Below, one piece after another: positions 1 to 64,000 of a DNA stretch of 64,000 bases. A program made the position numbers and the translations under genes. The notes under the pieces are model-generated. The model did no database searches, had not been told where the DNA came from, and saw only the letters and a program-made list of their open reading frames with translations. Source of the DNA: an uncultured Chloroflexia bacterium (GTDB taxonomy: Bacteria > Chloroflexota > Anaerolineae > Anaerolineales > Villigracilaceae); assembly GCA_963741635.1 (NCBI GenBank), contig CAVUIO010000012.1, positions 195,514-259,513 of the forward strand. The letters are read 5' to 3'. Position 1 is the stretch's first letter. Each line of letters opens with the position of its first letter.

Positions 1-149
1 ATGGCGTACAGGATGCGGCGCTGGACAGGTTTGAGACCGTCGCGCGCGTCTGGCAGGGCGCGTGCCACGATCACGCTCATGGCGTAATCAAGGTAAGCCT
101 GCTGCATCTCCTGGTCGATGTCAATTTTTCGGACGAGGCCGAGTTCCAT
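1..149 (-). CDS. gyrA: DNA gyrase subunit A, N-terminal 49 codons (gene runs off the window start)
   Basis: Reverse-strand translation from the ATG at 149 gives [49 protein letters not shown], the conserved GyrA N-terminus (YAMSVI..RALPD.RDGLKPV.RRIL). An AAGGAG SD lies about 7 nt upstream. The fragment is too short to appear in the ORF track. Confidence 0.8.
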
Positions 150-229
150 AAATGACTCCTTAAATCCACCACCAAAGGAAAAAGCGATCATTTCCTGAGA
201 GAGGTGAAAGAATGTTCTATCTTTGGTTT

Positions 230-259
230 ATCTTAAGGGGAAAGGTGGAAAAGCGTCAA
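230..259 (-). promoter_or_regulatory. Candidate sigma-70 promoter for gyrA (TTGACG-18 nt-TAAGAT)
   Basis: On the minus strand, TTGACG lies at 259-254 and TAAGAT at 235-230. The pair sits between the rpoC terminator and the gyrA start. Confidence 0.35.
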
Positions 260-263
260 GGAG

Positions 264-297
264 AAAAAAATCGAGGCAGCCAATTGGCTGCCTCGAT
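264..297 (-). terminator. Rho-independent terminator downstream of rpoC
   Basis: A perfect palindrome TCGAGGCAGCCAATTGGCTGCCTCGA is followed on the minus strand by a T7 run (A-run 264-270 on plus). It lies 50 nt after the rpoC stop. Confidence 0.7.
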
Positions 298-344
298 ATA
301 TCATTGATGGAGGGAATAGTAGTTCAAATTCATCGCGAGGATAA

Positions 345-4610
<4,266 letters not shown>

Positions 4611-4674
4611 TCATCTTCTAAATTGACACCTGCGACTGACCACCCTTGCTCCAACATTCAAGTGATGCCAGAGA

Positions 4675-4716
4675 CACACAAAAGCAAGCGCTTCGAAGCC
4701 TTTTGCTTCAAGCGCT
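4675..4716 (-). terminator. Terminator-like hairpin inside the rpoC 5-prime leader (possible attenuator)
   Basis: The minus-strand RNA reads AGCGCUUGAAGC-AAAAG-GCUUCGAAGCGCU, a stem of about 12 bp with one bulge, followed by UGCUUUUGUGUG. It lies between the predicted promoter (4759-4787) and the rpoC start (4598). Confidence 0.35.
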
Positions 4717-4758
4717 CGCTAAATGTCGCAGATAATGGTTATCTCTCAATGGAGCCGA

Positions 4759-4787
4759 ATTATACTTGTATGGTCTGATTTGGTCAA
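4759..4787 (-). promoter_or_regulatory. Consensus sigma-70 promoter for rpoC (TTGACC-17 nt-TATAAT)
   Basis: On the minus strand, TTGACC lies at 4787-4782 and TATAAT at 4764-4759 with a 17-nt spacer. The promoter is about 150 nt upstream of the rpoC ATG. Confidence 0.6.
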
Positions 4788-4834
4788 GGGAGGGATATCC
4801 TGAGAATTAATGTCCTCTCATCATGCTGCCAGGG

Positions 4835-5534
4835 TCACTCAAATTTCAGCAGCTGCAGATACGTCTTGCAAGAGCAGCGTCGAAGATCTCCTGCATCGAT
4901 CTCTTCGAGGCACCTTATACATGCCCCCAAACGATCCGTCACCATAGACATTTGCGGGCTGCGGGTGCATCCAGGATATCGGAAGGGACATGCGGTGGAG
5001 TCTTTCTCGCCTCCGGCAAGGTCTGTCACGATGGTGAAAGGGAAAGCTTCAAGCCAGTTGGCGTGGCTGGGCTTTAGTTCATGACTGCATGCGACACTTC
5101 TTCCACGCTGTGAGCCATCCACCAGGCATACCACTGTAATTAAGATCCCGGCAGGATATTGGCAAGTTCTGTTAGACGGGCTTTTCAAACCAGTGTTGCC
5201 TCCATGCCCATTCAAGAATAAGATGCGTTTGAAGCCCTGTCCATATGCCGAACGGACAATATCTTCCACGGCATCCATCAGGGTGGAAAGCCGTAGGCTG
5301 AACGTGCCCGGATACGTAAGAAAGTACGGACTTGAACCGAAATTTACTGGAGGCGCCACAAGCACCCCGTTTGTTGCGAAGCAGCATCCGCCAACGCCAG
5401 TCGGGATTTTTACATCTGATAATAAGTGAAAGATACCCATGCTGCTCACACGCTCCCACCACCAGGATCAAGCGGTCATCATGCTTTGAGATATTATCTC
5501 CACATCCATCCAGTTCAAGTTCTTCGATACGCAT
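4835..5534 (-). CDS. Creatininase (creatinine amidohydrolase) family protein, frameshifted (3 or more frame changes)
   Basis: The N-terminal frame reads MRIEELELDG..LILVVGACEQHGYLSL (the xEQHG motif). The next frame carries FKRILFLNGHGGN, and the C-terminal part is scattered over frames (SHANWLEAFPF). The 3-prime end is uncertain. Confidence 0.55.
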
Positions 5535-5596
5535 AACGCCATTATAATCGTCTTGTGACCGGGCAATTTCCCATCCCACCCCTTTTCCTCGACCGC

Positions 5597-6981
5597 ATGG
5601 CGCATTTCCTGGGTGACGAGTATCCAGACTTCGCAGAAGCACTAACCCACGATGCGGTAACACGGGCTGCAGCGTCAATACCCTGAAATTGTCGGTGGAC
5701 GAGTTCCAGAAAATCAGTCCATTTCCTCTGGGTGACAGCGTACCATGGTGCGACTCTGCATTTGTTCTTCCGCATGCCCCAATTCAGCGGATGGACCCAG
5801 GGGAGTCGATTGAACCCGGAAAACACCCTTTCCATTCAGCAGGGTTGTACTACCTCCAGGACCCTTCAGCGATGTCGGCTGCAGAATTGCTCGCTCCTCA
5901 ACCCGGCGAGCGGATCCTGGACCTGGCGGCTTCCCCAGGCGGAAAAACCACACACCTCGCCTCCTTGTTGCAGGGCAAAGGCCTGCTTGTGGCAAATGAA
6001 ATCAAGACGAAACGATTGAACCACCTGGTGGTCAACGTGGAACGCTGGGGCGCGGGGAATATGGTTGTCACCAATGAAACTCCCGAGCGACTGGCGGATC
6101 ATTTCGGTGCATGGTTCGACCGGGTACTCGTGGATGCCCCCTGCTCGGGAGAGGGCATGTTTCGCAAGGACATGGGAGCACGCCTCGACTGGTCCGAAGC
6201 GATGGTGGCTGGCTGCGCGATACGCCAGACCAACATTCTGCGCGTGGCCGCCCACCTGGTCCGTCCGGGCGGACACCTGCTTTATTCAACCTGCACATTC
6301 GCTCCGGAAGAAGACGAAGCCGTGCTGGCCCGGTTTATCGAGGAACATAATGAATTCGAAGTGGAAACCCTGCCACAACTACCAGGGTTTATGCCCGGTC
6401 ATCCGGAATGGCTTGGATTGGGAGAAAAGGCTGATCCCCTGCGTGGGGCAGTACGCCTATTCCCCCACCGCATCGCCGGGGAGGGACATTTCGCCTGCCT
6501 GCTCAAGCGGAAAGATGGGTCATCCAATGAGTCTGCTTTTCCCAGGTCCCATCCAAAAATTCCCTCCACGGAATGGAAGCTTTGGGAGGCGTTCCGTGAT
6601 GAAACCCTTGATTTGGATTTTCCTTCTGAACGGCTTCAGTTGCAGGGAGATCGCTTGTATCTCTTGCCGCAAGGTGTCCCCGACATGAAAGGATTGCGGG
6701 TGACCATCCCCGGTATCTGGCTGGGAAATGTCAAAAAAGAACGATTTGAGCCCGCCCATCCCCTGGCAGCGTTCCTGCGTTCGGGACAGGCTCATAATGA
6801 ATTATCTCTCTCTGCAGACAGCCGGGAAATGTCAGCCTATATGCGCGGCGAAGGAATACCAAATGAGGGCCGTCCGGGCTGGACGCTGGTAAGCGCAGAT
6901 GGCTGGCCTCTCGGCTGGGGCAAGCGCGTTCAGGGCGTGGTAAAGAACCATTTTCCCCGGGGCTGGCAAATCTATTCCTAG
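5597..6981 (+). CDS. NOL1/NOP2/Sun-family rRNA (cytosine-C5)-methyltransferase (RsmB/RsmF-like), one frameshift near 5655
   Basis: MAHFLGDEYPDFAEAL begins at the ATG at 5597 and joins the 5689-6981 ORF after one frame change, just before VNTLKL. The SAM and catalytic motifs are ILDLAASPGGKTTHLA, DRVLVDAPCSGEGMFRKD and LLYSTCTF. Confidence 0.85.
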
Positions 6982-6988
6982 AGGGTAA

Positions 6989-7534
6989 ATGCACGAAAAA
7001 CGTTTTGAAGGAGATATGGAAAGACTGCGCAATCCTGAAAGGCTCGCCAGACTCGAAGTGGACAGGGTGGTCGCTTTATGCCTGGAAGGCACCATTATCA
7101 AGAATATGTTGGATGTAGGCACCGGGACCGGGAGTGTTTGCCCAGGAGTTTTCCAAACATAAGGTGTCGGTGATGGGAGTGGATATAAATCCGATAATGC
7201 TTCCGGCTGCCCGCAGGTATGTGCCGTGCCGGGAACTTCTTAGTGGCTGCTGCCGAGAAGCTGCCCTTCGCAGAAGCTGGATTTGACCTGGTCTTCATGG
7301 GTTTATTGCTGCATGAATCAGACGAACAGGTCGCAGGTTTTGCGTGAGGCACGTCGGGTAACGTGTAATCGGGCAGGTATCCTGGAATGGGCATACCGTG
7401 AAGAGGACTTTGGGGCCCCACTCATTCAAAGATTAGCGCCGGAGATCTTAAAGAAAATGGCCGTGGAGGCTGGGTTCAGTAATATCGAAGAAATTCCCCT
7501 GACCAAATTAATATTTTACAGGTTGACATGCTGA
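6989..7534 (+). CDS. Class I SAM-dependent methyltransferase, frameshifted (2 or more frame changes)
   Basis: MHEKRFEGDMERLRNP...MLDVGTGTG is followed by VSVMGVDINPIMLPAAR, LPFAEAGFDLVFMGLLLHE and the ORF 7283-7534, each in a different frame. Confidence 0.6.
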
Positions 7535-7561
7535 GTATGGTTTGTGCTCCAAACGACAAAC

Positions 7562-7592
7562 AAAAGTGGCGGTCGGTACGACCGCCACTTTT
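7562..7592. terminator. Bidirectional rho-independent terminator between the convergent methyltransferase gene and leuS
   Basis: A 14-bp perfect stem AAAAGTGGCGGTCG / CGACCGCCACTTTT with a 3-nt loop. The A-run and T-run give a U-tract on both strands. Confidence 0.75.
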
Positions 7593-7595
7593 GTA

Positions 7596-10160
7596 TTAAA
7601 TTACAATATTGACCAATTTCTTTTGCGCGACGATAACTTTTCTTGGGGGCTTTCCCTCCAGGTATTTTTGAATAATTTTACTTGCCAGTGCTGCAGTCTT
7701 AATCTCCTCCTCACTGACATCCGCGGGAAGGACAACCCGATCTCGCAGTTTGCCGTTGACCTGGACTGGAATAACGATCTCCTGCTCGAGGGCGGCTTCT
7801 TCGTCTACGTCAGGCCAGGGTTGAACATGGATGGAATACTCTTGCCCGATCTGTCCCCATAATTCTTCCGCAATATGCGGACAAACAGGAGCAAGCATGC
7901 GCAGGTAGATATTCACCGCTTCCGTCCATTCCGGTGTACCAGCCACGCCAGCCTCACGCGCAGCATACATTTCATTGAGCAATTCCATCAACCCGGATAC
8001 GACCGTATTGAACTCGAATTTATTGAAGTCCCGCGTGATCCGCTTCAGCATTTGGTGAACGTGCCGGCGGAGAGCTTTGAGGGTCTCCCGGTTTCCTTCC
8101 AGGTCGGATTGGTTTGATCCCGCTATATCCTTTTTAGATACATCCATTTTGGAGGAACTCACTGATTGCCGGGTGGGCTTTGTTTCACCGGTGGAAACGA
8201 CCAGGGTCCAGACTCGCCGCAGCCATCGCACAGTCCCATCAATTCCTGTGGGATTCCAGGGAGCGCCCATATCCCAACGGGCAAAGAACATCAGGAAAGC
8301 ACGCACAGCGTCAGCACCATATCGTTTAACCAGGTCATCAGGGTCCACCACATTACCACGGCTCTTCGACATTTTCTCATTATCTTCACCCAGGACCATA
8401 CCCTGGTTGCGCAGCTGGATCATTGGCTCGGGGCCTTCAGTGATACCCATATCACGCAGTGCTTTGTGGAAAAAACGGGTGTAGATCAGGTGCATGTTGG
8501 CATGCTCGATGCCGCCGGTGTAAGTATCCACAGGCATCCAGTAATCGTATTCTTTCGGATCGAACGGACCCTGGTCGTAATGAGGTGACAGGTAGCGCAA
8601 GTGGTACCAGGATGAACACATGAATGTGTCCATCGTATCAGTCTCGCGCACCGCGGGTTCGCCGCATACCGGGCACTTGGCATTTTTCCAGGTGGGATGC
8701 AGCTTTAACGGCGATTCTCCGGTGGGTTTCCAGGCTACGTCCTCGGGCAGAAGGACAGGGAGTTCATTTTCAGGAACAGGGTTCCACCCATCTTTCTTGC
8801 AAAAGATCATCGGGATTGGCGCTCCCCAGTATCGCTGGCGGGAGATCAACCAGTCACGCAGTTTATAAATGATGGAAGCCTTGCCAATCCCTTTTTCTGT
8901 AATGAACTTTACCGCCGCCTGGAAAGCTTCATCAGCGGGCGTTCCAGTTAATGGTCCTGAATTTATCATCTTTCCGGAAGCCGGCACCGAAGCAGTTATG
9001 CTGGAACCATCCAGGGGTGGCATATCATCCGGCTGGATAACGACTCGCACCTCGATCGCAAATTTACGGGCGAACTCGAAATCCCGTTGGTCATGAGCCG
9101 GCACTGCCATGATGGCGCCGGTCCCATAGGTCATCAATACGTAGTCGGCGATCCAGATGGGAGTCCTTTCGCCATTGACCGGGTTGATTGCAAAACTGCC
9201 TGTGAAGACCCCGGTCTTTTCCTTGTCGGCTGCTTCCCGGTCGATGTCCGATTGGCGGGCAGCCTGGAGCTTGTAAGCTTCGACATCAGCCCTGTGCTCA
9301 GGTGTGGTAATTATGTCCACCAGCGGATGTTCCGGAGAAAGCACCATGAAAGTGACCCCCCACAGCGTATCCGGGCGGGTGGTAAAGACTGTTATCCGGG
9401 AATCGATGTCGGAGTTTTTATCGACGCGGTTCGAAGAGACAGGTCTGGGATCAGCCAGTGGGAAATTCACTTCGGCGCCCTCTGAACGACCGATCCAATT
9501 TGTCTGTAAAACTTTTACCCGTTCAGGCCAGTCCATCCCGGTGTAGTTCAGCAACTCATCGGCATAGGCGGTGGTCTTGAAGAACCACTGCGCCAGGTTT
9601 TTCTTGATGACCGGGGTACCACAGCGTTCGCAGTGGCGGTCTTCACCCCAGACCTGTTCACGCGCCAGGGTTGTGTTATCGTGCGGGCAAAAATCAACCG
9701 GAGAAAGCTTGCGATAGGCGAGCCCATGTTTGTAGAGCTGGATGAAGAACCATTGGGTCCACTTGTAATATTCAGGATTTGCAGAGATGGCTTCCCTGCG
9801 CCAGTCCCACATGGCACCCATCGAACGCAGTTGCCTGCGCATCTGCTCGATGTTTTCGTAGGTCCGCTTCAACGGGTGGATGCCGTCCTTGATAGCAGCA
9901 TTTTCAGCAGGGAGACCAAAAGCATCAAAGCCGATGGGCAGCATCACGTTATAGCCGTTCATGCGCATGAAGCGGGCGTGTGCGTCCGAAGGGGTAAATG
10001 CATACCAGTGACCAATATGCAGATCGCCGGATGGATATGGTAGCATGGTCAGCGCATAATGCTTGGGCCGGCTTTCATCGATGTCCGCATGATAAAGCCC
10101 GTCGGCTTCCCATTTCGCCTGCCATTTTGGTTCAATTTGAGAAGGAATATAGTCGCTCAT
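7596..10160 (-). CDS. leuS: Leucine--tRNA ligase
   Basis: An intact 854-aa ORF carrying HIGH (PSGDLHIGH) and KMSKS motifs and CP1 editing-domain-like sequence. A GAGG SD precedes the start. Confidence 0.97.
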   Translation of the reverse strand: MSDYIPSQIEPKWQAKWEADGLYHADIDESRPKHYALTMLPYPSGDLHIGHWYAFTPSDAHARFMRMNGYNVMLPIGFDAFGLPAENAAIKDGIHPLKRTYENIEQMRRQLRSMGAMWDWRREAISANPEYYKWTQWFFIQLYKHGLAYRKLSPVDFCPHDNTTLAREQVWGEDRHCERCGTPVIKKNLAQWFFKTTAYADELLNYTGMDWPERVKVLQTNWIGRSEGAEVNFPLADPRPVSSNRVDKNSDIDSRITVFTTRPDTLWGVTFMVLSPEHPLVDIITTPEHRADVEAYKLQAARQSDIDREAADKEKTGVFTGSFAINPVNGERTPIWIADYVLMTYGTGAIMAVPAHDQRDFEFARKFAIEVRVVIQPDDMPPLDGSSITASVPASGKMINSGPLTGTPADEAFQAAVKFITEKGIGKASIIYKLRDWLISRQRYWGAPIPMIFCKKDGWNPVPENELPVLLPEDVAWKPTGESPLKLHPTWKNAKCPVCGEPAVRETDTMDTFMCSSWYHLRYLSPHYDQGPFDPKEYDYWMPVDTYTGGIEHANMHLIYTRFFHKALRDMGITEGPEPMIQLRNQGMVLGEDNEKMSKSRGNVVDPDDLVKRYGADAVRAFLMFFARWDMGAPWNPTGIDGTVRWLRRVWTLVVSTGETKPTRQSVSSSKMDVSKKDIAGSNQSDLEGNRETLKALRRHVHQMLKRITRDFNKFEFNTVVSGLMELLNEMYAAREAGVAGTPEWTEAVNIYLRMLAPVCPHIAEELWGQIGQEYSIHVQPWPDVDEEAALEQEIVIPVQVNGKLRDRVVLPADVSEEEIKTAALASKIIQKYLEGKPPRKVIVAQKKLVNIVI

Positions 10161-10162
10161 AT

Positions 10163-10300
10163 CTACCTCGAAGATTTAATGTTTCCATGATTTATGAAAC
10201 TTGCATTTTCGATATTTTCCCGGGATAAAAAATGCATAACCCGGAGGCGCGCGAGAAGGCAGGCCGATCCCTCTTGTCTTCCATCATAATTTCCGAACAT
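10163..10300 (-). CDS. Hypothetical 45-aa small ORF between the T-box terminator and leuS
   Basis: AAAGGAGGTG lies 6 nt upstream of the ATG at 10300. The product is MFGNYDGRQEGSACLLARLRVMHFLSRENIENASFINHGNIKSSR, and its TAG stop sits 2 nt before the leuS ATG. I recognise no homology. Confidence 0.2.
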   Translation of the reverse strand: MFGNYDGRQEGSACLLARLRVMHFLSRENIENASFINHGNIKSSR

Positions 10301-10317
10301 CACGCACCTCCTTTCAC

Positions 10318-10596
10318 AAATAAAAACAAAAATCCCTTCATCCACTCTGGGACGAAGGGTCATTTCTCCGCGGTGCCACCCGGATTACGTTATTTCCTTG
10401 CCTGCTCCAGATTCGACCTGCAGCAATACCATGTACAAAAAAATAACGTCTCTCTGTTGCTGTAACGGGCTGTCCCGGCGCTGACTACTGGATTCACCAG
10501 CGCAGTCTCTCTTGCGAGGGCAGGCGAGTTCGGTCTCGTGGCGCTCCCGTGGGCACCGTGAAGGGCTTCCACCTCACTTTCCCTTCTCGCTGATGG
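10318..10596 (-). promoter_or_regulatory. T-box riboswitch leader of leuS, probable Leu (CUC) specifier
   Basis: The minus-strand RNA starts stem I with AGCGAGAAGGGAAAGU. A GAA-CUC-G specifier candidate is the reverse complement of 10526-10528. The T-box sequence AAUCCGGGUGGCACCGCGG is the reverse complement of about 10366-10384. A terminator follows: CCCUUCGUCC-CAGAGU-GGAUGAAGGG plus U5GU5, at 10322-10360. Confidence 0.85.
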
Positions 10597-10679
10597 GATG
10601 ACTTACTACTCCTGTCTTGACCTTGTGATTGCGACGATTATAGCACAATCGCGATCGGGTCTTGAATCGCGATTGCCTG

Positions 10680-10752
10680 TGGACCCAGCGAGATTCGAAC
10701 TCGCGACCTTCTCAATGCCATTGAGACGCGCTCCCAACTGCGCTATGGGCCC
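10680..10752 (-). tRNA. tRNA-Ala (anticodon GGC)
   Basis: The reverse complement GGGCCCATAGCGCAGTTGGGAGCGCGTCTCAATGGCATTGAGAAGGTCGCGAGTTCGAATCTCGCTGGGTCCA folds as a cloverleaf. It has the G3:U70 Ala identity pair and anticodon loop AUGGCAU. CCA is not encoded. Confidence 0.95.
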
Positions 10753-10835
10753 ATACTATATTTTATCGTTATGCAGTAAGCAGAAGGCGGGCGGTTTTGC
10801 TTGCTGCCAGCTTTTTTCATGCTACCCGCTGACTG

Positions 10836-10908
10836 TGGACCTGAGGGGATTCGAACCCCTGACCTCCTCAGTGCGATTGAGGCGCGCTCCCAACTGCGCT
10901 ACAGGCCC
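10836..10908 (-). tRNA. tRNA-Ala (anticodon CGC)
   Basis: The reverse complement is GGGCCTGTAGCGCAGTTGGGAGCGCGCCTCAATCGCACTGAGGAGGTCAGGGGTTCGAATCCCCTCAGGTCCA. It has G3:U70 and anticodon loop AUCGCAC. Confidence 0.95.
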
Positions 10909-11035
10909 GTTCTTGGGCGAACGGTATTCTACCTGACTGAGAATGGAATGTCAAGGAACCACGGTTGGGCGCAATTCCGGTCTTCCCTGTGGTCCCTTGT
11001 GATGAAGGGAGCGTGCACATCCGTCCCGGGATAGT

Positions 11036-11578
11036 CTAATTCCCTCCATTCTCCATTTCAGAAAGGATGGTGTATAGCAATTCCAAAAGGATTGCCTTAA
11101 CCGAGTCCCGGTCAGTGGCAACACATGTGATTAGTTTGACCTTGGAATCGAGCCGCAGAACGTGACGCATATCGTCGATATCCCAGGCTTCTTTCATGTC
11201 CTGCTTGTTGGCGGCCACCACATACGGGGTCGGAGCGTAGGCATGGAACGTTTCCAGGATGGAACGGGCTTCACGGAATGTCTCGGGACGGGTGCTATCC
11301 ACCATGACAATGAAACCAAGCATGCCCTCTGAAAGGATCTCCCACATAAAATCAAACCGCCGCTGACCGGGGGTGCCAAACAGGTACAACACCAGGTCGT
11401 CGTCCACCGTGATGCGACCGAAATCCATTGCTACCGTGGTCGACTCTTTAACGTTTTTTTCAGAAGGCGTGGAAATATTTCGTTCGGTGGAAACCACGTC
11501 GATTTCGCTGACTGAACGGATAAATTGAGTCTTTCCGGCATTAAAGGGACCCGTAACAACCATTTTGACCGTTTGCAT
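11036..11578 (-). CDS. Small Ras-like GTPase of the conservon CvnD / ATP-GTP-binding protein family
   Basis: Motifs are G1 GPFNAGKT, family-typical G3 LYLFGTPGQRRFDFMW and G4 ANKQD. The ORF is intact at 180 aa. Confidence 0.8.
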   Translation of the reverse strand: MQTVKMVVTGPFNAGKTQFIRSVSEIDVVSTERNISTPSEKNVKESTTVAMDFGRITVDDDLVLYLFGTPGQRRFDFMWEILSEGMLGFIVMVDSTRPETFREARSILETFHAYAPTPYVVAANKQDMKEAWDIDDMRHVLRLDSKVKLITCVATDRDSVKAILLELLYTILSEMENGGN

Positions 11579-11598
11579 TAAAACTATCCTCGATGGAA

Positions 11599-12417
11599 TT
11601 AGAGGGAACGTATCCTGGTAATCAGGCGATTAATTAGGGATTTTTGCTCATCCTTGTTTTGCGAAGGGAACACTCGTGCAGATTGCACCGGAGCTGTCCC
11701 GTCGTCGAGCCGGGTGGTCTCAACCAGACCAGCTTCGAGCAGACCATAAACGATGCGCCGGATCTCCAGGTCATTCATCCGGGTAGCAGTGGCAATCTGG
11801 CGCATGGTATTGGAGGGTTTTATATATGAAACAACCCGCCATTCCTCAACACTCAAATTGACATTCCGGAGATTAGTGCCGGGATGATCCGTAAACTTCA
11901 AGGCCATGTCGAGGCTTGGGATTTCGTCCTGCAATTGCTCCCACTCGCGCATATGCCGCGAGCCTTCGATGATCAGATTCTCAAGGTCCAAGCGGACGCT
12001 GATCCGGTCATCAGGAGGCAACACGTCATTATCGAAGTGGAAAAACCCTTCAACCCATGTGAACAGGCGCTGGATGATATTCGTAAAATGCTGTTGGAGG
12101 TTGGTCAGGATATCTTCTTGTGAAAGATAACCCGCATTGATGAGCAGCAGCCCAAGTTCCTTATCGGATATGTGGGAGGCGTTTTGCTTGATGGATTTAT
12201 ACTGCCCAGAGGAAAGTTTTTTAGCTTTGTATAAAACCTGGGACAGGCTGCCATCCTCCTGGTCTATCTGCGCATAAGACAGTTTCCCCTCTCGAAATGC
12301 GACCTTGGCAGTTTCCCTGGGACCTTCAACCACAAGCGTCCCGGTTTTATTAGCCAGTTTTATAAGGTTTAGTAATTGAGTGATGGTGAAGTCACGCAGG
12401 TTGCCGCGCAGAGCCAT
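11599..12417 (-). CDS. DUF4388 domain protein with a DUF742 (CvnC)-like C-terminal winged-helix region
   Basis: The N-terminus MALRGNLRDFTITQLLNLIKLANKTGTLVVE is the DUF4388 signature. The C-terminus LSVEEWRVVSYIKPSNTMRQIATATRMNDLEIRRIVYGLLEAGLVE resembles DUF742. The gene ends 20 nt upstream of the GTPase gene. Confidence 0.7.
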   Translation of the reverse strand: MALRGNLRDFTITQLLNLIKLANKTGTLVVEGPRETAKVAFREGKLSYAQIDQEDGSLSQVLYKAKKLSSGQYKSIKQNASHISDKELGLLLINAGYLSQEDILTNLQQHFTNIIQRLFTWVEGFFHFDNDVLPPDDRISVRLDLENLIIEGSRHMREWEQLQDEIPSLDMALKFTDHPGTNLRNVNLSVEEWRVVSYIKPSNTMRQIATATRMNDLEIRRIVYGLLEAGLVETTRLDDGTAPVQSARVFPSQNKDEQKSLINRLITRIRSL

Positions 12418-12607
12418 GCAGGTCCTCGATGGCCATCCATAGTGGGTTTAGAATTTTAAATGATTATACATGTAAGGTTGCCATGCGTCAAAGGGTTGGA
12501 ATTCAATGACCGTGGACAGACAAGTTTCATCCGACCGTATCCAAAAGTGCACAGAATTATTCAAGAAGCAGTATAATTTTTGAAAATATCCCGGGAGTTG
12601 ACCAGTG

Positions 12608-12847
12608 ATGAAAATCTCGATCGTTTATTGCACGGTTTGACATTTTACCGACCGGGCCGTGAGCCTGGCAAATGAACTACTGAACCGTTTCGAACCAAAG
12701 ATTGAGAGCATTACTCTTATCCCTTCTGATGGAAGCCGGTTTGAGGTGACTGTCAATAATACCCTCCTTTATTCCAAACTCCAGACCGGGCGGCACGCCA
12801 ATCCAGGAGAAATCCTGGAGTTGTTCACAGAATTCTTGAATAAATAA
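12608..12847 (+). CDS. SelW/Rdx-family selenoprotein (CxxU), in-frame UGA at 12638-12640 read as selenocysteine
   Basis: MKISIVYCTV-UGA-HFTDRAVSLANELLNRFEPKIESITLIPSDGSRFEVTVNNTLLYSKLQTGRHANPGEILELF... is in frame with the track ORF 12659-12847. The UGA sits exactly at the second redox position of the family CxxC/U motif. A GGGAG SD lies upstream, and GTG at 12605 is an alternative start. Confidence 0.75.
12641..12674 (+). promoter_or_regulatory. Candidate bacterial SECIS hairpin immediately 3-prime of the UGA
   Basis: The lower stem is CAUUU/AAAUG, followed by an asymmetric internal loop and an upper stem CCGGGC/GCCUGG (one G-U pair). The apical loop CGUGA contains GU and starts 18 nt after the UGA. 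Confidence 0.45.
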
Positions 12848-12889
12848 CTGCTGGTTAGGTAATTAAATTCGATTTGCATCGAGGTTAGC

Positions 12890-13876
12890 ATGTCAAAAAA
12901 AGGCCGTGTATTTTCCGGCATTCGTCCAACCGGGCGGGCTCACCTGGGCAACTACCTGGGCGCATTCAAAAATTACGTCGCTTTGCAGGACGATTATGAG
13001 TGCGTTTATTGCATCGTGGACCTGCATGCCCTTACGACGGTTGAGGATACGCTTAATCTGAAACAAAATACATACGACCTGGCGGTGGACCTGCTGGCTG
13101 TCGGCATCCGCCCGGAAGAGACCATCCTATTTGTCCAGTCACATGTGCCCCAGGTCACCGAATTGCACACAATCCTTTCCATGGTTACGCCTCTTGGAAA
13201 GCTTACCGATCTGCCAACCTTCAAGGAAAAAGTTCGCCAGAACCCAAACAATGTAAATTATGGTTTGGTTGGCTACCCGGTGCTGATGAGTGCAGATATC
13301 CTGCTTTATAAAACAGACCTGGTTCCGGTTGGGATCGACCAGGCGCCCCACCTGGAATTTGCTCGCGAGGTCGTCCGTTCTTTTAACTTTCGCTACAATA
13401 CCAACGTTCTGGTGGAACCGCAGATGAAGGCCGCCGAAGTTCAGAAAGTTCTTGGCATTGACGGCAAAGAAAAAATGGGGAAAAGCCTGAACAACCAGAT
13501 CGAGCTGGCTGCCACGCCTGAGGAAACCCGCCAGCGGGTTATGATGATGGTGACCGACCCTCACCGCATCAAACGCACCGATCCAGGCAACCCGGATATA
13601 TGCAATGTTTTCACCCTCCATAAAGTTTTTACAAAAAAAGAAGATGTGGAAATGATCAACATCGAATGCCGCCGTGCTGGAATCGGCTGCGTGGATTGCA
13701 AAAAAAGATTAGCCGAGAGCTTGAATGGAGCCCTCGAACCTTTCCGGGTTAAACGTGCCGAGATCGCCGCGCACCCCGACCTGGTGCCTTCAGTCCTTGA
13801 AGATGGAGCTAAACGCGCCAGGGCGATTGCAGAAAAAACCATGCAGGAGGTACGGGCTGCGGTTCAATTGCCCTAA
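12890..13876 (+). CDS. trpS: Tryptophan--tRNA ligase
   Basis: An intact 328-aa ORF with a HIGH-like motif (GRAHLGNY) and KMSKS (KMGKS). Confidence 0.95.
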   Translation: MSKKGRVFSGIRPTGRAHLGNYLGAFKNYVALQDDYECVYCIVDLHALTTVEDTLNLKQNTYDLAVDLLAVGIRPEETILFVQSHVPQVTELHTILSMVTPLGKLTDLPTFKEKVRQNPNNVNYGLVGYPVLMSADILLYKTDLVPVGIDQAPHLEFAREVVRSFNFRYNTNVLVEPQMKAAEVQKVLGIDGKEKMGKSLNNQIELAATPEETRQRVMMMVTDPHRIKRTDPGNPDICNVFTLHKVFTKKEDVEMINIECRRAGIGCVDCKKRLAESLNGALEPFRVKRAEIAAHPDLVPSVLEDGAKRARAIAEKTMQEVRAAVQLP

Positions 13877-13914
13877 TCTCTTATTGAAAGCGATCCTCTT
13901 ATTCCCCATTAATC

Positions 13915-14352
13915 ATGCGTGCATTAATCCAAAGGGTTAAATCCGGCAATGTCTCCGTGGATGGGAAAATCATTGCCAGCATTGGCAGTGGGCTGGTAAT
14001 CCTGCTCGGAATTGGGGGAGGAGATACAGAAGACCAAGCCAGGTCGCTGGCAGAAAAGATCGCAACACTGCGCATTTTCACTGATTCCGATGGGAAGCTC
14101 AACCTGTCCCTGCAGGATGTAAAAGGCGCCGCCATAGTCATTTCCCAATTTACACTTTATAGTGACACTCGCAAAGGACGACGTCCCTCGTTTACGGAGG
14201 CTGCCGACCCCGCGGTCGCTGAGCCGCTGGTGGAAAAATTCGCATCGTATTTGAAGGATTTGGGCTCCCAGGTGCAGACAGGTCGTTTCGGCGCCCATAT
14301 GCTCGTTGGGATAGAAAATGATGGCCCGGTAACGATCATGCTTGAGAAATAA
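13915..14352 (+). CDS. dtd: D-aminoacyl-tRNA deacylase
   Basis: A 145-aa ORF reading MRALIQRV...SQFTLY...GRRPSF...GAHM.V...NDGPVT, the typical Dtd pattern. Confidence 0.93.
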   Translation: MRALIQRVKSGNVSVDGKIIASIGSGLVILLGIGGGDTEDQARSLAEKIATLRIFTDSDGKLNLSLQDVKGAAIVISQFTLYSDTRKGRRPSFTEAADPAVAEPLVEKFASYLKDLGSQVQTGRFGAHMLVGIENDGPVTIMLEK

Positions 14353-14458
14353 GTCACAATCATTTTTAAGTAAATAATCCGCTTGACGATATAGAAAGGT
14401 TGTGCTAGTATCTCTTTAATTATTAAAAACAAGGATGTTTGTCTTTAAGGAGGAGAAC

Positions 14459-15166
14459 ATGGCCAAAAAATTATCGGTGATCGTCGTTGTCGGGTTGGCA
14501 ACCATGTTATTGCTGATTTCCTGTTCACGTACTGCTTCCCAATCGCCGCAGACTGTGCTGGCAACGCCCACGGGGAAAGTGAACGTAACCGTGCAACAAC
14601 CAACCGGCGTCGGTCAAATCGAGATGATTGGCACCACACAAATGCTGCAAACAATGACGGCATTTTACGTGCAAACTCAGACAGCTCAACCGCTCAACCC
14701 GACGACTGCTTATTCCACTTCAACACCTTTTGGAACACCTGCTCCGATAATACTCCCCACCGGGACTGCAGCCACGCTCCCCGCCGGAACCACACCCGTA
14801 GTCATTGTACCCACATCAACACCTGGACATCCATCTTCTTATACTCTCATGCCGGGTGAGTTCCCCTATTGCATTGCCCGCCGTTTCAATGTGAATCAGC
14901 AGGAACTGCTCTCGATAAATGGCCTCAGCGATGCCACCCTTCTTCAACCAGGCAGCGTTTTGACCATCCCGCAAACCGGCAATCCTTTTGTAGGTGCACG
15001 GGCTCTGCATCCCCATCCGACCACCTTTACTGTCTCCTCTGCCACCGAAACGATCTACTCAGTGGCCTGCTACTTCGGGGATGTTGATCCAACCCAGATT
15101 ATTGCGGCAAACAACCTGGCGTCCCCTTACGTCCTGCACATGAATCAGACTCTGAATATTCCGTAA
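14459..15166 (+). CDS. Lipoprotein with two LysM domains
   Basis: An AAGGAGGAG SD precedes MAKKLSVIVVVGLATMLLLISC (lipobox LISC). A low-complexity T/P linker follows, then two LysM-like repeats (YTLMPGEFPYCIARRFNV..LTIP and TIYSVACYFGDV..LNIP). Confidence 0.8.
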   Translation: MAKKLSVIVVVGLATMLLLISCSRTASQSPQTVLATPTGKVNVTVQQPTGVGQIEMIGTTQMLQTMTAFYVQTQTAQPLNPTTAYSTSTPFGTPAPIILPTGTAATLPAGTTPVVIVPTSTPGHPSSYTLMPGEFPYCIARRFNVNQQELLSINGLSDATLLQPGSVLTIPQTGNPFVGARALHPHPTTFTVSSATETIYSVACYFGDVDPTQIIAANNLASPYVLHMNQTLNIP

Positions 15167-15184
15167 ACGGAATTTAACTAAAAA

Positions 15185-15217
15185 CACCCAGGCAGAATTC
15201 AGCCTGGGTGTTTTTTT
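15185..15217 (+). terminator. Rho-independent terminator after the LysM gene
   Basis: CACCCAGGC-AGAATTCA-GCCTGGGTG followed by T7. Confidence 0.8.
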
Positions 15218-15226
15218 GGAGGCTGA

Positions 15227-15763
15227 ATGCCTTTCGAATTGCAAAAATCCGAAATAATATATTCAGGGCGTGCTTTTACGATACGCCGCGACAAGCTGAG
15301 ACTACCGGATGGGCGCGAGAACAGCTTCGATATAGTGGTCCACATTGGATCGGTAATTATCCTTCCCCTGGATTCTAAGGGGCAGCTTCTATTCGTACGC
15401 CAGTACCGACATGCAGCCGGTTCAGAACTCCTGGAGCTCCCGGCTGGAACGCTCGACCCTGGGGAATCACCGGAAGCCTGTGCCACGCGTGAAGTGCGGG
15501 AAGAAACGGGTATGGCTGCCGGGAAGTTGGATCACCTGGGTGGGTTTTACCTGGCGCCCGGCTACTCCACTGAATACATGCACGTCTACCTGGCTACCAC
15601 GTTGCGACATGATCCCTTGAAAGCCGATGATGATGAGTTCCTTTCCGTAGAGAAATATCCTCTTAAGGAAGCCCTGGCAATGTTTGAACGAGGAGAAATC
15701 CAGGATGCAAAATCGATCGCAGCCATCCTGCTGGCTAGAAAACTCATGGAAAAGCTAAAATAA
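15227..15763 (+). CDS. NUDIX hydrolase (ADP-ribose pyrophosphatase-like)
   Basis: The Nudix box is GTLDPGESPEACATREVREETG. The ORF is intact at 178 aa. Confidence 0.85.
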   Translation: MPFELQKSEIIYSGRAFTIRRDKLRLPDGRENSFDIVVHIGSVIILPLDSKGQLLFVRQYRHAAGSELLELPAGTLDPGESPEACATREVREETGMAAGKLDHLGGFYLAPGYSTEYMHVYLATTLRHDPLKADDDEFLSVEKYPLKEALAMFERGEIQDAKSIAAILLARKLMEKLK

Positions 15764-15911
15764 CACCTTTTGCGATTGGTGACATGTCGCTGTAGTTATT
15801 ATGTATAAAATTACTATCGCTTGTCAACCTGGGGGAATAAACTCATTGTTTGGTAAATTATCCTGCCACAGAACTCTCTGTGTTATTCAAATTTAAGGAG
15901 AAAAGCTATAT

Positions 15912-18900
15912 ATGGAACGCCAAAAGGTTACGATTGATGGGAATGAAGCCACCGCTTCCGTCGCCCATCGCACCAATGAAATCTGCGCGATCTATCCCAT
16001 CACTCCTTCTTCAAACATGGGGGAGTTTGCCGACGACTGGTCGGCAGTCAAACGCAAGAATATCTGGGGTACCGTGCCCCTGGTGGTGGAGATGCAATCC
16101 GAAGGGGGCGCTTCCGGAGCAGTCCACGGAGCACTCCAGACCGGAGCATTAACTACCACTTTCACTGCCAGCCAGGGCTTGCTTTTGATGATCCCCAACA
16201 TGTTCAAGATCGCCGGGGAACTCACCAGCACGGTTTTCCACGTTTCAGCTCGCACCGTGGCAACCCATGCCCTTTCCATCTTCGGCGACCACTCTGATGT
16301 GATGGCTGTTCGTCAGACCGGCTGGGCAATGCTGCCCTCCGGGTCGGTCCAGGAAGCGCATGATATGGCCTTGATCGCCCAGGCTTCCACCTTGGAAGCA
16401 CGCGTGCCTTTCGTGCACTTCTTTGATGGTTTCCGCACCTCGCATGAAGTCGCAAAAATTGAGCAGTTAACGGACGACGACCTGCGGGCAATGATCGATG
16501 ATGATCTGGTCAATGCCCACCGGGCGCGCGCCCTTTCTCCCAATCATCCTGTCCTGCGCGGCTCCGCCCAAAACCCGGATGTATTCTTCCAGGCGCGTGA
16601 GACCATCAATCCGTTCTATACCAAGGTCCCCGGAATAGTCCAGAAGGCAATGGATAAATTCGCCAAGCTTACCGGCCGCGCCTATCACCTGTTCGATTAT
16701 ATTGGCGCTCCGGACCCCGAGCGGGTGATCATCATCATGGCGTCTGGCGGCGAGACTGCTGAAGCCACGGTTCGCTACCTGGTTGAGAAGGGTGAAAAAG
16801 TAGGCGTGGTGCGTGTGCGTCTTTACCGCCCATTTGACGCGCAAGCCTTCCTCAAATCCCTTCCCAAGAGCGTCAAATCAATTGCAGTCCTCGACCGAAC
16901 CAAAGAACCCGGTGCAACCGGTGAACCGCTCTACCTGGATGTGACCAGCACCCTGTTTGAAAACGACCGGCAGGGGATTAAAGTGATCGGGGGACGCTAC
17001 GGTCTTTCTTCGAAAGAATTTACTCCCGCCATGGTCAAGGCTGTCCTGGACGAACTTAAAAAAGCCAGCCCCAAGAACCATTTCGTGGTTGGCATCAATG
17101 AGGATGTAACACATTCAAGCCTGGATTATGACCTCAATTTTTCGGTGGAATATCCAGAGACCGTGCGCTGCCTCTTTTTCGGTTTGGGTTCGGACGGTAC
17201 CGTTGGTGCAAATAAGAACTCGATCAAGATCATCGGCGAAGAGACCAATAATAACGCCCAGGGCTATTTCTATTATGACTCCAAGAAAGCTGGCACCCTG
17301 ACCGTTTCCCACTTGCGCTTTGGTCCAAAACCGATCCAGGCTCCATACCTGATCACCCCCAACACCGCCAATTTTGTAGCTTGCCACCAGTTCAATTTCC
17401 TGGAGCGCTTTGACTTCACCAAGTTTGCCCAACCCGGTGCTGTCTTTTTGGTGAACAGTTTATATGGTCCAGATGAAATCTGGGATAAGTTGCCGCAGGA
17501 AGTCCAAAAGGACATCATCGAGAAAAAATTGAAGTTTTACACAATCAACGCGTATGATGTCGCCGAAAAAACCGGCATGGGCAGCCGGGTAAATACCATC
17601 ATGCAGACCTGTTTCTTCGCGATTTCCGGCATCCTGCCCCGTGATGAGGCCATCGAGCAAATCAAGAAAGCCATCAAGAAAACCTACGGCAAGCGCGGCG
17701 AAGCAGTGGTCATGAAAAACTATGCAGCGGTGGATCAGACCCTGATCAACCTGCACGAGGTCAAGGTACCCGGCAAGAGTAACCAGCACCATCACCCGCC
17801 GCCCGCCCGTGGCTGCAGAAGCGCCCGAGTTCGTCCGCAACGTGCTTGGACCAATGATTGCCTTCGAAGGTGATACTGTTCCCGTTTCCGCCATGCCCCT
17901 GGATGGCACCTTCCCCACCGGCACCACCAAGTGGGAGAAGCGCAACATCGCCCTGGAGATACCCGGTTTGGGAATCCGACCTGTGCATCCAGTGCGGGAA
18001 ATGTGTCTTTGTGTGTCCACATGCGGTCATCCGTCATAAAGTTTTCGACAAGAAATTCCTCGAAAAAATGCCCGCGACTTTCAAGTACATGGACTCCAAG
18101 TTCAAGGAGTATCCCGGCATGGCTTACTCCGTGCAGGTGGCACCTGAGGATTGCACCGGCTGCACTTTGTGTGTGGAAGCCTGCCCTGCCAAGGATAAAA
18201 CCAATCCGTCCCGCAAAGCCATTAACATGGCTCCCCAGCCGCCTTTGCGCGAGACCGAAGCCAGGAACTGGGATTTCTTCCTGTCCCTGCCTGAAATTGA
18301 CCGCACTGCCATCAACCTGGGCACAATAAAGAATTCGCAACTCCTTCAACCTCTGTTTGAGTTTTCCGGAGCTTGCGCAGGTTGCGGGGAAACTCCGTAT
18401 GTAAAATTGCTGTCACAATTGTTCGGCGACCGGTCTATCATCGCCAACGCCACGGGCTGCTCGTCCATTTACGGTGGGAACCTGCCCACTACTCCCTATA
18501 CATTCAACAAGGAAGGAAGGGGACCCGCCTGGTCCAACTCACTGTTTGAAGATAACGCCGAGTTCGGCTTGGGCTTCCGCTTGACATTGGATAAGCAGCT
18601 GGAATATGCCAGCGACATCCTGCCGACTTTCGTGAATGAATTGGGCCAGGATCTTGTGGACAGCCTGCTGAAAGCCGACCAGACTACCGACCTGGGGATT
18701 AAACAGCAACGAGAGCGAGTCGAAATCCTGAAGCAGAAACTCGCCCGGTCCAAGAACCCGCAGGCTCAGAACCTGGTGGCGGTTGCGGATGCTTTCGTCA
18801 AGAAGGCAGTCTGGATCGTAGGGGGCGACGGCTGGGCATACGATATCGGTTACGGCGGGCTAGATCACGTATCTGTCAACCGGTCGAAATGTAAATTTGC

Positions 18901-19472
18901 TGGTTCTCGATACTGAGGTTTACTCGAACACAGGTGGACAAGCATCCAAGTCCACGCCGCGGGGAGCTGTGGCTCGATTTGCCGCCTCTGGAAAGGGTTT
19001 ATCAAAGAAGGACCTGGGTCTGATGGCGATCGCTTATGGATATGTTTACGTAGCCCGTGTTGCCATGGGTTATAGTGACCAGCATACCCTTAAGGCGTTT
19101 CTGGAAGCCGAGTCCTACAACGGCCCATCCATCATCATAGCCTACAGCCACTGCATTTCACATGGCTACGACATGTCCAAGGGTCTGGAACAGCAAAAAT
19201 TGGCTGTCCAATCCGGTCTCTGGCCTCTTTATCGTTTCGATCCACGCCTGGCCGCGGACGATAAGAACCCCCTCCAGATCGACTGCAAAGAACCAACCGT
19301 CTCAGTGGAACAGTATATGTATAACGAAACCCGCTTCCGCATGCTGACCCAAAGTGATGAAGCGCGCGCAGAGACTTTGCTGAAATTGTCTGCTGAAGAT
19401 GCCAAGTCCCGCTGGAGCTTCTATTCCCAGTTGGCTGCCATGCACTACGGCAAATCAACAGAGCAGAAATAA
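15912..19472 (+). CDS. nifJ: Pyruvate:ferredoxin (flavodoxin) oxidoreductase, single-polypeptide type, three frameshifts
   Basis: ORFs 15912-17873, 17809-18039, 17858-18916 and 18897-19472 join colinearly. The product has an N-terminal PFOR domain and two 4Fe-4S motifs (CIQCGKCVFVCP, CTGCTLCVEACP). The TPP domain GGDGWAYDIGYGGLDHV is followed, after a frame change, by the NMLVLDTEVYSNTGGQ segment. Frame changes lie near 17785, 17965 and 18895. Confidence 0.93.
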
Positions 19473-19482
19473 ATTGATTAAA

Positions 19483-19509
19483 ATGGGACAGAGTTGAACT
19501 CTGTCCCAT
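19483..19509 (+). terminator. Intercistronic hairpin between nifJ and the DHOD-like gene (weak terminator or processing site)
   Basis: ATGGGACAGAG-TTGAA-CTCTGTCCCAT followed only by TT. Confidence 0.35.
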
Positions 19510-19538
19510 TTGGAATGTTAACTAGTAAAGGAGAGCTT

Positions 19539-20540
19539 ATGGTTGACTTATCTACGACCTATCTGGGGCTTAACCTCAAGAACCCACTGGTTGCATCCGC
19601 CTCACCTCTGTCAGAAAAATTGGAAACCGTCAAAGAGTTGGAAGCAGCTGGGATCTCGGCGATCGTCATGTATTCCCTTTTTGAAGAACAGATTATCCAC
19701 GAGAGCCTCGAGCTGGACCACTTCCTTTTTTACGGTACCGAAATTTCCCCGGAATTTGATACATTCTATCCACAAAGTGGACGCTACACGCTCAAGGCAG
19801 ATGCTTACGTGGAGCATCTTGGTAAAATCAAGCAGGCGGTCAAGATCCCGGTCATCGGCAGCCTGAACGGAGTCTCATCCGGTGGTTGGATCAAATATGC
19901 CAAAAGGATCGAAGAAGCCGGGGCGGATGCCCTGGAGCTTAATCTTTATTTCCTCCCCACCAACCCGGCCCAGACAGCCACCCAGATTGAAGAAAACTAC
20001 ATCACCCTGGTGCATGATATTCGCAGCAGCATCAAAATTCCGTTGGCGGTAAAACTCAGCCCCTTCTTTACCTCCATTCCAAATATTGCAAAACGGCTGA
20101 CCGATGCCGGTGCAAACGGCTTGGTGCTGTTCAATCGTTTCTATCAGCCGGATTTCGATCTGGAAGAACTGCAGGTCGTTCCGAACCTGATATTAAGCAC
20201 ATCGAGTGAACTTCGCCTGCCGCTGCGTTGGATCGCCATTCTTTATGGACAGATCAAAGCAGACTTGGCCCTTACGACCGGAGTACATACGGCAGAAGAT
20301 GTTATTAAAGCGACCATGGCTGGCGCCAGCGTTGCAATGACGACCTCGTTACTGCTTGCGGAAGGGATGGACCGTATTCCCGTAGTACTTGCTGATCTTG
20401 AAAAGTGGATGAGCATCCATGAATACGAATCCATCCAGCAGATGAAAGGCAGCCTGAGCCAGAAATCGGTTTCAGAACCGGCTGCCTTCGAGCGGGCAAA
20501 TTACATGAAAGTGCTCAATTCATTTAAATCAATGCCCTAA
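19539..20540 (+). CDS. Dihydroorotate dehydrogenase-like (PyrD family, TIM-barrel flavoprotein) protein
   Basis: An AAAGGAGAG SD precedes MVDLSTTYLGLNLKNPLVASASPLS. Also present are ..GADALELNLY.. and ..PLAVKLSPF.., typical of the class 1 DHOD-like family. The ORF is intact. Confidence 0.8.
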   Translation: MVDLSTTYLGLNLKNPLVASASPLSEKLETVKELEAAGISAIVMYSLFEEQIIHESLELDHFLFYGTEISPEFDTFYPQSGRYTLKADAYVEHLGKIKQAVKIPVIGSLNGVSSGGWIKYAKRIEEAGADALELNLYFLPTNPAQTATQIEENYITLVHDIRSSIKIPLAVKLSPFFTSIPNIAKRLTDAGANGLVLFNRFYQPDFDLEELQVVPNLILSTSSELRLPLRWIAILYGQIKADLALTTGVHTAEDVIKATMAGASVAMTTSLLLAEGMDRIPVVLADLEKWMSIHEYESIQQMKGSLSQKSVSEPAAFERANYMKVLNSFKSMP

Positions 20541-20554
20541 TTTCCTGAGAATTA

Positions 20555-20590
20555 AAAAACACAGCCCCTGCACATGCAGGGGCTGTTGCT
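20555..20590. terminator. Bidirectional terminator between the DHOD-like gene and infA
   Basis: CAGCCCCTGC-ACAT-GCAGGGGCTG is flanked by an A6 run upstream and a T-rich tail downstream. Confidence 0.65.
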
Positions 20591-20614
20591 TTCTATGAGT
20601 GCAGACGGAAGCGG

Positions 20615-20864
20615 TTATTCGACAACTTCAGGTTCCCCGCCGGACTTCTTTTGCCGATATGTGATGCGTCCGCGGGTTAAGTCGTAGGGAGACATCTCGA
20701 CCTTGACATGATCCCCAAGCAAAATACGGATGTAATACTTGCGCATCTTGCCAGAGAGATATGCCAAAACTTCGTGCCCGTTATCGAGTTCGCACCCGGA
20801 ACTGGGTGCCGGGTAAAGCCTCGACCACCAGCCCTTCGACCTGAATCTTGTCTTCGTTAGCCAT
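20615..20864 (-). CDS. infA: Translation initiation factor IF-1, one apparent 1-nt insertion
   Basis: The reverse strand reads [24 protein letters not shown], then after one frame change [48 protein letters not shown]. The break is at GTG-C-GAA. It is absent from the ORF track because it is split. Confidence 0.9.
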
Positions 20865-20890
20865 AATGCCTCCAGTCCCGTTCCACTGGT

Positions 20891-21089
20891 TTATTCATAA
20901 TCCTTGTAAGCACGTCGCTTGTAACGTCGGATGGCTTTCTTTTGATCCATGCGGCGCTGCTCACTCTTGGAAACGAACCAGCGTTTACGGCGTACCGTGC
21001 TCAAGACCCCGCTCTTTACGATCTTTTTTCGAAACCGCTTGAGCAGTTGAATCTTGCGACTCGTTATTGCGTAAATTTACGACCGTCAA
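20891..21089 (-). CDS. rpsU: 30S ribosomal protein S21, one apparent 1-nt insertion
   Basis: A GGAGG SD lies 8 nt before the TTG at 21089. The product is MTVVNLRNNESQDS, then after one frame change LLKRFRKKIVKSGVLSTVRRKRWFVSKSEQRRMDQKKAIRRYKRRAYKDYE. Confidence 0.85.
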
Positions 21090-21122
21090 CTGCCTCACCT
21101 CCTTCCATTGGGAGGAATACAT

Positions 21123-21155
21123 AAAAAAACTCGGCTTATCACAAACTCAGCCGAG
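21123..21155 (-). terminator. Rho-independent terminator ending the rRNA operon
   Basis: The minus strand reads CTCGGCT-GAGTTTGTGATA-AGCCGAG followed by T7. It lies downstream of 5S and upstream of rpsU. Confidence 0.7.
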
Positions 21156-21326
21156 GGCGCGTAATACCTGGATGAGAACGTATTTGATCATCTGGAATTT
21201 AGCGCTGCACACACTCCTTGGTTGCCAAAGCTATAGGAATAAAACGGCAATCTACGCGGACTGGTCTGTGAACGAAAGGATTATACCTTATGAATGAAAT
21301 GATGAGAAGAGAAAAAAAGAAAAGTC

Positions 21327-21445
21327 CCTTTGGCAATGACCTACTCTCCCAGGCAGTTACCCACCAAGTACCATCGGCGCTGACGAGCTTAACTTCCGGG
21401 TTCGGGATGGGACCGGGTGTACCCTCGTCGCTCAAATCACCAAAG
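21327..21445 (-). rRNA. rrf: 5S ribosomal RNA
   Basis: The reverse complement is CTTTGGTGATTTGAGCGACGAGGGTACACCCGGTCCCATCCCGAACCCGGAAGTTAAGCTCGTCAGCGCCGATGGTACTTGGTGGG...GGGAGAGTAGGTCATTGCCAAAGG. Confidence 0.95.
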
Positions 21446-21521
21446 AGACTTATTCCCTTAGTTGTTGCTGAATAGTTATTGTGTTCGATGTAGGAACAAT
21501 ATCAAGTTCTCCGCACCACGC

Positions 21522-24458
<2,937 letters not shown>

Positions 24459-24743
24459 CACGTGATGCGGAGAAATTGATATTGTTCGGCCTACATCAAA
24501 ATAATTGTCAATTCATCAATAACTATTCAGTTGTCAAGGTTCTGTTTTCGCCGTTGACCGGCGACCGGTGTGCTTCACAATTGTCAAGGACACGGGTTGG
24601 CAGTCAACTAATTTTTTTCGACAAAGCGACCCGGCTCATCGCCGGGCCGCGTCTTCTACCCTTGCGATCTGAGCCATTCTTCTATCGGTATTCCAGGGTC
24701 ACCAACTTCAAACTGTTCCTCATCCTTTCATGCAAAGGCTCAG

Positions 24744-24814
24744 TGGAGATGACGGGATTCGAACCCTGGCCTTCGCCTTGCAAAGGCGCTGCTCTCCCGC
24801 TGAGCTACATCCCC
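24744..24814 (-). tRNA. tRNA-Ala (anticodon TGC) in the 16S-23S spacer; the T-stem looks 1 nt short
   Basis: The reverse complement is GGGGATGTAGCTCAGCGGGAGAGCAGCGCCTTTGCAAGGCGAAGGCCAGGGTTCGAATCCCGTCATCTCCA. It has G3:U70 and anticodon loop UUUGCAA. The 5-prime T-stem strand CAGGG does not pair with CCCGT unless a C is restored (ACGGG). Confidence 0.9.
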
Positions 24815-24836
24815 GAGCACTGCCTGAAATTTCAGG

Positions 24837-24911
24837 TGGGCCTGACTGGACTTCGAACCAGTGACCCCAGTCTTATCAGGACTGTGCTCTAACCAGCTGA
24901 GCTACAGGCCC
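24837..24911 (-). tRNA. tRNA-Ile (anticodon GAT) in the 16S-23S spacer; 8-nt T-loop
   Basis: The reverse complement is GGGCCTGTAGCTCAGCTGGTTAGAGCACAGTCCTGATAAGACTGGGGTCACTGGTTCGAAGTCCAGTCAGGCCCA. The T-loop TTCGAAGT is one nt longer than canonical. Confidence 0.9.
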
Positions 24912-24921
24912 GCCCAGGCTA

Positions 24922-24955
24922 GGCCTTAACAACTGAAAAGTGATAGGAAGCTTAC
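24922..24955 (-). repeat. 3-prime half of the 16S processing stem (inverted repeat partner of 26591-26625), contains a boxA-like CCTTAACAACTG
   Basis: Plus-strand GGCCTTAACAACTGAAAAGTGATAGGAAGCTTAC is near-identical to the reverse complement of 26591-26625. Confidence 0.7.
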
Positions 24956-25035
24956 TTATCGACTTTCACCCACCGCGGGCGAAAGATTTGGGTTGAGCGC
25001 AGGTTGCGTGAGTTCTGACCTTTGCTCGTTTATCT

Positions 25036-26545
<1,510 letters not shown>

Positions 26546-26590
26546 AAAATATCACCCTTGCGGGTGTAAGTTACGGAATAGAACGACAGG

Positions 26591-26625
26591 CTTACTTCCT
26601 ATCACATTTCAGTTGTTAAGGTCCG
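26591..26625 (-). repeat. 5-prime half of the 16S processing stem (pairs with 24922-24955)
   Basis: The reverse complement CGGACCTTAACAACTGAAATGTGATAGGAAGTAAG matches the spacer copy with a few mismatches. Confidence 0.7.
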
Positions 26626-26827
26626 GTATACAAAGCGGGCTGGATTTTACCCGCAAGACCCACCACTGTCAAGTTTCACAGAGACGAAATCGCCGATGTT
26701 TTTATTCCGACATCGGCTCGTCAGACTGCAAAACCTGCTGCATTGTGTCTCTGACGTGAGACGTTGCTGTGTTGTCAACGATCTGTCCAAGTGGACGAGA
26801 TCTGCGTGGGGGTCAATGTGCTTGCCT

Positions 26828-26855
26828 ATTATACGCATTCGAACTGACTTGTCAA
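26828..26855 (-). promoter_or_regulatory. Consensus sigma-70 promoter of the rRNA operon (TTGACA-16 nt-TATAAT)
   Basis: On the minus strand, TTGACA lies at 26855-26850 and TATAAT at 26833-26828, about 280 nt upstream of 16S. The -35 box overlaps the recR stop codon region. Confidence 0.6.
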
Positions 26856-27494
26856 GGAATTTGCGACCCCCAATTTGCATTCTTTAAGGTTGCTGACATT
26901 TCCTGGCGTCCGGATAAGGCCCGCAGAAGCGTATTCTGATCCGCATATTCCAGGTCGCCGCCCACAGGCAGGCCGCGTGCCAGCCTGGTCACTCGCACCC
27001 CCAGTGCCTGGAGACGTGGGTGCAGGTATTGCGCCGTGGCCTCCCCTTCCATGGATGGGTTGGTCGCCAGGATCACTTCCTGCACGCCGCCGCGCTGGAT
27101 GCGTTCCAGCAAAGGCTTGATCTTCAAGTCATCCGGCCCAATGCCCTCAATGGGCGAAAGCACGCCCTGCAGGACATGGTACTTGCCCTTATATACCCCC
27201 ACCCTTTCCAGCGCAACCACGTCCAGAGGTTCTTCCACCACGCAGATCATCGCTCGGGTCGCGCTGTCCGCTCTCGCAAATCTCACAGCGGTCCCGTCCT
27301 GCAGAGGTGATATTGAAGCACTCCTGGCAAAAGGCGATTTTATTTTTAAAATCAGCCAGCGCTTCGGCTAATTGACCGGAAACCTCCGGAGAGGCGCGCA
27401 GCAGGAAGAACGCCAGGCGGGAGGCGGTCTTCGGTCCGATCCCGGGAAGTCGTTCAAGGGCAGCGACAAGGTTTTGAATGGGTTCAGGAAGCAT
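26852..27494 (-). CDS. recR: Recombination protein RecR, one frameshift near 27245
   Basis: ORF 27189-27494 carries the HhH motif [17 protein letters not shown] and the Zn finger CQECFN..CEIC. ORF 26852-27286 carries the Toprim region [31 protein letters not shown]. Confidence 0.9.
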
Positions 27495-27546
27495 AGATGT
27501 TTTCCCTAAGGGAGTCGCCAGCTTGCACCGTCTTTCAACCTAATTT

Positions 27547-27874
27547 TTAATGAGGTAATCCGCCTGCCAGCGGACCCATGACCTTCTCCTGGAGTTCACG
27601 CGATTTATCCAGCGCCAGGTTGACTGCGGTCAGGATCATATCCTGGAGCATTTCGGCATCCACATCTTTAACAGAGCTGGGTCGATCTCCACCGAGTGAC
27701 ATTTCTGGTCGCCGGTCATGGCGACTTTGACGCTCCCCCGCCTGCAGTTGCGGTGACGGTCTCCTGGGCAAGTTTTTCCTGAGCTTCCGCCATCTGCTGC
27801 TGCAGGCGTTGAAGCTGCTGCATCATTCCGGATTGCCCCCCGCCTCCCGCAGGACGATTGAAACCTTTTGCCAT
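27547..27874 (-). CDS. ybaB: Nucleoid-associated protein YbaB/EbfC, two frameshifts
   Basis: Three frames are used. The first reads MAKGFNRPAGGGGQSGMMQQLQRLQQQMAEAQEKLAQETVTATAGGG, the second SVKVAMTGDQKCHSVEIDPALL, and the third DVDAEMLQDMILTAVNLALDKSRELQEKVMGPLAGGLP. Confidence 0.85.
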
Positions 27875-27876
27875 AA

Positions 27877-29509
27877 TTACTCCTGGATATCCACGATCTC
27901 GCCGCCCTTTTTCAGGGCCGCGGCTACCATCCCATCTGCTTTGACATCCGCCGGGGGTGGTTGTTTCGCATTTGAGACGACACAACGTAACGGTAAATTT
28001 CACGCCTGCAACATCCGCAATCGCCTTGCGGGTAATATCCATTTGTTCCGGTGATATCCATTTTCGACCGGACCAGTCATTGGCAAAACCGATCAAGAGC
28101 ACACCGTCTTTGATTTCCAGCGGTGGGACGAATTGAGAAGTGCCACCAGGGACGGGCTCTGGGAGTTCAATGATCGCTCTGATTTGTTTCCAGGATTTCA
28201 TTGATCTGATGCAAAAGCGGCAGATGATTTCGACGGGCGGGGTTCCCGCTGTACCGGTTACTTCAATCTCTTCTTTGCCCGAGAGCTTCCCTTCAGGCTT
28301 TTCGCTTTTCTGATTCTGCTCATTCGTGGCTGTACGGTCAGGGGGAGCTGCCTGGTATAAACCTTTGTGAATTCTGTTTCGACTGGTGGTTGTACTGCCG
28401 GGCTTGGATCTCAGGCAGTTTGCCCTTTGCAGGTAAGTCCATCACTTCTGCCAGTGCGAGCTCCAGGGGCAGGGATGGCTGCCAGCCGCCGCGCAGGTCC
28501 ACCGCTGCATTGTTAAAGGCCTTGATCATCTGTAGAACATCCGCATGAGAAAGGTCCGCAGCTTGTTTTTCAGCCTGGATGCGCGTATCGGCTGCCAGGT
28601 CCACCTGTGTTGTGTTTCCCATTTGGATAAGCAGCAGCGCCCGCAGGTAGTCCACCACCTGGCGCGCCAGCAGGCGCGGGTCGGTGCCAGCATCCAGAGC
28701 GGCATGTATCGAATTCATACCGCACTCAGGATTATGGTCAAGAACTGCCTGAACCAAGTCGATGACTGTTTGGCTGGTGGCGGTGCCCAGGACGATCTGG
28801 GTCAATCCAAGCGTGATTTCCTGCCCGGTGGAAGCCATCTGGTCCAGTAAGGAAATGGCATCCCGCATTCCTCCGGAAGATTGGCGGGCGATAAGGGTCA
28901 GTGCTTCTGGTTCGGCAGTGAGTTTTTCATTGGTGGCAATATTCTGCAACTGCCCGACAATATCGTCCATTGGAAGTCGCCTGAAACTCATAACGCTGGC
29001 AGCGGGAGAGGACCGTCGCTGGGATCTTGTGCATCTCGGTGGTTGCCAGGATGAAGATTGCATGTGCCGGTGGTTCTTCGAGCGTTTTCAAGCAGCGCGT
29101 TGAAAGCTGCCGTTGAGAGCATGTGGACTTCATCGATAATATAAACTTTATAACGTGCCTTCGTTGGGGAAAAGTTGATTTTATCGCGCAGGTCGCGCAC
29201 ATCTTCAACGGATGTATTGGAGGCCGCATCGATCTCGATGAGGTCAAGGAAGCGATTTTCGTTGACTGCCACGCAGTGGGCGCATTTGTTGCAGGGACGG
29301 GCTGCCGGATCTTCGTTCAGGCAGTTTACAGCTTTTGCCAATAGCCGGGCTGCGGTGGTCTTTCCTGTACCGCGCGGCCCCGCGAACAGATATGCATGCA
29401 CAACCCGGTTGCCAGTGACCGCATTTCGCAGGGTCTGGACGACATGCTGTTGCCCGACGATTTCATCCCATTTCTGGGGACGCCATTTATTATAGAGAGC
29501 CTGGGTCAT
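27877..29509 (-). CDS. dnaX: DNA polymerase III subunit gamma/tau, four or more frameshifts
   Basis: The N-terminus [53 protein letters not shown] is followed by [35 protein letters not shown] in another frame, then ORF 28338-29063, and a C-terminal segment ending [13 protein letters not shown]. Frame changes lie near 29085, 28985, 28200-28340 and 27985. Confidence 0.92.
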
Positions 29510-29531
29510 AAGCCAATTCCATCATATTACG

Positions 29532-29992
29532 TCAAGGTATTCGATAAAAAGCACGCGCAATGTTTTGCGTGTCGTACAGGGCAACCAGTTCTCCGGATTT
29601 CCATACCGGGGCGGTGAGCCCCCAAAACAAATCAGCTGCTGTGTTCGTTCCGGGTCCCGAATGGACTTGCACCATACCCCCTGGATAGAGAGTTATCTCT
29701 GGAAAGGTATATGTGCTTCCCTGCCCATCTTTAAGTGTCCATCCGGTCAGGATGAGGGCATCGCTTCCATTATTCTGGAGGATGACGGTTTCCGAAGCCA
29801 GTGCTCCCGGCCCCTCCGACACTGACGATGTCCGCATTTACGCTGCCGGAAGGGAGGGTGGGGATCGTCTCGCTGTGTGCTGCAATCATTTGCATGAATT
29901 GCACGATCGTAAAAGAACAGCACTGTCCCTGATACCAGGACCGAAACCAGGACATTCAGAAGGAGGTAGAGGACCATGCGACTGCGGGACAT
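29532..29992 (-). CDS. Membrane-anchored lamin-tail-domain (LTD) protein, two frameshifts
   Basis: The N-terminal TM segment is MSRSRMVLYLLLNVLVSVLVSGTVLFF. The C-terminal region reads ETVILQNNGSDALILTGWTLKDGQGSTYTFPEITLYPGGMVQVHSGPG, an LTD-like pattern. Confidence 0.55.
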
Positions 29993-30037
29993 CGTATGCG
30001 TATGATAGCACAAAAATGCTGTCCCCCGGCAATTTAA

Positions 30038-30943
30038 TTACCGTACCAGCATCGCCACCCAGTCTCCCATTTGATGTGTTTCAACCAGTTTTAATCCATG
30101 TGCTTCAGCTGACGCTATTACACCTGCTGCCTGATCGACCATAATACCCGAAAGGATAAGTGCACCTCGGGGAGTAAGAAGCTTCCCAAGACCCATATCA
30201 AATAACCGGATGATGATCGGGGCAAGGATGTTCGCCATTACCAGCGGGGCATTCCGGATTTGGTATTTGCCGGATAAAACCTCGGTCACAGATCCTTTAC
30301 CTGTTTCAAACCGGCCCGCCGAGATGCCATTGGCGTCGGCATTTTCGCGGCTGGCTTTTACCGATGCTTCATCAATATCCACTCCCAGGGCAAATCCTGT
30401 TCCCAACTTCAATGCCGCGATCGATAATATTCCCGATCCACAGCCAATGTCTATTACCTGGCTGCCCTCATGTATATTCGTCTCCAACAATTCCAGGCAC
30501 AATTGGGTGGTGGGATGTGTTCCCGTTCCAAATGCCATCCCCGGGTCTATTTTTATCGGAATACGGTTTGCATCCGGTGACTCCATCCACGCAGGCACGA
30601 TGATGAGTCGATTGCCAACTGGGATTGGTCTGTAATGGACCTTCCAGGCTTCCATCCAATTCTCATCCTGGATTGTGGTAAATATCGGTTTCGGTAATGG
30701 TTGGATCATCCCCAGGTAATAAAGCGCTTCTTCCAGCTTCTGACGGGTTTTTTCGAGCTTGTCATCTGCAACAAGGTAAGCGCGCACCGTGACCGGTCCT
30801 TCTGGTGTACCCTCGTCTTCATCATTGAGGAAATCCACCGCCTGCTCGGTGGTAACGCCATTTGGTGCAAAACGAGCCAATACATCCGCTACGGCCTCAG
30901 CCAATTCTCCATTCACTGTCAATGAAACTTCAAGCCAGTTCAT
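30038..30943 (-). CDS. prmA: Ribosomal protein L11 methyltransferase
   Basis: The product reads MNWLEVSLTVNGELAEAVADVL... and carries the SAM motif VIDIGCGSGILSIAA. The ORF is intact. Confidence 0.92.
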   Translation of the reverse strand: MNWLEVSLTVNGELAEAVADVLARFAPNGVTTEQAVDFLNDEDEGTPEGPVTVRAYLVADDKLEKTRQKLEEALYYLGMIQPLPKPIFTTIQDENWMEAWKVHYRPIPVGNRLIIVPAWMESPDANRIPIKIDPGMAFGTGTHPTTQLCLELLETNIHEGSQVIDIGCGSGILSIAALKLGTGFALGVDIDEASVKASRENADANGISAGRFETGKGSVTEVLSGKYQIRNAPLVMANILAPIIIRLFDMGLGKLLTPRGALILSGIMVDQAAGVIASAEAHGLKLVETHQMGDWVAMLVR

Positions 30944-31431
30944 ATGGCTTCCCTTTTCTCGGAATTCAAAATGATCAAACACTTTTCGATGGTTGCTTGC
31001 TGATCCTTAAAAAAATCAGGAAGGGTATTGATTTCAAAATAACGAATGCTGGAGACTTCATCATTAGGAATGAAGCTGCCCTCGATACAGGCGCAAAGAT
31101 AGGTCAAGGTTATATGGTGAATCTCGCTGGAATTCTCAACCAGTAGGAGGCGGGCATTTTTAACCTTCAAGCCGGTCTCCTCCAGGATTTCCCGTTTGAC
31201 TCCATCCACCGGGTCCTCGCCAAATTTAAGGTCGCCGCCCGGAAGTCCCCAGGGATGCAGACGGCGGTAAGTATGTTCGCATAATAAGAGTTGCCCCATT
31301 TCATTAATAATCATTGCCCCAACCGCCACCTGGTAACGGGGACGGATGATGGCTGCCGCAATACCCTGCAACCAGAATGGAAGTATTCGCCAGATTTTTA
31401 ATAGAAATCTTTTCAAGGGCATTTTAGCCAA
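30940..31431 (-). CDS. NUDIX hydrolase
   Basis: The Nudix box is GLPGGDLKFGEDPVDGVKREILEETGL. The ORF is intact at 163 aa, and its stop overlaps the prmA start. Confidence 0.8.
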   Translation of the reverse strand: MAKMPLKRFLLKIWRILPFWLQGIAAAIIRPRYQVAVGAMIINEMGQLLLCEHTYRRLHPWGLPGGDLKFGEDPVDGVKREILEETGLKVKNARLLLVENSSEIHHITLTYLCACIEGSFIPNDEVSSIRYFEINTLPDFFKDQQATIEKCLIILNSEKREAI

Positions 31432-31518
31432 GTCATAATAAAAAACTAATACAACTTTTCAAGGCAGGCACCGACCTCATGTGAGGCGGGATTCAAACCG
31501 TTACCTTAATATCGCTTG

Positions 31519-32631
31519 TTATCCCCCCAGTGCGTCATTCAACCAATCCAGGAACCCTTTTTCCTTCGGTTTGACCGCAGTGCCGAGGGTGGCAGCCAGT
31601 TTCTCGAAAAGTTCACGCTGTTCTTTTGTCAGCTTGGTCGGCATATCCACATTGATGACCACCATCTCGTCGCCTCGACCACTTTTCCGCAAATGAGGTA
31701 CGCCGCGCGCCTTGAGGGTGAAAACCTTGCCGGGTTGAGTTCCGGCAGGAATTTTGAGTTTTGCATTGCCATCCACGGTGGGTACTTCTACTTCCGCACC
31801 GAGCACTGCTTGTGCGACATTTATGTCCAGGTTAAGCAGGATATCGTTTTCACGTCGTTTAAAGAATTTGTGAGGCTTAACAGCCAGCAGCAGGTACAGG
31901 CTCCCCTGCGGACCTCCCAGCGTCCCCGGTTCACCCTCGCCCGCCAGGCGGATCTGAGTACCATTATCCACTCCCGCCGGAACCTGCACTGTCTTTTTGA
32001 TCGTTTTACGTTCCTGTCCTGAACCGCGGCATGTATGGCACGGGGTGGATATCACTTCTCCCCTTCCGCCGCAGGTGGGGCATGGACCGGATTGCATCAT
32101 CGAGCCAAAAATGGTTTGACGTACCTGGCGCACTTCACCGCGCCCGCCGCATGTGCCGCAGCGCTGGGGACTTGTCCCCGGTTCAGCCCCCGAGCCCCGG
32201 CAGGTCCCGCAGACTTCATTGCGAGTCACTTCAATGGTCTTCTCTGCCCCAAAGACCGCTTCTTCGAAGCTAAGGTCGAGACGAACCTGGAGATCACGAC
32301 CGCGCCGCGGACGGCGTGAGTGACCTCCACCACCCATATTTATGCCGAAGAACTGCTCGAAGATATCCGAGAAGTCCATCGTGGCGTAATCCGGCATTCC
32401 GCCCATTTCTCCCAACCCGGCCCGCCCATACTGGTCATAGCGGGCGCGCTTTTGCGGGTCAGACAACACGCCGTAGGCTTCGTTAATTTCCTTGAATTTT
32501 TCCTCGGCATCCGGTTCCTTGCTCACGTCAGGATGGTACTGGCGTGCCAGTTTCCGGAATGCAGCCTTGATATCATCTGTGGAAGCGTCCCTCGGAATTC
32601 CGAGGACTTCGTAATAATCGCGATTGCTCAT
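31519..32631 (-). CDS. dnaJ: Molecular chaperone DnaJ
   Basis: The J-domain carries HPD (YHPDVSKEP). There are four CxxCxGxG repeats ([32 protein letters not shown]). The ORF is intact at 370 aa. Confidence 0.96.
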
Positions 32632-32679
32632 AGGTCAACAGGAATAAGATCGGGAAGCAGGTGTGCGGTCCACGATACC

Positions 32680-34560
32680 CTATTCACTTCCTTTTTCTTC
32701 GCTATTAGTTGTGGTCTCACCCTCAGGTTCTTTTGGGCCTGCTTCGGGTTGACCCGGTGTCTGCTGGTAAGCTGCCGTTCCGACTTTCTGGACCACCTGG
32801 CTGAGAGCATCCACCGCCTTGCGAATCGCAGGCTCATCCTCGCCCTCTTTTACCCTTCTGACCTCATCCACCGCTGCCTGGACTTCGGTCTTGACTTCTG
32901 CAGGTACCTTTTCACCCAGTTCATTCAACACTTTTTCTGCGCCGTAAATGGAATTGTCTGCGGTATTGCGGGCTTCGATTAAATCTCGAAGGTGTTTGTC
33001 TTCAGCAGCATGTGTCTCCGCTTCCTTGCGCATACGCTCCACTTCATCTTTAGCCAAACCGGATGAGGCCGTGATGGTGATATGCTGGCTGCGACCGCTG
33101 GCTTTGTCCTGGGCGGTGACCTTGAGGATGCCGTTGACATCGATGTCGAAAGTCACTTCGATCTGGGGGACGCCGCGTGGAGCCGGTGGGATGCCATCCA
33201 GGATGAACTTGCCAAGCGACTTGTTGTCGAGGGCCATGGGTCGTTCCCCCTGCAATATGTGGATTTCAACCTGGGTCTGGCTGTCACTGGCAGTCGAAAA
33301 AACCTGGCTCTTGCGGGTCGGGATGGTGGTGTTTCGTTCGATCTGCGGAGTAGCCACTCCGCCCAGGGTTTCTATGGAAAGGGATAATGGCGTTACATCG
33401 AGCAGGAGAATATCTTTTACTTCCCCGCCCAGTACGCCTGCCTGGATTGCCGCACCTACTGCCACCACCTCATCCGGGTTGACTCCCTTATGAGGTTCCT
33501 TGCCGAAATATTTCCTGACAGCTTCCTGCACCGCTGGCATCCTTGTCATGCCGCCGACCATAACGACCTCATTGATATCAGAGGTTGATAGTCCCGCATC
33601 AGCCAGCGCCTGCTTGAGGGGTGTTAGTGTGCCTTCCACCAGGTCGCTTGTAAGTTGTTCCAGCCTGGCACGCGTCATCGTCATCACCAGGTGCTTTGGG
33701 CCAGATGCATCCGCGGTGAGATATGGCAGGTTCACTTCTGTTTGCATCATCGTCGAGAGTTCGATCTTTGCCTTTTCAGCAGCTTCCCGCAGTCGTTGCA
33801 GGCTCTGCCGATCCTGGCGCAGGTCGATCCCATTTGTTTTCTGGAATTCCTGGACGAAATAGTCAATGATGCGCTGGTCAAAATCGTCTCCCCCCAAGAA
33901 AGTATTACCGTTGGTGGATCGAACCTGGAAAACTCCCTCACCCACATCCAGGATGGATATATCGAATGTTCCGCCACCCAGGTCATAGACTGCAATGATT
34001 TCATTTGCTTTTTTATCCAGGCCATAAGCCAGCGAAGAGGCGGTCGGTTCGTTGATAATGCGCAATACATCCAGTCCGGCAATCTTCCCTGCATCTTTTG
34101 TCGCGTTGCGTTGGGCATCATTAAAATACGCCGGGACGGTGATCACCGCCTGGGTTACAGGTTCTCCGAGGTAGGCCTCGGCATCGCGTTTGATTTTTGC
34201 CAGGATCATGGCAGAAATTTCCGGCGGGGAATATTCCTTGTCGTCCATTTTGACGCGTACATCACCATTGTCGGCAGGTAGCGCTGTATATGGGACGCGC
34301 GGCAGAGTCCGCTGAACCTCGGGGTCTTCGTATTTACGGCCCATGAATCTCTTGATGGAAAAGATGGTGTTTTGTGAATTGACGATGGCCTGGTTGCGCG
34401 CCACCCGTCCCACCAGCCTTTCGTGGTTTTTGTTGATCGCCACCACCGAAGGGACCAGGCGCTCCCCTTCCGCAGACGATATTACAACCGGTTCCGCGCC
34501 CATCATCACCGCTCCAACAGAGTTCGTTGTTCCCAGGTCTATTCCGATTATTTTCGACAT
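32680..34560 (-). CDS. dnaK: Molecular chaperone DnaK (Hsp70), operon copy
   Basis: An intact 626-aa ORF with [18 protein letters not shown] and [10 protein letters not shown]-like signatures. Confidence 0.97.
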
Positions 34561-34638
34561 GATGATTTCTCCAAATAAATTCTCGTCTCGCCTTGGTCCA
34601 GTATCTCCATCCCATCAGGGAAATTAAGTCTCGAAATA

Positions 34639-35265
34639 TTATTCCGCCACTCTCACCTGGGCAGGGCGAATGACCCGGTCGCCAAGTGTGTATCCGTTCT
34701 GGACAACCGCAATCACCTGGCCGCTTTCAAAACCGTCGCAGGATTCCTGAAGGATGGCCTCGTGAAAATTCGGGTCGAACATTTGCCCTTCGGCTTCAAT
34801 GCGCTTCAAACCTTCGGCCTCCAGGATGGATTTCAATTTGCGGTAAATTAACTCGATGCCGTCCACCCAGGCCAGGTCGGCCGGGCGTGTCGATAGTGCT
34901 CGCTCCAGGTCATCCAGGATAGGTAAATATCGTTTAATAACACTGCCAATCGCGTTCTGGTAGGTTTCACTCTTCTCAGCTTCCACCCGCCTTTTATAAT
35001 TCTGGAAGTCCGCCACTGAACGCTGCCAGCCGTCTTTATATTCGGCAGCCTGGGATTGTACTTCCAGAAGTCGTTTTTCAAGGTCTTCGATAACGGCGGA
35101 AAGTTCTGCTGATTTTTTGGCCTCTAGATTGATATCCGGTGCGGTGATGGGTCCCTGCGTTTTCATTCCATCGGATTCGGACGTCGATTCGGGTTTTGCA
35201 GGCTCTTGCGGATTCTTCGCCTCGTTTTCAGTCTGGCGGAACTTTTCCTTCTTACTCATTCTCAT
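34639..35265 (-). CDS. grpE: Nucleotide exchange factor GrpE
   Basis: The GrpE C-terminal pattern is FDPNFHEAI...GYTLGDRVIRPAQVRV. The start is uncertain (35265 or 35259) and overlaps the hrcA 3-prime end. Confidence 0.92.
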   Translation of the reverse strand: MRMSKKEKFRQTENEAKNPQEPAKPESTSESDGMKTQGPITAPDINLEAKKSAELSAVIEDLEKRLLEVQSQAAEYKDGWQRSVADFQNYKRRVEAEKSETYQNAIGSVIKRYLPILDDLERALSTRPADLAWVDGIELIYRKLKSILEAEGLKRIEAEGQMFDPNFHEAILQESCDGFESGQVIAVVQNGYTLGDRVIRPAQVRVAE

Positions 35266-36298
35266 CTCCTGCCATTGTTTCAGATACAAGATCGCTTAAC
35301 AGATCAGCCATATAGCGCACGGTTGGGATCGTGCGGGCATATGGCATTCGCATTGGTCCAAAGACCCCCAACGTCCCGGTGATAAGCCCTGGGATACCAT
35401 AGCGGGCCAGCACCACCGAGCATTGTTTTAATTCTTCCCATTTACCCTCTCCACCGATCAACACTTGCACCCCACCCACCGTGGCATTGTTGGTCGTCCG
35501 TGCCAGTAGATCCTGCAGCAGTGAACGTTCTTCGAACAGGTGCACAGCCCTGCGAGCATCTCCCGATTCAAGAAATTCTGGCTCTGAAAGAACGTTGGTT
35601 AATCCATCCAGATAGATCTCGCCCGAAACGCGCTGTTCGCCGCGATTCATATCCTGGAGTACAAGGGTCAGAATATCTTTTTCCAGAGAATCTGCCCGGG
35701 GTGGAAATGCAGCGATTTCTTCGGTGGTTTTACCCAGGCAGACTAAGTTGAGCCGGTCGGCGGCTGCTGATAAACGTTCCTGGACCACTGGTTCCGCCAG
35801 GGTAAGTATTTGCTGGCTGACTTCCCCGCCCGTCATAACCAGGACCATCAATACTTGTCTCCCCTGGGTCGAGATAAGCTCCACGTGTTTGTAACGCGAA
35901 CGTTCTGAGTGCGGAGCAGTCACTATGGACGCTGCACGGGAATGTTGTGCCAGGATGGAAGCTGCCAGCGGCATCCATTGTTCCACGTCACGGCGCGCTT
36001 GAAAAAATTGGTGCGAAATGGTATCGCGGGCCGGTTCAGGCAGGTCGGATGGATAGACGATGTGGGTGACAAAATAGCGGTATCCTTCTTCAGTAGGCAC
36101 CCGTCCTGCGGATGTGTGTGGTTGCCGCAGGTATCCGTATTCAGTCAACGCTGCCATTTCATTGCGTACAGTTGCAGTGCTGAGTTCAAGCTTGTACCTT
36201 TCCACCAGGCGCGCAGAACCCACCGGTTGTGCAGTTTCAGTGTAATAACGCACAACCAGGGCAAGGATCAAGCGCTGGCGTTCGGTAAGCTCATTCAT
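35252..36298 (-). CDS. hrcA: Heat-inducible transcription repressor HrcA
   Basis: The product reads MNELTERQRLILALVVRYYTETAQPVGSARLVE.. and the ORF is intact at 348 aa. A perfect CIRCE operator lies directly upstream. Confidence 0.93.
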   Translation of the reverse strand: MNELTERQRLILALVVRYYTETAQPVGSARLVERYKLELSTATVRNEMAALTEYGYLRQPHTSAGRVPTEEGYRYFVTHIVYPSDLPEPARDTISHQFFQARRDVEQWMPLAASILAQHSRAASIVTAPHSERSRYKHVELISTQGRQVLMVLVMTGGEVSQQILTLAEPVVQERLSAAADRLNLVCLGKTTEEIAAFPPRADSLEKDILTLVLQDMNRGEQRVSGEIYLDGLTNVLSEPEFLESGDARRAVHLFEERSLLQDLLARTTNNATVGGVQVLIGGEGKWEELKQCSVVLARYGIPGLITGTLGVFGPMRMPYARTIPTVRYMADLLSDLVSETMAGDENE

Positions 36299-36326
36299 AT
36301 TACTTCGGATATCCTTATCCGTATTT

Positions 36327-36353
36327 TTAGCACTCTCAAGAAGAGAGTGCTAA
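36327..36353 (-). promoter_or_regulatory. CIRCE operator (HrcA binding site), perfect consensus
   Basis: TTAGCACTC-TCAAGAAGA-GAGTGCTAA, a 9-N9-9 inverted repeat, lies 29 nt upstream of the hrcA ATG. Confidence 0.92.
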
Positions 36354-36366
36354 TTACCTGTGAATA

Positions 36367-36396
36367 ATGATACCATGCCCATTCGATGGGCGTCAA
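36367..36396 (-). promoter_or_regulatory. Promoter of the hrcA-grpE-dnaK-dnaJ operon (TTGACG-18 nt-TATCAT)
   Basis: On the minus strand, TTGACG lies at 36396-36391 and TATCAT at 36372-36367. CIRCE begins 13 nt downstream of the -10 box. Confidence 0.55.
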
Positions 36397-36458
36397 TAAG
36401 AGAGGCGTTAGAATTTTGAAAAGTGCCTTCAGCTGACCTATTTCCCCTTTAGCTGTTG

Positions 36459-37116
36459 TTACCGCCAGAACTGGAACAGGCTCAACCCCTGCAATGCCAG
36501 TGATAGTGGGATCTGCATCTGGATTGAAATCCAGCCTACGACCTGCCAGAATAAATTGTTCACGAATGGCACATACCAAAGAGCCGCAAATACCACCAAC
36601 ATCAAAATGTTGCTGTACTGGTCGATGCCGAAATCGAACTTGCCGGCTGAGGAAAGGTGCCACTGCCCGGTAACCATCGAATGGCGGCAGCGGGATCAAA
36701 TTCAATACCAGGGCGGAGATTTGCATTAATGCCAGGAACGCCAGCCCTGGCCAGATTCCGTTGGAACTCACCGGCAGTATATTCAGGATAATCCCTAGAA
36801 TTACCGCCAATACCAGGTTGGCTGCCGGACCTGCCAGCGATACGGCAGCTTCCCAGCCTCTGCTGCGCAGCCTCCATGTTTCAATGTATACCGCTCCACC
36901 GGGCAGGCCGATCCCACCCAGCAACAAAAAGATCACAGGCAGGACGATGGAATACACAGGGTGGGTATATTTGAGTGGGTTGAAAGTCAGGTAACCTTTA
37001 TCCTTCACACTGGTATCCCCCCCATAATAAGCCACGATTGAATGGGAAAACTCATGCAGGCACAATGAAAAGATCCAGCCCACGATGACCACTATGAATG
37101 TAGTTGCCTTTTCCAT
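36459..37116 (-). CDS. Site-2 protease (peptidase M50) family membrane protein, one frameshift near 36640
   Basis: The HEFSH zinc motif sits in TM1 and LNLIPLPPFDGYR follows. The C-terminal hydrophobic part continues in ORF 36459-36677. Confidence 0.7.
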
Positions 37117-38097
37117 TAATTATCCTGATAGCCGTGCGGGTGGTTGCGGTGCCATTCCCAGGCACTCTCAATAATGTCGGTTAATTCCGGATGGCGAGGC
37201 GACCATCCCAGTTCCCGTCTGATCTTTTCGGATGAGGCTACCAGTCGGGGTGCGTCTCCTGGACGCCTGGCTGCCTCGACAACCGGGATGGGGTGACCCG
37301 TCACCCTGCGGGCAGTCTCGATCACTTCCCTGTTTGAGTACCCGGTCCCATTGCCCAGGTTGTAAACCAGGCGGTCGTGATCGTTTAGTGCCTCCAACGC
37401 CAGTAAGTGTGCAGAGACCAGGTCGGCAATATGGATGTAGTCGCGTATGCACGTCCCATCCGGGGTTGGATAATCCGTTCCATTGATGGTGGCGGCCTCC
37501 TGCTGGTCAAGAGCCACCATTAAACACGCGGGGATAAGATGAGACTCGGGTTGGTGCGCCTCACCTCTTCCCGTCACGGCACCGCAGGCATTGAAATAGC
37601 GCAGGGAGGCAAAATGCAGTCCCTTGATCTTGCGATACCATTCCAGCGCTTGCTCGACTGCAAGTTTGGTGAATCCGTAAGCGTTAGCCGGTTCCAGGTC
37701 AGATTCTTCAGTTAAAGGAAAATCATTGGAAGCATACACTGCTGCAGAAGATGAAAATACAAACCGGCTCACTCCGGCATCCACCGCCGCATCTATCAAT
37801 TGCAGGGAATTCGCCAGGTTGTTTTTGAAAAACTTTCCCGGATCTTTCATTGATTCGCCGGCTTCGATGAAACCCGCAAAGTGCATCACCGCATCGAATT
37901 TTGTCAGAAGATAGCGCCGTCGCAAGGGAAGCTGAGTTTCCCAGGTCACTCTTGAAGAAGTGGGCTCCCTTGGGGATGGCAGCCTGGTACCCGGTCACAA
38001 GTGAATCGTAGACGGTCACCGAATGCCCGGCATCCAGCAGTGCCTGCGCGGCTGTCGAGCCGATATATCCTGCCCCACCGGTCACAAATATATTCAT
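37116..38097 (-). CDS. galE: UDP-glucose 4-epimerase, one frameshift near 37920
   Basis: MNIFVTGGAGYIGS (Rossmann fold) lies in ORF 37723-38328. FDAVMHFAG..SSSAAVYA..YGFTK... and the rest lie in ORF 37116-37949. Confidence 0.9.
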
Positions 38098-38174
38098 GAT
38101 TTCTCCATTGCAAAAATTATATCTTACTCTCCTGCTTGACGGGCGCACCTGATACGCATTATACTCACGCGGTT

Positions 38175-38247
38175 CGGGGTGTAGCGCAGCTGGTAGCGCA
38201 CCGCGTTTGGGACGCGGGGGTCGGCGGTTCGAATCCGCCCACCCCGA
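38175..38247 (+). tRNA. tRNA-Pro (anticodon TGG)
   Basis: CGGGGTGTAGCGCAGCTGGTAGCGCACCGCGTTTGGGACGCGGGGGTCGGCGGTTCGAATCCGCCCACCCCGA forms a clean cloverleaf with anticodon loop UUUGGGA. Confidence 0.95.
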
Positions 38248-38250
38248 CTG

Positions 38251-38286
38251 ACCACCGAGACCGCCCTGGTACTCGGTGGTTTTTTT
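38251..38286 (+). terminator. Rho-independent terminator after tRNA-Pro
   Basis: ACCACCGAG-12 nt loop-CTCGGTGGT followed by T6. Confidence 0.75.
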
Positions 38287-38360
38287 ATGCGCAACCGGGA
38301 TGAACAAAAGCGTAATATGGATAACCATCCTATGCTACAATAGTATGGAGGAATTGAATT

Positions 38361-38660
38361 ATGACCAGCAGGAAAGTGGATGGGATCATCGAGGCTGTTC
38401 GCTATTCACCTGACGGGAAAATTGCTGTTGTTCGTGCATATGAACGTCACGGGGTTGTCTGGTCTGATCGCATATTACTGGGGCGGCAGGACCTTTCCGA
38501 ACGACTCAAAAAGGGTAAACGCTTTGTTATCGGAGAACGTAAAATTTATCTCGGCAGCATGTTTGAAACCGGTACGGATGTTCACCAGGAGCAGGATTTT
38601 ATTGTTACGAACGGGCTGGCAAACGCACGCGATCTTTTAAACGGAGTTCCGATTTTCTAG
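38361..38660 (+). CDS. Hypothetical protein (99 aa)
   Basis: An intact ORF preceded by a GGAGG SD. I cannot confidently assign a family. The IIEAVRYSPDGKIAVVRAY segment is vaguely DUF3892-like. Confidence 0.55.
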   Translation: MTSRKVDGIIEAVRYSPDGKIAVVRAYERHGVVWSDRILLGRQDLSERLKKGKRFVIGERKIYLGSMFETGTDVHQEQDFIVTNGLANARDLLNGVPIF

Positions 38661-38684
38661 CCGTTTTTCCTGGAAGGTTATCCC

Positions 38685-39503
38685 ATGAAAATCATAGATC
38701 ACACCCCCTACTTTTAATTCCGAAACCGGTGAAATTGATTTCCTCGACCGCGTCAGGGCGATGATGAAATTTGGTTCCCCATGGGTTAAAGAGGTCGAGG
38801 CGCAGAACCAGGTCATCCCCGTGCTCGGTCAAGTATTGGATCGGAATTTTACCCTCCTGCGAAACGTTACTCCTCCGGGGTTGAATACCAGTCTGCCTCT
38901 CATACTGGTGGGACCCACCGGGTTGTTTGTTATGTACGTCACCCCTCTGACGCGGCATGTACCGCGCCAAAGGGGACCAGTGGGGAACAATATCCGGGAA
39001 TGCCTTCAAGAACGAAAAACCGAATTTGATGACTCGCACCGAACACATGGCGCGCGCCATCCAGATTTTTCTTGCAGCGGCAGGGGTTATTATTGACCAC
39101 TGTCGAGGCAGTCCTGCTCTGCTCCGACCTGTCGGTCCACGTGGATAGCATCCGACCCATTATCCGCGTGGTAATGCGTGATGCTCTTGAACGATTTGCG
39201 ATTTCCATTACCCAGGCGCGGACCGTGTTCAGCCCTGAAGCCGTGCAGGATGTCATCAATCGGATCCTTAATCCTCCACCACCAAAACCAGAAGAACCTG
39301 TCCCAGAACCGGTAGCCGAAGTCGCTTCCCAACCTGAATCTTCCCAGACCGGAAGCCAAAGTGTCCCCGCATTTGTGTTTCCAGAAACGCCGACACCAGC
39401 CGTTGTTGCAGAGCCCGAACCCGTTTCCATCCCGGATCCGGAAACACCTGAACTTTCCCAGGCTCCCTCAGTGGGGCAGCGATCTCACCGCCTTGCCTGC
39501 TGA
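38685..39503 (+). CDS. NERD (nuclease-related domain) protein with a Pro/Glu-rich tail, three frameshifts
   Basis: MKIIDHTPY begins the gene. It continues in other frames with FNSETGEIDFLDRV..VLGQVLDRNFTLLRNVTPPGLNTSLPLILVGPTGLFVMYVTP, then YRAKGDQWGTISGNAFKNEKPNLMTRTEHMARAIQIFL, then ORF 39072-39503. Frame changes lie near 38712, 38950 and 39070. Confidence 0.5.
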
Positions 39504-39505
39504 AA

Positions 39506-39667
39506 ATGCCGGGGAAGTATCCTCCTCATGCAAAGGGACTCAGGTTGAATAAAAATCAATGGATCTTATTGGTTGCCATGTTTGCGATCTGGGTAATCCT
39601 GGTGGGTGTTTTCCTGTTTATAGTCGTCAGAGATCAGTGGTCCATCATTTCGGGCCTGTTGCCTTGA
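39506..39667 (+). CDS. Possible small single-TM protein (53 aa), or a displaced frame of a neighbouring gene
   Basis: The product is MPGKYPPHAKGLRLNKNQWILLVAMFAIWVILVGVFLFIVVRDQWSIISGLLP. Its TGA overlaps the TTG proposed as the glycosyltransferase start (TTGA). Confidence 0.25.
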   Translation: MPGKYPPHAKGLRLNKNQWILLVAMFAIWVILVGVFLFIVVRDQWSIISGLLP

Positions 39668-40394
39668 AACCCTCGTTCCTCTCAATTATTATTCCTGCTC
39701 ATAATGAAGAAATCCGCCTGCCCCGTGCCTTGGAGCAGGCATTTGCCTTTCTCGAAAAACAGGACTATTCCTCTGAAGTGGTCGTTGTGGAAAACGGCAG
39801 TTCCGATCGCACTCTTGAGATCGCCCAGAGCTTTTTCAAACAGGTTTCCAAATCTTATCGTCCTACATGAAAACCTGTCCGGGAAAGGTCGGGCAGTAAA
39901 GCTCGGGAGTAATGGCAGCCCAGGGGGATTATCGTTTCATCGCAGACGCAGATTTTTCCATGCCGGTGCAGGAAATTAATCGTTTCCTGCCCCCTGATTG
40001 TTCAAGCGACGTCGCTATCGCCTCCCGCGAGGTTCCTGGAGCAAGTCGGTATAATGAACCGGCTTACCGTCATCTTACTGGTCGTATTTATAATTTTTTG
40101 ATCCGTTCGCTCGTTCTGCCTGGTTTGCAGGATACCCAGTGCGGTTTCAAATGCTTCAAAGGCTCTGTCGCCGAGGATGTCTTCCGCTACCAGACTTTGA
40201 CCGGCTGGTCCTTTGATGTGGAATTGCTGTTTCTCGCCCGCCGGCGTGGATACACTCTCTGCGAGATCGGTATCCCCTGGTATTACACCCCGGGCAGCAA
40301 GGTTAACGTCCTGCGTGATTCCTGGCGCATGTTTTTCGATCTTTTGTATATCCGCCGCAACGCCCGGCGAGGCGTGTATGACTCGCCGCGGTGA
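39664..40394 (+). CDS. Family 2 glycosyltransferase (dolichyl-phosphate beta-glucosyltransferase-like), two frameshifts
   Basis: SIIIPAHNEEIRLPRALE..VVVVENGSSDRT is followed by NLIVLHENLSGKGRAVKLG, then DYRFIADADFSMP..QDTQCGFKCF..DVELLFLARRRGY. Frame changes lie near 39835 and 39905. The start is uncertain. Confidence 0.72.
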
Positions 40395-41001
40395 TTTGCG
40401 TCCCTTTCCCACATTGGAATTTGAATTGAACCTATGGAATGCCGGTTTTTGCCGCATCGCAGGTCTGGATGAGGCTGGGCGCGGTGCCTGGGCGGGTCCA
40501 GTGGCAGCCGCCGTAGTAATACTTCCTGCCAATCCAGCCCTTACCAATATTCTTTACCGTGTCCGCGATTCCAAGCTGATGACACCGTTGGCTCGCGAAA
40601 CCTGGGCTCCGTTGATCAAGGAATCCGCATTAGGCTGGGGAGTCGGATTTGCATCGGCTGAAGAAATAGATTCTCATGGCATCCTCCCGGCAACAAAATT
40701 AGCTGCCACCCGTGCGCTCGAAAACCTGGTCCCAGATTATCTGCTTACCGATTTTTTGGTGTTCCGTGATATTGACCTGCCCCAGACTGCCCTGGTCAAG
40801 GGTGACCAGCAATCACTCAGTATCGCGGCTGCCTCAGTGCTCGCCAAGACTGCGCGGGATGAGATAATGCGCACCCTGGATGATGAATACCCCGGATATG
40901 GATTCTTTCGCCACAAGGGTTACGGGACACGATATCATCAAGAAGCTCTTAAAAATTTAGGACACTGTGCCATCCACCGGAATTCGTTTTCTATTCCATA
41001 A
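40378..41001 (+). CDS. rnhB: Ribonuclease HII
   Basis: IAGLDEAGRGAWAGPVAAAVV (the DEAGRG motif) and DSKLMT..ASVLAKTARD..GYG are present. The ORF is intact and overlaps the glycosyltransferase 3-prime end by 17 nt. Confidence 0.93.
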   Translation: MTRRGDLRPFPTLEFELNLWNAGFCRIAGLDEAGRGAWAGPVAAAVVILPANPALTNILYRVRDSKLMTPLARETWAPLIKESALGWGVGFASAEEIDSHGILPATKLAATRALENLVPDYLLTDFLVFRDIDLPQTALVKGDQQSLSIAAASVLAKTARDEIMRTLDDEYPGYGFFRHKGYGTRYHQEALKNLGHCAIHRNSFSIP

Positions 41002-41121
41002 TATGTTTTGACCAAAAAATATTCGTTTCCCCAAAATTAGTAAAATTATTTTATGCGAGGAGGCACGAATCCTAATTGAATCGTGCCTCCTATTGGTAAA
41101 TGCAGAGTCACTTCTGATCGG

Positions 41122-41625
41122 TTAAGCGATTTTCTCAAATTTCTCAGCTGGAGTGCTGCAAACCGGGCATTTCCCGTCCACTGGTCCTTCGTGGGTAAAA
41201 CCGCATACCGGGCAAACGTAATAGGTCTTTTCCTCGATATCCTTGCCCTTGCCCAGCATTTCCTTTGCCTGCCGGTAGAGTCTTTCGTGAACTTTTTCCG
41301 TCTCCAGTGCGTACCCAAACGATTTTTCAGCGCGCTTGTCGCCCTCTGTTTGCGCCTCACCCAGCATGGTGGGGTACATCGAGACAACCTCATAGTTCTC
41401 GCCTGCAATGGCTACATCCAGGTTCTCTGCAGTTGATTTAACGCCATCCATCGCCCGCAGGTGGTTTAGGGCATGCACTGTCTCTGCGGCTGCTGCAGCC
41501 CTGAAAAGTTTCGCGATCTGTGGCAGGCCATCCTGGTCTGCTTTTTTGGCAAATGCAAGGTATCGTCGGTTGGCTTGAGACTCACCGGCAAACGCTGTTT
41601 TTAAATTATCTATGGATTTTGACAT
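41122..41625 (-). CDS. rbr: Rubrerythrin
   Basis: The product starts MSKSIDNLKTAFAGESQANRRY. It has diiron ExxH motifs (AAETVHAL, ETEKVHERL) and a C-terminal rubredoxin-like CPVCG...CPVC. Confidence 0.92.
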   Translation of the reverse strand: MSKSIDNLKTAFAGESQANRRYLAFAKKADQDGLPQIAKLFRAAAAAETVHALNHLRAMDGVKSTAENLDVAIAGENYEVVSMYPTMLGEAQTEGDKRAEKSFGYALETEKVHERLYRQAKEMLGKGKDIEEKTYYVCPVCGFTHEGPVDGKCPVCSTPAEKFEKIA

Positions 41626-41738
41626 GGAATTCTCCTCTTTAAATAAATATTCGCGGGTAATGCTATGACTGATTATACCAATTGAAGCGGATCCCATGAT
41701 TGACGCTTATTCCAAGAACAGGTATGATGAAAATGCTT

Positions 41739-42113
41739 CAGGTCGGCTGGACGGTCGCGGCTTTGCGCTTCGGCGCAGAGTTGAGGAAAGTCCGCACTCC
41801 GCAGGGCACGGCACCGGGGAAAGCCCGGGGTGAGGTAACTTGCCGGATAGGGCCACAGAAATAGACAGCCGCCGCAAGGCGGTCATGGTGCAAAGGCGGT
41901 GTAAGAGACCACCGGCGTCTACAGTAATGCAGGCGGCCAGGTAACCCCCGCCGGGAGCAAGGCCAAACAGGGACAAGACGCGGCTCGCGTCGTTTGAGTT
42001 CCGGGTAGGCTGCATAGAGAGATGACCGTCCAGGTGGAGCGTCGGGAAGGAACTCTTCGGAGCGTAAACCGACCTTCCTTCACCGGACAAAATGCGGCTT
42101 ATAGGCCGGCCTG
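41739..42113 (+). ncRNA. rnpB: RNase P RNA, bacterial type A
   Basis: Plus-strand GAGGAAAGTCCGCAC, ACAGAAA, GGTGCAAAGGCGGTGTAAGAGACCACC, GGTAACCCC, GAGCAAGGCCAAA and ACAAAATGCGGCTTATAG are present. P1 pairing is CAGGTCGGC with GCCGGCCTG. The minus-strand track ORF 41707-42090 is an artefact. Confidence 0.9.
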
Positions 42114-42254
42114 AGGCAATTTTTCTTGGAAATCAACAATTTCCTCATTTTTTATAAGCGATGTCTTCCGTGATTTTCGTTCATGAATGATGGTTGATAA
42201 TATCCATTGATAAATTCTCTTTACCGAATAAACCCGTTTATAATTAATCCTCGG

Positions 42255-42599
42255 ATGAATCATGTTTCTGAAATTCGCGCCGAAATGGAAATGGCTTATG
42301 GTGCCCGGGCCGCTGGGAATGAAGGTCGGGCGCGTGTTTGTGCACGGCGGGCAGCGGGACTGGCAGCCAGGGATTATTTGAACCTTCACGGGATCATTCT
42401 TGATAATGCTGGTCAAAACCGGCTTCGTAGTGGCAGTGCATATGAGGCGCTTCTGGCGCTGATAAATTTACCCGGTATTCCTATTGAACTTAAGAAAGCT
42501 GCTGAAAATTTAACCATGCGCGTCACCCCGAAATTCCAACTCCCCGAGGGAATCGACCTGATCGAAGAAGCCCAAAAACTTATCGGAGGATTATCATGA
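42255..42599 (+). CDS. Hypothetical protein (114 aa) translationally coupled to the downstream glutaredoxin-like gene
   Basis: MNHVSEIRAEMEMAYGARAAGNEGRARVCARRAAG... is an intact ORF. Its stop overlaps the next start (ATGA at 42596-42599). The start choice is uncertain (42207 or 42255). Confidence 0.5.
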   Translation: MNHVSEIRAEMEMAYGARAAGNEGRARVCARRAAGLAARDYLNLHGIILDNAGQNRLRSGSAYEALLALINLPGIPIELKKAAENLTMRVTPKFQLPEGIDLIEEAQKLIGGLS

Positions 42600-42850
42600 G
42601 TGAAAATGAATCGATTGTGATGTACGGCACTTCCTGGTGCGGTGGCTCCCGTCGCTGCCGACTTATGCTCGATAGACAAGGAATTGCTTATAAATGGATC
42701 GACATTGACCAGGATGAAAATGCCGGTAAATATCTCGAGACCTTGAATGGGGGCCATCGCAGCGTCCCTACGATAGTTTGGCCTGACGGCTCGAAGCTGA
42801 CTGAACCGAGCGAGTCAGAGTTGGCAGCAAAGCTTGGAATAAAACTCTAA
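42596..42850 (+). CDS. Glutaredoxin/mycoredoxin-like small thioredoxin-fold protein
   Basis: IVMYGTSWCGGSRRCRLMLDRQGIAYKWIDIDQD...HRSVPTIVWPDGS matches the Grx-fold layout with the conserved cis-Pro (VPT). The active-site region reads WCGGSRRC rather than a plain CxxC. Confidence 0.7.
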   Translation: MSENESIVMYGTSWCGGSRRCRLMLDRQGIAYKWIDIDQDENAGKYLETLNGGHRSVPTIVWPDGSKLTEPSESELAAKLGIKL

Positions 42851-42942
42851 CTGACTGGTTTTAATTGACGAAAATGAGACTGTCTGTAAAATAATAGAAA
42901 TCCCGGAGGGTGATCTCCGGGCCAAATTATTTATGGGCTGGT

Positions 42943-43224
42943 TTACGCAGTAGTTTTTTTCTTTATTAGTATTGATAATACTTTCCCCAGTATCGCCAGG
43001 AAAACGGTAATAGATATAAAACCTCCAACCAGGAGAGCTATAAAATGCCATTCAGCTACCCGGTCCACCAATGCCGTTTGGGTTTTAGTCTGAATGCGCT
43101 GGGCAACATCGTGCACAAATTCCTTGCGCGGTTTGATCGGCTTGAGCACTCCTGAAAGCCGATTTTCCATGGAAGAGATTTTCTCCATGGATGCATCGGC
43201 AAATTTCCTCATTTTCGTATTCAT
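42943..43224 (-). CDS. Single-pass membrane protein downstream of the ECF sigma gene (possible anti-sigma factor)
   Basis: An AGGAG SD precedes MNTKMRKFADASMEKISSMENRL.., and a C-terminal TM segment WHFIALLVGGFISITVFLAILGKVL follows. Only position suggests the function. Confidence 0.45.
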   Translation of the reverse strand: MNTKMRKFADASMEKISSMENRLSGVLKPIKPRKEFVHDVAQRIQTKTQTALVDRVAEWHFIALLVGGFISITVFLAILGKVLSILIKKKTTA

Positions 43225-43284
43225 GTCCAACTCCTGCAAAATATCTACTTAATCATCATTAATCAGCAGGTCCGGCTGCCCGCC

Positions 43285-43842
43285 CTACTTTTCCAAGTCC
43301 AAACCTTCCAATTCATCCCTGAGTGCCAATAAGGTGCGGTGATAAAGGCTTTTTACTGCACCTTCACTGCGGCCCATGGTCTCGCCGATCTCGGCATTCG
43401 ACATATGCTCGACGAATTTCAAAATCAGCAGGTGCTGCCGCTCCCCGGGAAGGTGCCGGATGAGCCGGAGAAGCGCTTCACGTTCCTGGGTCTGCATTAA
43501 AGCCAATTCCGGTGGGTCACCCTTATAATGAAGAGTTGGAGCGTCTGAAAGAGGGATTTCCTGGTGACGGCTGCGATCGCGGTGCCAGTTTGCCACCAGG
43601 TTATGGGCGATCCGGTATAACCATGCCGAGAACGGCACCCCCCGATCTGAATAAGAATGGATGTGATTCAGGGCACGATAAAACACACGTGCGGTGAGGT
43701 CTTCGGCATCATGTACGTCCCCGGTTCGATAATATACGTAGTTGAAAATTCGGTCTACGTATGTCCCGTATAGAACGCCAAAGGCTTCAAGGTCGCCTTG
43801 TGCAGCACGCTGTAAGATCTCTTGTTCTTCAGACTCCGGCAC
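43285..43842 (-). CDS. ECF-type RNA polymerase sigma-70 family factor
   Basis: Region 2 reads DAEDLTARVFYRAL..FSAWLYRIAHNLVANWHR. Region 4 reads LPGERQHLLILKFVEHMSNAEIGETMGRSEGAVKSLYHRTL. The ORF is intact. Confidence 0.88.
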   Translation of the reverse strand: MPESEEQEILQRAAQGDLEAFGVLYGTYVDRIFNYVYYRTGDVHDAEDLTARVFYRALNHIHSYSDRGVPFSAWLYRIAHNLVANWHRDRSRHQEIPLSDAPTLHYKGDPPELALMQTQEREALLRLIRHLPGERQHLLILKFVEHMSNAEIGETMGRSEGAVKSLYHRTLLALRDELEGLDLEK

Positions 43843-43997
43843 TCAAATCACCTTACCGGGCGGGTCTGAATAACTTAACCCCGCCTGGTTCCAGAAGTTT
43901 CAGAACGAGTATAACATGTTATAATTTTCTCCCTTGGGACGGTTCCCTATCCACAAGATGGTTCTTGATATTCCTGGAAGGGATGTCCCCGAACCAC

Positions 43998-44391
43998 GGG
44001 GATGACAGGCTTCGACGGAAGAGGCTGGTCCCGAAATGCGAGCCGAGAGGCGCCGACCTCGTAAACTCAGCGCAAACAATCAAGTGCCAACCGCACTTCC
44101 TATGCCGCTATGCCCCTCGCTGCGTAAGCAGTAGAGAGTAAACGGCCGGTCTCTTAGCGAGGTCGCGTCCACCCGTCCCGTTCTTCACCCGGTGAAGGGA
44201 TTGGGCGTCACAATGGTGGAGTGCCGCGCACGACGCCGCTATCTGCGCGAAAGAGGGCCTTCGGGCTCGGGCGGCTGGCTGCAGGTCAATTTTGCCGGAT
44301 GGGTGACCTGCGGCGACAGATCCAACCGGCTACGCTCGTAGATTTTCGAGGGTCAAGTTTTCGGACGCGGGTTCAATTCCCGCCATCTCCA
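43998..44391 (+). ncRNA. ssrA: tmRNA (SsrA), one-piece; tag reading frame 44086-44127 encodes ANRTSYAAMPLAA
   Basis: The 5-prime end GGGGATGACAGGCTTCGACGG pairs with the 3-prime end GGACGCGGGTTCAATTCCCGCCATCTCCA (G3:U70, TPsiC arm). The resume codon GCC at 44086 opens a tag ending LAA-TAA. CCA is not encoded. Confidence 0.92.
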
Positions 44392-44398
44392 CTCAACA

Positions 44399-44423
44399 AA
44401 ACACGCCTTTAATGGCGTGTTTT
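44399..44423 (+). terminator. Terminator after tmRNA
   Basis: AACACGCC-TTTAAT-GGCGTGTT followed by TTG. Confidence 0.6.
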
Positions 44424-44572
44424 GATTTCAATTGGTAAATTTGTCCTCTTTCAGAACGATTGATAGTCGAATGTCGGTCATTTGAAAGGAAAAATTGAAA
44501 ACGATGGGGGTACAATTTGTATAAGTCAACCGTCAAAAATAAATTATTGACATTTTCCAAAAGGAGATCCTA

Positions 44573-45389
44573 ATGAAATCCTCGTTTTCTTTCTCCCTTC
44601 ATTATTTTGGCAGGTCTGGTTCTTGTCGTGGGTCTGGCATGTGGAATATCTGCTCCCCCAGCACCTACTCCTCCGGAAGCCATTCCAACCCAGGTTGTCG
44701 TCCAGCCCACAAATCCCCCTGCCAACCCGCCCCAGATTGTTCCCACAAACCCGCCGGCAATTCAACCCACAGAGGCTCCTCCATCATCACCTGCTCAGGA
44801 ATTTTTTACCGAGACATTCCAGGGAGACATTAGCTCGTGGACTTGTGATATTTCCCAGGGTGATTCATCCAAATTCACAGAATCTCAAACTTCCAATGGC
44901 TTGCACGTCCAGTTGGATGATACCAATTTATACGTTTATTATTACTATACCCCTGTAACCTACCAGGATGTGCGCCTTGATCTGACCTATACCAATCTTG
45001 CTCATAATTCCAACAACATCAACCTGATCTGTCGAAAATCAAGTTCTGGTTGGTATGAATTTACGGTTCAAAACGACGGGCTCTGGCAAATCTGGGCATA
45101 CGATATCATTACCGGGAAAGATTATGTCATACTGGCAGATGGCGGCTCGACTGCCATCCGCCCCGGTCGGCAGGAAAACGAAATTACAGCCACCTGCATT
45201 GGAGAGAAATTTACTCTTTATATTAACGGTACCTTGTTAAAAGCATTCCTTAAAACCAGTTCTTTTTTATCCGAAGGGGAGATCGGGTTCGGGGTTAATA
45301 TTTCACCCACCAATGAGGTCACCCCGGTGATCGTGGACTTTGATTCTCTCACGATCTCAAACCATAAATATTCCAATATTATTGAGTAA
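44573..45389 (+). CDS. Secreted lipoprotein with a Pro-rich linker and a beta-rich C-terminal domain (concanavalin/DUF1080-like?), one frameshift in the signal peptide
   Basis: An AAGGAGA SD precedes MKSSF. After a frame change the sequence continues (I)LAGLVLVVGLACG (lipobox), then PTPPEAIPTQVVVQPTNPPANPP.. and a 190-aa domain. Confidence 0.55.
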
Positions 45390-45392
45390 TAA

Positions 45393-45428
45393 GAGGCTGG
45401 ATCCCTCCTGGATCCAGCCTCTTTATAT
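45393..45428 (+). terminator. Rho-independent terminator
   Basis: GAGGCTGGATCC-CTCCT-GGATCCAGCCTC followed by TTTATATTTTT. Confidence 0.65.
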
Positions 45429-45535
45429 TTTTCCTATGGTTCGTTAACGTTCTTCTTGCAACCTTGCTGTATCCTTACTACCAAAAGTGAATGACACGTT
45501 CGTGCGCGTCTGTATCCTGTTCGAGGAGTATTGTC

Positions 45536-47448
45536 ATGGGAAAAATCATTGGAATTGACCTGGGAACCACCAACAGTGTGGTGGCTGTCATGGAAGGCGG
45601 TCAGCCAACGGTCATAACCACTGCAGAAGGCGGGCGCTTGTGCCCATCGGTTGTCTCTTTCAACAAGAACAACGAACGCCTGGTGGGGCAAACCGCCAAG
45701 CGCCAGGCCGTCATTAATTCTGAAAATACCATTTATTCCATCAAACGCTTTATGGGCCGCCGTTTCGATGAAGTGGAAACCGAGCGCAAGATGGTGCCCT
45801 ATGCCGTGGTTGCCGGTCCTTCAGATGAAGCCCGCGTCAAAATTCCGGTCACCAACCGTGAGTATAGTCCGCAGGAAATTTCCGCCATGATCCTGGCAAA
45901 GCTCAAATCGGATGCTGAAGCCTACCTGGGTCAGCCTGTAACCGAGGCCGTCATTACCGTCCCGGCCTACTTCAACGACAGCCAGCGCCAGGCAACCAAG
46001 GATGCCGGCAAGATTGCCGGTTTGGATGTAAAACGGATCATCAACGAGCCGACTGCTTCCGCCCTGGCTTATGGTCTGGATAAAAAGAAAAACGAAACCA
46101 TCCTGGTCTTTGACCTGGGTGGTGGTACCTTCGATGTATCCATCCTGGATGTGGGCGAAGGCGTCATCGAGGTTAAGTCCACCAATGGCGATACCCACCT
46201 GGGCGGCGATGACTGGGATCAGCGCGTGGTCAACTGGGCGGCTGACGAGTTCAAGAAGCAGGAAGGCATTGATCTCCGCCAGGACCGCCAGGCGCTTCAG
46301 CGCTTACGCGAAGCCGCTGAAAAAGCCAAGATCGAGCTCTCCAGCATGATGGAAACCGAACTCAACCTGCCTTACATTACCGCAGATGCCAATGGACCCA
46401 AGCATCTGGTTCTCAAGTTGACGCGTGCCAAATTCGAGCAGATGACCGATGACCTGCTCAACCGTTGCCGCACTCCGTTTGAAATCTGCCACTGAAAGAT
46501 GCCAGCCTGAAAGCTTCCGACTTGAACGAAGTCGTCCTCGTCGGCGGATCAAGCCGCATGCCAATGGTGCAGGACCTGGTCCGCACGCTGACCGATGGCA
46601 AGGAACCCAACAAGGGTGTCAACCCCGATGAGGTTGTGGCGGTCGGCGCAGCCATCCAGGCAGGTGTGCTGGGCGGTGAAGTCAAGGATATTCTCCTGCT
46701 CGATGTCACGCCTCTTTCACTGGGTGTTGAGACACTGGGCGGCGTAATGACAAAAATGATCGAGCGCAACACCACCATCCCGGTCCGCAAAACCGAGACC
46801 TATTCCACCGCTGCCGACAGCCAGACCGCGGTCGATATCCATATTCTGCAGGGCGAACGTCCCATGGCTACCGATAACATGTCTCTGGGCCGTTTCCGCC
46901 TCGATGGAATCCCCCCTGCTCCGCGCGGTATCCCCCAGGTGGAAGTTACCTTCGATATTGATGCCAACGGCATCCTCAACGTGACTGCCCGGGATAAAGC
47001 CACCGGCAAGGAACAAAAGATCACTGTGACCGCTTCCACCAACTTGAACAAGGATGAGATTGCCCGCAAGGTTGAAGAGGCTAAAAGATACGAAGGCTGA
47101 AGATAAGAAACGGCGCGAGGTCATCGACGCCCGCAATACTGCCGACAATCTGGTTTATCAGACTGAAAAAGCCCTGCGCGATCTGGGCGAGAAGGTTTCT
47201 TCGGAGGAACGCGGCAAGATCGAAGGCAAGATCAACGATCTAAAAGCGGCATCCCAAACTGATGATATGGCGCGTATCAAGAAAGCCACCGATGAACTCC
47301 AAAATATGTTCTATGCGCTCAGCCAGCAGATGTATGCCCAACAGCCCGGGCAAACCCCCCCGCAGGGCGGACCGCAAGCTGGAGGTCCCCAAACGCCTCC
47401 TCCGGCAGTGATGGCGACGTGATCGACGGGGAAGTCCGCGACGCTTGA
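45536..47448 (+). CDS. dnaK: Second DnaK/Hsp70 paralogue, three frameshifts
   Basis: [28 protein letters not shown].. lies in ORF 45491-46495. [13 protein letters not shown].. lies in ORF 46522-47100. The lid domain lies in ORF 47054-47422. The last codons [14 protein letters not shown] are in a further frame. Frame changes lie near 46490, 47090 and 47395. Confidence 0.93.
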
Positions 47449-47457
47449 AAATCATAA

Positions 47458-47497
47458 CATCCCGGGTGGTAAACATAGCCGCCCGGGATGCTTTTTT
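47458..47497 (+). terminator. Rho-independent terminator after the second dnaK
   Basis: CATCCCGGG-15 nt-CCCGGGATG followed by CTTTTTT. Confidence 0.75.
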
Positions 47498-47561
47498 AAA
47501 CGACCCCTTTGTTAATTTCCTCTCATAATTCAATTCCCGGTAAAGCAGTATAATCGCCCCC

Positions 47562-48948
47562 ATGCACAGAAGAAACAAAAGGTTCCAGCGAACCACCAAG
47601 GTATTCCTTTGGGTGGTTGGTTTAATTATTGTTTCCGTAGGCTTATACAACATCCCATTTATTCACAGCAAACTTTCCTGGCGTCTGGACAATCTGCAGA
47701 CCGATATTTATTACTTCTTTAATCCCCCCGGGCAGGTTGTCTTCGTTCCTGCCCAGCAGGCTCAAGACACGATTACCCCCAGGCCCACTTCCACTTTCAC
47801 AACCACACCAACCCCTCCGGCAATTTCCACAACTGAAATTATCCCGACCGCGACATCCACGCCTCTTCCCGGGTCAGTTATTCTGGATGGGGTCACATTC
47901 ATCGACCAGATGAACCGCTGGAATTATTGTGGTCCGGCTAACCTTGCCATGGCGCTTACATACGTGGGCTGGAAAGGAGAACCCGGCAATAGTGCCGCCT
48001 TACGCGATCAGATCGGTGCGGCAATTAAACCCGGTGTGGATGATCCCTCCGTAAACTTCATCGACCGCTCGCAGACGGACGTGAACGTCATGCCGTATGA
48101 AATGGTGGATTATGTTAACAACAACACCAGCATGCGGGCGTTAATGCGTTACGGCGGAACGGTGGATCTATTAAAAAGCCTAATCGCAGCCGGGTTCCCG
48201 GTGATTGCCGAAAAAGGCATCTACCAGACCCTCCCACCTGAAAACACCATGCAGTGGGCAGGTCATTATGCTTTCACTACCGGTTATGATGATGCTGCCG
48301 GTAAGTTAATTTATCAGGATTCTTATACTCCCAACGAAAACATCCCTTCCGAAAAACAGGGAAAAAATGTTACTGCAAGTTACCAGGAGTATTTCAGCGA
48401 TTGGCGGGCATTCAATTTTGTGTTTATCGTCGTATATCCAGCCGGAACGTGAGGCTGAGCTTTACCAGGTGCTGGGACATTGGGCGGATGAGTCCTGGGC
48501 GATCCAGAATGCTCTCAACACCGCCGACCAGGAATCCTCAACCCTGACCGGTATCGACCAGTTTTTTGCGTGGTTCAATAAGGGCACAAGTTTTGGATTG
48601 CAAACCGATTACGGTCAAAGCGCTCTGGCGTATGACCAGGCGTTACCCTTTATAGTACACCTCCCGGAAAAAGATCGCCCTTACCGCATAATGTTTTACC
48701 AGACCGGTCCTTACAGGGCATATTTCTACACCAGTCGTTTCCAGGATGTTATCAATCTTGCAGATAAAACCGAGAGTACCCTGTACAATCATCGTGTTCT
48801 GGAAGAGACCCTTTACTGGCGCGGCCTGGCTGAGGCAAATATTGGCCTTTATGATGCCGCTTATGCGGACATGAGAAAAGCCGTCCACTACCACCCGGGT
48901 TTCCAGCCCGCCTTGGATGTTCTTGCACAGTGGGGTATTTCCCCGTAA
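47562..48948 (+). CDS. Membrane-anchored peptidase C39-like domain protein with a TPR-like C-terminus, one frameshift near 48440
   Basis: The N-terminal TM segment is VFLWVVGLIIVSVGLY, followed by a T/P-rich linker. Catalytic-Cys context reads DQMNRWNYCGPANLAMAL and ..WAGHYAFTTGYDD supplies a His. The sequence continues in ORF 48367-48948. Confidence 0.6.
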
Positions 48949-48951
48949 TTA

Positions 48952-50161
48952 ATGAAACTTCTGCATTTTGCGGACGCGCACATAGACATGGCCAATTATG
49001 GCCGCCATGACCCGGAGACCGGTCTCCCATTGCGCGTTCTTGATTTTCTCAAATCCCTGGACGTCATCATTGATACCGCCATCGCGGAAAAGGTGGACCT
49101 GGTGATTTTCGCCGGGGATGCCTACCGGGACCGCTCTCCTGCTCCAACCTTTCAGCGCGAATGGGGGAAACGCATTATCCGGCTGTCGAAAGCGGGCATC
49201 CGCACTCTGCTGCTGGTGGGAAACCACGATCTTTCCCCCGCCCTGGGGCGGGCGACTTCCATCCAGGAATTCGAGACTCTCGATATCCCCTTCGTGACGG
49301 TTTTGGATAAACCTCAATTTCTCTCATCAAAAGACCTGGGATTACCAGCCCAGGTGATCGCCATCCCGTGGATCTCTCGCTCCGGCCTGACGGCGGCGAC
49401 AAATACCTCCCCCAGTGCGGCGTTTCAGGAAATTGAAGAGAGAATAAACGATTTGGTTAACGGTTGGATTGAACAAGCCGACTCTTCCCTGCCCATCATC
49501 CTGACTGCCCATGCTTCCGTCCAGGGAGCAAAATTAGGCTCTGAGCGGACGATTATGTTGGGGTCAGATATGGTTCTGCCTGGTTCTCTTGTAAAGGATG
49601 CACGGCTTGATTACGTGGCTCTGGGCCATATTCACAAATCACAGGATCTCAACGAGCATTCCCACCCTCCGGTAATTTACCCCGGCTCCATCGAGCGTGT
49701 GGATTTTGGTGAAGTGGACGATAAAAAGTTTTTCGTCATTGCCGATGTTACTCGAGGTAAAACAAATGTGAATTGGCGCAGGCTGGAAAACATCCGTCCC
49801 TTTATTGACCGGCACGTTACCCTCGAGTCCCCTGAAAACGTGACCAGACACAATCAAATCCACCTTGCCGAATATTGAAAATCTGAAAGGTGCCATCATC
49901 CGCTTGACGGTGGATTACCCTCGCGAGTGGGAACCTTAATCGACGAGCCGGCTATTGCGCAGGTATGCCGGGAGCGCCTTTGAATTCCATCTGATCAAGC
50001 GCCCCCAAATAAATGCCCGCATTCGCTTGCCTGCAGACCAGGCGGTGAGCAGCCTGGGTCCGCTCGAACTTTTGGACCAGTATTGGCGTGCCGGTCATGT
50101 AGAGGATATTGAAGCCAACACCCTGCGGAAAATGGCAAAGGAAATTATTGAAGAAGAGTAA
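48952..50161 (+). CDS. sbcD: SbcD/Mre11-family DNA repair exonuclease, two or more frameshifts in the C-terminal third
   Basis: Metallophosphoesterase motifs are LLHFADAHID, FAGDAYRD, VGNHD and ALGHIH. The C-terminal pieces lie in other frames, including ORF 49955-50161. Confidence 0.8.
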
Positions 50162-50233
50162 AGACGCTTGTTCATCATCTTGGTTCTCTATTTCCTCCCG
50201 ATTATCATCTTTTAAACCGAGGTCCTTTTAATT

Positions 50234-50963
50234 ATGCGCTGGATTTTTATTTCTCCTCACTTTGACGATGCCGTGCTTGTCATGCGGCGGTTTGATCTGG
50301 GAACAGTCCCAAAAAGGCTTACCGGTCGAGATATGGACCATTTGTGCCGGTGATGCACCTTCCGGACGCCTTTCCCCACTGGCAGTTGATTGTCACAAGC
50401 AATGGGGAATTAAATCCGCCAAGGGATTTGGTTGCAGCCCGACGAAAAGAAAACTCGAGGCGGCTGCCAGCCCGCGTGGGCGCTGAAACGGTTGACTTCA
50501 GTATCCCCGATTGCATCTACCGCCGCTCACCAAATGGAGAAATCCTTTACACCGAAGGATGTATTTGTGCCGATAAATCCAGCTCGAAAGGGGCTTGGAT
50601 GCAGAAGTCGCTGCTGCCCTGGTTTCTGAAATCCAGCCCGGGGATAAAATCGTCAGCCCCTTGGCAATCGGTGGTCATCTGGACCATGTGATGACGCGCC
50701 TCGCCGCTGAGCGCCTGAATTCCCTCATATGGTATTATGCCGATATACCTTATCTGCTCAATCATCCTGAAATGCTGGCATCGGCGACAAAAGGACTGCG
50801 AAAGACCAGTTTTTCGGTGTCCGAAGAAGGGTTGAAGGCATGGCAAAAAGGTATTGCCGCATATGCCACTCAAATCCGGATGCTCTTCAAGACTTCTGCA
50901 AAGATGCGTGAGGCAATCCGTCTAGTATTGGGAAAACGGGTCCAGGTTCCACTTGTGGCATAA
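50234..50963 (+). CDS. PIG-L/LmbE-family N-acetylglucosaminyl deacetylase, three or more frameshifts
   Basis: MRWIFISPHFDDAVLSCGGLI (the PHxDD motif) is followed by fragments in ORFs 50262-50486 and 50344-50691. GGHLDHVMT lies in ORF 50595-50963. Confidence 0.68.
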
Positions 50964-51075
50964 GGCATAATCTTCGATTTTTTCAGACGAGTTATAATAT
51001 TTAGGCCTAATTTGGAGCGGCATATTCCCAAATTTGGCACTAATTTGGGCGAGATACGATTTCTGAGAATACTGC

Positions 51076-51103
51076 TTGCTTTTCAAATAAAATCATGTAT
51101 AAT
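51076..51103 (+). promoter_or_regulatory. Candidate sigma-70 promoter of greA (TTGCTT-16 nt-TATAAT, TG immediately upstream of the -10)
   Basis: TTGCTT lies at 51076-51081 and TATAAT at 51098-51103, about 75 nt upstream of the greA ATG. Confidence 0.5.
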
Positions 51104-51132
51104 ATTGCCGGGTAGGGAATCCTACGCAATCT

Positions 51133-51165
51133 GCATCTCTGTTTCAGAGATGCTTGTATTTTCTC
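51133..51165 (+). terminator. Terminator-like hairpin in the greA leader
   Basis: GCATCTCTG-TTT-CAGAGATGC is followed by TTGTATTTTCTC. It ends 13 nt before the greA ATG, and the tail overlaps the SD region (AGGAAG). Confidence 0.4.
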
Positions 51166-51177
51166 AGGAAGATTAAG

Positions 51178-51648
51178 ATGCCAACGACATTCTTGACCAA
51201 AGTAGGCTATCAAAAACTAGCCGACGAGCTTGAATATCTGCGCACCACCAAGCGGTTGGAAGTTGCCAACCGTCTCCATGAGGCCATGGAAGGTGGCGAG
51301 CTGATAGAGAATGCCGAGTATGAAGCTGCAAAAAATGAGCAGGCTTTTGTCGAGGGTCGCATCCAGGAACTGGAAATGATCCTTGCCTCTGCCCGTGTGA
51401 TTGACGAAAAGGTAAAGAAAGAAAAAGGGGACCTGGTGCAGGTCGGCTCACTCGTCACCATCAAGGAAGACGGGAGCAGCTCGGAGAAATATTCCATTGT
51501 CGGCGCGGCGGAAGCCAATCCTCGTGAGGGCAAGATCTCGAATGAATCGCCGATCGGTAAAGCTATTCTCAATCATCGCGCCGGGGATGAAGTAAACGTG
51601 GAAGCACCCGGCGGCACATTCAAAGTAAAAATCGTCAAGGTCGAATAA
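51178..51648 (+). CDS. greA: Transcription elongation factor GreA
   Basis: The product reads MPTTFLTKVGYQKLADELEYLRTTKR.EVANRL..A...GELIENAEYEAAKNEQ.. and ISNESPIGKAILNHRAGDEV. The ORF is intact. Confidence 0.93.
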   Translation: MPTTFLTKVGYQKLADELEYLRTTKRLEVANRLHEAMEGGELIENAEYEAAKNEQAFVEGRIQELEMILASARVIDEKVKKEKGDLVQVGSLVTIKEDGSSSEKYSIVGAAEANPREGKISNESPIGKAILNHRAGDEVNVEAPGGTFKVKIVKVE

Positions 51649-51668
51649 GCCTGGGGTACGCTGATCAG

Positions 51669-51705
51669 ACCCCGCGCATGCTCTCAGGTGCGCGGGGTTT
51701 TATTT
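51669..51705 (+). terminator. Rho-independent terminator after greA
   Basis: ACCCCGCGCA-10 nt-TGCGCGGGGT is followed by TTTTATTT. It ends only about 13 nt before the lysS start. Confidence 0.7.
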
Positions 51706-51717
51706 ACTCAATAATTC

Positions 51718-53267
51718 ATGAAAGGTTCCGCCATGACCGAATATACCTCCCTTGAAAAAATCCGCCTCGAGAAAATTCAAGCACTCCGGAAAGAAGGAGT
51801 GGAGCCGTATCCCACTCGTGCCGAGCGCACTCATACTTCCGCCCAGGCAATTGTTGCCTTTGAGGAAGCTGAAACCATGCATCCCGTAGGTCAGCCCCCG
51901 GCTGAAGTGAAGGTCACCCTCGGCGGTCGGATTCGCGCATCTCGTGCCATGGGGAAACTAACCTTTGCCCACATTGAAGATGTTGACGGGCGCATCCAGT
52001 TGCTCCTGCGTATGAACGAACTCGGGCAGGAGCGTGTTGATTGGTTCAACAAGATGCTTGACCTGGGGGATTTCATCCAGGCGTCAGGTGTGATGTTCCG
52101 CACAAAAACCGGGGAACCGACGCTCCAGGTCCAGGATTTTAAACTGCTGGCAAAAGCGGTCAGCCCGCTCCCGGCAGCCAAGGATGAAGTCACTGAAAGC
52201 GGGAAAACCATCCGACATGCTGCCCTCGAGGATCCGGAGCTGCGCGCTCGCCAGCGCTATGCAGACCTGGCTGTAAACCCGGAAGTGCGTGATACCTTCC
52301 GCAAACGGGCCGGCATCGATTCGTGCCCTGCGCGAGTTCCTTGATTACAACGGCTTTCTTGAAGTTGAGACCCCCATCCTGCAGCCCATTTACGGAGGCG
52401 CAGCAGCCCGGCCTTTCACCACTCATCATAATCAGCTGAAACAGGACTTGTTCCTGCGCATCTCTTTTGAACTCTATCTCAAACGCCTTCTGGTTGGCAA
52501 CCTGGAACGTGTCTACGAACTCGGGCGTGACTTTCGAAACGAGGGCGTTTCTTTTAAACATAATCCGGAATTCACCCAGTTGGAGTTTTATTGGGCCTAC
52601 GCCGATTACCTCCAGGTGATGGAACTGACCGAGCAGATGGTCTCGTACGCATGCCAAAAAGTGACTGGCGGGATGGAAATTACCTATCAGGGAAGCTCTT
52701 TGGACTTTACCCCTCCATGGCGAAGGTTATCGATGGCTGACTGGCATCCTTGAAACCAGCGGGATTGATATCGCCAAATACCCAACCGCCAAGTCCTTGC
52801 TAAAAGCAATTGCCGCCAAGGGTAAATCCCCCAATCCAAACGCCACCCGTGGAAAATTGATCGATTTCTTGTTGAGCGAGTACCTCGAACCTACATTGAT
52901 CCAACCTACCTTCGTGTGTGATTATCCACGTGACATATCTCCACTTGCGAAATCCATCCCCGGTGACCCCCTTACCGTCGAACGCTTCGAGGCGTATGTG
53001 GCGGGCTTTGAGCTCTGTAATGCTTTCACTGAACTCAATGATCCCCTTGACCAGGAACAACGTTTCCTCGAAATGGGACGGGATTACACGGATAATGATG
53101 AGGAACGGCATCCCATGGATGAAGATTACCTGCGTGCCATGCGCTACGGCATGCCGCCTTGCGGTGGATTTGGCATGGGGGTGGACCGTCTGGCGATGTT
53201 GTTGACGGATAACCATTCAATTCGCGAGGTGCTTTTATTCCCGCACCTGCGCGAACCTGAAGAGTAA
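51718..53267 (+). CDS. lysS: Lysine--tRNA ligase (class II), two frameshifts
   Basis: ORFs 51718-52344 (OB-fold N-domain), 52289-52753 (motifs 1 and 2: [15 protein letters not shown]) and 52797-53267 (motif 3: [14 protein letters not shown]) join colinearly. Frame changes lie near 52310 and 52740. Confidence 0.93.
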
Positions 53268-53283
53268 TCTCTTTTTACGGGAA

Positions 53284-53318
53284 GATCGTCCCAATGATAT
53301 GTCTTGGGACGATTTTTT
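53284..53318 (+). terminator. Rho-independent terminator after lysS
   Basis: ATCGTCCCA-12 nt-TGGGACGAT followed by TTTTT. Confidence 0.8.
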
Positions 53319-53393
53319 ATTTACCCGTAGTGTTTCTTGTAGAACCAGGTATGGTCAGCAATTGTATTCCTTTTGTGGGGTAAAATAATCGCA

Positions 53394-54003
53394 ATGGACG
53401 AACCCGCCCTCATCCGATAATGCCCGGCATGGTGACCTGGATGCATTCAACACCCTTGTGCTCGCCTACCAGGACATCGTCTACAATACCGCCCTACGCA
53501 TCCTGGGGGACGAAGATCTGGCAGCCGACGCATCACAGGAAGCCTTCATATCCGCTTTCCGTGCACTTAACTCTTTCCGAGGCGGTTCCTTCCGCGCCTG
53601 GCTGTTGCGAACAGTCACAAATGCCTGCTATGACGAGTTGCGACGCAAGCAGCGCCGGCCTACTACCCCCCTTGAACCCGAAACTGATGATGGTGACGAT
53701 ATGGAAACGCCTCGCTGGCTGGCGGATCCCGATGGATCACCGGAAGATTTATTGGATAAGGCTGAAGTTGAACATGCCATTCAGCATTGTCTTGATAACT
53801 TGCCCACAGATTTCCGGACGGTGGTCATTATGGCCGATATCCAGGGGCTCGACTATACCGAAGTCGCCTCGGTCATCAAGAAACCTCTTGGCACCGTCAA
53901 ATCCCGCCTCGCCCGCGCCCGTCTTCGTTTAAGAGAGTGCCTGCAATCCTTTGGGGAACTTTTACCTTCAACCTTTCGTCTGGAAGAAGAGCAAACCGTA
54001 TGA
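53394..54003 (+). CDS. ECF-type RNA polymerase sigma factor, one frameshift near 53415
   Basis: MDEPALIR is followed, after a frame change, by DNARHGDLDAFNTLVLAYQDIVYNTALRILGD... (ORF 53458-54003). Region 2 reads FRAWLLRTVTNACYDELRR. Region 4 reads GLDYTEVASVIKKPLGTVKSRLARAR. Confidence 0.85.
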
Positions 54004-54665
54004 ATGCACCTTCTTTCCGCGACGTTGAACAACTTTCGGCATACCTGGACGGGCAGCTGTCACAGTCCGATAAATCGCGTCTTGAAACCCGCCTCCAATC
54101 TGACCCTACTCTGGCTGCTGCCTTGACGGACTTGCGCCAGGCGCGCGCTATTCTTCGCCGTACGCCCATGCGCCGCAGCCCGCGCAACTTCACCCTGACT
54201 CCGAAAATGGCCGGGATCAAGCCGCCGGTCCCTCGCTCCGTCCCCGCCCTGGGATGGGCATCCGCTGTCGCTATGGCTGTATTTGTGATCACGCTTGGGA
54301 CGAACTTGCTCGGTCAATTATCCTCAGCTGCGAATGCGCCCATGTTATCTGCCGCGCCGATGACCAGTGAAGGTTACGGCGGAGGACCTGCTGTGGTCGC
54401 CACCCCTCCTGCTGCAGATAATTCCCAGGGGTTACCAACTCCTCAACCCTTCACCCTGGTGGCTCCCGAAGCGACCCCTCCAGGACAATCGCGCCTGGCG
54501 CAACCTCCATTGGCTGCTTCAACGAATAAATCGTCACAACCGGTGAATACCTGGCTTTATGTTTGGCCCGGATTGGCGGTATTTCTCTTGGTCGCTGCCC
54601 TGCTGGTTCGTTGGATTAATGTTCGATCCTTCCGCCGCAAAATCGGTTCGAAACATAACCCATAA
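54000..54665 (+). CDS. Anti-sigma factor-like single-pass membrane protein
   Basis: The start overlaps the sigma stop (ATGA). The sequence MNAPSFRDVEQLSAYLDGQLSQSDKSRLETRLQSDPTLAAAL is the usual anti-sigma N-terminal helix pattern, although the zinc ligands are not obvious. TM segments follow. Confidence 0.6.
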   Translation: MNAPSFRDVEQLSAYLDGQLSQSDKSRLETRLQSDPTLAAALTDLRQARAILRRTPMRRSPRNFTLTPKMAGIKPPVPRSVPALGWASAVAMAVFVITLGTNLLGQLSSAANAPMLSAAPMTSEGYGGGPAVVATPPAADNSQGLPTPQPFTLVAPEATPPGQSRLAQPPLAASTNKSSQPVNTWLYVWPGLAVFLLVAALLVRWINVRSFRRKIGSKHNP

Positions 54666-54669
54666 CCAC

Positions 54670-54699
54670 ACCGCCGGTTGCAATCACCCGGCGGTTTTC
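54670..54699 (+). terminator. Rho-independent terminator
   Basis: ACCGCCGG-10 nt-CCGGCGGT followed by TTTCTC. Confidence 0.7.
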
Positions 54700-54873
54700 T
54701 CTAGTATTTCCAATCATTTTAAGTGAAATGCATTTTGCGGTGGAAAAATCTTGCGAAAATTATTATCGAATAAATGACTGCCACCTGGATTGAGTATAAT
54801 ATTCATGATCATTCACGCTTTCAGAAATGCAGGGTGAATACTCGTTTTGTACCACCTTGAATCAGAGGTGAAA

Positions 54874-55734
54874 ATGTCTACGATCTCACCTGTCCGTCCA
54901 TCACCAATTGCAGGGACTTGGTATGAGGGCAATCCCAGGCAGCTCTCCCAGGTAGTAGACCAATACCTGGATCAGGCGGAAATCCCCCCACTTCCAGGCT
55001 CGGTAATTGCTGTCATATCCCCTCACGCCGGTCATAGGTACTCTGGTGCTGTTGCTGGGTATGCATTCGCCGCAGTCCGTGGCCGGTCCTTTGACCAGGT
55101 AGCCATCCTCTCCCCCATGCATCAACCTTATTATGATTCTTTATTGACAACCGCTCACGAAGCGTATACCACTCCGCTCGGAGATGTGCCGGTGGATAAG
55201 GAGTTGGTTACCGACCTGGACTCCCGTTTGCGAAAGGAAATTGGAGAAGGGTTGGTACCCGTGGCATATGACCAGGAACATTCCCTTGAAATCGAACTTC
55301 CTTTCCTGCAGCGTGCGTTGGTGGGAGAATTCAAACTTCTGCCTGTCATGGTTCGCTCCCAATCTGAGAAGCTGTCCAAACAGCTCGGTGAGGCCCTTGC
55401 CAAAACTCTGCACGGTCAGCGTTTCCTCATTGTAGCCAGCACGGACCTTTCCCATTTCTTTACCCAAAAACAAGCGGTTGCTTTCGATAGCGAAATGTTG
55501 CGGCGGATCGAATCTTTTTCACCGGAACAAGTTTTCTCTGCCGAAAAGGAAAAACAGGGATTTGCCTGCGGGCTGGGAGCATTGACCGCCGTCCTTTGGG
55601 CTGCCAAAGCTCTGGGTGCTGATACCGTCAAAGTCCTGCGTCATGCCACGTCCGGGGATATCACCGGGGATTATTCCTCAGTGGTCGGCTATGGTGCCGC
55701 AGTGGTACTAAAATCAGGTGAAGGTGGAGAATAA
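54874..55734 (+). CDS. amrB: MEMO1-family protein (AmmeMemoRadiSam system protein B)
   Basis: The product reads MSTISPVRPSPIAGTWYEGNPRQL...VISPHAGHRYSGAVAGYAF...QEHSLEIELPFLQ...STDLSH. The ORF is intact. Confidence 0.85.
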   Translation: MSTISPVRPSPIAGTWYEGNPRQLSQVVDQYLDQAEIPPLPGSVIAVISPHAGHRYSGAVAGYAFAAVRGRSFDQVAILSPMHQPYYDSLLTTAHEAYTTPLGDVPVDKELVTDLDSRLRKEIGEGLVPVAYDQEHSLEIELPFLQRALVGEFKLLPVMVRSQSEKLSKQLGEALAKTLHGQRFLIVASTDLSHFFTQKQAVAFDSEMLRRIESFSPEQVFSAEKEKQGFACGLGALTAVLWAAKALGADTVKVLRHATSGDITGDYSSVVGYGAAVVLKSGEGGE

Positions 55735-55738
55735 TCCG

Positions 55739-57760
55739 ATGAAATCTTTTGTGTCCAGGATTCTCGATAAACCTTGGTTTTATCCTTTCGCATTATTGGC
55801 GGTGGGTTTAATAGCTTATGGATTTATTTTAATCAAACCAGGCTTTTATTGGGATGATTGGGAATCGGTTTATCTATATTATCTGCACCAACCTGCAATT
55901 TATTTTACTTATTTTGGCTCTCGTCCGTTTTCAGTATTGCCATACGTTGTCTTGTTTCCAATCGTAAAGATGACACCACTGATTTGGCAGTTGATTGCCA
56001 TTCTAATACGATGGGCCGGTATTTGCTTTATTTATTTCACTCTGACGATGATATGGCCTAAACGTATTTGGCAATATAGATGGATTGGGGCTTTGCTTTT
56101 TGTTTTTCCTGGTTTCTTGGATCAACCTGTCGCGGTAGCTTTCACTCGACAACTTTCCGCATTTATGCTGTTCGGATTGTCACTTTTTCTTACTGTTCTG
56201 GCGATTACTGACCGGAAAAGGTTTTGGCTTTGGATGCCTTTATCTGTGCTGGCCGGACTGATTCATATCTTTATGATTGAATACTACGTCGGATTGGAGA
56301 TCATTCGTCCTGTCATCATCTGGTTTGCATTATATTCCACTAATAATGGAAAGACACGTATTTATCGGAAAACTCTTCTCTTATGGCTTCCTTCCATGAT
56401 TGGCTTGGGGGTTTATTTATGGTGGCGCCTTATTTACTTTCCTGCAACTATGGGAGGAGATCCAAACGATCCTGTTATTCTTAGAACATTATTTTATTTC
56501 CCCTTTATCGACCTTAAATAATCTTATTCCAAAAATGTATCAAGATATTGCATATATGCTTACTTCTATGTGGACCACTGCCTTTGCTATCGAAAACCTC
56601 AACTTTTATTCCCTGGCTGTAATTGTCTCTTGGATCATTGGGATTGTGGTTGCGATATCCTTTGGCTTTTCAATTCGAAAATATTACCGGGAAGAAAATT
56701 CGATTAGAAATCAGCCATTGTTAATAATGTTGCTTCTTGGCAGTCTACATTCTTAATCGGGGGGGCCCTGCCTGTTTGGGCAACAGAAAGGCAGATACAT
56801 CGCTGGGAAATGGTCAGATCGGTTTACACTTGCTCCAATGCTGGGAGCCGTCGTTCTCGTTATTTCCGTGTTGGATTGGTTATTAAGAACCAGAAATCAG
56901 AAGCAGTGGTTCTTTTCTCTCCTCCTGGCATCCTCGATATCTTTACAAATTTACAATGTAAATAAATTTCGAGTAGACTGGGAAAATCAACTCAATATTT
57001 ACTGGCAACTCCATTGGCGGGTTCCTTCCCTTGAACCTGGGACAGCTCTGTTTGGGAAGGGCACATTCACCGATAAAAGTTCATATTACGATGGGGTTTA
57101 TATTGTCAACCTATTATTCGACAATGCTCCCCTGGAAAATCCCCGCTATGGTTATTTTGATATCTATCACACTTCATTCACTAATTATGTACCTGGAATT
57201 CCTTTACTTGGAACCAACCGTGGCACTCCGTTTGCAGGCAATACGTCTCAAGCTGTCGTTTTCGACTTTGGTAAACCCGGCAGGTGTGTCAGGGTTCTCG
57301 ATTCCATTTACAAAGAAGACCAGAATATTAGCATCGCTGTCGCCAATATGTTTAATATTTCCGATGTATCGAACATCAAGGCAACACCGGATGTAAGTCT
57401 CAACTCTGATATTTTCGGAAGTGAACCATCGCATTCATGGTGCTATTATTTTGAGAAAGCAGACTTGGCTCGGCAAATGCAGGATTGGGATACCATAATT
57501 AAATTAAAACTTGAGGCAGACCGGCTCGGTTTTAAACCAGGTATAGGTGGGGAGGACCTCCCTTTATCGAAGCCTATGCACAAACAAACCAGTGGAAACA
57601 AGCCTATGAATTGAGCCTTGACGCGAATTCAATCGGTTCCGGCTCTGGACCGGCACTTTGCAGTGCCTGGCGCAGATTTAAGCAGTTGGGTTCTAATAAA
57701 GAAATGATTTCTTATACTGGGAAAGCTTACAAGGTATTCTGTTTGGGGGGGAATTCGTAG
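55739..57760 (+). CDS. Large polytopic membrane protein (possibly GT-C/ArnT-PMT-like glycosyltransferase), AT-rich, three or more frameshifts
   Basis: ORFs 55718-56521, 56400-56756, 56838-57614 and a final piece to the TAG at 57758-57760 join colinearly. There are ten or more hydrophobic segments, then a soluble C-terminal domain. The family assignment is a guess. Confidence 0.55.
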
Positions 57761-57768
57761 GCAATTCT

Positions 57769-60268
57769 ATGGATTACGCTCGAATCGCCGTAACTGTTGC
57801 TACCTTGATTGGAGAATTTGATTACCAAATTCCCCCCGGTTTGGAGGGGAAAATCAGTTCGGGTCAATTGGTTACTGCCCCATTTGGAAAACAGGTTGTC
57901 CAGGGAATCGTGCTGGAATTAGTCAGCCAGCCAGCCGTGGCAGAGACAAAATCGGTTGTGGATTTGCTTGACCCGCTGCCTGTCCTCACCAGGTCCCAGG
58001 TTTCCCTCGCAAAATGGTTGTCCATTGAGACCCTTTCCCCCCTGGCGGCGTGCATTGGATTGATGTTGCCTTCGGGGTTAAATCAGCAGGCCGACACGGT
58101 TTTTGAAATCAGGGATTCGGAATTCGCAAATCGCAGCTCAGCGGGTAATATCAGTTCTCAAATATCGAGTACCGGATTACGGCTGGTTAAGTTACTCACC
58201 CAGCACGGGCCCATGCGTGGTCGCCAGGTTGATCGACATTTCAGGAACGTGGATTGGCGCAGGGCCGCTCAATCCCTTGTGAAAATTGGTCTGCTTACAA
58301 AGCACTCCATTCTGCCACCCCCTTCGGTTCGCCCAAAATATGTCCGTACCGCTCAGCTCTCGGTGTCTCCCAACATTGCAGAAGCAGCCATGCCCGATCT
58401 CGGAAAAACCCCCGCTACTCTTTCTCGCCGCCAGGCTGCATTGCGTTTCCTGATCCAGGAACTGGCGGATGTGAACGTTTCCTGGGTATATGCAGAATCG
58501 GGCTGCAGTTTGGCTGACCTTCAGGAATTGGCGGATCGCGAGTTAATCGTTTTAAGGGAGACAGAAATTTGGCGTGATCCATTGGAGAAGGTGGAAAGCT
58601 CGGCGGGAGAAGCCGGGTCTCCACCAGAATTAACCTCCTGGCAGTCCTCTGCCTGGGAAAAAATCCTTCAGGTCTTCCGCAACTCATCCCCTTCCTTCCC
58701 ATATCTGCTTTACGGGGTCACTGGCTCCGGGAAGACTGAGATTTATCTCCGCGCTGCCCAGGAATGCATCAGCCGGGGAAAGGAAGCGATTATCCTTGTC
58801 CCGGAGATCGCCATCACCCCTCAAACAGTCCGCCGGTTTTTGGCACGCTTCCCCGGGCAGGTCGGGTTGGTTCATTCGAAGTTGTCCGATGGGGAACGCT
58901 ATGACACCTGGCGGCGTGCTCGTCTGGGACAGTTGAAAGTTATCATCGGTCCGCGCTCGGCTCTTTTTACCCCGCTGCCCCATCTCGGTCTTATTGCGGT
59001 GGACGAGTGCCATGATGGTTCCTATTCGCAAACCGAACCGCCATTTTATAACGCTGTCACTGCTGCACAGGAATATGCACGCATGACCTCCGCGGTTTGC
59101 ATCCTTGGTTCAGCCACACCCACCATCGTTCAACGCTATTATTCCAATTCATCCCAAGTGCCTAACCAGGGGGAAAATCTCCTGCTAACCTTACCCGAGC
59201 GCATCGTGAATCCAAATATGCCGGCAGTCCAGGTGGTGGATATGCGCGCCGAACTCAAGTCTGGCAACCGTGGGATTTTTAGTCAGGAGTTGATCGACGC
59301 TCTCGATAAGAGTCCTTAAAAATGACCAGCAGGCAATTCTTTTTTTGAACCGCCGCGGGACCGCCACCTATGTCTTCTGTCGGGATTGCGGATCACCGTT
59401 GTGCTGTCCGCGCTGTGATACACCCCTCACCTATCACATCAGCGACCTTCCTGCCTCAGGTGGGCATTCCCCCGCTGATTTGCATTGTCACCACTGCGGC
59501 TACATACGCCAGATGCCGCTCAAATGCCCGGTTTGTGGCAGCGACCAGATCCGCCAGTATGGGCTGGGCAGCGAAAAAGTGGAAGCCGAAGTGACCAGCC
59601 TGTTTCCATCAGCCCGCACTTTGCGTTGGGATTGGGAGACCACCCGTCATAAAGATGCCCATGAAATCATTTTGGGACATTTCAGTGCGCACCGGGCGGA
59701 TGTTCTCATCGGCACTCAAATGCTTGCCAAGGGGCTGGACCTTCCCTTGGTTACATTGGTTGGGATCGTGCTCGCCGACGTAGGTCTCAATCTTCCCGAT
59801 CCTTTCGCAGCAGAGCGCACCTTCGATGTGTTGACCCAGGTTTCAGGCCGTGCTGGTCGTTCCACGCTGGGTGGGCGGGTGGTACTGCAAACCTTCATGC
59901 CCGATCATTATGTCATCCAGGCTGCCGCAGGGCACGATTACAATGCTTTCTACACCCGCGAATTGGAATACCGCAGGAAATTGGGGTACCCGCCGTTCAG
60001 TCGTCTTGTGAGAATGGAATTCCGGCACGTTCAGGCAGCCGCAGCAGAATCACAAGCCCGGGATATGGCTGCCAAACTAATAAGCTGGATCGAGAAGGAG
60101 GATCGCCGGGAGACCACGATCATCGGGCCCGTTCCTTGCTTCTTCTCGCGCTTGAACGGTCTTTTCCGCTGGCAGATCATTTTGCGCGGACCCAACCCGG
60201 CCAGTCTGCTGCGTGGGAAAAACCTCGCTGATTGGCGGGTGGAAGTGGACCCATCCTCCCTTTTATAA
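57769..60268 (+). CDS. priA: Primosomal protein N-prime (replication restart helicase PriA), one frameshift near 59325
   Basis: Walker A LLYGVTGSGKTE and the DEAH-like box VDECHD lie in ORF 57769-59319. The Zn-binding region CRDCG..CPRCD..CHHCG..CPVCG and the helicase C domain lie in ORF 59345-60268. Confidence 0.93.
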
Positions 60269-60294
60269 ATAGTAGGAAGTTTGGAGAATCTTAT

Positions 60295-60937
60295 ATGGAT
60301 AAACCTTTAATCCCCCAAAACCTGATGGATTATATCGATAGTCTTGTACCTTCCCGCACTCCCAGAAATGCAAGCTATGGAAACTGAAGCAGAATGGACT
60401 GATTTTCCCATCATCGGTCCAGCCTCCGGCTTTTTATGTTACCAGGTTGCCCGCATGCTCTCAGCAAAGAGAATTTTTGAACTCGGTTCGGGTTTCGGCT
60501 ATTCCACAGCCTGGTTTGCCCGGGCTGTAACCGAGAACGGCGGCGGAGAGGTCCATCACGTAGTCTGGGATGAAAACCTTTCTCGCCAGGCGCGCACCCA
60601 TCTTTCTGCCCTCGGATATGACGGCATGATTCACTATCATGTGGGTGAGGCGGTCCAAACCCTGCGAGACACTTCCGGTCTTTTCGACTTGATTTTCAAC
60701 GACATTGAAAAGGAAGACTACCCCAATTCTCTGCCCGTCATAGCCGAGAAACTCCGCCCGGGTGGAGTGCTGATCGTGGACAATATGCTCTGGCACGGGC
60801 GAATTTTCAACTCAAAGGATCACTCTCCCGCCACCAATGGCATCCGCACCCTGACCGGGTTGCTGACCCAAAATCCCGGCTGGATCACCACACTCATACC
60901 CATCCGTGACGGAGTGATGTTGGCGTACAAAGTATAA
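60295..60937 (+). CDS. Class I SAM-dependent O-methyltransferase (caffeoyl-CoA OMT-like), one frameshift near 60355
   Basis: MDKPLIPQNLMDYIDSLVPSRTP is followed, after a frame change, by EMQAMETEAE... (ORF 60344-60937). The SAM motif is IFELGSGFGYST, with DLIFNDIEKEDY and GGVLIVDNMLWHG also present. Confidence 0.8.
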
Positions 60938-60978
60938 TTTCAGTCGTCTGATTAATCCACTGAATCTGGAGGTGGTTC

Positions 60979-61872
60979 ATGCAAAGTTTCAGCCGCGGTT
61001 GGTCGTTCCTAAAGGAAGCCTGGTCGATGGCCTTCAAGGACCGGGATTTGATCAAACCTTCCATCATGGCCCTGTTTGCCGGGTTGATCGTTTCGATCAT
61101 CTTTATCCCTCTGATGATCGGGGCTGGTTTCCTGAGCGGGGGGAACAACGGCTTGTTTGGACGGGTCATCCTTTTCATATTGGGTGCCGTGATGATTTTC
61201 ATCCAGTATTCGGTCGGTTACATTTTTTCAGCCATGACCATCTACCTCGTCTACGGGTATCTCGCCGAAGGAGATGGCGTGATGTCCAAGGCCTGGGCGA
61301 TTGTAAAACGCGAATGGTTGAACATCCTCAGTCTGGCAGCTGCTTCCACTGCCGTTAATCTGGTGAAGAACCAGGTCAGGGGCAAAGGCAGGTCGGTTGG
61401 TCGCAACTTGGTTTCCGGTTTGATCGACACGGTTTGGACCGAGGCTGCCTTCCTCATCCTGCCAGCCATGGTCATCGAAGATATCAACCTGAAGGATGCC
61501 CTCAAACGCGCCGGGAACATCATCAAGAATAATCTCCTGCTGGTGGGTATCAGTACGGTCGGAGTGAGAACTGTCAATGGGATCATTGGCTTCCTCCTGG
61601 GAGTGCTCGGCATCGGTCTGGGCTTCGGTGTCGGGTTTGGCATCCTTACGGTCACCAATACTTCCACTTTTGGTCTGGTATCCGGCATCGGTCTTGGAGT
61701 GATTATTGCCGCCGTCTTCATCATGGTTGCCACGGTCGTCACTTCTTACACCTCCACCGCTTATCACACCTGTCTGTATCTTTGGGCGCGCGATGTGGAA
61801 AAAGCCCAGGCGGCTGGCAGCACTGCCTCTGTCCTCGCACCGGGTCCGTTGGCTGCCGTATTGAATAAATAG
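60979..61872 (+). CDS. Polytopic membrane protein of unknown function (DUF6159-like)
   Basis: An intact 297-aa ORF with six or more hydrophobic segments and a GGAGG SD. Confidence 0.65.
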   Translation: MQSFSRGWSFLKEAWSMAFKDRDLIKPSIMALFAGLIVSIIFIPLMIGAGFLSGGNNGLFGRVILFILGAVMIFIQYSVGYIFSAMTIYLVYGYLAEGDGVMSKAWAIVKREWLNILSLAAASTAVNLVKNQVRGKGRSVGRNLVSGLIDTVWTEAAFLILPAMVIEDINLKDALKRAGNIIKNNLLLVGISTVGVRTVNGIIGFLLGVLGIGLGFGVGFGILTVTNTSTFGLVSGIGLGVIIAAVFIMVATVVTSYTSTAYHTCLYLWARDVEKAQAAGSTASVLAPGPLAAVLNK

Positions 61873-61890
61873 CAATTTTTCCTGGTAAAC

Positions 61891-61927
61891 AAAAAACGGG
61901 CGACCGAAATCGAGCCGCCCGTTTTTT
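61891..61927. terminator. Bidirectional terminator between the membrane-protein gene and nrfA
   Basis: AAAAAACGGGCG-13 nt-CGCCCGTTTTTT. Confidence 0.75.
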
Positions 61928-61935
61928 GTTTATGC

Positions 61936-63276
61936 TTATGGTGCGGGGGTTGGTGCCGGGCTGAGACTGTAATACACACCCGCTGTTAGCAGGGATGGGT
62001 CGCCCGCCGCCTGGGCAGCCTTCATCTGTGCTTGGCGCGCCAGGTCGGTTGCATTCCGCAGGATGCGCAGGGCTTCATCAGGGTTGTGAAAACCCATGCT
62101 GTTCGCCGAAGATATAAAATCCCACATGTACTGGGCGGTCCTGTGAAGGTTCCTTGCCTGGTCCAGGAGAGCCGGGTCGGATGTCGGGTTGGTGACCGCA
62201 CCCTTGATGGCAGTGATCGCATCGATCAGTGCATCCTCGGTGCTGATTTTTGCTGCGTGTACCGTATCCTGGATCACGCTGACGCGTGCCAGTACCACCT
62301 CCACATCCGTGTGGCATTGACCACATGCCAGCTGCGGGTCCAACAGCGGGCTCATGATGTCGTGGCTGGAATATTTCATCGCACCCTCGCGCAGGTAAGG
62401 CATGTGACAGTCTGCGCAAGCCACACCCGCCCGATAATGGGTGCTATCGGCAGTGAATAGTTCGTAATCCGGGTGGCGCGCCTTCATGATGGGCGTATTC
62501 GTCCCCGGGTAGGTCCAGTCCGCAAAGTTCACATCATCTTCGGATTGGATGATGTTTTCCACCCTCGTCCCGTTGTTCCAGGGCACCGTTAATACTTTAC
62601 TATCCCCTGCGAAGTAATATGTAACATGGCAGTTGGCGCACACTGCCGAACGCATCTGTTGGCGTGTGAAGGTGCGCCAGTCCACACCCTCTGATTGGAA
62701 TGCAGCCTCAACTGCCGGGTTGGTGATAACCAGTCTCATCGTCCCGGCTTCGTGGCAGTTGGCGCAGCCGATCGGGTTGTTGATATTGGGTGTCATATTC
62801 GCAAACAGTTGTGCATCGTAGGCTTCCATTCCCATCTGCGCCCACAGCCCGGGGTTGTCGGACGACTTGCAGGAATAGCAGGTGGCGTGCGTGCTGGCGG
62901 TCACCCGCTTTGTGGCGCGTACGTCGATCAGGGTATTTTGATGACCGCGCGGTTGGTTATATTCCACGCTGAATGGGTAGCCCATGAACAGGAGCACAAG
63001 GCGCGGATCCTCGAGCAGGTATGATTTTTGTGCCGAGCCGCCGTAGGTTGTGGCTGTGTTGTTATTTGCCGTGAGGAGCATGGATGAGTATTCGTTCGGG
63101 TAGTTTATTCCCCACAGGGAAGAATCCGCCTCCAGCGGCTGTATCGTACTGATCGGCTGGATCACGGCTCTCTCCTGTGCCGGTTGGTTCTTCATGAATA
63201 TTAACACCCCGGAAAGTGCAACTGCCAGCAGGATGATTATTCCGATCAGGATGATATTGGCAGGTATTTTTTTCAT
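61936..63276 (-). CDS. nrfA: Pentahaem cytochrome c nitrite reductase (ammonia-forming) NrfA, membrane-anchored
   Basis: There are five haem motifs: CYSCK (the lysine-ligated active-site haem), CANCH, CANCH, CADCH and CGQCH. The N-terminal hydrophobic anchor is IILIGIIILLAVALSGVLIF. The ORF is intact at 446 aa. Confidence 0.93.
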   Translation of the reverse strand: MKKIPANIILIGIIILLAVALSGVLIFMKNQPAQERAVIQPISTIQPLEADSSLWGINYPNEYSSMLLTANNNTATTYGGSAQKSYLLEDPRLVLLFMGYPFSVEYNQPRGHQNTLIDVRATKRVTASTHATCYSCKSSDNPGLWAQMGMEAYDAQLFANMTPNINNPIGCANCHEAGTMRLVITNPAVEAAFQSEGVDWRTFTRQQMRSAVCANCHVTYYFAGDSKVLTVPWNNGTRVENIIQSEDDVNFADWTYPGTNTPIMKARHPDYELFTADSTHYRAGVACADCHMPYLREGAMKYSSHDIMSPLLDPQLACGQCHTDVEVVLARVSVIQDTVHAAKISTEDALIDAITAIKGAVTNPTSDPALLDQARNLHRTAQYMWDFISSANSMGFHNPDEALRILRNATDLARQAQMKAAQAAGDPSLLTAGVYYSLSPAPTPAP

Positions 63277-63761
63277 TTGTCATACACCTCCGAGTCTTGG
63301 TAAGGAGCAAGCGACAGTCCGCGTTGACCATGGGCTGTGGCGCGATGACAATCCCAGCAAGGTCGGTCAAGCGGTTGTGGATCGGCGAGGATGTTCTCGA
63401 CGGTATCCACATGACATCGGATGCAATTTGCCTGGACGATTTCGTCTGTTTGCTGTGTAGCACGGATGGCTGCCGGGTAGATCTTTAAAGTAAATGAAAC
63501 CACATCCCGCATCCCGGAATATCCCTTGTACAAGTAATAGCTGGCAATGTTTTGGTGGGGAAGGTGACAATCTGTGCAGGCGGTAAAGGTGACATGTGCC
63601 GAATGGAACCAGCCCTCGTACTGGGCATCCATGACGTGGCAATTATTGCATGTGGAGGGTTCGTGTGCAAGGTAGGAAGGTGCGTTTGTCGCCCAGCCAA
63701 AAACTCCGAAGGTGAGTATGAGCGCAGTGATCCCGGTTGTGAGAGCCCATCTTGTTTGCAT
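63273..63761 (-). CDS. nrfH: Tetrahaem NapC/NirT-family quinol dehydrogenase NrfH
   Basis: An N-terminal TM segment is followed by four CxxCH motifs (CNNCH, CTDCH, CIRCH, CWDCH). The stop overlaps the nrfA start (ATGA). Confidence 0.9.
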   Translation of the reverse strand: MQTRWALTTGITALILTFGVFGWATNAPSYLAHEPSTCNNCHVMDAQYEGWFHSAHVTFTACTDCHLPHQNIASYYLYKGYSGMRDVVSFTLKIYPAAIRATQQTDEIVQANCIRCHVDTVENILADPQPLDRPCWDCHRATAHGQRGLSLAPYQDSEVYDK

Positions 63762-63848
63762 GGTTACCTGTTATATATACTTTACTGATAATCTTTGAAT
63801 TTTTCAAGCTCCCAGGTTTACATGTTAGGGTATTCAATTTCTTAGCGA

Positions 63849-64000
63849 TTATATTACCGTGAGTGTCGACCCTGTCTCCGTTTTCTCTACCTCGATTCTC
63901 GTTGGAAATGCATCCTTCAACTCGTCCAGGTGCGTGATGACCAGGATTTTGGCGAAATCGTTCCGAACGGCGTTGATGGATTGGATCAATCTCTGGCGTC
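63849..64000 (-). CDS. C-terminal end of an SMC/Rad50/SbcC-like ATPase (partial, continues beyond window end)
   Basis: The reverse strand reads ..RQRLIQSINAVRNDFAKILVITHLDELKDAFPTRIEVEKTETGSTLTVI-stop. This is the D-loop/H-loop region (..ITH..) typical of SbcC/Rad50-type ABC ATPases. Confidence 0.55.
   Translation of the reverse strand, partial: RQRLIQSINAVRNDFAKILVITHLDELKDAFPTRIEVEKTETGSTLTVI

Follow-up and report, generated by a model that had tools for sequence, protein, structure and literature searches.

A 62-codon gene reported in a 64,000-nucleotide stretch of DNA from an uncultured Chloroflexia bacterium (the window) is the tail of a SelW-like redox gene of ~80 codons, and the in-frame UGA within the longer gene almost certainly encodes selenocysteine (Sec). 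We consider it very probable that Sec is inserted at position 12638 in a SelB- and SECIS-dependent manner, which would give a CxxU oxidoreductase with a thioredoxin fold. The SelW-like gene is truncated in the same way in public annotation across the whole class Anaerolineae. The features of the locus are collected in Table 1.

Table 1. Features of the SelW-like locus, in window coordinates.
Feature	Positions	Strand	Remarks
Full SelW-like (Rdx family) selenoprotein ORF, predicted	12605..12847	+	Start GTG 12605 or ATG 12608; 79-80 aa
Caller-reported 62-aa ORF	12659..12847	+	C-terminal 78% of the protein; lacks strand β1 and the redox motif
In-frame UGA, putative selenocysteine codon	12638..12640	+	TGA in 81/81 orthologues
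CxxU motif TGC ACG GTT TGA = Cys-Thr-Val-Sec (predicted)	12629..12640	+	Aligns with CxxC of homologues
SECIS-like hairpin	12650..12669	+	Stem 12652-12657/12663-12668 plus G12650-C12669; loop CGUGA 12658-12662
Outer (lower) stem 12641-12645/12670-12674	12641..12674	+	Present in the window MFE fold; 56.3% of cells paired across orthologues
Shine-Dalgarno-like GGGAG	12593..12597	+	7 nt before GTG 12605, 10 nt before ATG 12608; read from sequence
Promoter-like TGCACA, 18-nt spacer, TATAAT (-10 box 12572-12577)	12548..12577	+	Consensus scan, 10/12 matches
trpS (tryptophan-tRNA ligase)	12890..13876	+	TIGR00233, 297 bits; 42 nt downstream of the SelW-like gene

Reading frame and start of the gene

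The mechanical ORF list of the window holds only the GTG-initiated frame of 62 aa at 12659-12847. Frame +2 reads GTG (12605) ATG (12608) AAA ATC TCG ATC GTT TAT TGC (12629) ACG GTT TGA (12638-12640), continues with CAT TTT ACC GAC CGG GCC GTG (12659), and closes with a TAA at 12845-12847. Its translation is (M)MKISIVYCTV, the TGA, and then HFTDRAVSLANELLNRFEPKIESITLIPSDGSRFEVTVNNTLLYSKLQTGRHANPGEILELFTEFLNK up to the TAA, the residues just 3' of the UGA being HFTDRAVSLA. A single plus-strand frame runs from 12605/12608 to 12847, and a frame change is unnecessary. The original prediction had read the same frame from the ATG at 12608 as MKISIVYCTV-UGA with no change of frame, and our re-reading of the sequence agrees.

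One scan of species-representative genomes detected 351 relatives. The orthologue counts given here use the best 80 of these 351 plus the window (81 sequences), a set that spans 59-92% protein identity. All of the best 80 come from Anaerolineae (Chloroflexota), except for one short contig, probably binned wrongly. The matches of the 80 begin at query residue 1-3, that is, they extend across the stop.

A start codon (ATG, TTG or GTG) occupies codon -11 in 66 of the 81 orthologues, and codon -10 in most of the others; on this comparison the window gene would start at GTG 12605 or ATG 12608. A Shine-Dalgarno-like motif lies upstream in 79/81, and a perfect TATAAT is found 21-67 nt (mostly 26-34 nt) upstream of codon -11 at 63 of the 81 orthologous loci. 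The element at 12548-12577 of the window is a putative promoter, as judged from its sequence. The homologues contradict the possibility that the GTG at 12659 is the true start, as a start codon is kept there in 52/81 orthologues only; the remaining 29 have GTC, GCC, ACC, GTT, ATC, GTA or ATT at that codon.

Family membership, redox motif and fold

With U entered as C, the 79-aa product matched PF10262 (Rdx, formerly PF05169) with 71.4 bits (cut-off 22.6) over model positions 1-71 of 74. The 62-aa ORF alone scored 45.9 bits over positions 19-71, still above the Pfam threshold. The 17 upstream residues thus contribute ~25 bits, and they fit positions 1-18 of the Rdx profile, including the invariant Tyr-Cys. 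This gain in score bears out the earlier view that the listed ORF at 12659-12847 is only the C-terminal part of the gene. The product also scored 49.8 bits against NCBIfam TIGR02174 (CXXU_selWTH; cut-off 34.2). It reached 71.5 bits against NF041051 (an equivalog of the Campylobacter type), which is under the 88-bit cut-off, and so the window protein is not a member of that exact subfamily.

The motif, numbered from the ATG at 12608, is C8-T-V-U11. A phmmer search against PDB sequences aligned YCTV[U]H with YCTQCNW of Atu0228 (2fa8, E = 5e-11), and the position of the UGA also coincided with the second Cys of CxxC in 2p0g, 3dex and 2obk. The same was seen for Cys-form representatives from a 50%-identity set, which are ~40% identical and carry CIDC (P0155), CLEC (P0156) or CSIC (P0161). 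In alignments with Cys-containing Rdx homologues U therefore falls on Cys, and the UGA occupies the place of the second redox residue of CxxC/CxxU, just where the original prediction had put it. The top match of the representative search, P0121 (1609 aa, matched in 14 stretches), was rejected as an Rdx relative: this adhesin-like protein is built of tandem repeats, and its score is the sum over them.

The fold was assessed on an AlphaFold model of an orthologue, P0002, which is 76% identical to the window protein (pLDDT 89, pTM 0.79). The model runs from strand β1 (residues 3-6) through CxxU (9-12) and helix α1 (12-32) to strands β2-4 and helix α2, so that CxxU stands at the start of helix 12-32. 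The orthologue is thus modelled with a thioredoxin-like β-α-β-β-β-α fold, which the window protein is likely to share. The top Foldseek matches of the model were 2fa8, 2p0g, 3dex, 2obk and mouse SelW (2npb). PF10262, TIGR02174, phmmer against the PDB and Foldseek all agree with the earlier assignment, and the window protein belongs to the Rdx/SelW family.

Conservation of the in-frame UGA

The assembly of the window contains several frameshifted genes. Its PFOR gene is split into three ORFs, compared to one ORF of 1208 aa in a relative (L003), and dnaK, priA and rpoC are also fragmented. Single-base accuracy therefore cannot be assumed from the window alone.

The internal codon is TGA in all 81 orthologues (the window and the best 80 of 351), and TGC, TGT, TGG, TAA or TAG never occur in its place. 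The original prediction had named reads with TGC or TGT at this position as evidence that would count against it; across these 81 homologues neither ever replaces TGA. The carriers include two cultured isolates, Anaerolinea thermolimosa IMO-1 and Longilinea arvoryzae KOME-1, as well as assemblies from many projects, and so the codon is not an error peculiar to the frameshift-prone assembly of the window. With U written for the TGA, the isolates have YCAVUHYTDR where the window has YCTVUHFTDR.

The terminal stop of the same gene behaves differently. Across the 81 sequences it is TGA in 31, TAA in 30 and TAG in 20, and TGA terminates 25 of the 72 ORFs of the window. As the terminator varies freely among the three codons, TGA serves these genomes as an ordinary stop that can be exchanged for the other two, and the constraint on the internal TGA is a different one. 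Tyr-Cys before the UGA is also invariant (81/81), while its codons vary (TAC in 47 and TAT in 34; TGC in 68 and TGT in 13). Invariant residues with synonymous codon variation point to selection on the upstream peptide at the protein level. Conservation at the codon level extends from -8 to +59 in the 81 orthologues.

A conserved SECIS-like hairpin

In the MFE fold of 12638-12690 a stem starts 11 nt, and its apical loop 18 nt, after the UGA; the GTG at 12659 lies inside this loop. By itself, the window hairpin is unremarkable: its stability of -10.4 kcal/mol (z = -0.85) was attained by 38 of 200 dinucleotide shuffles. A comparison with synonymous recodings that preserve the peptide gave a marginal result (z = -1.99, p = 0.045). 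The hairpin becomes significant through the comparative evidence, which rests on 81 ungapped orthologous sequences (the window and the best 80 of 351). In these, 93.3% of the cells of the upper helix are paired, compared to 23-40% in controls with the 3' strand displaced by 1-3 nt, and pair 18-28 shows compensation from G-C to A-U. The synonymous-recoding test over all orthologues gave a mean z of -1.45, with p<=0.05 in 43% of sequences.

The helix occurs in two registers. Every one of the 81 orthologues can form 5 or more of the 6 pairs in either the window register or one shifted by 4 nt in the 3' direction: 58 have the window register only, 5 the shifted register only, 18 both, and none is without a hairpin. 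The shifted register pairs columns 19-24 with 30-35 and has the loop GGUCU or AGUCU, so that the loops of both registers (CGUGA or GGUCU/AGUCU) mostly contain GU. Four of the six pairs of the shifted register show compensatory double changes, and 93.5% of cells are paired overall. One example is GCUGCC/GGCAGC compared to GCCAUC/GAUGGC, where the compensation involves a pair of replacements in the protein, Ala to Ile and Ala to Met. The observed level of covariation in this register was reached by 0 of 500 shuffles; the 81 sequences are related, so that these counts and the shuffle statistics overstate their independence.

Codon choice in the hairpin is restricted as well. From +4 to +9 (Asp-Arg-Ala-Val-Ser-Leu), codon entropy is about one half of the value that these amino acids show in the rest of the gene, for example 1.08 compared to 2.05-2.23 bits for Arg and 0.64 compared to 1.7-2.1 bits for Leu. 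All of the hairpin tests across the orthologues point in the same direction. Thus, a conserved and covarying upper stem-loop is present at SECIS distance from the UGA.

A bipartite hairpin had originally been predicted at this site. Both the fold of 12641-12674 and the CGUGA loop 18 nt after the UGA were recovered, and the upper stem covaries. The lower stem did not hold up: with only 56.3% of its cells paired among the orthologues, conservation does not extend to the bipartite part. A check with covariance models had also been suggested. Rfam cmscan of 12400-13000 at E<=10 returned no SECIS or other family, and only a chance snoRNA hit. A model built from the 81 hairpins matched the Rdx site with 68 bits as its sole match in the window (next E = 3.9). 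Curated bacterial SECIS models are lineage-specific, and the Rfam miss does not argue against SECIS function.

Selenocysteine machinery and other candidate selenoproteins

Searches of the 64-kb window and of 1.2 Mb flanking the orthologues found no selA, selB, selD or tRNA-Sec gene (selC). A Sec-specific elongation factor is encoded by Anaerolineales single-cell genomes and by A. thermophila UNI-1, and the single-cell genomes also carry Sec-containing formate dehydrogenases (PMC4959059). A. thermophila has SelB, yet no annotated Sec-containing dehydrogenase (PMC4959059). A metagenome-assembled genome of A. thermophila (L077) is among those with the TGA-containing gene, and this makes the SelW-like gene a plausible client for the orphan Sec elongation factor of that species. 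We infer that the organism of the window has SelB and tRNA(Sec), and that Sec is the residue inserted. Once the full gene is recognised, Sec decoding becomes likely for this organism and for most Anaerolineae.

Searches for further selenoproteins yielded nothing credible. In-frame TGA codons next to Cys and open on both sides numbered 1,463 in the window and the 80 loci, and were essentially noise apart from the Rdx genes. Among TGA-terminated ORFs of the window, 159 had long in-frame extensions, none of which is credible as a second selenoprotein. The PFOR gene was considered as a case of readthrough at 17871 and rejected, as the break is a frameshift. Regular-expression scans for the Sec motifs of FdhA, SelD, Prx, Trx and GrdA, and for SelA and SelB signatures, returned only EF-Tu and noise.

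Decoding of the UGA

How would the gene be expressed? Transcription would start from the putative promoter near 12548-12577, and translation at GTG 12605 or ATG 12608. A ribosome arriving at the UGA (12638-12640) would then find the hairpin (12650-12669) just downstream, with its stem 11 nt after the UGA and CGUGA in its loop, and Sec would be inserted in place of termination. The product would be one thioredoxin-fold protein of 79-80 residues and ~9 kDa with the active site Cys-Thr-Val-Sec. At the N-terminal end of helix α1, a Cys/Sec selenylsulfide couple could then carry out thiol-dependent redox chemistry, as proposed for SelW. Both the redox function and the substrate of the SelW-like protein are presumptive.

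The strongest competitor to Sec insertion is that the UGA is translated as another residue, either by near-cognate readthrough by tRNA-Trp or tRNA-Cys that the hairpin promotes, or by a lineage-specific recoding. It could draw on the lack of Sec machinery in the window and in the orthologous flanks, and on the position of trpS, which directly follows in 79/80 loci and would suit a mechanism related to Trp. However, the codon stands at the catalytic Cys/Sec position of a family in which Sec forms are established (PMC1088965, PMC1794560), and SelB is reported in the order Anaerolineales (PMC4959059). If Trp or Cys were intended, it would be hard to explain why neither TGG nor TGC nor TGT substitutes for TGA in any of the 81 sequences. 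The geometry of the hairpin and its G-containing loop are also those of a bacterial SECIS. We therefore regard translation as a residue other than Sec as very unlikely.

Reassignment of the codon under genetic code 4 or 25 was also considered and rejected: TGA ends 31 of the 81 copies of this same gene, and neither TGG nor GGN ever replaces the internal TGA.

A further reading takes the 62-aa ORF from GTG 12659 to 12847 as the real gene, with the 10-11 codons upstream as an untranslated leader or a short leader peptide. The mechanical ORF list has it this way, as do more than 100 database entries with products of 60-64 aa, and the ORF passes the Pfam threshold by itself with 45.9 bits. Its GTG is nevertheless missing in 29/81 orthologues, and an ordinary stop at the internal position would be expected to drift as the terminator does (31/30/20), whereas TGA is found there in 81/81. 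The upstream residues, moreover, fit Rdx positions 1-18, where they raise the score by 25 bits and contain the invariant YC, and a product that starts at 12659 would have neither strand β1 nor any of the redox motif. The reading as a separate 62-aa gene is thus largely refuted, and we give it only a minute chance of being correct. Least credible of all, to the point of being negligible, is that the TGA arose through an error in sequencing or assembly, or that a Cys-form Rdx gene has decayed into a pseudogene. The frame breaks of the window assembly (PFOR, dnaK, priA and rpoC) might suggest this. It is opposed by the TGA in 80 other genomes, which are independent and come from various projects and assemblers, two cultured isolates among them, by the lack of TGC or TGT in any orthologue (81, the window and the best 80 of 351), and by purifying selection that persists on both sides of the TGA.

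Truncation in public databases

Sec insertion at 12638 would leave the public records of this gene in need of repair. Fragments of 60-64 aa make up nearly all of the close relatives in the protein databases, with more than 100 such clusters, named 'selenoprotein W-related' or 'Rdx family'. A few full-length database entries carry W at the Sec position, which would be the outcome expected from translating TGA with genetic code 4. One entry has L there, and comes from a metagenomic contig of 1.1 kb (L081) with TTA where the others have TGA. The earlier expectation that gene callers truncate the gene is thus borne out. As annotated, the product is without its active site. Annotation repair is the main value of the finding; at least 351 species-level genomes have a relative.

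Comparison with known SelW-like and SECIS systems

The recognition of SelW-like CxxU proteins as a family of bacterial selenoproteins dates from 2005; no other family was as abundant in Sargasso Sea data, and a count of 2006 gave 10 in sequenced bacteria, with few Cys homologues (PMC1088965, PMC1794560). In bacteria the SECIS directly follows the UGA, and its small apical loop contains a G (PMC1088965, PMC1794560). The window protein shares with the bacterial SelW-like selenoproteins of Zhang, Gladyshev and co-workers a thioredoxin fold of ~80 aa with a CxxU close to the N-terminus, an in-frame UGA followed by a hairpin in the coding region with a G in its small apical loop, and a predominance of Sec forms over Cys forms among close relatives. 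It differs in its lineage, the Anaerolineae of the Chloroflexota, in its selW-like/trpS/dtd context, and in the two hairpin registers within one orthologous group.

The Cys-form Rdx structures (Atu0228, 2fa8; Vibrio cholerae, 2p0g; SAV_2001, 3dex; Pseudomonas fluorescens, 2obk) align over residues 2-74 with E = 5e-11 to 3e-6 and a TM score of ~0.65, and YCTxC in them corresponds to YCTVU. They are 23-37% identical to the window protein and have CxxC, with no UGA or SECIS. Mouse SelW (2npb) has the same fold, with CxxU at the start of helix α1 (TM 0.64, probability 0.98, for the P0002 model), and differs in having only ~18% identity. The patterns VYC..U and FEV...SK are common to mammalian SelW and the window protein. 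Eukaryotic SelW relies on a SECIS in the 3'-UTR, with SBP2 and eEFSec, and not on a coding-region hairpin read by SelB (PMC1088965).

The SECIS of Escherichia coli fdhF has a similar layout to the window hairpin, which also has its stem 11 nt after the UGA. The fdhF element is a hairpin in the coding sequence after the UGA, with the SelB-binding upper stem-loop ~11 nt further on and GU in its apical loop; the GGUCU loop of the shifted register resembles this loop. In contrast to fdhF, the window hairpin has no sequence homology to it, no evident bulged U and no Rfam match, and its binding of SelB is putative.

As the SelW-like family has been recognised since 2005, and NCBIfam and JGI already name the fragments SelW-related, this is not a new system. 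A literature search found no description of the SelW-like family in Anaerolineae. What is new, at the margin, is its presence throughout that class together with its systematic truncation, the occurrence of two SECIS registers within one orthologous group, and its conserved position as the first gene of a selW-like/trpS/dtd cluster. The gene leaves knowledge of the Sec decoding mechanism unchanged, and is useful for annotation and for trait inference. The 81 orthologues also provide a data set on a predicted coding-region SECIS that shifts by 4 nt in register while apparently staying functional.

Gene neighbourhood

No terminator-like site was found between the SelW-like gene and trpS, and co-transcription of the two is therefore probable. 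One speculative reading of this arrangement is that passage of the UGA, dependent on Se and SelB and in competition with release factor 2 and near-cognate tRNA-Trp, could tune the translation of trpS. We think this very improbable; if it were true, the Sec codon would act as a regulatory sensor for the ligase of tRNA-Trp, the tRNA chiefly responsible for misreading UGA. In a weaker version, the SelW-like protein could be the main or only selenoprotein that sustains the Sec machinery in Anaerolineae such as A. thermophila.

The arrangement itself is found across the class, as a selW-like/trpS/dtd cluster in which the selW-like gene comes first and is promoter-proximal. trpS follows the SelW-like gene in 79 of 80 loci, and dtd is present in 70 of 80. 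The gap between the SelW-like gene and trpS has an estimated median of 7 nt; it is typically <50 nt, and the two genes sometimes appear to overlap.

Gene neighbourhood of the SelW-like gene

The SelW-like gene, which carries the predicted Sec codon, has closely conserved neighbours. Among the orthologous Anaerolineae loci compared (the best 80 of 351 relatives), trpS lies directly 3' of it in 79, and dtd, encoding D-aminoacyl-tRNA deacylase, is also found on its 3' side in 70; in the window the cluster spans 12605-14352. The gap between the SelW-like gene and trpS has an estimated median of 7 nt, with an apparent overlap in some pairs, and a perfect TATAAT is present 5' of the SelW-like start in 63 of 81 sequences (the 80 loci and the window). 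The selW-like/trpS/dtd arrangement looks like a conserved operon with the UGA inside its first cistron. The 272-aa ORF on the other side was detected in 29 of the 80 loci. It returned no match in an NCBIfam search, and is 93-94% identical to the copies in two of the relatives, L001 and L003.

Hairpin registers

Alignment of the UGA and the sequence after it, at 12638-12691 in the window, with the orthologous sequences (A2 and A3) showed that the SECIS-like hairpin occurs in two registers, offset by 4 nt, within this one orthologous family. The loop is CGUGA in one register and GGUCU or AGUCU in the other. As 18 sequences can form either, we suggest that this coding-region SECIS migrated stepwise.

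Variants at the predicted Sec position, and a doubtful contig label

One metagenomic orthologue has TTA (Leu) where the Sec TGA is expected (protein entry P0001, L081:408-650; ENA ERZ27294411, k141_1012879). The contig is 1152 nt long and its trpS is likewise called in pieces; either the TTA is a sequencing error or this copy of the gene is decaying. In the protein databases, many SelW-like entries of ENA metagenome origin that are given as 'full-length' read CxxW, with Trp at the Sec position, as expected if TGA were read with genetic code 4, in which it encodes Trp. Entries of this CxxW kind may offer an inexpensive way to spot hidden selenoproteins. One of the loci lies on a 1826-nt contig labelled Minisyncoccia, a CPR group (L016, JBAVTE010000006.1). 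Since its DNA is 96% identical to that of a Chloroflexia MAG locus (L017), the label is probably a binning error.

Other features of the window

Pyruvate:ferredoxin oxidoreductase is split in the window into three overlapping ORFs (15912-19472, +). In L003 it occupies a single 1208-aa ORF; the L001 copy is also broken. These breaks are probably indel errors of long-read assembly, with real frameshifts as the alternative. Several other genes appear as fragments only, at 2317-3318 (-), 45491-46495 (+), 57769-59319 (+) and 28338-29063 (-). These fragments, of rpoC, a second dnaK, priA and dnaX, fit an assembly in which reading frames are often broken.

Features of the window and their coordinates
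Feature	Position	Strand	Remarks
Tandem tRNA-Ala	10679-10908	-	
272-aa ORF	11599-12417	-	divergent, just 5' of SelW-like gene
Pyruvate:ferredoxin oxidoreductase ORF 1	15912-17873	+	model positions 2-622
ORF 2	17858-18916	+	model positions 677-977
ORF 3	18897-19472	+	model positions 985-1166
rRNA operon	21328-26546	-	
dnaK	32680-34560		full copy
RNase P RNA	41739-42117	+	
tmRNA	43998-44394	+	
NrfA-like ammonia-forming cytochrome c nitrite reductase (446 aa) and NapC/NirT-type cytochrome (162 aa)	61936-63761	-	adjacent
rpoC			fragment ORF, model positions 247-537 of 1147
dnaK, second copy			fragment, model positions 1-313 of 625
priA			fragment ORF, model positions 2-471 of 788
dnaX			piece only

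The NrfA-like reductase and the NapC/NirT-type cytochrome next to it suggest that the source Anaerolineae genome encodes respiratory nitrite ammonification. The window also holds a complete rRNA operon (16S, tRNA-Ile, tRNA-Ala, 23S and 5S), together with RNase P RNA, tmRNA and two tandem tRNA-Ala genes (GGC and CGC).
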